A DNA stretch of 41,262 bases from a virus (IMGVR_UViG_3300017691_000003:1-41262); one strand, 5' to 3'. Counted from the stretch's first letter, positions 1 to 41,262 are shown. Numbers and translations are program-made. Notes: a model not told the origin generated them from the sequence alone.

Positions 1-123
1 AAGCGGGTAACGATATAGCGATCAATTTTGCGGACGCGGTATTCTACGAACATATCAATCTCCATAGCGACCGACGCATCGGTCTAATGAACACTGCGGT
101 TTGCAGCCCTTGAACTATACCAC
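1..123. repeat. Terminal direct repeat, left copy (identical to 41140..41262)
   Basis: Compared base by base: aagcgggtaacgatatagcg...ttgaactataccac occurs at both ends. Bases 1-53/65 duplicate the 5' end of the minus-strand gene 40932..41192, and bases 114-119 duplicate its -10 box. It therefore looks like a circular-assembly overlap. Unique length is 41139 bp. Confidence 0.9.
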
Positions 124-141
124 ACCCGCGACTCGGGTCAA
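114..141 (-). promoter_or_regulatory. Sigma70-type promoter: TTGACC - 16 nt - TGgTATAGT (extended -10)
   Basis: Minus strand reads gctTTGACCcgagtcgcgggtgTGgTATAGTtcaagg. The -35 box (141..136) overlaps the TGA stop of the o-spanin. The -10 box is at 119..114. It points at the small gene whose ATG is at 53 (=41192). Confidence 0.55.
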
Positions 142-392
142 AGCCCCGCCGCCCAATCCCGCACCCATCCCAGCGCCGTTCGACAGTCCTGCCCCGCGCT
201 CGCCAAGTCCGCGATATACCCCGCCACGCTAGCGTCGGTGTACGTAGCCGGAACAGCCGGCTCAGCGCGGCACGTCAGGCGCTCAACGGGCGGCTTCACC
301 GCGACGATTCTCGGCTTGTTGCTGACGCAGCCTGTCGAGCACAGCAGCAGTACCGGGACCGACAGCGCGGTCATCCCCCTTGCGGACTTCAT
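138..392 (-). CDS. o-spanin (Rz1-like outer-membrane lipoprotein)
   Basis: N-terminal signal MKSARGMTALSVPVLLLCSTGC with a lipobox-like STGC. The mature part is Pro-rich. It starts inside the i-spanin gene and extends past its end (overlapped spanin architecture), and is the last gene of the lysis cassette. Confidence 0.7.
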   Translation of the reverse strand: MKSARGMTALSVPVLLLCSTGCVSNKPRIVAVKPPVERLTCRAEPAVPATYTDASVAGYIADLASAGQDCRTALGWVRDWAAGL

Positions 393-675
393 GGTGTAGC
401 TCCTCGTCGTTGATCGTGTCGTTGCGCACCTGCTCGACCATGTTGGCGCTGGCCATGGCCTCGGCGCGGGCGGCGATGGTGTTAGCTTCGGCGGCGGAGA
501 GGGCGCGGTCGCCTTGGACGGCTTCGGTGCGCTCGTTGTTTATCCACCATCTAATAAAAGCTACACCGGCAGCGGCAATGGCAAGCGATACTACCACGAC
601 CGCAACCCATGCGGCAGCCCGCTGAAGCCGTTCCGGTACGCCTACGCGAGCCGCGACGGAGACGAGCCAAAGCAT
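283..675 (-). CDS. i-spanin (Rz-like, N-terminal TMD plus coiled coil)
   Basis: TMD AAWVAVVVVSLAIAAAGVAFIRWW followed by a charged Ala/Glu/Arg-rich helical region. TAATG junction with the upstream membrane-protein gene. The o-spanin ORF is nested in a different frame. Confidence 0.7.
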   Translation of the reverse strand: MLWLVSVAARVGVPERLQRAAAWVAVVVVSLAIAAAGVAFIRWWINNERTEAVQGDRALSAAEANTIAARAEAMASANMVEQVRNDTINDEELHHEVRKGDDRAVGPGTAAVLDRLRQQQAENRRGEAAR

Positions 676-911
676 TACCCGTTACCCTTATCAGGGTTCA
701 CGTTCACGTCTCCGGTAGTCGTTGCCGCCGTGGGCGTACTACGCGGTCGGAAGGTGCCGAGAACACCAATCAGGCCAGTCATGACGCCGCCGATGCCGAT
801 TGCCTCGACGCTCTTGCTGAAGGCGAGGCAGACGCACGCTGCGACGAACAGCACCACGATAGCGCCTAGCGTTGCCAAGAACGCAATCAGGGTATGCTTG
901 TCCTCAGTCAT
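675..911 (-). CDS. Small 2-TMD membrane protein, holin candidate
   Basis: 78 aa with TMDs TLIAFLATLGAIVVLFVAACVCLAF and AIGIGGVMTGLIGVLGTF. Lies between the endolysin and the spanins. 4-nt overlap with the endolysin stop. Confidence 0.6.
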   Translation of the reverse strand: MTEDKHTLIAFLATLGAIVVLFVAACVCLAFSKSVEAIGIGGVMTGLIGVLGTFRPRSTPTAATTTGDVNVNPDKGNG

Positions 912-1492
912 AGCAGCAAGTCCTTGGCTTTCTGGAGATACCGCTTACGATCCTCCAAGCCGTTGACGCCGCCGTTGATTTTCTTGGTGATCCCCAACAC
1001 GTCGTCCGCATCGGCAAGCGCGTTCAAGCCCTTCGTTTTCCAATACTCGCACGCGACGTGCAGCCCGATCGACGGCACGGCGACAATCTCCGGATGGTCC
1101 TCAAAACCGATGCCTACAGCACGCCCATAGGCCCGATAGTTAGCGCGGCCAGTAAGTTGGATGGGACCGCGCCCTTTGTACCGCTTGCCGTCGCCTGAGA
1201 CTGTGTTGCCGAGATTGGCCCGTCCCTCATACGCCTGCCCGCTGGCAATCTCTTCCATGTACCGGAAACCACCGCTCTCATGCGAAAGCTGGGCCATGAA
1301 GTGTGCCAGGCGGAGGGGGTTGTCGAACAACCCGTAATTTCGGAAATGCACGTTCGCTGCCAGCGCCAACTCCGCTGCGCGTTCGGGACCAGCGCCGAAG
1401 TAGGCGAACATTGCCGCTAGCGTACCACGGCCGACAATGCCATCAGCGGCGACCTTCAGGCGACCCTGTACGCGGCTCCATACGATGGTCAC
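908..1492 (-). CDS. Endolysin, glycoside hydrolase family 19 (chitinase-like)
   Basis: Motifs AHFMAQLSHESGGFRYMEE, KGRGPIQLTGRANY and ITKKINGG are typical GH19 phage lysin signatures. No N-terminal signal or SAR segment was seen. Confidence 0.85.
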   Translation of the reverse strand: MTIVWSRVQGRLKVAADGIVGRGTLAAMFAYFGAGPERAAELALAANVHFRNYGLFDNPLRLAHFMAQLSHESGGFRYMEEIASGQAYEGRANLGNTVSGDGKRYKGRGPIQLTGRANYRAYGRAVGIGFEDHPEIVAVPSIGLHVACEYWKTKGLNALADADDVLGITKKINGGVNGLEDRKRYLQKAKDLLL

Positions 1493-1812
1493 ATCTTTCT
1501 CCCCATAGCACGGTGGTAGCGGATAGCGGCACGCTTAGCTCGCCATGCATTGATCTCGTGCTTGTAGTCCCGGTAGGTACGCCCGGCGATAAACATGAAC
1601 GCGCCGTACGTGATGAGCGTAGTGGACCAATCTAGGAAGGGGCTATGCGCCATGTCCCATATCACAGGGACCGTCAGCAAAGAGCCTCCGCCCATAATCC
1701 CTAGGCCAGCCCGCTCGACCTTGTTCAGAGTCTCACCAAACCGCGTCACCTTCACAGCGATGACCAAGGTCAGCATAATGCGACCGATCGAGTTGATGAT
1801 GTCCCACGTCAT
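1489..1812 (-). CDS. Membrane protein (about 3 TMD), holin/antiholin candidate
   Basis: 107 aa with hydrophobic segments IGRIMLTLVIAV, GLGIMGGGSLLTVPVIW and TTLITYGAFMFIAG, and a basic C-terminal tail. ATGA-type overlaps on both sides. Confidence 0.55.
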   Translation of the reverse strand: MTWDIINSIGRIMLTLVIAVKVTRFGETLNKVERAGLGIMGGGSLLTVPVIWDMAHSPFLDWSTTLITYGAFMFIAGRTYRDYKHEINAWRAKRAAIRYHRAMGRKM

Positions 1813-2132
1813 TCGGATTCCTCCGTGCCAAACACCTTCTCTAGCCAGCGCTTCCCGGCTCGGATGATGATGGGCAGGAAGACGTTAGCACCTGTTGCGC
1901 CGATATAGGTGAAAAAGCACAGGGCACGCAATTCGCCAAGCTCGACACCCCCCAGTGTCCCAACGAGATACGGCACGCCAAACGTCGCAAACGCCGAACC
2001 GACGAATAGCGTCATGCATATCTCAGTCCAACGCATCGTCTTCCACGGCAGGAACGATAGAGCGGTCACCGCACCTGCCAACGAAGCGATTGCCCCGTAA
2101 AAGAGGTTCGTGTGATCGCTGTTCATGGTCAT
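1809..2132 (-). CDS. Membrane protein (about 3 TMD), holin-like
   Basis: 107 aa with segments LFYGAIASLAGAVTALSFL, ICMTLFVGSAFATFGVPYLVGTL and CFFTYIGATGANVFLPIII, and a charged C-terminus. Confidence 0.5.
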   Translation of the reverse strand: MTMNSDHTNLFYGAIASLAGAVTALSFLPWKTMRWTEICMTLFVGSAFATFGVPYLVGTLGGVELGELRALCFFTYIGATGANVFLPIIIRAGKRWLEKVFGTEESE

Positions 2133-2594
2133 TTACGCGCCCGCCACAGCGCCGCTATGTGAGGCCACGTATAGATGAAACCGACGTAGCTTACGCAGGC
2201 AATTAGAGGCCAAATCATCGACACCCCCCGTCCAACATAGCGCCGCCAAAGCCGCGACGAAGCTAAAGTTCATGACGTGGAAGAACGCTACCTCGCCCAC
2301 CGCCCCCGCACCAGGATAGAGAGTGTATAGCCCAATCCTGCATCCCATGATAGTTGCGAACCCAACCTGCCAGCGCTCGCGCTCGAACCACCAAGCAACA
2401 TAAGCAGCTATAGCAGCAGGAAGCTCGACAAGCGACATAAACGGCACAATACTACCAATATGGGCGAGATTGGCCGAGGCCCATATCGAGACCATCATCC
2501 ATGAGAACAAAACCGCCAACAGCCTTTCGGTCGCAGCAGTGAATATGACCGTCCCCGCGCAGGCGACGCCAAGCACAAGGACGGCAATATGCAT
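2133..2594 (-). CDS. Polytopic membrane protein (about 5 TMD), function unknown
   Basis: 153 aa, almost entirely hydrophobic helices. TAATG junction with the upstream micro-ORF. Sits at the head of the lysis block. Confidence 0.6.
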   Translation of the reverse strand: MHIAVLVLGVACAGTVIFTAATERLLAVLFSWMMVSIWASANLAHIGSIVPFMSLVELPAAIAAYVAWWFERERWQVGFATIMGCRIGLYTLYPGAGAVGEVAFFHVMNFSFVAALAALCWTGGVDDLASNCLRKLRRFHLYVASHSGAVAGA

Positions 2595-2680
2595 TAGCCC
2601 GGAACGTTCGGCGGAGTCGGCGTCGGGGTGGGCGTAGGAGTAGGGGTTGGCGTTGGCGGATACTGATCGTCAAACATCAT
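2594..2680 (-). CDS. 28-aa micro-ORF with (Pro-Thr)x7 repeat
   Basis: Hand translation: MMFDDQYPPTPTPTPTPTPTPTPPNVPG*. SD AGGAGA lies 3 nt (first ATG, 2680) or 6 nt (second ATG, 2677) upstream. Stop/start TAATG with the next gene. Below the ORF-track size cut-off. Confidence 0.35.
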   Translation of the reverse strand: MMFDDQYPPTPTPTPTPTPTPTPPNVPG

Positions 2681-2732
2681 TCGTCTCCTAACCGGAAAGC
2701 GCCGGTTGTCGCATCTGAGATAAAGTGGATGG

Positions 2733-2933
2733 TCACGAGGCAGCTTCGCTTATGGGAGAAGGTTGCTTCCATGAACCTCCGACCTTTCTCCACCCGACGC
2801 CAACCTCCGCAGGCAGCGTTTCTGCTTCGACCAGCGTCACACCTGTGGCTGGGCGATAGGTTGCCGTCTCGTCCCACCGGCCCTCAAAAACGATCACGTC
2901 GTCTTTGATGCCGAGATAGTTTTTGAAATTCAT
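2733..2933 (-). CDS. Small protein downstream of the fiber, possible tail-fiber assembly/chaperone
   Basis: 66 aa, ATGA overlap with the fiber stop. The C-terminal GVGWRKVGGSWKQP resembles the W..G.W..P motif of Tfa-like proteins (weak). Confidence 0.4.
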   Translation of the reverse strand: MNFKNYLGIKDDVIVFEGRWDETATYRPATGVTLVEAETLPAEVGVGWRKVGGSWKQPSPISEAAS

Positions 2934-4228
2934 GCTGTTTGCTCCACTACCACAACGCGGTCGGTTGCAGTCGTATCATCGGGGTCAATGAGGATACCGG
3001 TGTTGGCAGCTAGCGTGTAGGATACGTAGTTGGATTGCCGTGTAATTGTCACACCGCCAACGCTGTAGTTTGCTGGATCGGCTTGGGTGGACGCAGCAAC
3101 ATACACCGGAACATCAGCGCCCGAGTAGACCTTAATCCGTACGGTCATGGCTACTGGCGTAAAGAAAATCTCTGTTTTGCGCGAGCCGTTGCGATAAAAG
3201 ATATTGTAGCTGTCTACACGAAACGATCCGCCTCCTCCGGATGGAGGAGCGGCAAAGCTCCCGTCCCCTCTATAAAATGTAGTGGTGCCACCTGGTAGCT
3301 GAGGGACGAGCCCTTTGGCTGACGTAGATGCAACATTAAGGAGGGCTGTCGCCTGTGTTGCCGACAAGTCCTCTACATTGCCAGTGCCAGCGGTGGTGCG
3401 CCCTTTGAAGCTAGCGGTCGCGATCTGCGCTAGCTTGGCGTTGGTAACTCCGTTGTCCGCAAGCGATATTGTAGGCGTCGTGGTGTTACCGTTCGATACG
3501 ATCGGTGCCGTTCCGCTTACTGAGGTAACTGTACCCGTTCCACCGCCGCCGCCAGTGATTGTCGCTGTGGCAACAGCGGTAATCCGGCCTTTGCCATCAA
3601 CCGTAAGAACGGGAACAGCGGTGCTACTTCCGAAAGTGCCGACGTTGGCATTAACTGTTGCGAGTGTCAGCCCCGCGCTCGTGTTCGCGCTGCCATCGGT
3701 TGACAGTGATCCCGTTGCGTCGCCGGTGAACGACAGCGTACGCGAAGCAGGCCAGTTGGCCGTCACCGTGATCGCCGCAGTCCCGTCGAACGCCTGGTCG
3801 TTGATGGCGCGTGCCGTGGTCAGCTTAGCAGCCGAGCCGGTGATTGACGTAATATCCGTGTTCGCGCCGCTCTTGGCTGCGTTCACCGCCGCCCGGACGG
3901 ATGCGTCATCTGCCGTCGTCAGTAGACTGCGCCCAAACGCTTGCGTAGCCAGCGCCGCGATAGCCGTCAGATCGGAATCGAGCGGTTGTGCGTCGGTGAT
4001 GCCATACCCTGCGACTGTGGTAGGCTTTGCGGAAAGCGAGGCGAAGGTGATGGCGGGAAGCCGCGCCAATGCGACCGTCCCCGTAAGGTTCTCTGCCGCC
4101 AGATAGTAGCTTCCCGGCTGCCCCTCCAAAGTGCTGGCATTGCCTGAAGGGCCACCGCTGAAAACCGCACGGATTGCCCCGATATTCTGCCCCAGCCACA
4201 TGGCGTCCGAAATTGGAGTTTCAGCCAT
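2930..4228 (-). CDS. Tail fiber protein
   Basis: Gly/Thr/Ser/Ala-rich with fiber-like segments (TVDGKGRITAVATATITGGGG, GTVTSVSGTAPIVSNG, GLVPQLPGGTTTFYRGDGSF). Start set to ATG 4228 (MAETPISD), 4 nt after the upstream stop. The track start 4297 would overlap the upstream gene by 77 nt. Confidence 0.75.
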   Translation of the reverse strand: MAETPISDAMWLGQNIGAIRAVFSGGPSGNASTLEGQPGSYYLAAENLTGTVALARLPAITFASLSAKPTTVAGYGITDAQPLDSDLTAIAALATQAFGRSLLTTADDASVRAAVNAAKSGANTDITSITGSAAKLTTARAINDQAFDGTAAITVTANWPASRTLSFTGDATGSLSTDGSANTSAGLTLATVNANVGTFGSSTAVPVLTVDGKGRITAVATATITGGGGGTGTVTSVSGTAPIVSNGNTTTPTISLADNGVTNAKLAQIATASFKGRTTAGTGNVEDLSATQATALLNVASTSAKGLVPQLPGGTTTFYRGDGSFAAPPSGGGGSFRVDSYNIFYRNGSRKTEIFFTPVAMTVRIKVYSGADVPVYVAASTQADPANYSVGGVTITRQSNYVSYTLAANTGILIDPDDTTATDRVVVVEQTA

Positions 4229-4550
4229 TTGCGGCGTCCTCGTAAGAAATGAAGCGGCCGGTTTCGGGGTCGCGAGGCTGCTCAGTTGGTCGATCAAAGC
4301 CGGGGATTACGCGTGTGCCCCAGTCCAGCGTGGTCGTAACCATCACCTCGACACCGCGATACCACCACTGACGCATGAACGGATCGGCTGGAACGAGAGG
4401 AGGGGCATCTTCGCCCGGCTCGGGCTGCTCTTGTTCATCGGCGTAAGCGCGCACCGCCGCCATCGTAACATCGTCACCCCATGCGCGAATGCCAGCGGGG
4501 AGAGTATTAGGTATCAGGGCGTCAATGGCTTGAAGGATGGTCGGTTTCAT
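4221..4550 (-). CDS. Hypothetical protein (tail module)
   Basis: 109-aa ORF in the operon frame between the tailspike-like gene and the fiber. No motif recognised. Confidence 0.6.
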   Translation of the reverse strand: MKPTILQAIDALIPNTLPAGIRAWGDDVTMAAVRAYADEQEQPEPGEDAPPLVPADPFMRQWWYRGVEVMVTTTLDWGTRVIPGFDRPTEQPRDPETGRFISYEDAANG

Positions 4551-4553
4551 CGA

Positions 4554-7319
4554 TTATACCCCCGTAATCAGGACGCGTTCGCCCGCCGTCATGATGAGGA
4601 TGCACGGGAACGCAGTCGCAGCGCCGCTGCCGGACGAGTAAAAGGTCTCGCCATTCAGCGTGACTGATATGGAATTCCCAAAGCCGTTGCCGCGAAACGA
4701 TACCGTTGCTTCATCGCCGTATTTGTAGGTCCGAGAGCCCGCCGGTCCGCCCGAGGCAATTGCCACCGCTTTGCCGAGCACACCGCCTGTCGTGTCACCG
4801 AACCATAGTCCAACGATCAGGTTAGCAGCTGATGTTGGTGCATCAGTGTTGGCAAAACCGACATACACGGTTTGACTACCGGAGAATGGCGCGCGGAACG
4901 TGAAGTTGCCTGCCCCGGCGGATGGTAGCACGCGGCGAGCGTTAGCAGCCGTAGCGCGAAGCAAACCCGGCTTCTCTTCGACCATGTTAGTCGCCGATCC
5001 GCCCGCACCGGCAAGGTTATATCCGACCGGGTCCACGAAGCCGGCAATCTGCTCCTGCTGTATCATGACCGGCGCGCCGCTTGTGTTGGTCGCTACAGAG
5101 CGGATAATACGTGGGCTGCCCGGCTCCAGTCCGGCAAACGTCGGCCATTCCTGGCCAGCGACGAACGATCCGTCAGTGGGAATGCTCTTCAACGGTGTAC
5201 CTGGCGCATTCCACCGCAAATTGACGTTGCCGTTGTATTGCGTGCCACGTTCGTTGATCGTTCCGGCTCGCACGTCTGCGCCGATGTCGACGTATTCCGC
5301 AAACGCCATGCCCGCGCCAAACTCGTTCCCGTCAAGTGTCAGCCCCCGCGTCACCCCGCCAGGAATATGCCGGATGCCGATCAGGTTGTCAGCGCCGAGG
5401 ATGCGCAGCCCTTTCCGCGACCCGCCGTCCCAACCACGGTTCTCAATCACAACGCCCGAGGCAGTGCCGCAACGGATCATCTCACCCGACACGTGAAGAT
5501 CGCCCGCGCTCAGTCCGAAGTACCCGACGAACGATGCCTTCGGGCAGTCGGTCGCGTGGACAACGAACTTGCCGCCGCCGCTCAGAACCTCAATTGCTCG
5601 ATCAGACTTGTCCGTCCAGACCTCCACGTCGATACCATAGGGAACGACGGGATTAGCCTTAGTCTGCGAAATGAACCCATGCAGGCATCGGAAGTGCGTT
5701 ACCCGCCGCTTGAAGTTCTGACATGGATTGGGGAAAGAGCCGTTCTCGGGAAGGAACAACGCGCCCGGCGATCCACAATCCTCCGCGTAGATCGTGACAT
5801 CGCTGTTGCGATAGATCGGGTCGTCGGTGAACGAGGCGTTCGGCTCGGAATCGTGGACGCCCGGAGCGCCGACGCCCGTGTACGGGTCCATGTCATCGTT
5901 TGCGTCAGGCCCGCCCGGTTTGGAGAAGCGACGCGCCCAGATAGTACCCTTCTCACCATCCAGATCGATGCCGGTGAACACGTTCCGGTTATTCATGTTG
6001 TAGCCGTCAGCGATCAGGTGGTACTCAGTCCGCTTGTTATGCGCGTTCCGGGTTCCACCACCTAGCGACGTGGCACCATTATAGAGCAAATCGGAGCGAC
6101 AGCCGAACGAGCGCGCTTCAACGTAAAGGTCCGTCGATCCGCTGATCTGGATGTCGTTAGCCTGCTGGCTATACCCGCGCCAGTGATTCTCCCCGATGAA
6201 GGCGGGATAGCCCTCAACGCGGTTACCAACGAACACATCAGATTGCGTGCTGATGCCAGTGGTGGAATCGGTGCTCTCGGCCGTAGGGATAGGCTCAGCG
6301 CACAGAATGAACGGGCGCATGGTAACGCGAGGCGGGCGACGGAAACGAACCTGATAGCTCGCGCGGATAACTACACCCGAAAGCCAGTTGCCAGGGTCGC
6401 TAAGATTGGGGATGATCGGGCTGTTAGGAAAATCGTCAGGGACGATTCCGTTAACCGACCAGCTATCGAGAAGCCAATCGCCAACCCGAGCATTCATCTC
6501 GGGGTCGGCGGGATCGTTCGCGTCAGTCAGCTGCGGGACCGGTGAGCCATCGGGCTTGAGCAAAACGAGCTGGCCCGAACCAGCAAGCGGTCGGAAACGT
6601 AGCGCCTTGCCGAAATTAGGGCTGTCAGGATCGGTTACATCCAACTGAGCATTTTTGAAGCGCGTGTTGTCATGGTCAAGGCGATCGGGGTCATCGCTAA
6701 TCGTCGTACCCGGATACCCGGCTACATCAACTTCATCGGAACCGACTGCACCGCCGCCTGCGCTTCCCCCGATTTGGGGCTGGCCAATCACAACGACGAC
6801 AACCCCGGCGGGCTGAGCAGACGTGAACACGATGCCAGCCGAACCACCATCGTAGGTATAATCAATGCCAGGAGCGATGATCGCCCCGTTCAGCGAGACA
6901 TCAACAACCGAGATAGTCGCGTTGAATTCGGCCCCTTTGATGTCGAGAATCGGCCCAGTCTCGGGAAAACGCGTCTGTCCTGCGATCGTCGTTCCAGAAG
7001 CTACCTGAGCAAGAGGCGCATCCTTGCCCGGCTCTCCCTGTTCACCCGTCTCAAATGAAGCTTGGCGGATAGTTTCGTACAACGTGCCGTCAGGTCCGGA
7101 GATCAGGATGTCGTAAGTGCCATTCTCCACGAACAGGCTGACGTTGCCCTGCGAATTGGTCAGTGCGACGTTATCAATCCGAGACACCGCAGCAATCGGC
7201 GTCCCGCTCTGATCGGCGTAGATCGGGACCACGGCGTTGTCGGCGGTGCGCAGCGCAACACGAAACCCGACGAGGCTATCGCCGCTAGTGTTCGTAATGG
7301 CTTCGAAGAAATGGTACAT
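4554..7319 (-). CDS. Large tail protein, tailspike-like (possible beta-helix depolymerase domain)
   Basis: 921 aa. The central region has short Gly/Asn/Ile-rich turns (IENRGWDGG, LGADNLIGIRHIPGG, LTLDGNEFGAG) compatible with a right-handed beta-helix. Position is between internal virion proteins and the fiber. The fold was not verified. Confidence 0.5.
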   Translation of the reverse strand: MYHFFEAITNTSGDSLVGFRVALRTADNAVVPIYADQSGTPIAAVSRIDNVALTNSQGNVSLFVENGTYDILISGPDGTLYETIRQASFETGEQGEPGKDAPLAQVASGTTIAGQTRFPETGPILDIKGAEFNATISVVDVSLNGAIIAPGIDYTYDGGSAGIVFTSAQPAGVVVVVIGQPQIGGSAGGGAVGSDEVDVAGYPGTTISDDPDRLDHDNTRFKNAQLDVTDPDSPNFGKALRFRPLAGSGQLVLLKPDGSPVPQLTDANDPADPEMNARVGDWLLDSWSVNGIVPDDFPNSPIIPNLSDPGNWLSGVVIRASYQVRFRRPPRVTMRPFILCAEPIPTAESTDSTTGISTQSDVFVGNRVEGYPAFIGENHWRGYSQQANDIQISGSTDLYVEARSFGCRSDLLYNGATSLGGGTRNAHNKRTEYHLIADGYNMNNRNVFTGIDLDGEKGTIWARRFSKPGGPDANDDMDPYTGVGAPGVHDSEPNASFTDDPIYRNSDVTIYAEDCGSPGALFLPENGSFPNPCQNFKRRVTHFRCLHGFISQTKANPVVPYGIDVEVWTDKSDRAIEVLSGGGKFVVHATDCPKASFVGYFGLSAGDLHVSGEMIRCGTASGVVIENRGWDGGSRKGLRILGADNLIGIRHIPGGVTRGLTLDGNEFGAGMAFAEYVDIGADVRAGTINERGTQYNGNVNLRWNAPGTPLKSIPTDGSFVAGQEWPTFAGLEPGSPRIIRSVATNTSGAPVMIQQEQIAGFVDPVGYNLAGAGGSATNMVEEKPGLLRATAANARRVLPSAGAGNFTFRAPFSGSQTVYVGFANTDAPTSAANLIVGLWFGDTTGGVLGKAVAIASGGPAGSRTYKYGDEATVSFRGNGFGNSISVTLNGETFYSSGSGAATAFPCILIMTAGERVLITGV

Positions 7320-7327
7320 CAGACCGC

Positions 7328-7768
7328 CTATTGGTTTGACTGATTGCTGAGATAGTAATCCACCTGCGCCATAGCCGTAAAGCCCCTGCTATCCGTGCAA
7401 GTCACCGTCGCGGTGCCGTTCATTTCCGTGTCACCGTTCAGTGTAGCACGAAACGCCGTAGATGCGCTGTTCGGATTTGTGCTCGTTACGTCAGACGCCC
7501 ACTGATAGGTGAACGGCGGAACCCCACCCGATGGCATGGCCTGCGCATAGTCGGTCGTCACAGTCTGTCGTGTGGGCTTGAACGATGACACGCGTCCTTC
7601 GACAAACGTCGGGCTGACCGAAACCGAAAGAGGCGAGGCAAAGGCCAGGCATGTACGCCACGCATTTCCCCTAAACGTCTCGGCGCGCGTGATCTGACGC
7701 CAAGTCCCATCGATCAGGACTTCGCCGCCTTTGACCGTCCGCCAGGCACCGAGAAACCTAACGTCCAT
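7328..7768 (-). CDS. Tail-associated protein with Ig-like C-terminal domain
   Basis: 146 aa. GGVPPFTYQW...GTATVTCTDSRGF resembles the PYTYxW...vtD.xG Ig-like repeat pattern. Confidence 0.5.
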   Translation of the reverse strand: MDVRFLGAWRTVKGGEVLIDGTWRQITRAETFRGNAWRTCLAFASPLSVSVSPTFVEGRVSSFKPTRQTVTTDYAQAMPSGGVPPFTYQWASDVTSTNPNSASTAFRATLNGDTEMNGTATVTCTDSRGFTAMAQVDYYLSNQSNQ

Positions 7769-8100
7769 CAGCTGTAGTAGAACACGACCGCGCCCTCGGA
7801 TGCGGCAGGACGCCCCGAACCCTCGGCTACAAAGAACACTCGCCCATCAGTCTGAGCCGATCCGGCATGGTGGAGATACCCACCGCGCGTCGAACGCGTA
7901 ATGTCGCCGGTAAACGCACCGCCACTGATCGGCATGGAGTTGTTGGCCGATGGCACCTTGTCGGCCGTATCTCGAATGACAGCGGCAAGGTAGCGAATAG
8001 CGTCGTTAATGCCCCTGGGCGAGCACATCTCAGCAACGTTGGTGCCGCCAACCGTTACGTTCTGATTGGGGTCAGTCGAAAACTCGGATGCGCTAGGCAT
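7768..8100 (-). CDS. Hypothetical tail protein
   Basis: 110-aa ORF, 1-nt overlap with the downstream gene. GINDAIRYLAAVIRD resembles N-terminal segments of fiber/spike proteins (weak). Confidence 0.5.
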   Translation of the reverse strand: MPSASEFSTDPNQNVTVGGTNVAEMCSPRGINDAIRYLAAVIRDTADKVPSANNSMPISGGAFTGDITRSTRGGYLHHAGSAQTDGRVFFVAEGSGRPAASEGAVVFYYS

Positions 8101-8198
8101 ATACGCTACCTTCCATATCGGCTATACGGTGCGACATGCTTGGTGTCACCCTTGGTATAGTGCTCAAAGGCTTCATCTTGGAGCTGTTCCATCAGTGG

Positions 8199-10715
8199 TC
8201 ACTGCGCCGGGAGAAGAACAGGCGTGGCCCCGGCGAGCAGCGGCGCACCGAATATACCGCCACGAATCGCCCGGTTCTGTACGCGACGGCCAAGGTTGAT
8301 CGCCACCTGAGGACGATCGAGCAGCCCGCGCACTAGCAGGTTCTGCCCGGCGCGTGATCCACCTGCTGCTAGCAATGCCGCAGTTGCCAGACCCGCCCCG
8401 GCACCATAACTGGCACCTTCACCGTCGCCAGTCGCGTAACCAGCGCCGCCGCCAAGACCTGCAAGCCCAAGTCCACCAGCTACAACCGCTCGACCCGCCG
8501 TGCCGCTATCAGGGACAGCGTTGGGAAGCACATCCTGACCGGCGCGAGTGAGGTTGAAGAACGGCTGCCTGGTAGTACCCTGACTGTTGCCGAACCGCTT
8601 GGCATTTGCCGCCGCCGCGTCGGAAAGCTGCGACGGGGCAAAGGTGCCGGTTTCCCCAACGCGAGTGCCGTTGCGAGCACGATTCACCGCGTCTTTCAGC
8701 ACTTGGGTTCCACGGTAAGCTTGGTCGGCGCGCCCTAGAGCGGGAAGAACGTCGGGAGCTTGGCGATTAACCAGCCCGCGCATTGCATCCTCCGCCCCCG
8801 TCACCGACCGGCCGACGAGGTTGCCCATCGCATCGTTGCCGAAGTCCGCTCCACGCGTCTGCTGAATGAAGTCCTGAACCGTTGCGCCATCGAAGGTCGG
8901 TTGAGCGGTAAGCGGGTCCAGATCGGATCGCGCCCACGCTTCGAACTCAGGCCCGACGCGCGGAACACCAGCCCCCTGATTGATGGCAGCATTGTAGTCG
9001 GCGGTGAACTGCGGATCGCGAGTAACCGACACACCATTCAGAGCAGTATCGTACCCCTGCCGCGTCGCAGCCTGAGCCGCGTCAATTCCGGCCTCACCCG
9101 TAACCCCGCCGGTGTTCGCGCCGATCGGAGAAAGCGCCTCATTGAACGCAGCGCGGTTAAAACCCTGCATTCCCTCCAGACGACGAGCGTTCACCACATC
9201 GCCGATCACAGGAAGGCCGGACAGGCGATCCTCTACGCCCTTCAGCGCACCGCCGGTTGCCTGTCCCGCCGTCAAAGGTACACCGGCAGCGCGGAGCCCC
9301 TGTACGTTGGCGTTCTGTACACCGGTCAGCGTGCCGCCGATGCCACGAGCTGCCGCACGACCAGCAACACCGCCGCCAACGCCAAGTGCCCCACCTAGCG
9401 CTGCTCCACCAAGGCGGCTCTGTCCGTCATCAGCCGAACCTGCGCCATAGGCAGCACCGTAGAGCGCGTCCCCCGCCAGCGCGGCACGACCAGCGGAAAG
9501 GCCAGCCGCTCCTAGCCCGATCTCAGCACCGCCAGCCGCTAGCGCGCCACCCGTAATTGACCCGAGCAGCGAAGCCGTGGGGTTCTGCTCACGGGCATAA
9601 TCCATCGCCAAACCGGTCTGCCCGCCAGCGATGTTGTCCAGCGTGCCCGCCGTTACGGCATCGCCCGCCGAGATAGCGTAAGCGCCGAGGGGAGAGGAAG
9701 CCACATCGCCGAGCGCACGGCCTACGCTACCGCGTGTGTCGTCAACCGCAGGCGGGGCGAAGTTGATCGGCCCACGCTTCTCGATGGCACGGACGCCATC
9801 GGCACCAAGCTCCTGATAACCGTTATCACGGAGCAGCTTGTTGATGTCGCTGGCACTCGCGCCACGGTTGTACGCCTGCGACATGCGCTGCGCCATCTTG
9901 ATCCCGGCCGCGTCGATGAACGAACCGCCATCTCCACCGCCACTACCTGGAGCAACACCACCCACACCCGACACGTCATAGCCAGCGGGACCATTCCCAC
10001 CATTTCCGCCGCCGACCACGGCAGCCTGACCGGTGTCGGCCTGATTGTTCTGTCGCTGAGTGCGCTTAACCCCGCCCATTGCATCGGCAAGGTTTTGCAA
10101 CCGTTCAATTTTGGCCTTAACCTGCGCGTTCGTATCCCATGACGTGGGGATATACGGCTCGACGTTGTTGCGAACCTCACCTGGGGTATTCAGCTGCGAA
10201 GCGGTCAGGTTGAGCGCAGGGCCAATCAACGCGCGAGCCGCGTTACCTGCATCGTTTGCAAGTCGGTTAGAATCAGACGGGATGTAATCCTGCAACCCGT
10301 AGATGCCGCTTGTCCGCAACGGCCCCGCTGCGAAAGCCGTCTTGATCGAATTAATGGCATCCTGAAGGTTGGTGTAACGGTTCTTGTCCGCGTTAGCCAA
10401 CGGTGCTTCGTTGCGCGCCTTTTGCAGATTGTACCGAGCGGCTTCAGCATCAGCCTCCGCTTTGCTCGTCTCCGCCGCCGCCAGGCGCGGGGTAAATGGA
10501 GCCTTCGCTGCTTCTATAGCAATTTGCTGTGCCGTACGCTGGTTTCCGAGCTGCGCACCGCCGAGGTCAACCGACTGGCGCGCTGCCTGAACCGGGTTGG
10601 ACGCAACGACGCTGGCCCCGTTCTGTGGCGCAGGCGAAGCAAGGCCGATGACGTTGCCAGCCTCGTCTACGTTCCAGATGTTACCCGCTTCGTCGCGGGC
10701 CTGCTGCTGTGCCAT
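8199..10715 (-). CDS. Large internal virion / DNA-ejection protein (Gly-Ala-rich)
   Basis: 838 aa with long Gly/Ala hydrophobic stretches (GGALAAGGAEIGLGAAGLSAG; VVAGGLGLAGLGGGAG). Follows the lytic transglycosylase at a TAATG junction. Confidence 0.6.
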   Translation of the reverse strand: MAQQQARDEAGNIWNVDEAGNVIGLASPAPQNGASVVASNPVQAARQSVDLGGAQLGNQRTAQQIAIEAAKAPFTPRLAAAETSKAEADAEAARYNLQKARNEAPLANADKNRYTNLQDAINSIKTAFAAGPLRTSGIYGLQDYIPSDSNRLANDAGNAARALIGPALNLTASQLNTPGEVRNNVEPYIPTSWDTNAQVKAKIERLQNLADAMGGVKRTQRQNNQADTGQAAVVGGGNGGNGPAGYDVSGVGGVAPGSGGGDGGSFIDAAGIKMAQRMSQAYNRGASASDINKLLRDNGYQELGADGVRAIEKRGPINFAPPAVDDTRGSVGRALGDVASSPLGAYAISAGDAVTAGTLDNIAGGQTGLAMDYAREQNPTASLLGSITGGALAAGGAEIGLGAAGLSAGRAALAGDALYGAAYGAGSADDGQSRLGGAALGGALGVGGGVAGRAAARGIGGTLTGVQNANVQGLRAAGVPLTAGQATGGALKGVEDRLSGLPVIGDVVNARRLEGMQGFNRAAFNEALSPIGANTGGVTGEAGIDAAQAATRQGYDTALNGVSVTRDPQFTADYNAAINQGAGVPRVGPEFEAWARSDLDPLTAQPTFDGATVQDFIQQTRGADFGNDAMGNLVGRSVTGAEDAMRGLVNRQAPDVLPALGRADQAYRGTQVLKDAVNRARNGTRVGETGTFAPSQLSDAAAANAKRFGNSQGTTRQPFFNLTRAGQDVLPNAVPDSGTAGRAVVAGGLGLAGLGGGAGYATGDGEGASYGAGAGLATAALLAAGGSRAGQNLLVRGLLDRPQVAINLGRRVQNRAIRGGIFGAPLLAGATPVLLPAQ

Positions 10716-11101
10716 TATACCCCCAACCGGCGAAGGATGTTGTCTGCGTAGGCGTTCGTCTTTCTACCCCACAAACGGCGGTTAGGTCCACCGTGGTAAT
10801 AGCGGAGAGCATCGGCGACATTGCCCGTTTTAGACAATGCTTCCTCCAGATACCCCTGACCAATCGCGCGCTGGTAGTTTGCCGCGTTCTCGTCTCGACC
10901 ACGCATCAGGTCATCACGGTAGGGCACGCCCAAACGCTTCGCCACGCCCTTGGCGGTATCGGGAAGAACTTGGGTAAGGCCGTTCGCCTGCCCGTAGCGG
11001 GTTTGTGGGCCAGCCACGCCTACACGACCCCCGCTTTCCTGCTGGATGAGGTGGGGGAGGATTTCATCGGAGCGGAAAGCTACGCGCCCCGAGGGACGCA
11101 C
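10715..11101 (-). CDS. Virion-associated lytic transglycosylase (SLT domain)
   Basis: LIQQESGGRVGV...GLTQVLPDTA...YYHGG are SLT catalytic-Glu and following motifs. The only possible start is GTG 11101 (in-frame TAG two codons upstream). It overlaps the upstream gene by 38 nt. Confidence 0.75.
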   Translation of the reverse strand: MRPSGRVAFRSDEILPHLIQQESGGRVGVAGPQTRYGQANGLTQVLPDTAKGVAKRLGVPYRDDLMRGRDENAANYQRAIGQGYLEEALSKTGNVADALRYYHGGPNRRLWGRKTNAYADNILRRLGV

Positions 11102-11630
11102 CTCCTACAGGCGTCAGCTTGCCTACTGGAGCAGAAGGAGGAGCGGCGGGCGCGCCGAACGACGGCTGTACCCATCGACCACCGCCAGCGCCGTCAGACA
11201 CGAACGTCGGGGCGGGATTAGCCTGCGTCTGTGCGCGCTGACGGTAAAGCGCCTTCCCCTCAGCCGACTGCGGATCAATCCCGGCATTGCGGAGCGTCGT
11301 GGTGAATGCGTCGTCCTGAGCGGGACCGGCGTGTTCGGCCTTATACTGTTCCTTGCGCTGCCAATCGGTATAGTCGTCCGCCCGTCGCTGCTGAAGCTGC
11401 TGCGTCTCATACGCTTGAGCCTGGCGCTGCTGCAATCCGGGGAGGTACGTGCCACGACCGCCACCGATCTGCGACAGCGTATCGCCGATAGTACCGATGA
11501 TGAGGTTTGCCGTTGACGGCTTCTTGTACGTCGGGACCACCGCGTCACGCTGAACCGGTCCGGCACCCTCCGCCGAGCGATCCATCATTGGCGCGCCGAA
11601 CAACCCGCGCTGAGTAGAAAACGCTGCCAT
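11064..11630 (-). CDS. Internal virion protein (188 aa)
   Basis: Start set to ATG 11630 (GGAGG 5 nt upstream; 1-nt spacer after the upstream TAA stop). Gln/Ala/Pro-rich. The N-terminus carries RGLFGAPM. Confidence 0.6.
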   Translation of the reverse strand: MAAFSTQRGLFGAPMMDRSAEGAGPVQRDAVVPTYKKPSTANLIIGTIGDTLSQIGGGRGTYLPGLQQRQAQAYETQQLQQRRADDYTDWQRKEQYKAEHAGPAQDDAFTTTLRNAGIDPQSAEGKALYRQRAQTQANPAPTFVSDGAGGGRWVQPSFGAPAAPPSAPVGKLTPVGGASLGARSFPLR

Positions 11631-11631
11631 A

Positions 11632-12303
11632 TTAACCTCCACCCCCCGCGTATGCCTGTGCCGCGTTGCCTGCCATCTGAGCTAGAATTAGACCCAATCC
11701 CGGCGAGGACTTTTGAGTGGTGTTGGTATACTGACCCAAAAGCCCACCGATGCCTGAACCAGCACCGACCGCCGACTGGACCGGGGCCTGCTGCGCTTGG
11801 AGAATATCCTGAATGGCCGTCAGCGGGAGATACTGCGCCGCCGCAAGCCCCCCAGCGCCCGCCGCCGCCTGTCCCATGCGTGTCCGCTCGTTCGAATAGT
11901 CGGCGTAACGGAGGTTGTTCTCATTCTGGGCAAGGTTGCGCGTGATGATGTCGCCGAACGCCGAACCACCCGTCAGGCCGCGCGTGCCGAGCGATGCCGC
12001 CAGCCCATTGCGCACCCCATCATTCGTGTTGCCGATCTGCGTTTCAAGGTAGGGATTGCCCGCATCCAGATACTTGCCCGACAGCACGTCCTGATTGTAC
12101 CCGCTCGCCGCGTTGACGTTGGGATCGCCATTCTGGAACTGGCTCACCAAGTTAGGCACAAGCCCCCCGAGTTGATCGCTGATAGCGCTGATCTTCGGTG
12201 CCTGCGCTCCGTATGCGGAATTAATGTTACCAGCCGCCCCTTCTACCTGTCCCGAATAAACAGGCTTTGACGTTGCCTTCGACTTTGTCGACGAGAATCC
12301 CAC
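11632..12303 (-). CDS. Internal virion protein (223 aa, Gly/Ala/Asn/Gln-rich)
   Basis: ORF in the operon frame. Low-complexity composition like podovirus ejection proteins. Confidence 0.55.
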   Translation of the reverse strand: MGFSSTKSKATSKPVYSGQVEGAAGNINSAYGAQAPKISAISDQLGGLVPNLVSQFQNGDPNVNAASGYNQDVLSGKYLDAGNPYLETQIGNTNDGVRNGLAASLGTRGLTGGSAFGDIITRNLAQNENNLRYADYSNERTRMGQAAAGAGGLAAAQYLPLTAIQDILQAQQAPVQSAVGAGSGIGGLLGQYTNTTQKSSPGLGLILAQMAGNAAQAYAGGGG

Positions 12304-12305
12304 GG

Positions 12306-12680
12306 TTACAATTCCTTCCGCAATTCTGTCTGATGCAGGCGGTATCCGCTTTCCTTTAGCACACGCGACCAGCCTTCGCGAGATGCTATTGCAGCGAACG
12401 TCACACCGTTACCTTTGGCCCATTCTTCCGACTCGGCAATCAACGGAAGGATGGCGTTCAATGTCCCCGCTGCCACAAGTCCATGCAGCTCGGTCGCACC
12501 TGCCGGGTATCGCTTCACTGCCACGACGATAACAGCCTCAGGCGAAGCGAACACACGCGCGTCACCATTGGCGATCATCACGTCCAGCCAGTCGATCGTG
12601 TAGCAACGCTCGTCCAACATTCCCCGGATAGTCGAACGCCGCGATTGATACTCCGACCAATGCTCCGGTGGGAACGTCAT
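12306..12680 (-). CDS. GNAT-like acetyltransferase-fold protein inside the virion module
   Basis: 124 aa. ELHGLVAAGTLNAILPLIAESEEWAKGNGVTFAAIASREGWSRVLKESGYRL matches the beta4-alpha3 through alpha4 pattern of small phage GNATs (by eye). Start ATG 12680 via ATGA junction. The track's N-terminal extension is rejected. Confidence 0.5.
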   Translation of the reverse strand: MTFPPEHWSEYQSRRSTIRGMLDERCYTIDWLDVMIANGDARVFASPEAVIVVAVKRYPAGATELHGLVAAGTLNAILPLIAESEEWAKGNGVTFAAIASREGWSRVLKESGYRLHQTELRKEL

Positions 12681-12832
12681 GGCACGTTCTGCCACTGTTC
12701 GCCGTCGAACCATTGCAGATTGCCGCCCTGATAGCGGACGTTGCCCATTTGAGGTGCAATCAGGTAGTTGATGGCATTGGCGACCAGCCGGGGCCAATCA
12801 AGCCGCTTGGCATCGACAGGGACCGGCTTCAT
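12677..12832 (-). CDS. 51-aa ORF between nozzle-like gene and GNAT
   Basis: Hand translation: MKPVPVDAKRLDWPRLVANAINYLIAPQMGNVRYQGGNLQWFDGEQWQNVP*. ATGA junctions at both ends. Confidence 0.45.
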   Translation of the reverse strand: MKPVPVDAKRLDWPRLVANAINYLIAPQMGNVRYQGGNLQWFDGEQWQNVP

Positions 12833-14268
12833 CGCACCCCCCCCTTGTCATAGTCGCAGTCTAGTCCGGTAGCGTAGGACCACGGCGTTCCCGCTGCGAT
12901 CTTGGTGGTAATGGCCATGTACCGTCCGCGCGCACGGATAGGCACCCGCCCGCTGGTCTGGATAGCACCCGACGTAACCACACCCATCGGCCCGCCCATC
13001 TGCTGACGTGCATCGATCGTCACCGTAATCCCGCTAGCCGCATCCGACATCGGCACCACCGAACGCACCCGTGCGACCGCCGGATCGGCCAACGCCTGCC
13101 ACCCGATGGAGATGGTCGCCGCCAGGTTGGGACCGGAGAACGCACCGATGCGGCTTTGCCGGTCAACGATGTACAGCCGAGGGTCGCCGCCCTGAAACCG
13201 TGGATCGTCCAGCGAGTAAGGCATCGTGTCGAGGTTCGGGTAAACTGCTGCCACGTCCTCTAGCGTAAGGCTGTTCTCATACCCGGCGAACATGCCAAGG
13301 AACGGAACCTCGATCGTGGAAGCGCGATCGATAACCCAATTGTAGACCCAAATGCGACCAGGCGTGCCTGGAATACCCCACAGCACCAACGACCGCTTGG
13401 GATCGACGGCAGCCCAGATTTTCTCATAGTCGTCGGGACCAATGGAATCGCGAAATGCCTGATCGAACTTCTCATTGCCGATCGGCTTCAGCGACTGCCC
13501 ATCCTCTAGTGCCATAAAGCCACGGTCTGACAGGAAAAAGATCGTGCGGCCTGCCTGTGCAATGCTACCCGCCGATGCACAGCCGAAGTTAGGCGTGATC
13601 TCGCTGAAGCTGAACGGGGCGGTTGCGTCACCTGTGCGCTCCATGCGAACGAGGCGGAAGCGTTGCAGGATGACGCCGTATTCGCCGCCTGCAATGCCTT
13701 TGATTTCGCCGCCAGTCAGCATCGGTTGGAAGCCGGACTGATCGACCCCCGCCGTCCACTTGGTGTGATCGTTGAAGCCCGACCATTTGACGAGCAGCTT
13801 ATCCCCGCCAGCCTGCGTGATGACGACGTAATCCCCGACCACTGCAACGCCATTGGCGGAGGGGCAGTTGGTGAGGTCGCTGGCAACGCCTGTCGTCAGA
13901 TTGATCTGCTTGGTCGTTACCCCGTTGACCGCAACGACGAAATTGCCGAACTGAGCGAACCGCCAGCGGCCGGGAACGGTCAGCCCTGTAGCGAGCGTCG
14001 TCCACGTTCCGGCGGAGTAGCGATGCAGCCCCGTAGCCGAACCTGCGATCAGGTAGATTACGCCATCGGTCGAGATGAATGCGCCAGCTCCACGGAATTC
14101 CGCCGGAAGCGCCGTGCTGATGTTGGCGAACGACTTAACCGGGCGATAGTTGGTCGCACCAGACTGAGCGTCTACCGATGCGGGCAGCACGTTAATAGCC
14201 GCTGTCGCTACGCCAACCGGGTCACGATCGGGCAGAAATGGCGGGTACATGATGCGCTTGGTTGACAT
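12829..14268 (-). CDS. Tail nozzle / tubular-type structural protein
   Basis: 479 aa directly after the adaptor-like gene. Repetitive beta-rich sequence. Start taken as ATG 14268 (the track used TTG 14271). Function is inferred from position only. Confidence 0.45.
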   Translation of the reverse strand: MSTKRIMYPPFLPDRDPVGVATAAINVLPASVDAQSGATNYRPVKSFANISTALPAEFRGAGAFISTDGVIYLIAGSATGLHRYSAGTWTTLATGLTVPGRWRFAQFGNFVVAVNGVTTKQINLTTGVASDLTNCPSANGVAVVGDYVVITQAGGDKLLVKWSGFNDHTKWTAGVDQSGFQPMLTGGEIKGIAGGEYGVILQRFRLVRMERTGDATAPFSFSEITPNFGCASAGSIAQAGRTIFFLSDRGFMALEDGQSLKPIGNEKFDQAFRDSIGPDDYEKIWAAVDPKRSLVLWGIPGTPGRIWVYNWVIDRASTIEVPFLGMFAGYENSLTLEDVAAVYPNLDTMPYSLDDPRFQGGDPRLYIVDRQSRIGAFSGPNLAATISIGWQALADPAVARVRSVVPMSDAASGITVTIDARQQMGGPMGVVTSGAIQTSGRVPIRARGRYMAITTKIAAGTPWSYATGLDCDYDKGGVR

Positions 14269-14425
14269 CAACTATCGGTCATCGCATTGTTGGCGGGCTG
14301 CGGCAGGGCGGATGATCGCTCAATGGTGAAGGCGGGTACTGCACACCCCGTCATCCAGTCTACATTACCGGGCCTATGTGGGTTAGCACATAAACGCCAG
14401 TTGTCGGAAAATCCGACCCGCAGCA

Positions 14426-15085
14426 TCACATCCGCACCCTACGGCTAACCTGACGCACACCCTGCGGGGTAAGCGGAGCAGCACCCCAACGTGCCGCCAG
14501 CGACGCGACTTTGATCGCGGCAATCAACGCTTCTACTTCCTGCGCCGCCTGTACCATGCCCTCCTGATCGCGTTCACGACGAGCGAGGTGGTAGAGCACC
14601 CCGGCGACGTACAGGTCGGGATGCTTGCGGAGAAGCCAGTTGGACTGCCTGGCGTCGGACAGCGGCTCAATCTGGCGATAGTAGGCCATCTCCAGCCCGG
14701 CAGCGTCGCTCGGACTGATACGGATCGTGTTGCCCTCGATCGAGTAACCAAACGCCGGGCCGGCCCTGCCCCCATAGGTATTCGTAACACTAGCAGGCGA
14801 AAGGCTGGTGAGCGTCTGATCGGGCGATCCCTCCACGAATAGCGAGCGCATTTCGAGGAAGTCGAGCGGAAGCGGAGTGAGGTCGCCAGCCGTGGTAAAC
14901 GTCGTGCGCGTTTCCATCTCGGGCGTACGCAGCACCCGGTTGAACTGCGCTTCGGCCTTACGCAATGCCCGGTCGATGGCGTCACGCGAGTAAGCCGCGT
15001 CGTCCATCATGTCGCGAATCTCGGCGATCAGGTCGCTGTACGTCGCGATGCTGCCGGGTGCGTATAGGCCGATTGCGATGGACAC
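14426..15085 (-). CDS. Head-to-tail adaptor protein
   Basis: 219 aa. The C-terminal SNWLLRKHPDLYVAGVLYHLARRE pattern is seen in podovirus adaptor proteins. GTG start overlaps the upstream TAG by 1 nt. Confidence 0.55.
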   Translation of the reverse strand: MSIAIGLYAPGSIATYSDLIAEIRDMMDDAAYSRDAIDRALRKAEAQFNRVLRTPEMETRTTFTTAGDLTPLPLDFLEMRSLFVEGSPDQTLTSLSPASVTNTYGGRAGPAFGYSIEGNTIRISPSDAAGLEMAYYRQIEPLSDARQSNWLLRKHPDLYVAGVLYHLARRERDQEGMVQAAQEVEALIAAIKVASLAARWGAAPLTPQGVRQVSRRVRM

Positions 15086-15591
15086 TACTGGCTCACCTTA
15101 TAAACCGCTATCGGAACGGACACCTGCGCTCCCAAAGCCAGGGTAGGCACGAGGACACCGACGTTGACCGTGTTGGCCGCAGACACGTATATATCCTGAA
15201 CGCTGCCATTGGTAGGCACGCCAGTAAGCGTCACGATCAACCGATCACCGACCGCAGCACCTGTCATCGTGAGGCTGTACCGACGCACCCCCAGCGATAC
15301 CGCTAAGCCAATCGTCTCGGCAATCGTGGTCGCACCGACCAGAACGAGCGGCGCTGGCGGGAACTTGATGAACTCGCCGTCGAGGTAAGCCTTGGCCAGT
15401 GCGGCAGTGGCAAACGTCGCCCCGGCCTTGGTCGCGTACTCCCCGAATTCGAGATTTGCGACCATCATTCCGCTAAGGGTCGTGATCTGGACTCGCGTTC
15501 CCGAGATTGCCGCTAGAAGCGAGCGCGACGGGTAAGGCTCGCGGCCCTCCACGTACAGAGAACCCGTATCGTAGAATACCCGCGTGCTCAT
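15085..15591 (-). CDS. Hypothetical structural protein
   Basis: 168-aa ORF in the head-tail module, coupled to its neighbours. Confidence 0.55.
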   Translation of the reverse strand: MSTRVFYDTGSLYVEGREPYPSRSLLAAISGTRVQITTLSGMMVANLEFGEYATKAGATFATAALAKAYLDGEFIKFPPAPLVLVGATTIAETIGLAVSLGVRRYSLTMTGAAVGDRLIVTLTGVPTNGSVQDIYVSAANTVNVGVLVPTLALGAQVSVPIAVYKVSQ

Positions 15592-16091
15592 GCGTCGTAC
15601 CCCGTTGGATAGAAGATGGGGCTGAACTCGCGGAGCGTAGCGTTGACCGTGCAGGTAAGCATGATCTTCGCCCCGACCGCTGCCAGACGAGTACCAACCG
15701 CGATCTTGCTCCCCGTCGTCAGCCCTTCCTCCTCGCCGACGTTCGATGTCAGCGCGAGCGATTCGGCGGCGATGATAAAGGCATTGTCGGCGGTCATCAG
15801 CTGAATCCGCAGGACGCCCCCGATCTTGTCGCTGACAATCCGCACCGCTGCCGACACGTCGAACGTATCATGCTGCGCGCGAGCCTTAATCAGCTTCGTG
15901 GTGTTGTCCCAGAACGCAAAATTCGACCAAGGCGGGTTGAGGCGGGTGCGCGTGGGATTGGGCTGTAGGTCGCGCGATAGCTGAACCGTCTGCCCCGCCA
16001 GCAAGGTCAGGTAATTGCCGGCAGGATAATCGTTGTCGGTATAGTCGATGTACCCGCCACCGACGCGTGCTGGCGAACTGATCTCAGCCAC
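15588..16091 (-). CDS. Hypothetical structural protein
   Basis: 167-aa ORF, 4-nt overlap with the downstream gene. Confidence 0.55.
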   Translation of the reverse strand: MAEISSPARVGGGYIDYTDNDYPAGNYLTLLAGQTVQLSRDLQPNPTRTRLNPPWSNFAFWDNTTKLIKARAQHDTFDVSAAVRIVSDKIGGVLRIQLMTADNAFIIAAESLALTSNVGEEEGLTTGSKIAVGTRLAAVGAKIMLTCTVNATLREFSPIFYPTGYDA

Positions 16092-16093
16092 CG

Positions 16094-16489
16094 CTAAAAC
16101 TCCGTCGCGGTGTATGCCGAACTAGCGGCAGACGCGATGACACTGATGGCGTTCGTTGTGCGAATGTTGATCGAGCCGCCTGCCGGGACGGTGTACGTCC
16201 CAGGCGACCCAATCGCCGCCGTGTTGCCGAACTCGTTGATGCCGAGGTTGTTGGCACTGATGTTCTGGATGTTTAGCCCCTTACGCAAGGTATTGGCTGG
16301 GGCTAGCGTGGTGCTGGTCGTACCAGCCGTCCCGCTGCGATCGGTGCCCGCACTAAGCGTCCCAGACGGCGTGCCAGCGGCGTCTTCGGTCGCGATCCGA
16401 AGCGCGCCGCGCTGCGTAAGGCTGAATCGGGACTGCTGCCCGTCAACCAGCGTAAGGGGAGTCGTCCTGTAAATACCGTGGTCACTCAT
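16094..16489 (-). CDS. Hypothetical structural protein
   Basis: 131-aa Thr/Ala/Gly/Ser-rich ORF in the operon frame. Confidence 0.5.
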   Translation of the reverse strand: MSDHGIYRTTPLTLVDGQQSRFSLTQRGALRIATEDAAGTPSGTLSAGTDRSGTAGTTSTTLAPANTLRKGLNIQNISANNLGINEFGNTAAIGSPGTYTVPAGGSINIRTTNAISVIASAASSAYTATEF

Positions 16490-16498
16490 CGCACAACC

Positions 16499-16825
16499 TC
16501 AGATGATAAAGTTACGGACCCGAAGGTAACGATAGTCAGGATGGTTCAGCAGCTTGCGTACGCCATCCTTGTGAGCAGGATTCCACATTTCCACACCGAA
16601 CTTGTGCGCCCATTCGTACATGACGACGGTCGGCACCGAAGCGGCGTGCCACATCTCGGAACGCTTGTCCCACGACTCGTTCTGAGCGTCTTTGTTCGCG
16701 TCAATGAGGGAAGACGTGTCCTGCTCGTATCGAACATTCCACGTCCCCCCATCATCGTCGGACGACGAGAACCAGGTCTTTAGGCCCGTTGCCGGGTCGT
16801 AATCGAGAAGGCGCTCGTCAGTCAC
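16499..16825 (-). CDS. Hypothetical protein
   Basis: 108-aa Trp/Asp-rich ORF, immediately adjacent to the upstream gene's stop. Confidence 0.55.
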   Translation of the reverse strand: MTDERLLDYDPATGLKTWFSSSDDDGGTWNVRYEQDTSSLIDANKDAQNESWDKRSEMWHAASVPTVVMYEWAHKFGVEMWNPAHKDGVRKLLNHPDYRYLRVRNFII

Positions 16826-17377
16826 TTACTTGACCTGCTTGTTCTTGCGCAGGATGGCGGCCGTGTCCTTATCGACCTTCATGGTCTGGCCACGGCCAAT
16901 CGTACGTCCGTCACCGGTATGGACTTCGCTCGCCAGCGTATCAGCGCCGGTGACTTCCACCATATCCTTCTCGTCACGGACCGAACGGGTCTCACGGCCC
17001 TTCTCATCGGTGTCGGTGACGAGGTTCGCATCCGGGTTCGAACGCTGCCCGTGCGGATTGGGATTGGCGTCGGTGGGCGACAGCGGGTGCTCAACAACCG
17101 TCTCACCCGCGACGTAATCCGCCACATCCGCAGTCTCCTCCGTCTCCACGCCAAGCATCGCAGCACGCTTTCCAGCTTCCGAGATGTCCGCATACTCATG
17201 CGCGGGCTTCACCGGCTCACCGAGCGGGTTGGCGGGAGGAAGGTCGGCTACCGAAGGATCGGTGTCGCCGCTCTCGGTCGTGTCCGGCAGGTCCTTGCCC
17301 TGCGAACCGCCCATCGTCTTGTCGTACGGAACCCCCGTGTTGGGGTTGTCATCCGTGATCTTGCGGGGTCGTCCCAT
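16826..17377 (-). CDS. Acidic protein with AT-hook-like N-terminus (MGRPRK)
   Basis: 183 aa. Start set to ATG 17377 (AGGAGA 6 nt upstream). The track extension to 17407 would run through the terminator-like hairpin. Confidence 0.55.
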   Translation of the reverse strand: MGRPRKITDDNPNTGVPYDKTMGGSQGKDLPDTTESGDTDPSVADLPPANPLGEPVKPAHEYADISEAGKRAAMLGVETEETADVADYVAGETVVEHPLSPTDANPNPHGQRSNPDANLVTDTDEKGRETRSVRDEKDMVEVTGADTLASEVHTGDGRTIGRGQTMKVDKDTAAILRKNKQVK

Positions 17378-17391
17378 GTTCACTCTCCTAC

Positions 17392-17420
17392 GAAAAGACC
17401 CGGCCACTAAGGACCGGGCC
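17392..17420 (-). terminator. Hairpin plus U-tract just after the capsid gene (partial terminator candidate)
   Basis: Minus strand: GGCCCGGUC-cuuagu-GGCCGGGUC-UUUUC (9 bp including 2 G.U), 7 nt after the MCP stop. Confidence 0.45.
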
Positions 17421-17427
17421 AGGGGGT

Positions 17428-18390
17428 TCAGGTAAGGTCGCTGATGACTGCGTTGCCCGCATCGTTACGACAGACCAGAGTTTCCTCCGAATACATCGCA
17501 TCACGATCGGCAAGGCCCGTGGTGGCCAGCTTGCGCTTCTGGAGCGGGTCGAGCGTGCGGATCGCCCACATCTCCGGATCAACGATCAGCGCGTCACGAG
17601 CCGAACAGAAACGATCCGGCACGAACTGAAGCTCGCCAACGTCCGACACATACACGTCAGCACCGGCGATGATCGTCAGACGCTTGTTGCCCGACTCCCG
17701 ACGCTGCTGCGCCAGACCCGAGAACGACGCTGCCGTCTGCTTCTGTCCGAGCGACATGATGACCAGCGTAGGCTCGCCACCAGCGTTCCAAGCCGAGGCA
17801 ATCGCTGCCTTCAACAAGGACTCCGTGAAAGCACGCTGCGTGCCGTTGGTCGCCGGGGCGTTGGGGTAGCCCTGCGTCGTGCCCGAGAGCGTCGGATTGA
17901 CACCACCAGCGCCACGCGAGGCATTGGTGCGCATGAACGCCAGCGCACCGGCAGCCTCACCCGCAACCGTGGACGACGGCGGAACAGCGGCGAAGTTGCC
18001 GGTGTAACGCGCCTCACGGTCGCGCTTCCACTCCTTGCCGGCCTTGGCGATCTGGTAGGCATGCTCGTTAGCACGGCCCGCCGCCTTCACCGCCTGCTGC
18101 GTGGTCGACGTGCCGACAACCTTGGTGAAAATCTGGGTGTAGTTGCCCAGACGGGTCGTCGCCGGACGGTTCTCGTTCGACAGGTCGTCGCCCTGAACCG
18201 CCTTGTTCTGCGGATTGGCCGACACCAGCGCGTCGGTCTGCCACTCGGTATAGACCGCCTCAGCCTTCTCGCGGCCGATAGCGGTCACGAACGGCGTCTC
18301 GGTCGGACTGATGTTCGAGATGAGGTCCGAGAGGTCTTCCCGGTTGCCTACTCGCGTCATCGTCTGGATGGTATTCGAAGGTACTGCCAT
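17428..18390 (-). CDS. Major capsid protein (SU10/DUF5309-type, HK97 fold)
   Basis: 320 aa. The N-terminal TRVGNREDLSDLISNISPTETPFVTAIGREKAEAVYTEWQTDAL matches the pattern of this capsid family. It follows the scaffold gene. Confidence 0.8.
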   Translation of the reverse strand: MAVPSNTIQTMTRVGNREDLSDLISNISPTETPFVTAIGREKAEAVYTEWQTDALVSANPQNKAVQGDDLSNENRPATTRLGNYTQIFTKVVGTSTTQQAVKAAGRANEHAYQIAKAGKEWKRDREARYTGNFAAVPPSSTVAGEAAGALAFMRTNASRGAGGVNPTLSGTTQGYPNAPATNGTQRAFTESLLKAAIASAWNAGGEPTLVIMSLGQKQTAASFSGLAQQRRESGNKRLTIIAGADVYVSDVGELQFVPDRFCSARDALIVDPEMWAIRTLDPLQKRKLATTGLADRDAMYSEETLVCRNDAGNAVISDLT

Positions 18391-18406
18391 GGTCTCTATC
18401 CTAACG

Positions 18407-18445
18407 AGAGTGCCGACTGTCTCACGACGTTGGCGTCAGCACTCT
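18407..18445 (-). promoter_or_regulatory. RNA stem-loop between scaffold and capsid genes
   Basis: Minus strand: AGAGUGCUGAC-17 nt-GUCGGCACUCU (11 bp including one U.G). It starts at the scaffold stop codon and has no U-tract. Confidence 0.4.
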
Positions 18446-19416
18446 TACAATCCCATGCGGGCAATCGCAGCGGCGGCATCTTTGACATCGCCGGACTTCT
18501 GCAACCGCTCGCGCGATTCGCGGTATCCACGGGTAACGCCGCTGCTAGGCTGGGCCGCGTTAGGCTTCGTGGTTCGCGCCTTCTTGCCGTCACGCACACG
18601 CTGCATCTGACGGGCCGTAGCCGCGTCGTACTTCTCAGACTTCTCACGCCAGTCCGCTACCTGACGAAGCGCCTTCAGCTCGCTAGCTGTTGCATGTCCG
18701 ATCTGCTGCATATCCAGACCCAACACCTTTCCAGCTTCGATCGCCTTGCTGAAAAACTGCTCTCGGGTAGCTTCATTCGCCACTTCGGGAACGTTCATCA
18801 ACTCGCGATCACGTGCCGTCGTTTCGACTTCCGTCATCTGCTGACCGGCATCAGTTCCAAGCGATTCCGCCTGCTGCATGAGTTCAACATGCTGGGCCAT
18901 AGCGGCTTCGTACTGCGCCTGCTGAGCGATAAATGCGGCGGGGTTGCTGTTCGCTAGAGCGGGATCGGGCCGCTGGGGGGCATATGCCGCACCAATTACC
19001 TTCACCTGTTCGGCGAAACGTGCCTGCGCCATTGCGTCGGCTCGGGCTGCGATGACTTCCGCCTGTCGCTGGGCATCCGATGCCTTCGTAGTTGCCGTTT
19101 GGACCTGAACTGCCCGGCGGGCCTCCAAGTCGGCGACGTACTGCTGAGCGCCTTTGGGAAGCCCGGCAAACTTCGCCTTTTCCTCGGCGGTCAGGCTGAC
19201 GGGAGCATCGATGGCCGGTTCACCCGGTTCGTCCTCTTCGTCATCCTGCTGCTCGTCTTCAACTTCATCCCCCTCGTCGGGTTCCGAAGCATCATCCGCG
19301 CGCTGTCCCTCTTCTACTTCTTCATCGAAGTCGTCAAGGTTCAAATCACCAATCGCCAGCGCCGCGCTGTCGAGGTCGTCACCGGCTTCCTGAATATCAG
19401 AATGGGCCAATTTCAC
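18445..19416 (-). CDS. Scaffolding protein
   Basis: 323 aa. Extremely acidic N-terminus (DDFDEEVEEGQ..., DEQQDDEEDE) followed by Ala/Gln/Glu helical repeats. Sits directly upstream of the MCP. Confidence 0.7.
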   Translation of the reverse strand: MKLAHSDIQEAGDDLDSAALAIGDLNLDDFDEEVEEGQRADDASEPDEGDEVEDEQQDDEEDEPGEPAIDAPVSLTAEEKAKFAGLPKGAQQYVADLEARRAVQVQTATTKASDAQRQAEVIAARADAMAQARFAEQVKVIGAAYAPQRPDPALANSNPAAFIAQQAQYEAAMAQHVELMQQAESLGTDAGQQMTEVETTARDRELMNVPEVANEATREQFFSKAIEAGKVLGLDMQQIGHATASELKALRQVADWREKSEKYDAATARQMQRVRDGKKARTTKPNAAQPSSGVTRGYRESRERLQKSGDVKDAAAAIARMGL

Positions 19417-19425
19417 TCTCCATTA

Positions 19426-19776
19426 CTAGCGCCGGATTGACGCTATCTTGTCGGCATGATCCCGCTGGCTAGCGCGGATATGCCCTGTCTCGATTACCGT
19501 CTGAATCTTGCGCTCGATCTCACGGGCGATCCTGTCCGCCATGCCGAGAGCACGAAGCCCCTCAGTATCGCCAGGCGCAAGCTGTCCGACCTTCTCAAAG
19601 TAATCACGACGTAGCCCGCCGATCATATCACGAAGGCCGTCCTCTTCGTTGTAGAACGCCTCCCACCGCTGCCCGCGCGCAATGGCGTCGGTGCCGTTGT
19701 TGACGCGGGCATAAGGGCGGGGCGCATCGGCACGGATGTAGCCGAAATAAGCGAGGATGCGGTCAAGCCACGTCAC
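19426..19776 (-). CDS. Hypothetical head-module protein
   Basis: 116-aa ORF, ATGA-type overlap with the upstream gene. Confidence 0.55.
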   Translation of the reverse strand: MTWLDRILAYFGYIRADAPRPYARVNNGTDAIARGQRWEAFYNEEDGLRDMIGGLRRDYFEKVGQLAPGDTEGLRALGMADRIAREIERKIQTVIETGHIRASQRDHADKIASIRR

Positions 19777-20243
19777 CGACGATGCCTCCTGGCTTCTTCT
19801 CGTTCGTCAAAGATTACCACGCCATCACTACCCACCAACTGGTCTCTATCATTCCACATCGGTGGACGAGTTGCGGGGTCGGCGTACATGCTTTCTCCGC
19901 TGAAAGACTGATGCAACGGTGTTTTGAAACGGTCTGTAAAATGCGGCATCCCGTCGTTTGCGTTCACAACCGTGCCTTCGCCGCTTCGCCAAAACCCACG
20001 CATGTCATAATCATCTGTAATCGGCGCGCGAGTCTTTTGCGCCCAAGCTTGGAACTGAGCTTCTTGCCGAGGATCAAGCCGAGTAAGCGACTGCTGCCAG
20101 TTCTTTTTGGCATATCGCGTCTGCCACGGTTGCGGCGGGGTCGGTTTAGATACAGGAATTCCGCCCTGCGCAATCATGGGAAACAACGAGGGCATGGCCT
20201 GCATAGGCGCGCCAAATAATCCTTTGCGACGTGGATCAGGCAT
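19773..20243 (-). CDS. Hypothetical protein downstream of portal (N-terminal KGLFGAPM motif)
   Basis: 156 aa, overlaps the portal stop by 8 nt. Contains DYDMRGFW...HFTDRFKTPLHQSFSGESMY. Confidence 0.55.
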   Translation of the reverse strand: MPDPRRKGLFGAPMQAMPSLFPMIAQGGIPVSKPTPPQPWQTRYAKKNWQQSLTRLDPRQEAQFQAWAQKTRAPITDDYDMRGFWRSGEGTVVNANDGMPHFTDRFKTPLHQSFSGESMYADPATRPPMWNDRDQLVGSDGVVIFDEREEARRHRR

Positions 20244-22413
20244 CTAGCGATCCTCCCTCACGGTTCTGGCCGATGTCGCTATCATCAGTCTTCCCGGCGA
20301 CACGCGCGGCATAAGCCTTAACCTCCGCCTCCCGGTCAATCCGATATACAGCGATGTCAGCTTCGGCCTGTGCGCGCTGTTCGGCAAGCTGCATGTCGAG
20401 CATGGCCGCTTCACGCTTCTGCTCCATTTCCAGTGCGTGACGTTCCCGCTGGGCTTCGATCATCGCCGATGCCTTGTCGCGCTCTAGCTGGAGCTGCGCC
20501 GCTGCCTTCTCGCGGTCCATGTCCATCTGGGCCTGCGCGCGCTGCTGCTCCGCCTGGAACTTGGCGTCCTCCCGCTGCTGTTCGGCCTGCGCCGCCAGTG
20601 CCTCGGGGTCGGGCTTCTCTTCCTTCTGGACAGGCTGACCGGTCTGCGGATCAATCTCGGGCGGCGCGTCGGGATCAATCCAGAAGTCATCGCCCTGCCC
20701 AAGCCCGATGTCGCGCACCAGCCCGTCAACGGCGTGGAACAGGTGCTTGCCCTCGACCTGCCCGTTAGCGAAGCCCTCGGCGAGGATCGGGGCGAGCATC
20801 ATGCGCGCCTGAATACGCTTGTCCTTCGACCCCGTGCCCAGCCCGACACGAATGCCGATGTTCACGTCCTCGGGCCACAGCGACGGATCGACCTGCTTGT
20901 ATTGACCATCCACCTTAATCTTGAACGGCTCGCCCTCGCGGCGCATCAGCCGGTACTTCTTCGCCATCAGACGAGAGAACGCCTCGGCGAAGTTGCGAGC
21001 GACGAATTCCTCCTGCTGCTGGCCCTGCGCCTGCATCATGGCCGTGCCGGTGGCGGTCTTGTTCAGCGCGTCGGCGTCCAAGCCCTGATTGAGCCGCGTA
21101 ATACCCGTCCGCGATTCCCGCTCGCCAGTCATCCACTCCATGACGGTCAGCGACTTGCCTACGTCGAAGCTGTTCTGAAACGCCTCGACGCCACCAATCT
21201 CACTAACCCGAATAGGCGCACCGGCAATCGGAGACAGCAGGTCGTCAATCGTGTTCTCGTCCATGGCCCGCGTTGACACGATCGGGCGGGGAAGGTTCGC
21301 CTGGTACATCCCGTCGAGCAACTGGCGGGCAATCGTGGACCGACCCAGCTGAATGTCCATCACCTTATCGGCAAGCGAATACCCGACGAGGCGATGCGGC
21401 CGGGGGAAGGGGCAGAACACGGAGAACGGCTGCTCGTCTACCGTCTCGATCGCTAGCTGACCATCAGCCCAGCGTAGAATCTCGTCCTCTACCCGAAACA
21501 CCTGAACCCGTTCGGCAATCCCGTCACCGTCGATGTCGATGCGAGCGTATTCCTCACGCAGCTCGACCATCTGAAGCGCGGGCGTGCTTTCCGGGTCAGG
21601 CTCCCACGTTCCGTCCTGATCGCGCTCACGAGGCAATGCCGTATAGCTGGGCAGCCCGTACACCTGCTCCCGGTCGAAACCCATGTCCACCAGATCGGAG
21701 CGGGTCTTGATCGGAACATGCGCCAGATAGTCCGACTCGTCCTCATGACGGGCGCGCGCCGAATAGCGAAATTCCTCCGGAGGTATGGGCTGGTCAATGA
21801 ACAGCTTACGCTTAAGCGTGCGCTTTAGTTCTAGCGTGTAGCTGCCGTCCTCATTTTGCTCTGCGGTCTCTACTTCACCGTCAAACCCCTCAAGCTCGAC
21901 AGGGTCTGCAATCGTTACACGGTCACGCTGGATTTTCTCTTCAGTGACAACGCTAGTTTTTGTCACTCCATACTTCTGGAGCAACCCGTCGGAAAGCCAG
22001 TCATGCAGAACCCGGTAGCCGTCCTGATCCCGCATGAAGCTGTAGCCGATCGCCGATGTCGCCTCGTCAGTGCGCTCCTCGTCGGCCTCGTCAGTAGCCT
22101 CGAACTCGACAACCCGGTCCCCGCTGACAAACGTCCGCAGCACGGACGGCACCATGTAATCGATCGTCTCTTGCACGTCGGGCAGGATGATCTGCGACCG
22201 ACCGTCTACCTCGTTGCCGAACGGCTTGGCTTCGTAATAGTCTCGTGCGGCCTCGCGGTACTCGCGGACGCGATCGTATTCCGATTCCGCTGCCTCAGCC
22301 TCACGGCGAAGCGCATCGACAAGCTCGTCCTCATCAATGCCGGTGTCGTTGGCTGCTGCCTGAGGATCAAGCTCAGCCAGTTCCGGGTCAATGAACGCAG
22401 GTGCGGTTGCCAT
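20236..22413 (-). CDS. Portal protein
   Basis: 725 aa, positioned after the terminase. Its C-terminal region of about 110 aa is a Gln/Glu/Arg/Ala-rich coiled coil (barrel-like). Start set to ATG 22413 (MATAPAF) at a TGATG junction. Confidence 0.75.
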   Translation of the reverse strand: MATAPAFIDPELAELDPQAAANDTGIDEDELVDALRREAEAAESEYDRVREYREAARDYYEAKPFGNEVDGRSQIILPDVQETIDYMVPSVLRTFVSGDRVVEFEATDEADEERTDEATSAIGYSFMRDQDGYRVLHDWLSDGLLQKYGVTKTSVVTEEKIQRDRVTIADPVELEGFDGEVETAEQNEDGSYTLELKRTLKRKLFIDQPIPPEEFRYSARARHEDESDYLAHVPIKTRSDLVDMGFDREQVYGLPSYTALPRERDQDGTWEPDPESTPALQMVELREEYARIDIDGDGIAERVQVFRVEDEILRWADGQLAIETVDEQPFSVFCPFPRPHRLVGYSLADKVMDIQLGRSTIARQLLDGMYQANLPRPIVSTRAMDENTIDDLLSPIAGAPIRVSEIGGVEAFQNSFDVGKSLTVMEWMTGERESRTGITRLNQGLDADALNKTATGTAMMQAQGQQQEEFVARNFAEAFSRLMAKKYRLMRREGEPFKIKVDGQYKQVDPSLWPEDVNIGIRVGLGTGSKDKRIQARMMLAPILAEGFANGQVEGKHLFHAVDGLVRDIGLGQGDDFWIDPDAPPEIDPQTGQPVQKEEKPDPEALAAQAEQQREDAKFQAEQQRAQAQMDMDREKAAAQLQLERDKASAMIEAQRERHALEMEQKREAAMLDMQLAEQRAQAEADIAVYRIDREAEVKAYAARVAGKTDDSDIGQNREGGSLDA

Positions 22414-22577
22414 CACCAACGCCTTTTGCGGAGGAGAGCGCGGGTATCGACCTTGAGACCATCTTCCCAATCCTCACTCCTCTCCTCTATGATACCGAAG
22501 CGGGTTTCGCCGGCCTTCCCGCGACGCCAGAAATCAACGATTTTGCTTGTTAAAGTGGCAGGAGACTTGGCGTCCAT
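22413..22577 (-). CDS. 54-aa ORF between terminase and portal
   Basis: Hand translation: MDAKSPATLTSKIVDFWRRGKAGETRFGIIEERSEDWEDGLKVDTRALLRKRRW*. TGATG junctions at both ends. Confidence 0.45.
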   Translation of the reverse strand: MDAKSPATLTSKIVDFWRRGKAGETRFGIIEERSEDWEDGLKVDTRALLRKRRW

Positions 22578-24070
22578 CAAATCACTCCCCGCTTCAGGCG
22601 GCTTAGGTCCAACTTTCCGCCCGCCGATGTCTCAGGACGAATAGCGGCACTCTCGAAGCTCTTATAGCCGTGGGAGAACTCATCATGCAATGCGTATGAT
22701 TTGAACTGGCCCAGCTTGTCGTCCCATGCTTTCCGATAATTGTCGAGGCAAGCTATCAGCCGCGCGCATCGCTCCTCGTCAATCCACACCTTTGCCAAGA
22801 ACGACCGGGAGGCGTCGATGCCAGCCTGCTCCGTGTCGATACGCTTCAACACCTCGATCGGCTTAATACCAGCGCGCTCGGCGTGCATCCGCCTCGTGTC
22901 GGCGACCTCAGTAAGCGACCGCTGGTCCGCATCGTGCGGCATGTAGTGGCGGCTGTAGTTATACCCCTTGCGATTGAGCACGGCGGCGTAATGGCCAAAA
23001 CCCTCTCCGCTATTCTCGTAGTAATCGATCGCCCGGCGCTCAAATCCATGGTCCTGCCAGAACGTAATCGTCATGCTGTCGTTAAGGCCGAGGTCCCACG
23101 TCGTGTAAACCGGGGCTTCCATCACCGGAATACGACAGATGCGACGCTCCCTACGCAGCTTACGCATCTCCGTAGCGAAATACGCCCCCTCGATACTGGC
23201 CTCAAATGCCTCCTGCGCGGTCGAGGGGTACTCGCGCTTCATGTCCTCGCCCTGCTGCTCGGCCTTCTTCACGTACCAAGCCTGCTGTGGCAGCGTCAGG
23301 GATATACGGTGCTTTGCCTCCAACTCCTCGAAATACAGCGCCATCTCGGACGGTATGACCACATCCTCGTGGAGCACATACTCGGCCGAAGTCCACCAAG
23401 GGGCAAAATGGAATTTGAAGTCGAGCGCGGTCAGGTGTGTCCCAGCATCCGCCTTCTTCTGCGCCTGTTGAGTCAGCTCGAAGAAATGACCCGCTTGGCC
23501 CTCCGCCGTGCTTTCCACCACGATCCGCTGACCGGCATCGACCGTGTTGAACGCGCCGGACTTCACCTCTCGGGCTTTCTCAGGATACTTGGCGCACAGC
23601 TTTCCGTATTCCGACACATGCAGCCGCTGTAGGGTGCCCGATCGCAGCGACGTGCCGACACGGATGCTCGACCCATTGCTGAACTTCATGCTCTCGGCAG
23701 CATCCTGCGTCGCGCTTACGACAGCACGAAATTCGACAGGCAGATTGTCGTAAGCGAACTTGATCTTATCGGCGAAGAACGCCTTGGCATCCTGGAGATT
23801 GTGAGCGATGACGCCAGCGGCGGTATTCGGAATGAACAAGCAGTCGTCCAGCATGTCCAGCTGAATGACGGTGGTGAAGCCCTTCTGCCGAGCCTTCAAC
23901 ACCACGTCCATACCGTGGCGACTATCAAGAAACTCAGCCTGGTCACCGTTCATCACGAACGGCACCGTCAGACCGGCCTTGTTCTTGATCCGGTAAAATC
24001 CCTCAGACAGCCGTGCGCGCTTATCCGGCCAGCGTTGAGCGGCAAGGGTTAGGAAGTCTGGCCGAGCCAT
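22577..24070 (-). CDS. terL: Terminase large subunit
   Basis: 497 aa. Has a Walker-A-like VLKARQKGFTT, LHVSEYG, and nuclease-region DLGLNDSMTITFWQ. Overlaps the TerS 3' end. Confidence 0.85.
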   Translation of the reverse strand: MARPDFLTLAAQRWPDKRARLSEGFYRIKNKAGLTVPFVMNGDQAEFLDSRHGMDVVLKARQKGFTTVIQLDMLDDCLFIPNTAAGVIAHNLQDAKAFFADKIKFAYDNLPVEFRAVVSATQDAAESMKFSNGSSIRVGTSLRSGTLQRLHVSEYGKLCAKYPEKAREVKSGAFNTVDAGQRIVVESTAEGQAGHFFELTQQAQKKADAGTHLTALDFKFHFAPWWTSAEYVLHEDVVIPSEMALYFEELEAKHRISLTLPQQAWYVKKAEQQGEDMKREYPSTAQEAFEASIEGAYFATEMRKLRRERRICRIPVMEAPVYTTWDLGLNDSMTITFWQDHGFERRAIDYYENSGEGFGHYAAVLNRKGYNYSRHYMPHDADQRSLTEVADTRRMHAERAGIKPIEVLKRIDTEQAGIDASRSFLAKVWIDEERCARLIACLDNYRKAWDDKLGQFKSYALHDEFSHGYKSFESAAIRPETSAGGKLDLSRLKRGVI

Positions 24071-24423
24071 TCACGCGCTTCGTCAGACATCGCACGGACC
24101 TCGTGCTTCTGCACCTTGTTGTCGCTGAATGCATTGGACAGCTTGCCAACATACCAACGCTTGGCGTCGAAGGCGAGGCGACCCAACGATGCATCCTCAG
24201 CCGTCTCAGCTGCCTCTACGGCCTTCTCTGCCAAGACGTACATTCCGGCCTCCCTCGCGCGCGTAACTGCGGCATCGAAGTCAGCGTGATCATCCTGCCA
24301 TCGTTGAACGGTCTTACGGTTAGGCATGCGCTGGTCACGACAAATCGCCACTAGGCTCTCTCCGTCCGCCAACCGCTCTAGCAGCTCCTCAGTAACCGCC
24401 TCTCGAAGAGACCCGTCACTCAC
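24049..24423 (-). CDS. terS: Terminase small subunit (HTH type)
   Basis: 124 aa. ESLVAICRDQRMPNRKTVQRWQDDHADFDAAVTRARE is the typical N-terminal HTH of small terminases. GTG start. Confidence 0.7.
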   Translation of the reverse strand: MSDGSLREAVTEELLERLADGESLVAICRDQRMPNRKTVQRWQDDHADFDAAVTRAREAGMYVLAEKAVEAAETAEDASLGRLAFDAKRWYVGKLSNAFSDNKVQKHEVRAMSDEAREWLGQTS

Positions 24424-24565
24424 TGACGTAACCCCTGTGCAGATGCCGAATGTCTACCACGTTAGGGGACATTGCGATTGCCTCGTTACGCTCCTCTAAC
24501 GATAGGGTGCGCATGTGCTGTGCAGCCTTTAGGAGGTAGCCATCTTTGAATGCGTACTTCATCAT
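24416..24565 (-). CDS. 49-aa ORF (alternative: 92-aa TTG-start ORF 24416..24694)
   Basis: MMKYAFKDGYLLKAAQHMRTLSLEERNEAIAMSPNVVDIRHLHRGYVSE*. The ATG at 24565 forms an ATGA junction with the upstream 31-aa ORF. Confidence 0.4.
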   Translation of the reverse strand: MMKYAFKDGYLLKAAQHMRTLSLEERNEAIAMSPNVVDIRHLHRGYVSE

Positions 24566-24657
24566 CGGAATATAGCACGCATCAACGCGCGCCCCAAGTC
24601 CGACCCTATCCGCCAGCCGAAGCCGCGCTGCATGGATTGCCAGATGGTGTCGATCAT
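24562..24657 (-). CDS. 31-aa micro-ORF
   Basis: MIDTIWQSMQRGFGWRIGSDLGRALMRAIFR*. ATGA junctions at both ends. It competes with the track ORF 24416..24694. Confidence 0.3.
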   Translation of the reverse strand: MIDTIWQSMQRGFGWRIGSDLGRALMRAIFR

Positions 24658-24824
24658 CGGCGCTCTTCCCGAATGGCACTGATAATGACCACAAACCCCG
24701 CCATTATTTTGTTAGCATCGGGCGACATGTGCCAGCCCAAGGCGTAGAATGCCGCCACATCGAGCGCCGTGAAAAACAGCGAGGCGACTATGTAACGCCC
24801 CAAGTCGCGCCAGTAGAGGGTCAT
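24654..24824 (-). CDS. 56-aa small membrane protein
   Basis: MTLYWRDLGRYIVASLFFTALDVAAFYALGWHMSPDANKIMAGFVVIISAIREERR*. Two hydrophobic segments. TGATG junction with the upstream gene. Confidence 0.45.
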   Translation of the reverse strand: MTLYWRDLGRYIVASLFFTALDVAAFYALGWHMSPDANKIMAGFVVIISAIREERR

Positions 24825-25114
24825 CACTCCCCCGCCTGATGCTTACGGATGGTGGAGAGGGCGGCGTGCGCTTCCGGCAAAGCCCATTCCCAAGCTTTGC
24901 CGACGCGCGGCTCGACACCTGGATCACCGATCAGAACGAAGTCGTCCGGCCCCGAACCGCCCTGCGCCGCGTAGATCGCTCGGGCGACAGCCTCGATCAA
25001 CTCCGGAGAAAACTCCTCAGCCCCTTCTCCCTCTACGATGGTCCTTGCGTGGGTGCGGAGGGTTTTGGCCTCTGACTGCGATATTTGGGGGCGTGGCGTT
25101 GATGTGGGGGTCAT
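24824..25114 (-). CDS. Hypothetical protein
   Basis: 96-aa ORF, ATGA junction upstream. Confidence 0.55.
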   Translation of the reverse strand: MTPTSTPRPQISQSEAKTLRTHARTIVEGEGAEEFSPELIEAVARAIYAAQGGSGPDDFVLIGDPGVEPRVGKAWEWALPEAHAALSTIRKHQAGE

Positions 25115-25284
25115 GACGGCTTCCTCCCTTCCTCGTACTCCTCGCGTCGATCCATCGAATGATGGATGTAGACCTCCGCCTCATCGTGCAGGGTTGGGCT
25201 GCACCAGCAATCTTTGGTGCTCGTGTGCGGACGGAGATCGTTGATAGGTTCAACGTGCAGCACATCGGGGTCATATCGCGACAT
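25111..25284 (-). CDS. Small Cys/His protein (DCWCSP...IHHS motif)
   Basis: 57 aa. Start ATG 25284 has GGGGAGGG 5 nt upstream. Confidence 0.5.
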   Translation of the reverse strand: MSRYDPDVLHVEPINDLRPHTSTKDCWCSPTLHDEAEVYIHHSMDRREEYEEGRKPS

Positions 25285-25495
25285 AGCGACCCTCCCCACG
25301 AGCATTCATCTCGACGTGCACAGCCTCGCAAACGAAAGCGCCGGGATCATTGCCGCAGGTGTTAATCCCGCCCGCCTCGTCAGCCCACTCGTCCCAGGCC
25401 CGCTTCAGCTGCGCGGTCGTCAAGCCTTTCACAAACTCGAACGCTGTCGAGTCTTTCGGGATGACCGGCACTATTTGAACAACGTTATAGCTCAC
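25271..25495 (-). CDS. Hypothetical protein
   Basis: 74-aa ORF coupled to its neighbours. Confidence 0.5.
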   Translation of the reverse strand: MSYNVVQIVPVIPKDSTAFEFVKGLTTAQLKRAWDEWADEAGGINTCGNDPGAFVCEAVHVEMNARGEGRYVAI

Positions 25496-26046
25496 GCCGC
25501 CTCTCCCCGCTGAAGCTGTCGACCAAGCTTGATGCCCGCCATGGCGACGCTCTCTGCTTGGTCGGTGTTGCCGAAGATGAACCCATCGCGGCTGAGCTTG
25601 ATCACCAGATCACTTGCCGCTTGATCATCCGGGTCTTCCTCCTGCGGGAGATCGGAGATGATCAGGTCGGCCTCCCGGGCAACCCAACACCATGCCGAAC
25701 CGTGAAGATCCTCGGATGCGGAGGTGTCGGCAGCGCGTCGGCACAGCGCCACCATCCGCTCGACCAACTCAGGCGCGTACTGCGTAGGGGTGGGGTGTTC
25801 GGGGACGTTGCGGATGCGCCAGCCAATATTTGGCCGACCGCGCTTACCTTTCCAAGAGTGAGTGCCATCACGGTTGAAAATTGCCACCGCGCCTTGCTCG
25901 TCCTCAAGGATGGGGCGAATCTCATAGCCACGCCAAGTGCTGACGAGATTTACCGGCACGATGCGCCCGTCGCTATGTACGGCTTCGATCATCGCACTCC
26001 AGTCCACAGCGCCCTTGCCCTGCGTGGTGTTCGGTGTATCAGTCAT
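25492..26046 (-). CDS. Hypothetical protein
   Basis: 184 aa. Start ATG 26046 has GGAGA 6 nt upstream. The track extension to 26142 overlaps the upstream gene. Confidence 0.55.
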   Translation of the reverse strand: MTDTPNTTQGKGAVDWSAMIEAVHSDGRIVPVNLVSTWRGYEIRPILEDEQGAVAIFNRDGTHSWKGKRGRPNIGWRIRNVPEHPTPTQYAPELVERMVALCRRAADTSASEDLHGSAWCWVAREADLIISDLPQEEDPDDQAASDLVIKLSRDGFIFGNTDQAESVAMAGIKLGRQLQRGEAA

Positions 26047-26290
26047 CGGACTTCTCCCGACGAGCAAGCATGGCATCGGCAACAATATACGCCACCGAAG
26101 AGACCGGGCCTTCAATCCCATCGGCACAACCGCCGTTAGCATGGACTTGAATAATTAGCGCTGGAATTGCCTGACCCGCGAACCAGTCACGGAGAGTCAT
26201 TCCATACTCGGGTTCCATGCCCCACGTATTATTACCGGTGTTCGAAAACGCGTACGGGTTGTCGGGCTTGGTCGTTGTGCTATCAGTCAT
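26039..26290 (-). CDS. Hypothetical protein (GMTLRDWFAGQAIPALI motif, common small phage protein)
   Basis: 83 aa. Start ATG 26290 has AGGAGG 8 nt upstream. Confidence 0.55.
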   Translation of the reverse strand: MTDSTTTKPDNPYAFSNTGNNTWGMEPEYGMTLRDWFAGQAIPALIIQVHANGGCADGIEGPVSSVAYIVADAMLARREKSDD

Positions 26291-26305
26291 GTCAGCGGCC
26301 TCCTT

Positions 26306-26355
26306 TGCCGTTAGATGCCGGGATCGAGCGGGCTTCAATACGCTCTCCCGGCATC
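26306..26355 (-). promoter_or_regulatory. Two-tier hairpin plus UCUAACGGCA element (copy on the minus strand)
   Basis: Minus strand: GATGCCGGGA-GAGCG-tattgaagcc-CGCTC-ga-TCCCGGCATC-TAACGGCA, then AAGGAGG and ATG 26290. Same architecture and 3' flank as 39191..39242. Confidence 0.6.
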
Positions 26356-26356
26356 G

Positions 26357-26464
26357 TTAAACTAGGTGCGGGGTCATCTCTACCGGTTCCCGCTTCCAAC
26401 CCCGGACAGCCCCTTTCGGCTTAGCTGCGTCGGAATGCCTCTTCACAACTTCGATGCCGGTCAT
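26357..26464 (-). CDS. 35-aa micro-ORF
   Basis: MTGIEVVKRHSDAAKPKGAVRGWKREPVEMTPHLV*, the C-terminal part of track ORF 26357..26629. The longer version overlaps the better-supported ORF 26538..26708. Confidence 0.3.
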   Translation of the reverse strand: MTGIEVVKRHSDAAKPKGAVRGWKREPVEMTPHLV

Positions 26465-26537
26465 GACTCCAGCTGTCAGGGCATGTGACGCCCGAGACCG
26501 CACTATGCGCTTGGTTTCGTCAGGGTGCAAACGGTTT

Positions 26538-26708
26538 TCACGCCCGCCGAAACTCACTGATGTCGTGCAGCCAGCCCCGCTTCTCCCACACAAGCTGACC
26601 GATGCCGTAGGGTCGAAGCGACTCGCCACCTCCTGCCCATCGTACGATTACCTGGGTATCGGCGGGCCACTTGGACGGCGGCCGACCGGGATTGTCGAAC
26701 CACGTCAC
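26538..26708 (-). CDS. 56-aa ORF
   Basis: (GTG)MTWFDNPGRPPSKWPADTQVIVRWAGGGESLRPYGIGQLVWEKRGWLHDISEFRRA*. GTGA junction upstream. Confidence 0.4.
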   Translation of the reverse strand: MTWFDNPGRPPSKWPADTQVIVRWAGGGESLRPYGIGQLVWEKRGWLHDISEFRRA

Positions 26709-26830
26709 CGCTTAACCCTATAGACTTCATCAAACGGTTTTGTACCGCGCCGCTTACATTCGCGTTCGTATGCAGCCCGCTTATCCGCAAGAGAAAGATC
26801 AGGCCTAGCCATAACCTGCGTCCAGTCCAT
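26705..26830 (-). CDS. 41-aa ORF
   Basis: MDWTQVMARPDLSLADKRAAYERECKRRGTKPFDEVYRVKR*. TAATG junction upstream and GTGA downstream. Confidence 0.4.
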   Translation of the reverse strand: MDWTQVMARPDLSLADKRAAYERECKRRGTKPFDEVYRVKR

Positions 26831-26958
26831 TACCACGTCTCTCGATAGCTAGCTGTCATGCGCCAGTATTCCTCTTTCAGCCGCTCCAACGAACGTCGAG
26901 GCGGAGGAAAGCGAGGCTTATCCCACGGTATCCAACGGCCATCCCGTCTGTCCTTCAC
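26830..26958 (-). CDS. 42-aa ORF
   Basis: (GTG)MKDRRDGRWIPWDKPRFPPPRRSLERLKEEYWRMTASYRETW*. GTGA junction with the upstream gene. Confidence 0.4.
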   Translation of the reverse strand: MKDRRDGRWIPWDKPRFPPPRRSLERLKEEYWRMTASYRETW

Positions 26959-27266
26959 CGCAACACCGCCTGGACCAGCCTAGCCCCGTCGAGCAGCAGC
27001 TGTAGCGATCCACGCAACCGCATCAGCTTGCTCATCGGCTCACCACTGACAACCGCCAGCGACGCCATCCGATTCACGTCGGACAACACGCCTAGCAGGT
27101 GATCGCTGCCCCTCGACATACCTACCGCTGCCTCGTCACGGATGCGGGCGAGGTCGCAACGCACCTGCATCTCGGCTTCCGTGATGTTCGGACAGTGCAT
27201 GCTGATCGTGTGGGCGTAGGCGCGCTGTTCGACGGTCGGGCCTTTGGGTACGTGCCGCTTCGTCAT
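26955..27266 (-). CDS. Hypothetical protein
   Basis: 103 aa. Start ATG 27266 forms ATGA with the helicase stop. Confidence 0.55.
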   Translation of the reverse strand: MTKRHVPKGPTVEQRAYAHTISMHCPNITEAEMQVRCDLARIRDEAAVGMSRGSDHLLGVLSDVNRMASLAVVSGEPMSKLMRLRGSLQLLLDGARLVQAVLR

Positions 27267-28726
27267 GCGACCTTGCGTCCTTTGCCCTTCGCCCAACGTA
27301 TATCCTTGGCGCGAATCCACTGCATCGTCTCAGGCGAGGGCGTGACCGGTACGTGCGACAAGCCCTGCGGCCATACCTTAAAACGGTCCCTATAAGAATG
27401 ATTTACCCAGCCGTCTGACCGCTTCCTCGCCAGCGCCACATGCTTCAGCTCACTGAAGAACCGTTGCTTGTCCGCCATCGTAGGCTCCAGCTTCTTCGGC
27501 CCCTTCTTCTCCCCATCAACCAGTACGAGCGAACCGGCGGCTTCCTCCATATCGCTATGGCGCTTGTTCTCAAAACCACAGGCAGGGCACTGCTTTACCC
27601 CAGCGGGCTTCACAGCGGAGCAGCGCGGGCACCCCTTGGGAATGGACGCGGCCTCCGCTTGGGACTGTTGCGCCTCGCCCTTCTTCGAACAGTCGAGCGT
27701 GTCGCAGCGGATGTCGATCGGCAACCCGAGGCGCAGGATGTTGTCGCTATGGTCGAGCACGATCGAAGTGGGCCATTCGGAAAACGGGCGCAGTCTCCCC
27801 AGCTTCTGAACGTGCCGCATCCGGCTTTTCGTGGGCTGCGCGTCAACGATCGTGCCGAACTTCCAGTCCACCCCCTTAATCATCGTGCCGACCGCACACA
27901 CGACCATGATCTCCCCGGCGTCGAGCTGGCGGCGGATGGCCTTGCGCTCGATCACCGGGGTGTCACCCGAAATGAACGCTGCCGGGATCGCCGCGCGCTC
28001 GAACCGCTCCCGCATCGTCTCGGCATGAGCGAGGTCTACGCAGAAGCACAGCGTGGGCCGGTTCATCCCCATGTGACTCCACGTCTGTACCACGTCAGCG
28101 ACCAGCTTCTCGCCTCGCATGACCTGAGACAAGGCGGTGTCGTCGTACTCGCCAGCGCGGACCTTGACGCCGGTTAGGTCGGGATGACCGGGCGCGTAGG
28201 CTTCGAGCCGGGCGACGTAACCAAGGTCAGTAAGCTCGGCGATGCTGGCGGGCTGGATCAGGTCGTCAAACACTAACCCCATACCCTTAGCCCAAGGCGT
28301 AGCAGACAAGCCGATGAACGGGGCGGCGCTACCTTCGACCAAGGTGTGATGCGCCTTGTAGAGCGTGTGGCACTCGTCAATGATGCACAGATCGAACGCC
28401 GGGCAATCGCGACGGGCCAGTGTCTGTACCGACGCCACCTGTATCGGCTTGGACGCGTCGGTCATCGGGTGATCGGCCTGAATGACCCCGATCCCATGCA
28501 AGCCCTCGGCGTACAGCGCGTTGACGGTCTGGTCGATTAATTCCACGGCATCGACAACGAAGAGAATGCGCTTACCCTTGGCGATGGCGTTGTCGATGAT
28601 CTTGGCGGCTATGAGGGTCTTACCTGCCCCCGTTGGTAACCTGAGTACCGGGCGGCGCTTGCCTGAGCGAAGCGACTGGCGGAGCTGGTCTATCGCCTTG
28701 GTTTGATGGGGGCGAAGAGTTTTCAT
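27263..28726 (-). CDS. SF2 DEAD/DEAH-box helicase with C-terminal zinc ribbon
   Basis: Walker A LRLPTGAGKT, motif II IIDECH, motif III LSATP, CPRCSAVKPAGVKQCPACGF, and a basic W-rich C-terminal tail. Confidence 0.85.
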   Translation of the reverse strand: MKTLRPHQTKAIDQLRQSLRSGKRRPVLRLPTGAGKTLIAAKIIDNAIAKGKRILFVVDAVELIDQTVNALYAEGLHGIGVIQADHPMTDASKPIQVASVQTLARRDCPAFDLCIIDECHTLYKAHHTLVEGSAAPFIGLSATPWAKGMGLVFDDLIQPASIAELTDLGYVARLEAYAPGHPDLTGVKVRAGEYDDTALSQVMRGEKLVADVVQTWSHMGMNRPTLCFCVDLAHAETMRERFERAAIPAAFISGDTPVIERKAIRRQLDAGEIMVVCAVGTMIKGVDWKFGTIVDAQPTKSRMRHVQKLGRLRPFSEWPTSIVLDHSDNILRLGLPIDIRCDTLDCSKKGEAQQSQAEAASIPKGCPRCSAVKPAGVKQCPACGFENKRHSDMEEAAGSLVLVDGEKKGPKKLEPTMADKQRFFSELKHVALARKRSDGWVNHSYRDRFKVWPQGLSHVPVTPSPETMQWIRAKDIRWAKGKGRKVA

Positions 28727-29643
28727 GACAGCGCTTCAGCAAACAAGCCGCTCTGCCGATCGTAGAAATGATCCTCCGCCTTTGGCTTGGTCGCGCTCGG
28801 ATTGTATTCGGCCCAAGGCGTCGATCTCCAGCGATGCGTGTTGGTCCACCGCTGCATCTGGCGGAGACGCTGCCCGCTGCCCCAATCGTGGCGGACCCAC
28901 GGATCGCGCGTCGGGGCGTTCAGCTTCATGATCGGCTGGGCGTACGGCTCGCCGCCCCACTCGATGACCTCCAGAACGCGGGCGAGACAGTCCGCTTCCG
29001 GCTCGTTGCCGATAAGCACGTAGACCTGTATCTTCCGGCTTGGAACGCCTCGGTCGCGGAGCATCTTGCAGACGCGACGCACGTCCTCGCGCTCCTTCGT
29101 CTCGTCATAGGCGAAGCGCCACACGCCCTCGTTGATCGGTGCCCAACGCTCGTAGACCTCGCCGTCGAACGTCGCCGGTTCGAAGCCGCTGTTGGCGTCG
29201 AGCAACGGGACGCCGGCGTGACGGTAGCGATCGATAATGTGGCGCTGGTACTCGGCCGGGAGCGCCGACAGGTTGTTGTCGGTCAGAACCGGCCGAACTG
29301 GGAAGTCGGGCAGGTAGGTGAAGGCGCGGCCTTCCATCGCCGGGACGATGCAGAAAGAACAGCCGACCGGACATCCTCGGCTCGCCGTCGTCGCCATCGG
29401 GTTGTGTCGGCGGATTGCGTCGGGCACGTCGCCGCCCAGCGTGGCGACCTTCTCAAGCATGGACCGTCCACGAAAAAGCGCGGGTCCACCTGCCCGAACT
29501 TGGTATCCCTCAGCACGAAGCATAGACGCACGGGCGAAAGCTTCATCCAGCTTCCAGGTAAAAACAACCGACAGGAACGCCGTTTCACCCTCGATCCATT
29601 CGGCTAGTCCCTTAGACCAGCTTCCTAGCGTATGCCCGCTCAT
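28723..29643 (-). CDS. Radical SAM enzyme (short, COG1032-like core with a truncated Rossmann-like N-terminal domain)
   Basis: ASRGCPVGCSFC contains the CX3CX2C cluster motif. DANSGFE matches the GGE-type SAM motif position. VYVLIGNEPEADC resembles fi.G.PgEt. The N-terminal part FLSVVF...QVRAGGPAL resembles the end of a B12-binding-like domain, but no DxHxxG is present. ATGA junctions at both ends. Confidence 0.75.
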   Translation of the reverse strand: MSGHTLGSWSKGLAEWIEGETAFLSVVFTWKLDEAFARASMLRAEGYQVRAGGPALFRGRSMLEKVATLGGDVPDAIRRHNPMATTASRGCPVGCSFCIVPAMEGRAFTYLPDFPVRPVLTDNNLSALPAEYQRHIIDRYRHAGVPLLDANSGFEPATFDGEVYERWAPINEGVWRFAYDETKEREDVRRVCKMLRDRGVPSRKIQVYVLIGNEPEADCLARVLEVIEWGGEPYAQPIMKLNAPTRDPWVRHDWGSGQRLRQMQRWTNTHRWRSTPWAEYNPSATKPKAEDHFYDRQSGLFAEALS

Positions 29644-30221
29644 GCCACTGCCTCCTGATCCCAAGCTATGTTCCGTGCGCCAAAATGCTGCCGTGGGATA
29701 GCTTTCGGCCTAACCGTCACGAATTCCCGCCACGATTCCCGTGATTCGAGCGATAGCGCCCTAGCGAAACCCTCGCGAAACCGGTCGCAACGTCCCCACA
29801 GACCGGAGAACCAGACCCATGACGGTGCAACCTTAGTCCCTTTGCTATATGCACCATCGCCATTTGTCCCCTTTTCTTCGCGCAGCAAACCGGGTGCGAA
29901 AGCATCGCGGATCGCCTTGCAATCGACGGCCATGCGCTTGCGATTTCCCCGGCCTACGCCACCGAACACCACGACGATAAACCCGCGCTCGACCAGCTTG
30001 GCAATGAGCCGTTTGACAGCCCGAACCGTGTAGCCGATCCCAGCCGCGATAGCCTCATAGCCTGGGGCGAGCGGAGCGCCCTTGCCCTCATGCCGCCACC
30101 AGCGCTCCATAAGCCACTTCATGGCCCGGTACTCGCCAATCGGTAAGTTGATGGCAATGAGGTTGCGGTAAAAGCGACGCTTGCTGGCGGTGATCGACAG
30201 CTTGAACGGCTGGCGGATCAC
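29640..30221 (-). CDS. Winged-helix protein, replication-initiator-like
   Basis: 193 aa. GYEAIAAGIGYTVRAVKRLIAKLVERGFIVVV is a wHTH pattern as in phage Rep/O-like or DnaD-like initiators. GTG 30221 forms GTGA with the upstream stop. The track N-terminal extension is rejected. Confidence 0.55.
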   Translation of the reverse strand: MIRQPFKLSITASKRRFYRNLIAINLPIGEYRAMKWLMERWWRHEGKGAPLAPGYEAIAAGIGYTVRAVKRLIAKLVERGFIVVVFGGVGRGNRKRMAVDCKAIRDAFAPGLLREEKGTNGDGAYSKGTKVAPSWVWFSGLWGRCDRFREGFARALSLESRESWREFVTVRPKAIPRQHFGARNIAWDQEAVA

Positions 30222-30604
30222 CGCCCCGCCTCGCGCTTCTTGGCCAATGCCGACTGGTAGCGCAGATAAGCGGAGACAATCGCTCGCGCTGGGTCGTCCG
30301 AATACCCATCGTAGCGGATTTGGGCTTTCGCGGCCGGACTCGACCCATAAACCGAGCAACCAACCCCAGTCAGCCTTCGCCAATCAAGCGGCCTAGGAAG
30401 CAACGCAAGGGCAGCGTCCATTGACTGCATGTACAGGGGTTCAAACTTCCACCCCATCTCGGCATTGATCTGGTCACCGAGTATCGCGTCGGCGTGTTCG
30501 GCCTCGTCAACGCGATCAGCCAGCAAAGCCAAACGCTCACTAGCAAGTGCGCTCTTGCAACTCGGACGGTTTTCGGGCATTACGCCATTGTCGGCGTCAG
30601 TCAT
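30218..30604 (-). CDS. Hypothetical protein (possibly phage ABA-sandwich/DUF2591-like)
   Basis: 128 aa. Start ATG 30604 has GGAGA 7 nt upstream. INAEMGWKFEP...AIVSAYLRY is a weak resemblance. Confidence 0.5.
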   Translation of the reverse strand: MTDADNGVMPENRPSCKSALASERLALLADRVDEAEHADAILGDQINAEMGWKFEPLYMQSMDAALALLPRPLDWRRLTGVGCSVYGSSPAAKAQIRYDGYSDDPARAIVSAYLRYQSALAKKREAGR

Positions 30605-30672
30605 GTCGTATTCTCCAACATCCGTGTTCTGACGACCCCAGGTGCTTCCAACACCCCGACCGCCCCGCATCA

Positions 30673-30700
30673 CCCCGGCTGACATGGAAGACAGCCGGGG
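30673..30700. repeat. Perfect 9-bp inverted repeat (CCCCGGCTG / CAGCCGGGG, 10-nt loop)
   Basis: Lies in the 111-nt gap between the SLOG gene stop and the replication block. Flanked by CCGC...GCGG that could extend the stem. No U-tract. Confidence 0.6.
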
Positions 30701-30715
30701 GAGCGGAAAACCTCT

Positions 30716-31081
30716 CTAGCCTACATCACCACCAGAGGCAAGCGTCACCGGCACGCCAGCAGCCTTAGCGCGGCGCACCATATCGGCCGTGCCGCGCCCA
30801 CCGGGAAACGCTACCACGAGATCGGGCTTGCCTTCGTCAATCATGCGCTGGTTCCGGATTGGACCCGCTCGATTACCGAAGCGTTTCCAGTCGGCTTCAT
30901 ACGTTTCGCACTCAGCATCGGTTATGTACGCATATGCCCGACCCGATGCGTCAGCACCTTTTGCCCCGCCCTCTATGATCGTTTCAATCGGCCGCATGCG
31001 TTCACCAGCAATTCCGCTGAGCACGGAGATCACCGCCTCCCGGTCATTGTAATCTCGACCGCCGCAAACCAAAACGCGCAT
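30716..31081 (-). CDS. SLOG-superfamily protein, DUF2493/YspA-like (copy 1)
   Basis: RVLVCGGRDY...IIEGGAKGAD...AGPIRNQRMIDEGKPDLVVAFPGGRGTADMVRRA. TGATG junction at 31081. Confidence 0.7.
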   Translation of the reverse strand: MRVLVCGGRDYNDREAVISVLSGIAGERMRPIETIIEGGAKGADASGRAYAYITDAECETYEADWKRFGNRAGPIRNQRMIDEGKPDLVVAFPGGRGTADMVRRAKAAGVPVTLASGGDVG

Positions 31082-31278
31082 CACTCACCCTCCATCAATG
31101 TGATTACCCGGTAGTACGGCCCATCCGCCTCGGCAAAACCCGCCGCCCAAGCATCGTATCGAGCGGCTTGGCTGACTGGCATCCAGGGATTGTCCTTGGC
31201 GTCCTTGCCCTCGCGTTCTGCCTGCCTGCCCCGGTCGAACTGACCAATCAGGGCGCGGTCGGATAGATGCTCAGTCAT
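31081..31278 (-). CDS. Rmf/CrpP-like small protein
   Basis: 65 aa. RGRQAEREGKDAKDNP...RYDAWAAGFAEA aligns by eye with E. coli RMF RGYQAGIAGRSKEMCP...RSQWLGGWREA. Confidence 0.45.
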   Translation of the reverse strand: MTEHLSDRALIGQFDRGRQAEREGKDAKDNPWMPVSQAARYDAWAAGFAEADGPYYRVITLMEGE

Positions 31279-31612
31279 TGGCGTAATCCAGCACAAACCT
31301 GCCTTCCGCACACCGCTCGGCGAATTGAACGCGCGGCTCTAGAAGGTCGCGGTCGTTGATCCTGCACGCATCCGCTACGCCGTCCTGATACGCCTTCATT
31401 GCTCCGACAACGCCATCCCTATCGGGCAACGGACCTCGCGGCTTCGGGTACACGGTCACAACCAAGCGGGAAAACGCAGCCGGGCGCGTGGTGTCAGCAA
31501 GCGTCGCAGCGTGCGCCCATTCCCGATGCTTCTTCGTCTCTCGGCCTTTGCCGCCCCAATGACCCCTGCCGTTCGGCCACAGGATTTTAGCAGGATAGGG
31601 CAGCTCGATCAC
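31271..31612 (-). CDS. rusA: RusA-family Holliday-junction resolvase
   Basis: 113 aa. LPYPAKILWPNGRGHW... and PDRDGVVGAMKAYQDGVADA match the RusA D.DN..K...D pattern. GTGA junction upstream. Confidence 0.65.
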   Translation of the reverse strand: MIELPYPAKILWPNGRGHWGGKGRETKKHREWAHAATLADTTRPAAFSRLVVTVYPKPRGPLPDRDGVVGAMKAYQDGVADACRINDRDLLEPRVQFAERCAEGRFVLDYAND

Positions 31613-31758
31613 CGCCCCTCATCCTTTCGACGCTGCCGCAATTCGTCAGCCTTGTCCGCCATCCGCTCGACGTAATCGCGTGTGACCTGTTCGGGGTCGC
31701 AGCTGCGTCCGTCGCGCTGGTTCTGCTCCATCTGTTCAAACCACCAATCGGGGGCCAT
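31609..31758 (-). CDS. 49-aa ORF
   Basis: MAPDWWFEQMEQNQRDGRSCDPEQVTRDYVERMADKADELRQRRKDEGR*. AGGAGA 6 nt upstream. TAATG junction upstream and GTGA downstream. Confidence 0.5.
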   Translation of the reverse strand: MAPDWWFEQMEQNQRDGRSCDPEQVTRDYVERMADKADELRQRRKDEGR

Positions 31759-31949
31759 TATCGTTCTCCTCTACGTCTAGCCTTGGACTCTCGCTCCAGC
31801 CTTCGCTGGCATAGCAGGCACCGCGAACGCCCAGCAGCTACCCGGCTATTGCTAGCGGTGCGCTCATGTCCGCAGGGGTAGAACCGGTTGGTCCCTTCCA
31901 TGCGGACGGTGCGGTTTCGCAGGCCATCGTCGGCAATGAGGGGTTTCAT
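31758..31949 (-). CDS. Small Cys/His zinc-finger-like protein
   Basis: 63 aa. FYPCGHERT...RSRCLLCQRR. ATGA junction upstream. Confidence 0.5.
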   Translation of the reverse strand: MKPLIADDGLRNRTVRMEGTNRFYPCGHERTASNSRVAAGRSRCLLCQRRLERESKARRRGER

Positions 31950-32167
31950 GCGGGAACCGGCGAAGCAGGTAGAGGCATCCAATGCGTAGGTTGATTGTCA
32001 GGTCCGCAATCTCGCCCGATATGGCACCCCGTCGTCATCCAACGCCGTCCGGTGCCCATGTCCACCTGCATGGCCCGATAGATTCCTTCGCCGTAGTGCT
32101 CGGCGTTTGGAATGAAGACCAGAACGCTGTCGTTTGTCGGTGCTGTATGGATCGGCTGCCACGTCAT
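31946..32167 (-). CDS. DUF551-like protein (copy 1)
   Basis: MTWQPIHTAPTNDSVLVF...PTHWMPLP. ATGA junction at 32167. Confidence 0.65.
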   Translation of the reverse strand: MTWQPIHTAPTNDSVLVFIPNAEHYGEGIYRAMQVDMGTGRRWMTTGCHIGRDCGPDNQPTHWMPLPASPVPA

Positions 32168-32583
32168 GCTGCTTCCTCCATCGGCATCGCCTGTCGCCAC
32201 GCTGCCGCCAGTTTGTCAGGGTCGTTGATCCAGAACGCGCCCGTCTCCAGCTGACGCCGCAACAGCGCACGGCATCCGTCCGCAGCCTTGCGCCGTGTCT
32301 CCATGCCATCCGCCAGGATGCGACGAGCGGCCTTGTCCCGACTTGTGCGTCGGTTGGTCAGCGTCGTCCTGCCCGTGCTGGTGATGGTGACAGAGCGAAC
32401 ACCGCCCCGACTGTGGACCGTGAGGAAGCCACCCTTCTCCAAGTCGGCAAGGCGGTCGCTACAAAACCGCTCGGATCGGCCGAGTTCTGCGGCCATGTCC
32501 TGATTGCTCGGGCAGGGCTGGTTGTCCTCGGCGGCGATTTTCACCATGCGGTAGATGGCTAGGGTCTCGTCATCGATTGTCAC
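32164..32583 (-). CDS. Winged-helix (MarR-like) DNA-binding protein
   Basis: 139 aa from GTG 32583 (GAGGAAG about 9 nt upstream). PSNQDMAAELGRSERFCSDRLADLEKGGFLTV. The upstream part of the track ORF looks non-coding. Confidence 0.5.
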   Translation of the reverse strand: MTIDDETLAIYRMVKIAAEDNQPCPSNQDMAAELGRSERFCSDRLADLEKGGFLTVHSRGGVRSVTITSTGRTTLTNRRTSRDKAARRILADGMETRRKAADGCRALLRRQLETGAFWINDPDKLAAAWRQAMPMEEAA

Positions 32584-32597
32584 GGGTGAAACTTCCT

Positions 32598-32774
32598 CTA
32601 GAGCTTGATGAGCGTGGAATCGGCGCGGACTTTTGATCCAGTGCGCGGTATCTTGCCGTTGAAGCTGAAACGCGGCCGATACAAACGACGAGGGTCGATC
32701 ACAGCGTGAAACCCGAAAGTGCCGTTCTGCGCCTTGATCCAAGCGGCGGGAAGCGGACTGACGATGGCTTTCAT
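32598..32774 (-). CDS. 58-aa basic ORF
   Basis: MKAIVSPLPAAWIKAQNGTFGFHAVIDPRRLYRPRFSFNGKIPRTGSKVRADSTLIKL*. ATGA junction upstream. Confidence 0.4.
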   Translation of the reverse strand: MKAIVSPLPAAWIKAQNGTFGFHAVIDPRRLYRPRFSFNGKIPRTGSKVRADSTLIKL

Positions 32775-32905
32775 GGCTCGCGGCCGTAATGGAAGCCATC
32801 GTCTGCTTCGTAGCCGATCGGTGCCAGCCATTGGAGCAGCGGATTGACGCAGAACCGCCAGATTACCCACACGAAAAACGCGACGGCAAGAATGTCCCAG
32901 ATCAT
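32771..32905 (-). CDS. 44-aa ORF with N-terminal TMD
   Basis: MIWDILAVAFFVWVIWRFCVNPLLQWLAPIGYEADDGFHYGREP*. ATGA junctions at both ends. Confidence 0.45.
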   Translation of the reverse strand: MIWDILAVAFFVWVIWRFCVNPLLQWLAPIGYEADDGFHYGREP

Positions 32906-33102
32906 TGTGAAGCCCTTTCTTTCTCGATGCGATCAAGCGCGGTTTCCATGCGAACCAGCACGTCTACGCTAACCGAACCACGAGCCTTCGCCCGCGACCA
33001 TGTTTGAGGATATACCCCTGCGGTATCGCATACCTGGGATAGCGTCTTGCGAGAGGCGAAGGCCCGGCGCTCGACATCGGCGATGGCTGATTGCTTGTCC
33101 AT
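32902..33102 (-). CDS. Cro/CI-type HTH regulator, first gene of the leftward operon
   Basis: 66 aa. RKTLSQVCDTAGVYPQTWSRAKARGSVSVDVL is an HTH pattern. No SD before the ATG. A -10-like TAAGTT ends 6 nt before the ATG (possible leaderless mRNA). Confidence 0.65.
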   Translation of the reverse strand: MDKQSAIADVERRAFASRKTLSQVCDTAGVYPQTWSRAKARGSVSVDVLVRMETALDRIEKERASQ

Positions 33103-33214
33103 GCCGTCAACTTAGCGGCAAAAAAACCTACGTCTAGTGCTAATTCCGTGTTGACAGCCGATTACGTCAAGCGTACCTAGAGGTCATACCAACCCCGCCA
33201 CCAAGGAGGCACAC
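33103..33214. promoter_or_regulatory. Divergent early promoter / switch region
   Basis: Plus strand: TTGACA (33151-56), 17 nt, TACCTA (33174-79), then AAGGAGG and ATG 33215. Minus strand: TAGACG (33136-31), 16 nt, TAAGTT (33114-09), 6 nt, ATG 33102. Repeated TACGTC and ACCTA words may be operator half-sites. Confidence 0.5.
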
Positions 33215-33487
33215 ATGGCTCGCACTGCTCACCAGCTCGAAATTCTTTCTGACGCTTTCGACGCGGTGACGCGCGCTGGCGATTTCGAGACGACGGCTGA
33301 TCCGCGCGGTTACATCCGCGCCGAGCAGCGCCTACTCGACGCGTGCATCGACGCGGGTATGCCGCTTGATCACGCCTCGCCCAGCATCTGGGCAGCGACC
33401 GCGATGTGGGCGGCGACCGTACCCCCGGTGACGGGCCTCCACGCCGGCTTCGGCTACGCGCGCAACTACGCGATCAACGCCGCCTAA
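33215..33487 (+). CDS. Hypothetical protein, first gene of the rightward operon
   Basis: 90-aa ORF with a strong SD (AAGGAGG). Confidence 0.6.
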   Translation: MARTAHQLEILSDAFDAVTRAGDFETTADPRGYIRAEQRLLDACIDAGMPLDHASPSIWAATAMWAATVPPVTGLHAGFGYARNYAINAA

Positions 33488-33557
33488 CCCCACCGGGTCG
33501 GGCGTATCCCGATCCTCCCCAATACTGCGTCTCTGACGCTCTGCTCTGGAGGTTTCG

Positions 33558-33761
33558 ATGCGTATAGCGCTGACCATCTTGGTCGCCTCTACAATTACGT
33601 TTCTAGTCGCCTTGTTCATCAGCAAGGCTCGCAGCGAAAGCGATCCGTTGGCCCTGCGCTATGAGTCGCTTTGGATCACGCTGCCGGGCGTAACGTCTTT
33701 TACGCTAATTCCTATTAGCGCCTTTGCGGTTTTCATTTGTGTCATTTGGGGGATTGCATGA
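33558..33761 (+). CDS. Small 2-TMD membrane protein (lower-GC gene)
   Basis: 67 aa. IALTILVASTITFLVALFI and FTLIPISAFAVFICVIWGI. Visibly less GC-rich than its surroundings. Confidence 0.6.
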   Translation: MRIALTILVASTITFLVALFISKARSESDPLALRYESLWITLPGVTSFTLIPISAFAVFICVIWGIA

Positions 33762-33925
33762 CCTCCACACAGCCACGCGCCGATCGGGCCGCAGAGTGGG
33801 CGCGCTACCGTGCCTCTTGGAAGTCACCCGCACCCGAGACGCTAGACCCATACCCGGATGATCGCGACCCCGAGGAAGACGCAATGTATTTCCGGGCAGC
33901 ACCTTACGGAGGCAAACCAGTATGA
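33758..33925 (+). CDS. Hypothetical protein
   Basis: 55 aa from ATG 33758 (ATGA junction). Confidence 0.45.
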   Translation: MTSTQPRADRAAEWARYRASWKSPAPETLDPYPDDRDPEEDAMYFRAAPYGGKPV

Positions 33926-34065
33926 CACCGACATTCACCGCCGCCGATCGCCAGCGCGTATTCGAGCGCATCCTGATCGACCTAGAGCGCCAGTGCGCGG
34001 CTGACCGTCCCGCTCGGGTTGCTCGTCAACGGGTGATCGACAGCATGAAGGGAGAGAAGGCGTGA
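33922..34065 (+). CDS. 47-aa ORF
   Basis: MTPTFTAADRQRVFERILIDLERQCAADRPARVARQRVIDSMKGEKA*. ATGA junction upstream and GTGA downstream. Confidence 0.45.
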   Translation: MTPTFTAADRQRVFERILIDLERQCAADRPARVARQRVIDSMKGEKA

Positions 34066-34400
34066 CGAAGCTTAGCGTGTCAGAAATCCTTGATCGTGCC
34101 GCCGCTGTTATTGAGCCGGAGGGGGCATGGACACAGGGTGTTTACGCCAAAGATGCTAAGGGGCATACAACTAGCCCTGTCAGTCGCATAAATCCGCCTG
34201 TATGCTTTTGCATGCTGGGCGCAGTGATGCGTGCTGCTGGCACGTCTCGTGATGATTCGAGGCCTCTAAAGTTTCTCGAACTACACGGCGGATATGCGGG
34301 TCGTCATTGGGCATGGAACGATTCAGTTCATCGTACGCAGCCCGAAGTGGTCGCTAAGCTCCGAGAAGCGGCAAGCCTTGCGCGAGAGAAGGGGCTATGA
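34062..34400 (+). CDS. Hypothetical protein (DUF6197-like pattern; lower-GC gene)
   Basis: 112 aa. GAWTQGVYAKDAKG...VCFCMLGAV resembles the W.qG....d..G......C..GA pattern. Family assignment is tentative. Confidence 0.5.
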   Translation: MTKLSVSEILDRAAAVIEPEGAWTQGVYAKDAKGHTTSPVSRINPPVCFCMLGAVMRAAGTSRDDSRPLKFLELHGGYAGRHWAWNDSVHRTQPEVVAKLREAASLAREKGL

Positions 34401-34546
34401 GCCGCTTCACCCGCTCCGAACCCGACTACTCACCCCCGCTATCCCAATGGCAGCGTGACCGTATGCGGGGGCATCTGCTTCCGATGGACGCGCCGGGCAA
34501 TCAGCACTCGTGGATCGTGCGGGCTATCAAGAGGATGTTTCGATGA
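34397..34546 (+). CDS. 49-aa ORF
   Basis: MSRFTRSEPDYSPPLSQWQRDRMRGHLLPMDAPGNQHSWIVRAIKRMFR*. ATGA junctions at both ends. Confidence 0.4.
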   Translation: MSRFTRSEPDYSPPLSQWQRDRMRGHLLPMDAPGNQHSWIVRAIKRMFR

Positions 34547-35178
34547 GTGGCGTCTACAAGGCAATCGCTAAGGTCCAGGGTGATCTGGCTAAGACTGGCA
34601 TCGCTAAGAACCGCAAAAACACACAAGGCAGCGGCTATAACTTCCGCGGTATTGATGACGTATATGCGGCGCTATCCCCCCTCTTGGCGGAGCATGGTTT
34701 GGTCATTGTGCCGCGTGTTGTCGAGCGCGAGCAGGTGGAACGGGCAAGTAAAAGCGGCGGCATGCTGTTCTATACTACCGTCAAAGCCGAGTTCGATTTT
34801 GTTGCGGTTGAGGACGGATCGGTTCATACTGCTTCGACCTATGGCGAGGCTATGGATAGCGGCGACAAGTCCACCAACAAGGCTATGAGCGCCGCGTACA
34901 AGTATGCGGCCTTCATGACGTTTGCCATCCCCACCGAGGGAGACAACGATGCTGATGCCGCAACGCATGAGGTCATTCGCGGGCCGGTCATTTCTTCCCA
35001 GCAGGAGCAGGAACTTAACGGGTTAATCGTTACCGCTGGTACGACTGTGGCAGCCTATTGCGACCGCCTGAAAGTTGCCAGCGTGGCTTCGATTCCCGCT
35101 GCGATGTTCGAGAAATCCAAGGCCGTTCTTACTCGACGCATCGAGCAGCAGGAGGCGGAGAATGGAGCAGCGCAGTGA
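34543..35178 (+). CDS. erf: ERF-family single-strand annealing protein
   Basis: GYNFRGIDDVYAALSPLLAEHGL and GEAMDSGDKSTNKAMSAAYKYAAFMTF are ERF hallmarks. Start ATG 34543 at an ATGA junction. Confidence 0.75.
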   Translation: MSGVYKAIAKVQGDLAKTGIAKNRKNTQGSGYNFRGIDDVYAALSPLLAEHGLVIVPRVVEREQVERASKSGGMLFYTTVKAEFDFVAVEDGSVHTASTYGEAMDSGDKSTNKAMSAAYKYAAFMTFAIPTEGDNDADAATHEVIRGPVISSQQEQELNGLIVTAGTTVAAYCDRLKVASVASIPAAMFEKSKAVLTRRIEQQEAENGAAQ

Positions 35179-35779
35179 CGACTGGTTCGCTACCCGCCTC
35201 GGCAAGGTAACCGCCTCCTGCATCAGCAAGGTCATGGCCCGTACGAAGACCGGCTACGGTGCCGAGCGGGCCAACTACCTGTCCCAGCTCGTCGTAGAGC
35301 GTATTACCGGAAGCCGGGAGCAGGGCTTTACCAACGCCGCTATGCAATGGGGAACCGACAAGGAACCCGATGCACGCGCAACCTACGAATTTGACCGCAA
35401 TGTCTCCGTTGTGGAGGAAGGCTTTATGCCGCATCCGACGATTGATATGGCCGGGGCATCACCAGACGGCTTGATTGGCGATGACGGCTTGGTTGAGATC
35501 AAGTGCCCAAATACCGCCACGCACATTGCAACGCTGACTGGCTCCTCAATTGACGATAAGTACGTCAAACAGATGCAGTTTCAGATGGCATGTGCAGGGC
35601 GTCAGTGGTGTGATTTCGTTTCGTATGACCCCAGGATGCCTGTCGAGATGCAGCTTCACGTTTGCCGGGTCGAGCGCGATGACGACCTGATCGCCAAAAT
35701 TGAGGAGGAGGTGAAAGCTTTTCTCTCCGAGGTCGATGCCACCGTTGCAGACCTCAACGCGCGGTATCGGAAAGCCTAA
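35162..35779 (+). CDS. YqaJ-type (lambda-Exo-like) PD-(D/E)XK exonuclease
   Basis: RSDDWFATRLGKVTAS..., GASPDGLIGDDGLVEIKCP, KYVKQMQFQMA. AGGAGG 6 nt upstream of ATG 35162. Confidence 0.75.
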   Translation: MEQRSDDWFATRLGKVTASCISKVMARTKTGYGAERANYLSQLVVERITGSREQGFTNAAMQWGTDKEPDARATYEFDRNVSVVEEGFMPHPTIDMAGASPDGLIGDDGLVEIKCPNTATHIATLTGSSIDDKYVKQMQFQMACAGRQWCDFVSYDPRMPVEMQLHVCRVERDDDLIAKIEEEVKAFLSEVDATVADLNARYRKA

Positions 35780-36084
35780 TGGCCAAGAAGCCGCCCACCG
35801 CTGCCGAGCGCGCTCACATGGCATGGGTAGGCGGCTTGCCGTGCCTTGTGTGTGGAAAGAACGCTACCGTGCATCACGTCACCGCATACGCCGACCGCAT
35901 GGGTCGACTGGCGAGGTCGCACCGCCGCGTTGTACCACTTTGCGGGCAGCACCATCAGGCTATCCACGACAAGGTGAGCGATCCGCAGTCGGTTGAGCTG
36001 CTAAGCCATCGGGGCTTTTACGCTAAGCATGGTATCGACCTGTACGCTGAGGCTGTGCGGCTTGCCGAGGAACGTGGACTGTGA
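35779..36084 (+). CDS. HNH-type nuclease (DUF968/Ref-like pattern)
   Basis: LPCLVCGKNATVHHV...RRVVPLCGQHHQAIH. TAATG junction. Confidence 0.6.
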   Translation: MAKKPPTAAERAHMAWVGGLPCLVCGKNATVHHVTAYADRMGRLARSHRRVVPLCGQHHQAIHDKVSDPQSVELLSHRGFYAKHGIDLYAEAVRLAEERGL

Positions 36085-36476
36085 CCAAGTTTCAGCCCAT
36101 CCGCCTCGTCGGGCCTCGCCAGCGGGAATACGCCCACCGTGCCGTAGAGCAAGCACCAGACGGCTACGTGGTCCGCATTGGTGCTGAGACACGCCGGGAC
36201 GCGCAGAACCGGAAGATGTGGCCGCTATTGGAGGACATTCGTCGCCAGGTGCCGGGCATGGAGGAATACACCAAGGACGACATCAAGCTCAGGTTTTTGA
36301 ATGCCCTAGGGGTCGAGATGCGGTTCCTCCCGGCGCTTGAAGGGCAGGGCGCTTTTCCGATCGGGCTGAAATCGTCCACGCTGACGGTTGAGCAGTTCTC
36401 CGGGTTGCTCGAACTTATCCAGGAATATGGGTCCCGGCATGGCGTCCGGTGGAGCGAACCGCAACAACCCGCTTGA
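36081..36476 (+). CDS. ninB: NinB/Orf-family recombination mediator
   Basis: RRDAQNRKMWPLLEDIRRQV and LTVEQFSGLLELIQEYG resemble lambda NinB. GTGA junction. Confidence 0.65.
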   Translation: MTKFQPIRLVGPRQREYAHRAVEQAPDGYVVRIGAETRRDAQNRKMWPLLEDIRRQVPGMEEYTKDDIKLRFLNALGVEMRFLPALEGQGAFPIGLKSSTLTVEQFSGLLELIQEYGSRHGVRWSEPQQPA

Positions 36477-36500
36477 CACAGCGTCATTTTGCCTTAATCT
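36473..36500 (+). promoter_or_regulatory. Internal promoter candidate: TTGACA - 16 nt - TAATCT, 7 nt before ATG 36508
   Basis: gcTTGACAcagcgtcattttgcctTAATCTctggcctATG. The -35 box overlaps the NinB stop. There is no SD before the HTH gene, so the mRNA may be leaderless. Confidence 0.4.
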
Positions 36501-36507
36501 CTGGCCT

Positions 36508-36684
36508 ATGAACGCTACAGAATTCAAATCCGTCCAAAGCCACATGGGCGTCAGCGGAACGCAGCTCGCGGCTTGGCTTAAAACCACGCCCGAGACAGTC
36601 AGCCGCTGGCGCTCCGGTGTCAGACCGATACCTGGCTCTGTGGCTCTGGCAATCAAAGCTCTTTCGGAAGGATACCGTCCATGA
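36508..36684 (+). CDS. Xre-type HTH protein (58 aa)
   Basis: MGVSGTQLAAWLKTTPETVSRWRSGVRPIP is an HTH pattern. The track N-terminal extension (36388) is rejected. Confidence 0.6.
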   Translation: MNATEFKSVQSHMGVSGTQLAAWLKTTPETVSRWRSGVRPIPGSVALAIKALSEGYRP

Positions 36685-37625
36685 CCGACACGCCTACCGA
36701 CACCGCCCCCGAGGCGATCACCCAGGCGGAGAGCCTAGACGACAAAGTCGCACCGTTTGTCGAGAGTTACGAGTTCCGGCACGACGACGGCGGGGCCTAC
36801 ACGCCCAACGACGCCGATCGCGCGATGCTCGAAGACGCGCTCCACGGCTTCATCGCCGATCACGTGCCCAAGGATGCCCACCGTCGTCTCACCTCGCACA
36901 GCGCGGGGGAGGGGCTGCGGGAGGCGGTCGCGGGCATCGTTCGGAAAGCCATCAGCTATCATGTGAACTTGGCGTCGCATCAGCGAACGAAGACGCAGTC
37001 GCAAAGTGTAGATGATGCGGCTGTTGCTGTCGTCGCCCTCCTCACCCCTCCCTCCGATGCGGGGTCCACCAGTGAACGTCCCGGTTGGGCTGCTGGCGTT
37101 ATCCATGAGCCGGGTACCGATCCTGACGAGACTCCGGGGTCCACCACGCGTTCGGGCGGGGAGGGGGTGCGGCTTCCTGAGATTACCGATCTTGTCGTTG
37201 ACTACTTTGGGCATGGGCCTTTCGCCTCGGTCGACTTTAGCTCGTCCGAAGTGCGGGAACTGTGGGGCGCTTTTGTCAGCGCCTTCGCCCTCGCCACCAC
37301 CTCTTCGCCCGATGCTTCACCCGATAGCGGGGAGACAGGGCACCGGAACATCCACGGCGAGCCGATCCCCGACGTGCCGCTGACCCCGTATGCCGATCCT
37401 GACCCCTCCCCGGCGATCGTGAAGGAGGCGGGGGAGGTCGAGCGGCTGCGGGAGGCGCTGGAGCCTTTCGCCGACGCGCTAGGCGACGATGACCGAGACG
37501 AGCCCGATCACACCTCCGCCACTCTCGTTTGCGGCCGGAGCACAGATTATTCGCTCGACCTAGGCGACTTCCGCAACGCCCGCGCCGCCCTGTCCGCGAG
37601 CAATGCCGCGCAGGTGTCGAAGTGA
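36681..37625 (+). CDS. Acidic 314-aa protein, function unknown
   Basis: Long ORF, ATGA junction. Clearly more Asp/Glu than Lys/Arg, with Pro/Ser/Thr-rich linkers. Confidence 0.6.
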   Translation: MTDTPTDTAPEAITQAESLDDKVAPFVESYEFRHDDGGAYTPNDADRAMLEDALHGFIADHVPKDAHRRLTSHSAGEGLREAVAGIVRKAISYHVNLASHQRTKTQSQSVDDAAVAVVALLTPPSDAGSTSERPGWAAGVIHEPGTDPDETPGSTTRSGGEGVRLPEITDLVVDYFGHGPFASVDFSSSEVRELWGAFVSAFALATTSSPDASPDSGETGHRNIHGEPIPDVPLTPYADPDPSPAIVKEAGEVERLREALEPFADALGDDDRDEPDHTSATLVCGRSTDYSLDLGDFRNARAALSASNAAQVSK

Positions 37626-38281
37626 GGGGGGTGGAGCGAACGGTAGCCGCTCTCTATGTCGAGAAGGACGGCTGTTACTTTGGCTTGCCCGACGTCGATC
37701 CGTGGGATGAAGTGCGTGACGCCCGCCTGTATCCAGGGCCGCATCCGGTCGTCGTCCACTCACCATGCCAACGCTGGGGAAAGCTGTGGGCAGGGCAGCC
37801 CCTGCACATCAAGCGAACGGGCGAGCGAAAGCGCAAGGGTGCCGATGACGGCTGCTTCAAAGCCGGGCTGTTCGACGCACGCCGCTGGGGCGGGATCATG
37901 GAGCATCCGTGGGGCTCGCACGCGTGGTCGTTTTTCGGCCTGACGCTGCCTTCCCGGGCTGGCGGATGGGTGCGCGCCGACGATTATGGTGGGTGGACGT
38001 GCTGCGTCGAGCAGGGCCGATATGGGCACTACGCTCGTAAGCCGACCCTGTTGCTGGCCTACGGGTGCGACGTTCCCGAACTTGATTGGGGCATCGGCGA
38101 ACCACGCTTGGACCCGGTCATCGTGCAGCGCATGGGGCTCGTCCGCGCCAAGCGCCTCGGAGAGGTTGGGGGTAAGGGTGGCGGCACAGATAGCACGCCG
38201 CGCATCGGCACCCCGCCCCCGTTTCGCGACCTCCTGCTCTCGATTGCGCGCACCGCCCAACTGAAGGACTTGGCCGCATGA
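37622..38281 (+). CDS. Minimal cytosine-C5-methyltransferase-like protein (no recognisable SAM loop, no TRD-sized insert)
   Basis: VVVHSPCQRWGKL resembles motif IV (PCQ). GGIMEHPWGS resembles motif VI (ENV). QGRYGHYARKPTLLLAYG resembles motif VIII. The N-terminal AALYVEKDGCYFGL sits where FxGxG should be. GTG 37622 forms GTGA with the upstream stop (alternative start GTG 37631). Confidence 0.45.
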   Translation: MRGVERTVAALYVEKDGCYFGLPDVDPWDEVRDARLYPGPHPVVVHSPCQRWGKLWAGQPLHIKRTGERKRKGADDGCFKAGLFDARRWGGIMEHPWGSHAWSFFGLTLPSRAGGWVRADDYGGWTCCVEQGRYGHYARKPTLLLAYGCDVPELDWGIGEPRLDPVIVQRMGLVRAKRLGEVGGKGGGTDSTPRIGTPPPFRDLLLSIARTAQLKDLAA

Positions 38282-38715
38282 CCCCACCATCGAACGCGGG
38301 CGGAGAGGGGCGGGAGGTGCTGGCGCGCGAGGTGCTGGCCGACGCGATGGATAGCTGCATCTCACCTCATGCAAATGAGATAGCCTTCCTGGCCCGGCAT
38401 AGTCGCGACCTATCGCCCAATCAAACTACAGCGACGATCATCGCCGCCATGCTCGCCTTCAGCGCCCGCGAGAACGCCGACGATCGCGCCCCCGCTCTCG
38501 TGGAAGCCGCTGTTGCGGAGATGCGGGAGCGGGCGGCGAAGGTGGCGGAGTACGGTTTTCGTTGCCGCACGTGTCTAGCAGTCTTCAATGGAGATGAGGG
38601 TCATCCGGAGCCTGAATGCGCGCTGCCCAATTGGGATTCGCTGCCCGCAGACGAGGCTGGAGAAGCCATCCGCGCCCTCGGAACCCCCTTGCAGGAGGCG
38701 TCCAATGTCGGTTGA
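38278..38715 (+). CDS. Hypothetical protein
   Basis: 145-aa ORF, ATGA junction. Contains FRCRTC...EPEC. Confidence 0.55.
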   Translation: MTPPSNAGGEGREVLAREVLADAMDSCISPHANEIAFLARHSRDLSPNQTTATIIAAMLAFSARENADDRAPALVEAAVAEMRERAAKVAEYGFRCRTCLAVFNGDEGHPEPECALPNWDSLPADEAGEAIRALGTPLQEASNVG

Positions 38716-38992
38716 TGTGAAAGAGATCGCGGGGCTGACGTGGGAGGATCGCGAGCTGATCCAGAACCTGCGGGACGACGAGTGGCTTCGGCCTATGGAT
38801 CTCGGCGGACGCGACGGCAGTGGCCATTGCGGGCGGCTCCAGAAGCTCATCCGCAAAGGGCTGGCGAGGCGCGTCCGCCGAGACAGCATCGCCAACGACA
38901 TGCGGAGTCGGCGTGGCTCGTACGTCTACCAGCGCACTCCCGAAGGTTCCTTGCTCGCCGCCCGCCTTCTCGCAACGGAGCCAACCGCATGA
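38705..38992 (+). CDS. Winged-helix-like small protein
   Basis: 95 aa. AGGAGG 6 nt upstream of ATG 38705. GHCGRLQKLIRKGLARRV. Confidence 0.5.
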   Translation: MSVDVKEIAGLTWEDRELIQNLRDDEWLRPMDLGGRDGSGHCGRLQKLIRKGLARRVRRDSIANDMRSRRGSYVYQRTPEGSLLAARLLATEPTA

Positions 38993-39156
38993 CCCGATCT
39001 CGCCAGTACGATGATCGTGGCGTACGCACTGTCCCCGCTGATCGTGATTACCCTGGCCTAACCGAAGTCCGTACCAGTGATGGGCGTACGATTGCGGCTA
39101 TCGGGCTGGGGAGGGAGATAGAGGCGGCTTTGCTGGCGATGGCGACGGGTCGCTAG
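38989..39156 (+). CDS. 55-aa ORF
   Basis: MTRSRQYDDRGVRTVPADRDYPGLTEVRTSDGRTIAAIGLGREIEAALLAMATGR*. ATGA junction. Confidence 0.45.
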   Translation: MTRSRQYDDRGVRTVPADRDYPGLTEVRTSDGRTIAAIGLGREIEAALLAMATGR

Positions 39157-39190
39157 GCGCTCTTGCCAAACCTATCGCCTGTGATACAAC

Positions 39191-39242
39191 GAGAGCGTCG
39201 GAGGCTTGGTGGTACTCGCCTCAACGACGCTCTCTAACGGCA
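39191..39242 (+). promoter_or_regulatory. Two-tier hairpin plus UCUAACGGCA element (copy on the plus strand)
   Basis: GAGAGCGTCG-GAGGC-ttggtggtactc-GCCTC-aa-CGACGCTCTC-TAACGGCA, then TGGAGG and GTG 39255. Same architecture and 3' flank as 26306..26355. Confidence 0.6.
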
Positions 39243-39254
39243 TGGAGGTGCCGC

Positions 39255-39770
39255 GTGGCTTTGCTTTACATCCCGTCTACGTTCCCGGCAAGAGAGCCGG
39301 ACCCGCTTGTGTATTTTGTGAAGGCGGATCGCGACGTACCCGACAGCCTTATTAAAATCGGGTTTAGTACGAACCTGCCCCTTAGGCTGGAGACGTTCAA
39401 AACCACAACTCCCCGGCATGATCTGCTAGGCTGCACCCCAGGCGGCATTCAGACCGAGAGGGCGCTGCATAAGTTCTTCGCGCCATACAGGCAAGCCGGA
39501 GAGTGGTTCACACCATCGCCAATTATCACAACCGTAGCGCGGTATTGCTCTGACACGGGTCATTTGCCTGACTACCTTGCAGCTTACGTCACAGCGTTCA
39601 ATGTTAGACGAGAAGCGGAGGCGGCGGAGAAGGCCGCAATGTCTCTGGCTAGCACGGCGCTAAACAGGTTTCGGTATAAGGATCACGGGGAGGAGACGGT
39701 TTCTCTCGTGGAAGCCGAGCACAAGCGGTTTGCTCGCCAAGCCCACCCCACTCCCCCTCACTTAGCCTAA
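39255..39770 (+). CDS. T5orf172 (GIY-YIG-superfamily, MUG113-like) domain protein; low-GC gene
   Basis: LVYFVKADRDVPDSLIKIGFSTNLPLRLETF...ERALHKFFAPYRQAGEWF. GGAGG 6 nt upstream of GTG 39255. Confidence 0.65.
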   Translation: MALLYIPSTFPAREPDPLVYFVKADRDVPDSLIKIGFSTNLPLRLETFKTTTPRHDLLGCTPGGIQTERALHKFFAPYRQAGEWFTPSPIITTVARYCSDTGHLPDYLAAYVTAFNVRREAEAAEKAAMSLASTALNRFRYKDHGEETVSLVEAEHKRFARQAHPTPPHLA

Positions 39771-39783
39771 GGAAGGTAGAACG

Positions 39784-40032
39784 ATGACTGAGACAGCTTG
39801 GCAGGCGATTGACAGCGCGCCGAAGGATGGCGAGCCTTTCTTGGCATGGGCTGACGGCTATTCTTGGCCGGAAGTTATCAAATGGCAGGACTACGACGAT
39901 GCGGATCGCCATGAAACCGGCGAAGAAGGGTATTTTACCTATGCCGAGGAGCTGCTCGCCGACGTGACCGACCCTATTCCCGAGGACGAGCTAACCCACT
40001 GGATGCCGCTCCCGCCTCCACCCGCCAGCTAA
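39784..40032 (+). CDS. DUF551-like protein (copy 2)
   Basis: WQAIDSAPKDGEPFLAW...LTHWMPLPPPP. Confidence 0.65.
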   Translation: MTETAWQAIDSAPKDGEPFLAWADGYSWPEVIKWQDYDDADRHETGEEGYFTYAEELLADVTDPIPEDELTHWMPLPPPPAS

Positions 40033-40058
40033 CCCTCTAACCCCGGAGACCTACCCCC

Positions 40059-40262
40059 ATGACAGAGGACAAGAAGGGCGAGTGGCAGTTGATCGAGACT
40101 GCGCCGCGTGAGATCGAATTTCGGTACCTACTCGCCCATCGCTTTTCGGTTGTGACGGGGTACTGGGATGGCATGGCGTGGATCAACGAGCGCTCGCGTC
40201 GGGGAAGCGCGTTCAACCCGACCCACTGGATGCCACTGCCCACCACCCCGAACCGCCGGTAG
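40059..40262 (+). CDS. DUF551-like protein (copy 3)
   Basis: WQLIETAPREIEF...PTHWMPLPTTP. Confidence 0.65.
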   Translation: MTEDKKGEWQLIETAPREIEFRYLLAHRFSVVTGYWDGMAWINERSRRGSAFNPTHWMPLPTTPNRR

Positions 40263-40269
40263 AAGCGTG

Positions 40270-40647
40270 ATGCGCGGGGAGGAGGGCGGACGGGTGCTTG
40301 TCTGTGGCGGGCGTGACTTCTTCGACAACGCAACGATCGCTCGTGTGCTCGACAGCGTTTCCCCGCCGATCCGCGTGCTCATCAACGGCGGTGCGCCAGG
40401 TGCCGATCGTGGAGCTTGGCTGTGGTCGAAGCGCAAGGCTGACGTTCGGCGCGAAATGTACCTAGCGGATTGGGGGCTGCATGGCCGCGCCGCTGGTCCG
40501 ATCCGAAATCAGCGCATGATTGACGAGGGAAAGCCTGATCTCGTCGTTGCCTTTCCCGGCGGACGCGGCACGGCCGATATGGTGCGACGAGCTAGGGCGG
40601 CTGGTATCCCGGTGCGTGAGATCGCCAACACCCCTACACGCGATTGA
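40270..40647 (+). CDS. SLOG-superfamily protein, DUF2493/YspA-like (copy 2)
   Basis: RVLVCGGRDF...LINGGAPGAD...AGPIRNQRMIDEGKPDLVVAFPGGRGTADMVRRA. Start ATG 40270. The track extension to 40168 overlaps the DUF551 gene. Confidence 0.7.
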   Translation: MRGEEGGRVLVCGGRDFFDNATIARVLDSVSPPIRVLINGGAPGADRGAWLWSKRKADVRREMYLADWGLHGRAAGPIRNQRMIDEGKPDLVVAFPGGRGTADMVRRARAAGIPVREIANTPTRD

Positions 40648-40739
40648 GAGGAGAGAAGTAATGGATTTCGGACCTAGGCGCTAAAACTTCTAAGCCTGTT
40701 TTCGGTTGCTGTTATACTTATACCATTAAGAGTGATGCA

Positions 40740-40889
40740 ATGAACGATTATTTCAAGCGCACGGTTTCGTCCGGTAGGCAGTTGGAATTGCGGAATAAGT
40801 TTCTTCGTGCCGCAGGAATGACGGCGGCAGCAATCGCCCAGGAGCGCGCTGAGCGCGAACGAACAATTGGTACGGCATTAAAAAGCTGA
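40740..40889 (+). CDS. 49-aa ORF in a low-GC tail region
   Basis: MNDYFKRTVSSGRQLELRNKFLRAAGMTAAAIAQERAERERTIGTALKS*. Ends 5 nt before the terminator stem. No clear SD. Confidence 0.35.
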   Translation: MNDYFKRTVSSGRQLELRNKFLRAAGMTAAAIAQERAERERTIGTALKS

Positions 40890-40894
40890 AAGAA

Positions 40895-40933
40895 TATAGC
40901 CCCACCTGTTTGGAACGGTGGGGCTATAAATTT
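40895..40933. terminator. Bidirectional rho-independent terminator between convergent units
   Basis: TATAGCCCCACC-tgtttggaac-GGTGGGGCTATA (12-bp perfect stem) followed by AATTT. A/T-rich on both flanks. Lies between 40740..40889(+) and 40932..41192(-). Confidence 0.75.
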
Positions 40934-41192
40934 AACGCTCTAGTGAAATACCGGTCTCTTCGTAGAGGCGGCGCGGATACTGTATGCGCTCGTCGTCTAG
41001 CGGATAGCCAAGGCGCTCGTGGTCGGCGCGAGCGAGGGCATAAGCAACCTCGTAGGCAACTTCTTCGCTAGCAAACTCATTGCCAATCTGACGAGGGGTG
41101 CCGCCGACGACGGTTCCGCTGTTATCCTTCTCGCCCTCAAAGCGGGTAACGATATAGCGATCAATTTTGCGGACGCGGTATTCTACGAACAT
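40932..41192 (-). CDS. 86-aa hypothetical protein forming its own promoter-gene-terminator unit
   Basis: MFVEYRVRKIDRYIVTRFEGEKDNSG... Start ATG 41192 has GGAG 6 nt upstream (track start 41204 has none). The promoter is at 114..141 across the circular junction. GC is lower than the genome bulk. Confidence 0.6.
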   Translation of the reverse strand: MFVEYRVRKIDRYIVTRFEGEKDNSGTVVGGTPRQIGNEFASEEVAYEVAYALARADHERLGYPLDDERIQYPRRLYEETGISLER

Positions 41193-41262
41193 ATCAATCT
41201 CCATAGCGACCGACGCATCGGTCTAATGAACACTGCGGTTTGCAGCCCTTGAACTATACCAC
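41140..41262. repeat. Terminal direct repeat, right copy (identical to 1..123)
   Basis: See the left copy. Compared base by base. Confidence 0.9.

Follow-up and report, generated by a model that had tools for sequence, protein, structure and literature searches.

Direct action of a radical-SAM enzyme on DNA has a precedent in spore photoproduct lyase (SPL), and AprD4 is a B12-domain-like, cobalamin-free radical-SAM 1,2-diol dehydratase. Phages also carry radical-SAM enzymes that are tied to DNA or nucleotide metabolism, i.e., QueE, NrdG and the isomerase of thymidine hypermodification. These enzymes need partners, which are QueC/D/FolE/DpdA for QueE, NrdD for NrdG and a hydroxymethylase/kinase/PLP set for thymidine hypermodification (PMC5889632, PMC8989533). 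The radical-SAM gene described here (rSAM) is found in a viral DNA stretch of 41,262 nucleotides (IMGVR_UViG_3300017691_000003; the window) and differs from these systems, as none of those partner genes recurs beside members of its family when the protein families listed for the neighbours are compared. Its niche is shared with the orphan DNA methyltransferases of phages, which likewise are stand-alone genes of the early/nin-like region with a mosaic single-gene distribution. The orphan methyltransferases, however, have another fold and transfer methyl groups by an SN2 mechanism, whereas the rSAM would use radical chemistry.

The radical-SAM gene and its early operon

The features of the locus are as follows.

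24824..32799, minus strand: early/middle operon, with 4-nt xTGA overlaps at nearly all gene junctions (junction listing)
29640..30221, minus strand: upstream neighbour, encoding a wHTH protein of 193 aa from a GTG start (HTH_36 at 19.6 bits, below cut-off; phrog_270 at E 2.6e-5)
28723..29643, minus strand: radical-SAM gene, 306 aa from ATG (ORF call and motifs)
29446..29616, minus strand: truncated Rossmann-like (B12-binding-like) N-domain, aa 10-66 (AF2 secondary structure)
28840..29394, minus strand: radical-SAM (beta-alpha)6 core, aa 84-268 (six beta-alpha units in the AF2 model)
29350..29373, minus strand: CX3CX2C motif C91/C95/C98, predicted ligands of the SAM-binding [4Fe-4S] cluster (invariant in three alignments)
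27263..28726, minus strand: downstream neighbour, a 487-aa RadD-like SF2 helicase (ResIII at E 9e-24; phrog_16 at E 8e-81; RadD NF053632 at E 3e-21)

The 306-aa gene encodes a genuine radical-SAM enzyme, as the initial annotation had proposed from its motifs. It contains SRGCPVGCSFC (C91, C95 and C98), DANSGFE (149-155) and VYVLIGNEPE (207-216), and the Cys triad is invariant among 21 close homologs, 49 distant homologs (24-53% identity) and a set of 60 sequences. The (beta-alpha)6 core is modelled with confidence by AF2 (pLDDT 91.3 and pTM 0.85), and its invariant residues are D122, N124, D149, N151, G153, R176, D180, Y208, R222 and W254. Pfam Radical_SAM (PF04055) covered only aa 88-113 and reached 23.5 bits vs. 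a cut-off of 29.5, while 24 of the 49 distant relatives matched it at E ≤ 0.01. The motifs DNN (122-124), DxNxG (149-153) and VLIGxE (209-214), which are kept across the alignments, are candidate SAM contacts. DANSGFE had been assigned to the GGE position, which is doubtful: in the strand order of the AF2 model it appears to follow beta3, while the invariant D122-N123-N124 would come after beta2, the usual place of GGE. With a pI of 7.1 (family median 7.7-8.5), the protein is not notably basic.

An AGGAGG lies 7 nt 5' of the ATG of the rSAM gene, and an alternative TTG start at 29664 gives the longest ORF. Both ATGA overlaps described previously are present, as the ATG is shared with the TGA of the preceding ORF (29640-29643) and the TGA with the ATG of the helicase (28723-28726). 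The initial annotation had taken them as special to a trio of genes, and from them comes the explanation that a wHTH initiator, the rSAM and the helicase form a translationally coupled, stoichiometric machine at an origin or replication fork. The three genes are indeed adjacent and overlapping in the window. Overlaps of 4 nt are, however, found at some 11 junctions in a row along the early operon (xTGA at 32167, 31949, 31612, 31084, 30221, 29643, 28726, 27266, 25495, 25114 and 24827), including that of the wHTH GTG start with the stop of a preceding 155-aa ORF, and ATGA-type overlaps occur at about one-third of the rSAM junctions in other loci, regardless of the neighbour. The assignment of the wHTH protein as initiator-like is also weak, given the low scores listed above and the lack of iterons in or near its gene. 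The helicase consists of a ResIII/DEAD core and a C-terminal zinc ribbon. Promoter- and terminator-like sites in the early operon were not above chance. With the queries used, neither a ParB_N domain nor a methylase was detected in the window, and no NrdD was found among its scanned genes (i.e., early region and plus-strand genes).

Gene neighbourhoods and family spread

We compared 108 non-redundant loci of rSAM homologs, whose neighbours fell into 860 BLAST clusters, and no neighbour recurred across these loci. Homologs of the helicase were present in 6-7 of the 108 loci, on either side of the rSAM gene and at positions from -10 to +5, while homologs of the wHTH protein were present in none, even with jackhmmer. 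Against this stands the observation that, in other loci, SF2/SNF2 helicases rank with the most frequent Pfam families encoded up to three genes away from the rSAM gene (about 12 of 296 neighbours). Between the window and its closest relatives (80-85% protein identity), both nucleotide and translated homology ends exactly at the borders of the rSAM ORF, so that this ORF is all that they have in common. The order wHTH-rSAM-helicase is thus not conserved and the neighbourhood is random, as the initial annotation had agreed in advance would count against its trio, and a trio machine is extremely improbable. The wHTH protein and the helicase are only the context of the rSAM gene, not its conserved partners. 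The lack of shared flanks, together with a block of homology that coincides with the ORF, indicates that the rSAM gene is an autonomous cassette, which by these sequence comparisons is transferred from phage to phage on its own.

A ParB_N or methylase gene lies within 8 kb of the rSAM gene in only 25 of the 108 loci, a frequency that may equal the background of phage early regions. Two neighbours in other loci carry Ribonuc_red_lgC, the barrel of the large subunit in class I/II ribonucleotide reductases, and this is not a glycyl-radical enzyme. One neighbour of a family member is the CBASS inhibitor Acb3.

The rSAM family is large, uncharacterised and specific to phages and prophages. It comprises 3129 clusters at 90% identity (1129 at 50%), with 152 matches in IMG/VR, and its members come from phages and prophages of many bacterial phyla and from archaeal viruses; no Pfam or NCBIfam model was found at the level of the family. 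Members with as little as 24% identity still retain the Cys triad and some 20 signature residues. In several relatives, inteins are inserted directly before the third cluster Cys and, as inteins typically sit at conserved active sites, these insertions support a real enzyme. Prophage contexts of the relatives include integrases, terminases, RusA, NinG, YqaJ/RecT, helicases and DNA methylases. Members are found in the cultured phages LoVEphage, phiCT453B and Marinitoga camini virus 1 and in the metagenome-assembled virus vir215. The annotated vir215 member of PHROG 9298 ('radical SAM domain protein') is a full-length member of the rSAM family, and the window protein matched phrog_9298 at E 5e-12 over aa 62-276. 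PHROG 9298 is, however, an annotation-level cluster to which no function is assigned, and it covers only a distant branch, mostly from phages of anaerobes.

Fold and likeness to known radical-SAM enzymes

The top PDB matches to the AF2 model in Foldseek were all two-domain radical-SAM enzymes, i.e., AprD4 (6fd2; E 3e-6, TM 0.60), MgmA (9ccb; TM 0.53) and MiaB (7mjv; TM 0.51), and each of the five PDB entries matched at E ≤ 1e-3 was a radical-SAM enzyme. In AprD4, the best match, as in the rSAM, a Rossmann-like N-terminal domain precedes the radical-SAM core. The two proteins are only 14% identical, and AprD4 (454 aa) has a full N-domain and a C-terminal extension, whereas the rSAM is a phage orphan of 306 aa. 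AprD4 also acts on an aminoglycoside and is encoded in a biosynthetic cluster with its partner AprD3.

The N-domain had been described as a truncated B12-like domain, and the model agrees, with beta13-18, beta21-26, alpha29-44 and beta48-52 giving about three strands before the core. In longer relatives, one more beta-alpha unit is present at the N-terminus, and the Pfam B12-binding model was matched, weakly, by 12 of 49 of them; a Pfam scan of the 306-aa protein gave no such match. A full cobalamin-binding Rossmann domain is defined by five parallel strands that bind base-off cobalamin (PMC9204698), and the rSAM has about three strands. Dependence of the short-form rSAM on cobalamin is thus unlikely on the basis of the model: with its N-domain cut to a stub, it probably works without cobalamin, like AprD4.

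By sequence profile the nearest enzymes are the class B radical-SAM methylases (MgmA/QCMT 9ccb, TokK and PhpK), which come second by fold. The profile match to 9ccb had an E of 4e-4, and weak NCBIfam matches were obtained to TIGR04072, TIGR04013 and TIGR04014. All class B matches are, however, far below the family cut-offs, and the rSAM does not have the five-stranded Rossmann fold. MiaB and RimO (7mjv and 4jc0) are alike in fold (TM 0.51-0.53) and in the cluster-proximal motif RGC..C.FC..P, and the beta5 motif VLIGxEPE seems to resemble the GFPGET motif of methylthiotransferases and COG1032 enzymes. We propose that the rSAM clade branches from the part of the superfamily that holds the B12-binding-domain/radical-SAM enzymes and the methylthiotransferases.

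Identity as a methylthiotransferase (MiaB/RimO/MtaB) was rejected, given that these enzymes have a second, N-terminal Cys triad (UPF0004) and a TRAM domain. The rSAM family has only one invariant Cys triad, the window protein matched neither UPF0004 nor TRAM, and its NCBIfam methylthiotransferase scores were 10-15 bits vs. cut-offs above 250. The same differences bear on the explanation that the rSAM modifies host or phage tRNA or rRNA in the style of MiaB, RimO or RlmN and thereby retunes translation. A universal substrate of this kind would explain the spread across phyla, RNA-complexed MiaB is among the top fold matches and there are weak MiaB/RimO sequence matches around the cluster motif. 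Only three Cys residues are invariant, however, the auxiliary-cluster triad and TRAM are missing, and the fusion partners described below are DNA methylases and ParB_N, not RNA-binding domains. We regard an RNA target as quite unlikely.

Other identities were rejected as well. QueE gave no NCBIfam or Pfam match and was distant in Foldseek (5tgs; E 0.11, TM 0.19). The glycyl-radical activases (NrdG/PFL-AE) were represented by PFL-AE 3c8f at E 0.02 and TM 0.33, and only 1 of 49 relatives matched the NrdG2 or PFL-AE models (E about 0.008). No SPL model or structure was among the profile or Foldseek matches. The initial description of the rSAM as an orphan thus held, as the profile and structure searches matched it to none of the characterised families QueE, NrdG, HemN, MiaB/RimO and SPL.

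Domain fusions and the proposed DNA substrate

In a small minority of the family, the rSAM domain is fused to other domains. The arrangement ParB_N-(HTH)-rSAM was found in at least six clusters with 54-89% identity (P0194, P0325-P0328 and P0332). Other architectures are MT-A70-rSAM (P0333), rSAM-ParB_N-MT-A70 (P0334 and P0335) and rSAM-Dam (P0204, a singleton), and further fusions have C-terminal HTH_17 or HTH_36 domains. Three of the fusion ORFs were examined (P0326, P0333 and P0335), and each reads through without a stop under the standard code. The rSAM domains of the fusions share 64-72% identity with one another, yet occur in three arrangements, and they agree with the window protein at 20 of 20 signature residues (18 of 20 in P0335). 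Linkage to DNA-targeting or DNA-modifying modules, which would mark a DNA-modifying class, is seen in the ParB_N, MT-A70, Dam, HTH_17 and HTH_36 fusions. ParB_N domains may also be NTPases or regulators and not DNA tethers. In P0194, the ParB_N module shares 52-74% identity with its counterpart in the ordinary ParB_N-DNA-methylase proteins of phages, which suggests that the rSAM replaces the methylase in a known DNA-modifying architecture; the two kinds of fusion share ParB_N as a partner. Consistent with this, ParB homologs have been found previously to work together with phage enzymes that modify DNA bases (PMC13229309). PADLOC returned only type II methyltransferase models for the fusions, outside the rSAM domain (P0194 aa 14-83, i.e., ParB_N, and P0204 aa 368-628, i.e., Dam), and gave no match for the window rSAM or for its stand-alone relatives P0144 and P0159.

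Given that relatives sharing all the signature residues are fused to DNA modules, DNA is favoured as the substrate, and our best, if tentative, explanation of the family is a radical-SAM enzyme that stands alone and acts on the DNA of the phage. The initial annotation had also suggested a DNA-directed function; the helicase context on which it drew gives no support, whereas the fusions support it independently. The substrates of the best fold matches are a sugar (AprD4), a protein (MgmA) and tRNA (MiaB), and never DNA, which counts against a DNA substrate, as do the pI of the protein, the small share of fusions in the family and the few loci with a nearby ParB_N or methylase gene. The known DNA-acting radical-SAM enzymes (SPL and the thymidine-hypermodification isomerase) are, to our knowledge, all in other clades.

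The rSAM could instead act on a small molecule, nucleotide or protein in counter-defence or host takeover, for example as a radical dehydratase or methylase. That AprD4 and MgmA, the first and second fold matches, act on a small molecule and a protein fits this explanation, and accessory genes that stand alone in the early regions of phages often serve in counter-defence, as the Acb3 neighbour illustrates. On the other hand, a conservation of 60-87% identity with all flanks different is far above that of typical counter-defence genes, PADLOC gave no match, and a small-molecule enzyme would not readily account for the recurrent fusions to ParB_N, methyltransferase and HTH modules; we consider such a target unlikely. 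An SPL-like enzyme that reverses damage in packaged phage DNA after injection would share the support of the DNA-linked fusions, and many hosts, such as Sphingomonas and Methylobacterium, live in soil or in the phyllosphere, where they are exposed to UV. The family is, however, also common among phages of anaerobes and of the gut (Bacteroides, Clostridium and Methanomassiliicoccales), SPL is matched neither by sequence nor by fold, and fusion to methyltransferases suggests modification over repair, which makes a repair enzyme very unlikely.

For DNA modification, we infer the following substrate, chemistry and biological role. The early operon would express the rSAM during replication of the phage genome, and the protein would work alone as a single-cluster enzyme, with no need of the adjacent wHTH protein or helicase. 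The [4Fe-4S] cluster at C91/C95/C98 would cleave SAM reductively to a 5'-deoxyadenosyl radical, which would take a hydrogen from a nucleotide residue of phage DNA, so that a covalent mark on the base, or possibly on the sugar or backbone, would be placed before packaging. The stand-alone rSAM would bind DNA unaided, while in the rare relatives ParB_N, HTH, MT-A70 or Dam modules would tether the enzyme to DNA. Its role may be like that of the orphan DNA methyltransferases of the same niche, i.e., protection from host nucleases or epigenetic marking.

It is possible, although we lean against it, that the family represents a new class of radical-SAM DNA modifiers, which act as single polypeptides and independently of cobalamin and place an undescribed radical-derived mark on phage genomes. 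If so, the mark might be, for example, C-alkylation at a carbon of a purine or pyrimidine, or a change in the sugar or backbone, and no pathway of pre-modified nucleotides would be needed. Such a class would be spread over temperate phages of many phyla and over archaeal viruses, with ParB_N or HTH modules as optional DNA-loading devices.

Identity, fold and distribution of the radical-SAM protein

The 306-aa protein under study (rSAM) is a real radical-SAM enzyme, whose catalytic activity is predicted from its sequence and modeled fold. It carries the motifs SRGCPVGCSFC (C91, C95, and C98), DANSGFE, and VYVLIGNEPE. A search of a large database returned 3129 clusters (90% identity) at E <= 1e-3, all of which are unnamed or "hypothetical" and lack a precomputed Pfam domain, while an exhaustive profile search returned 1129 clusters at 50% identity. 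Among 49 full-length members (24-53% identity), G52, G90, C91, C95, C98, D122, N124, R176, and W254 are invariant, and S25, F28, W30, G53, D149, G153, D180, Y208, R222, and G230 are nearly so. The Pfam Radical_SAM and B12-binding models are matched by 24 and 12 of these 49 relatives, respectively; the window protein itself matches the former below threshold. NCBIfam gave weak matches, far below the cut-offs, to B12-binding/radical-SAM families and to MiaB/RimO. Pfam, NCBIfam, PHROGs, and PADLOC together yielded only sub-threshold radical-SAM or B12-radical-SAM matches and the function-less phrog_9298. Searches of PDB sequences with the single sequence and with a profile recovered nothing beyond the local cluster motif of MgmA (a class B radical-SAM methylase) and RimO, the top profile match, a designed PPR protein, being a repeat artefact. 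Neither Pfam nor NCBIfam holds a family-level model, and no paper on the family was found in the literature.

A LAGLIDADG/Hint intein was noticed in the family members P0226, P0338, P0138, P0214, and P0260; that of P0226 lies between the F and the third Cys of CX3CX2C, so that the cluster Cys becomes the +1 extein nucleophile. Two long members, P0272 (491 aa, with a precomputed PF01078 match) and P0285 (757 aa), contain unexplained extra regions.

A first AlphaFold2 model built with 21 close homologs was mediocre (pLDDT 71.8) and gave weak Foldseek matches; for fold comparison it was replaced by a confident model from a 60-sequence alignment (pLDDT 91.3, pTM 0.85), in which a short beta-beta-alpha-beta N-domain is followed by a (beta-alpha)6 core. 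The best Foldseek matches in the PDB were the diol dehydratase AprD4 (E 3e-6, TMq 0.60), MgmA (TM 0.53), and the methylthiotransferase MiaB (TM 0.51-0.53), none of which acts on DNA. No significant match was found in the BFVD viral structure library. Base-off cobalamin binding uses a Rossmann fold of five parallel strands (PMC9204698), whereas the N-domain of rSAM has about three in the model and is therefore a stub; in the alignment, longer relatives have one more N-terminal beta-alpha unit. These findings bear out the shortened B12-like N-domain proposed in the initial annotation, which had also placed DANSGFE at the GGE position. By strand order in the model, that position after beta2 would be held by the invariant DNN (122-124) rather than by DANSGFE.

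The family is large, with more than 1100 clusters at 50% identity, and restricted to phages and mobile elements of other kinds. Genome matches were found in Alphaproteobacteria (Sphingomonas, Methylobacterium, Phenylobacterium, Rhizobium, and Azospirillum), Burkholderiaceae, Gammaproteobacteria, Acidobacteriota, Chloroflexota, Planctomycetota, Gemmatimonadota, and Brevibacillus, and IMG/VR contributed 152 matches. Bacteroides phage LoVEphage, Clostridium phage phiCT453B, Marinitoga camini virus 1, and a Methanomassiliicoccales virus also encode full-length members, whose annotation goes no further than "radical SAM domain protein" or "hypothetical." The Dehalococcoidia MAG CBDFJL01 harbors three separate copies (at loci L035, L046, and L047) with 47-48% identity to the window rSAM, implying that the gene is carried by several prophages or elements. 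In LoVEphage (locus L138, 2930-6603), the gene shares its run with a PAPS-reductase-like gene, DUF551, a split Dam methylase, and RtcB; together they form a cluster of nucleic-acid-modifying accessory genes.

Gene junctions and neighborhood

The window resembles a temperate phage of the lambdoid style, whose host is probably a sphingomonad. The early operon lies on its minus strand and is followed by the terminase, portal, and structural genes. The relevant features are:

30221-29640, minus, wHTH ORF (193 aa) with a GTG start
29643-28723, minus, rSAM ORF (306 aa) with AGGAGG 7 nt upstream of its ATG
28726-27263, minus, SF2 helicase ORF (487 aa), adjoining the 3' end of the rSAM ORF
22577-24070, terminase
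20236-22470, portal
34510-36476, plus, divergently transcribed recombination module of ERF (single-strand annealing protein), YqaJ (exonuclease), and NinB

One of the ERF and YqaJ starts is probably internal, because the longest ORFs of the two share ~100 nt. The window yielded no tRNA genes. Two separate SLOG-type proteins are encoded at 30716-31084 (minus; phrog_289, DUF2493-like, E 2e-28) and 40168-40647 (plus; Pfam YAcAr, E 2e-13).

The ORFs, the protein motifs, and the ATGA overlaps at both the wHTH/rSAM and rSAM/helicase junctions were described correctly in the initial annotation, which read the three genes as a translationally welded, replication-coupled system. The helicase assignment is clear (ResIII, E 9e-24; phrog_16, E 8e-81; RadD-like). 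The wHTH protein has only weak matches to Pfam HTH_36 (19.6 bits, below the cut-off) and to phrog_270, "replication initiation protein" (E 2.6e-5); it shows no similarity to the HTH_36 tail fused to rSAM in the family member P0190, and kinship between the two was rejected. The helicase C-terminus contains a zinc ribbon (CPRC...CPAC) at aa 363-386 and, in its last ~100 aa, a basic tail, and its best PADLOC similarities are solely to helicase cores of restriction enzymes.

A scan of ORFs of at least 50 codons placed xTGA junctions at 32167, 31949, 31612, 31084, 30221, 29643, 28726, 27266, 25495, 25114, and 24827, that is, at practically every junction of the early operon from ~32.8 kb to the terminase gene. 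The roughly 11 successive 4-nt ATGA/GTGA overlaps (24824-32799, minus) form a chain of possible translational coupling that is unusually regular. Among 108 non-redundant homolog loci, 4-nt overlaps are found at about one third of rSAM junctions, irrespective of the neighbor. Given that they are both operon-wide and common at rSAM junctions elsewhere, the overlaps are not special to the three genes; they are compact phage operon structure rather than the sign of a dedicated complex, and start/stop overlaps in such an operon are no evidence of one. A search for internal promoters or terminators that would set the three genes apart gave promoter- and terminator-like sites no more often than shuffled expectation. 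In or near the wHTH gene, a search for iterons or an origin found only chance two-copy repeats.

Further analyses addressed the loci of relatives. These were found with an alignment of closer homologs, the diverse alignment offering no conserved stretch; 129 were gathered, of which 108 were non-redundant at 90% rSAM identity. Homologs of the window helicase occur in only 6-7 of the 108 loci, at relative positions from -10 to +5, and wHTH homologs in none, even with jackhmmer. In the closest relatives, Sphingomonas sp. PsM26 (L006, 85% identity) and loci L137 (85%), L050 (IMG/VR, 83%), and L051 (80%), blastn and tblastx detected homology to the window only within 28723-29670, which is the rSAM ORF. 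The neighbors within five genes on either side formed 860 BLAST clusters, of which the largest comprised 10 proteins. A Pfam scan of the 296 neighbors within three genes revealed a generic phage early/replication/recombination mix of SF2/SNF2 helicases, DNA methylases, YqaJ/RecT, integrases, DUF5131, RusA, NinG, HNH, PrimPol, VapE, and RNR, with no Pfam family in more than about 8 proteins. DUF5131 (PF07505, phage Gp37/Gp68 family) lies within three genes of rSAM in five loci, with E down to 5e-94.

Neither analysis identified a conserved partner gene. The gene order wHTH-rSAM-helicase is therefore not conserved, and the random neighborhood in relatives, an outcome that the initial annotation had itself named as refuting, speaks with the near absence of the helicase and the absence of wHTH against a replication-coupled system of three genes. 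The rSAM gene stands by itself: it is a mosaic cassette of one gene, autonomous and strongly conserved.

Domain fusions and the candidate substrate

The most informative evidence on the substrate comes from domain fusions, although they are rare within the family. The representative set held, besides intein-bearing alleles, C-terminal HTH fusions, one ParB_N fusion, and one Dam fusion. The ParB_N-(HTH)-rSAM architecture is found in at least six clusters (P0194, P0325-P0328, and P0332; 54-89% identity with full-length coverage), and MT-A70 is joined to rSAM in P0333 (MT-A70-rSAM) and in P0334 and P0335 (rSAM-ParB_N-MT-A70). The rSAM domains across the ParB_N and MT-A70 fusions are closely related (64-72% identical); the fused domains have 28-32% identity to the window protein and retain all 20 of its family signature residues, except for P0335 with 18. 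Each of the three fusion ORFs checked (P0326, P0333, and P0335) reads through without interruption in the standard code. In P0194, the ParB_N module shares 52-74% identity with its counterpart in ordinary phage ParB_N-N6/N4-methylase and ParB_N-MT-A70 proteins; thus, rSAM replaces the DNA methylase in a DNA-modifying architecture that is well known. Activation of phage DNA thymine dioxygenases by ParB homologs has recently been shown (PMC13229309). In P0204, rSAM is joined to an entire Dam-type methylase (PADLOC MTase_II, E 2e-29). This protein is a singleton, however, and rSAM-Dam was rejected as a recurrent architecture and given little weight alone.

P0326 is encoded in an islet of ~4.7 kb (locus L134, 4168-8888) consisting of an integrase, a 278-aa ORF, a 72-aa ORF, and the ParB_N-rSAM gene. 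Host housekeeping genes flank it, with peptide deformylase/HAD at one end and CorA/MscL at the other. The islet is a minimal integrative element or else what is left of a prophage. No relative of the 278-aa protein was found in the PDB.

Together with the early or nin-like position, where orphan methylases sit, the fusions point indirectly to phage DNA as the putative substrate. A ParB or methylase gene was not detectable in the window with the queries used and lies within 8 kb of rSAM in only 25 of the 108 loci, and the isoelectric point was uninformative as a hint of nucleic-acid binding. We hold the proposal that rSAM acts on DNA tentatively, at slightly below an even chance.

To our knowledge, phage DNA modifications described so far are made by classical methyltransferases or multi-gene hypermodification pathways. 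Because of its fusion partners, the rSAM family is at present the best candidate for a radical-SAM activity that may modify DNA with a single gene. As LoVEphage, phiCT453B, and Marinitoga camini virus 1 are cultured, the substrate question is open to direct test. An assigned function for the family would annotate thousands of prophage genes. If DNA is the substrate, modification by a single radical-SAM gene would constitute a new biochemical class, which could supply novel chemistry for restriction evasion and perhaps a tool for sequence-specific C-H functionalization of DNA.
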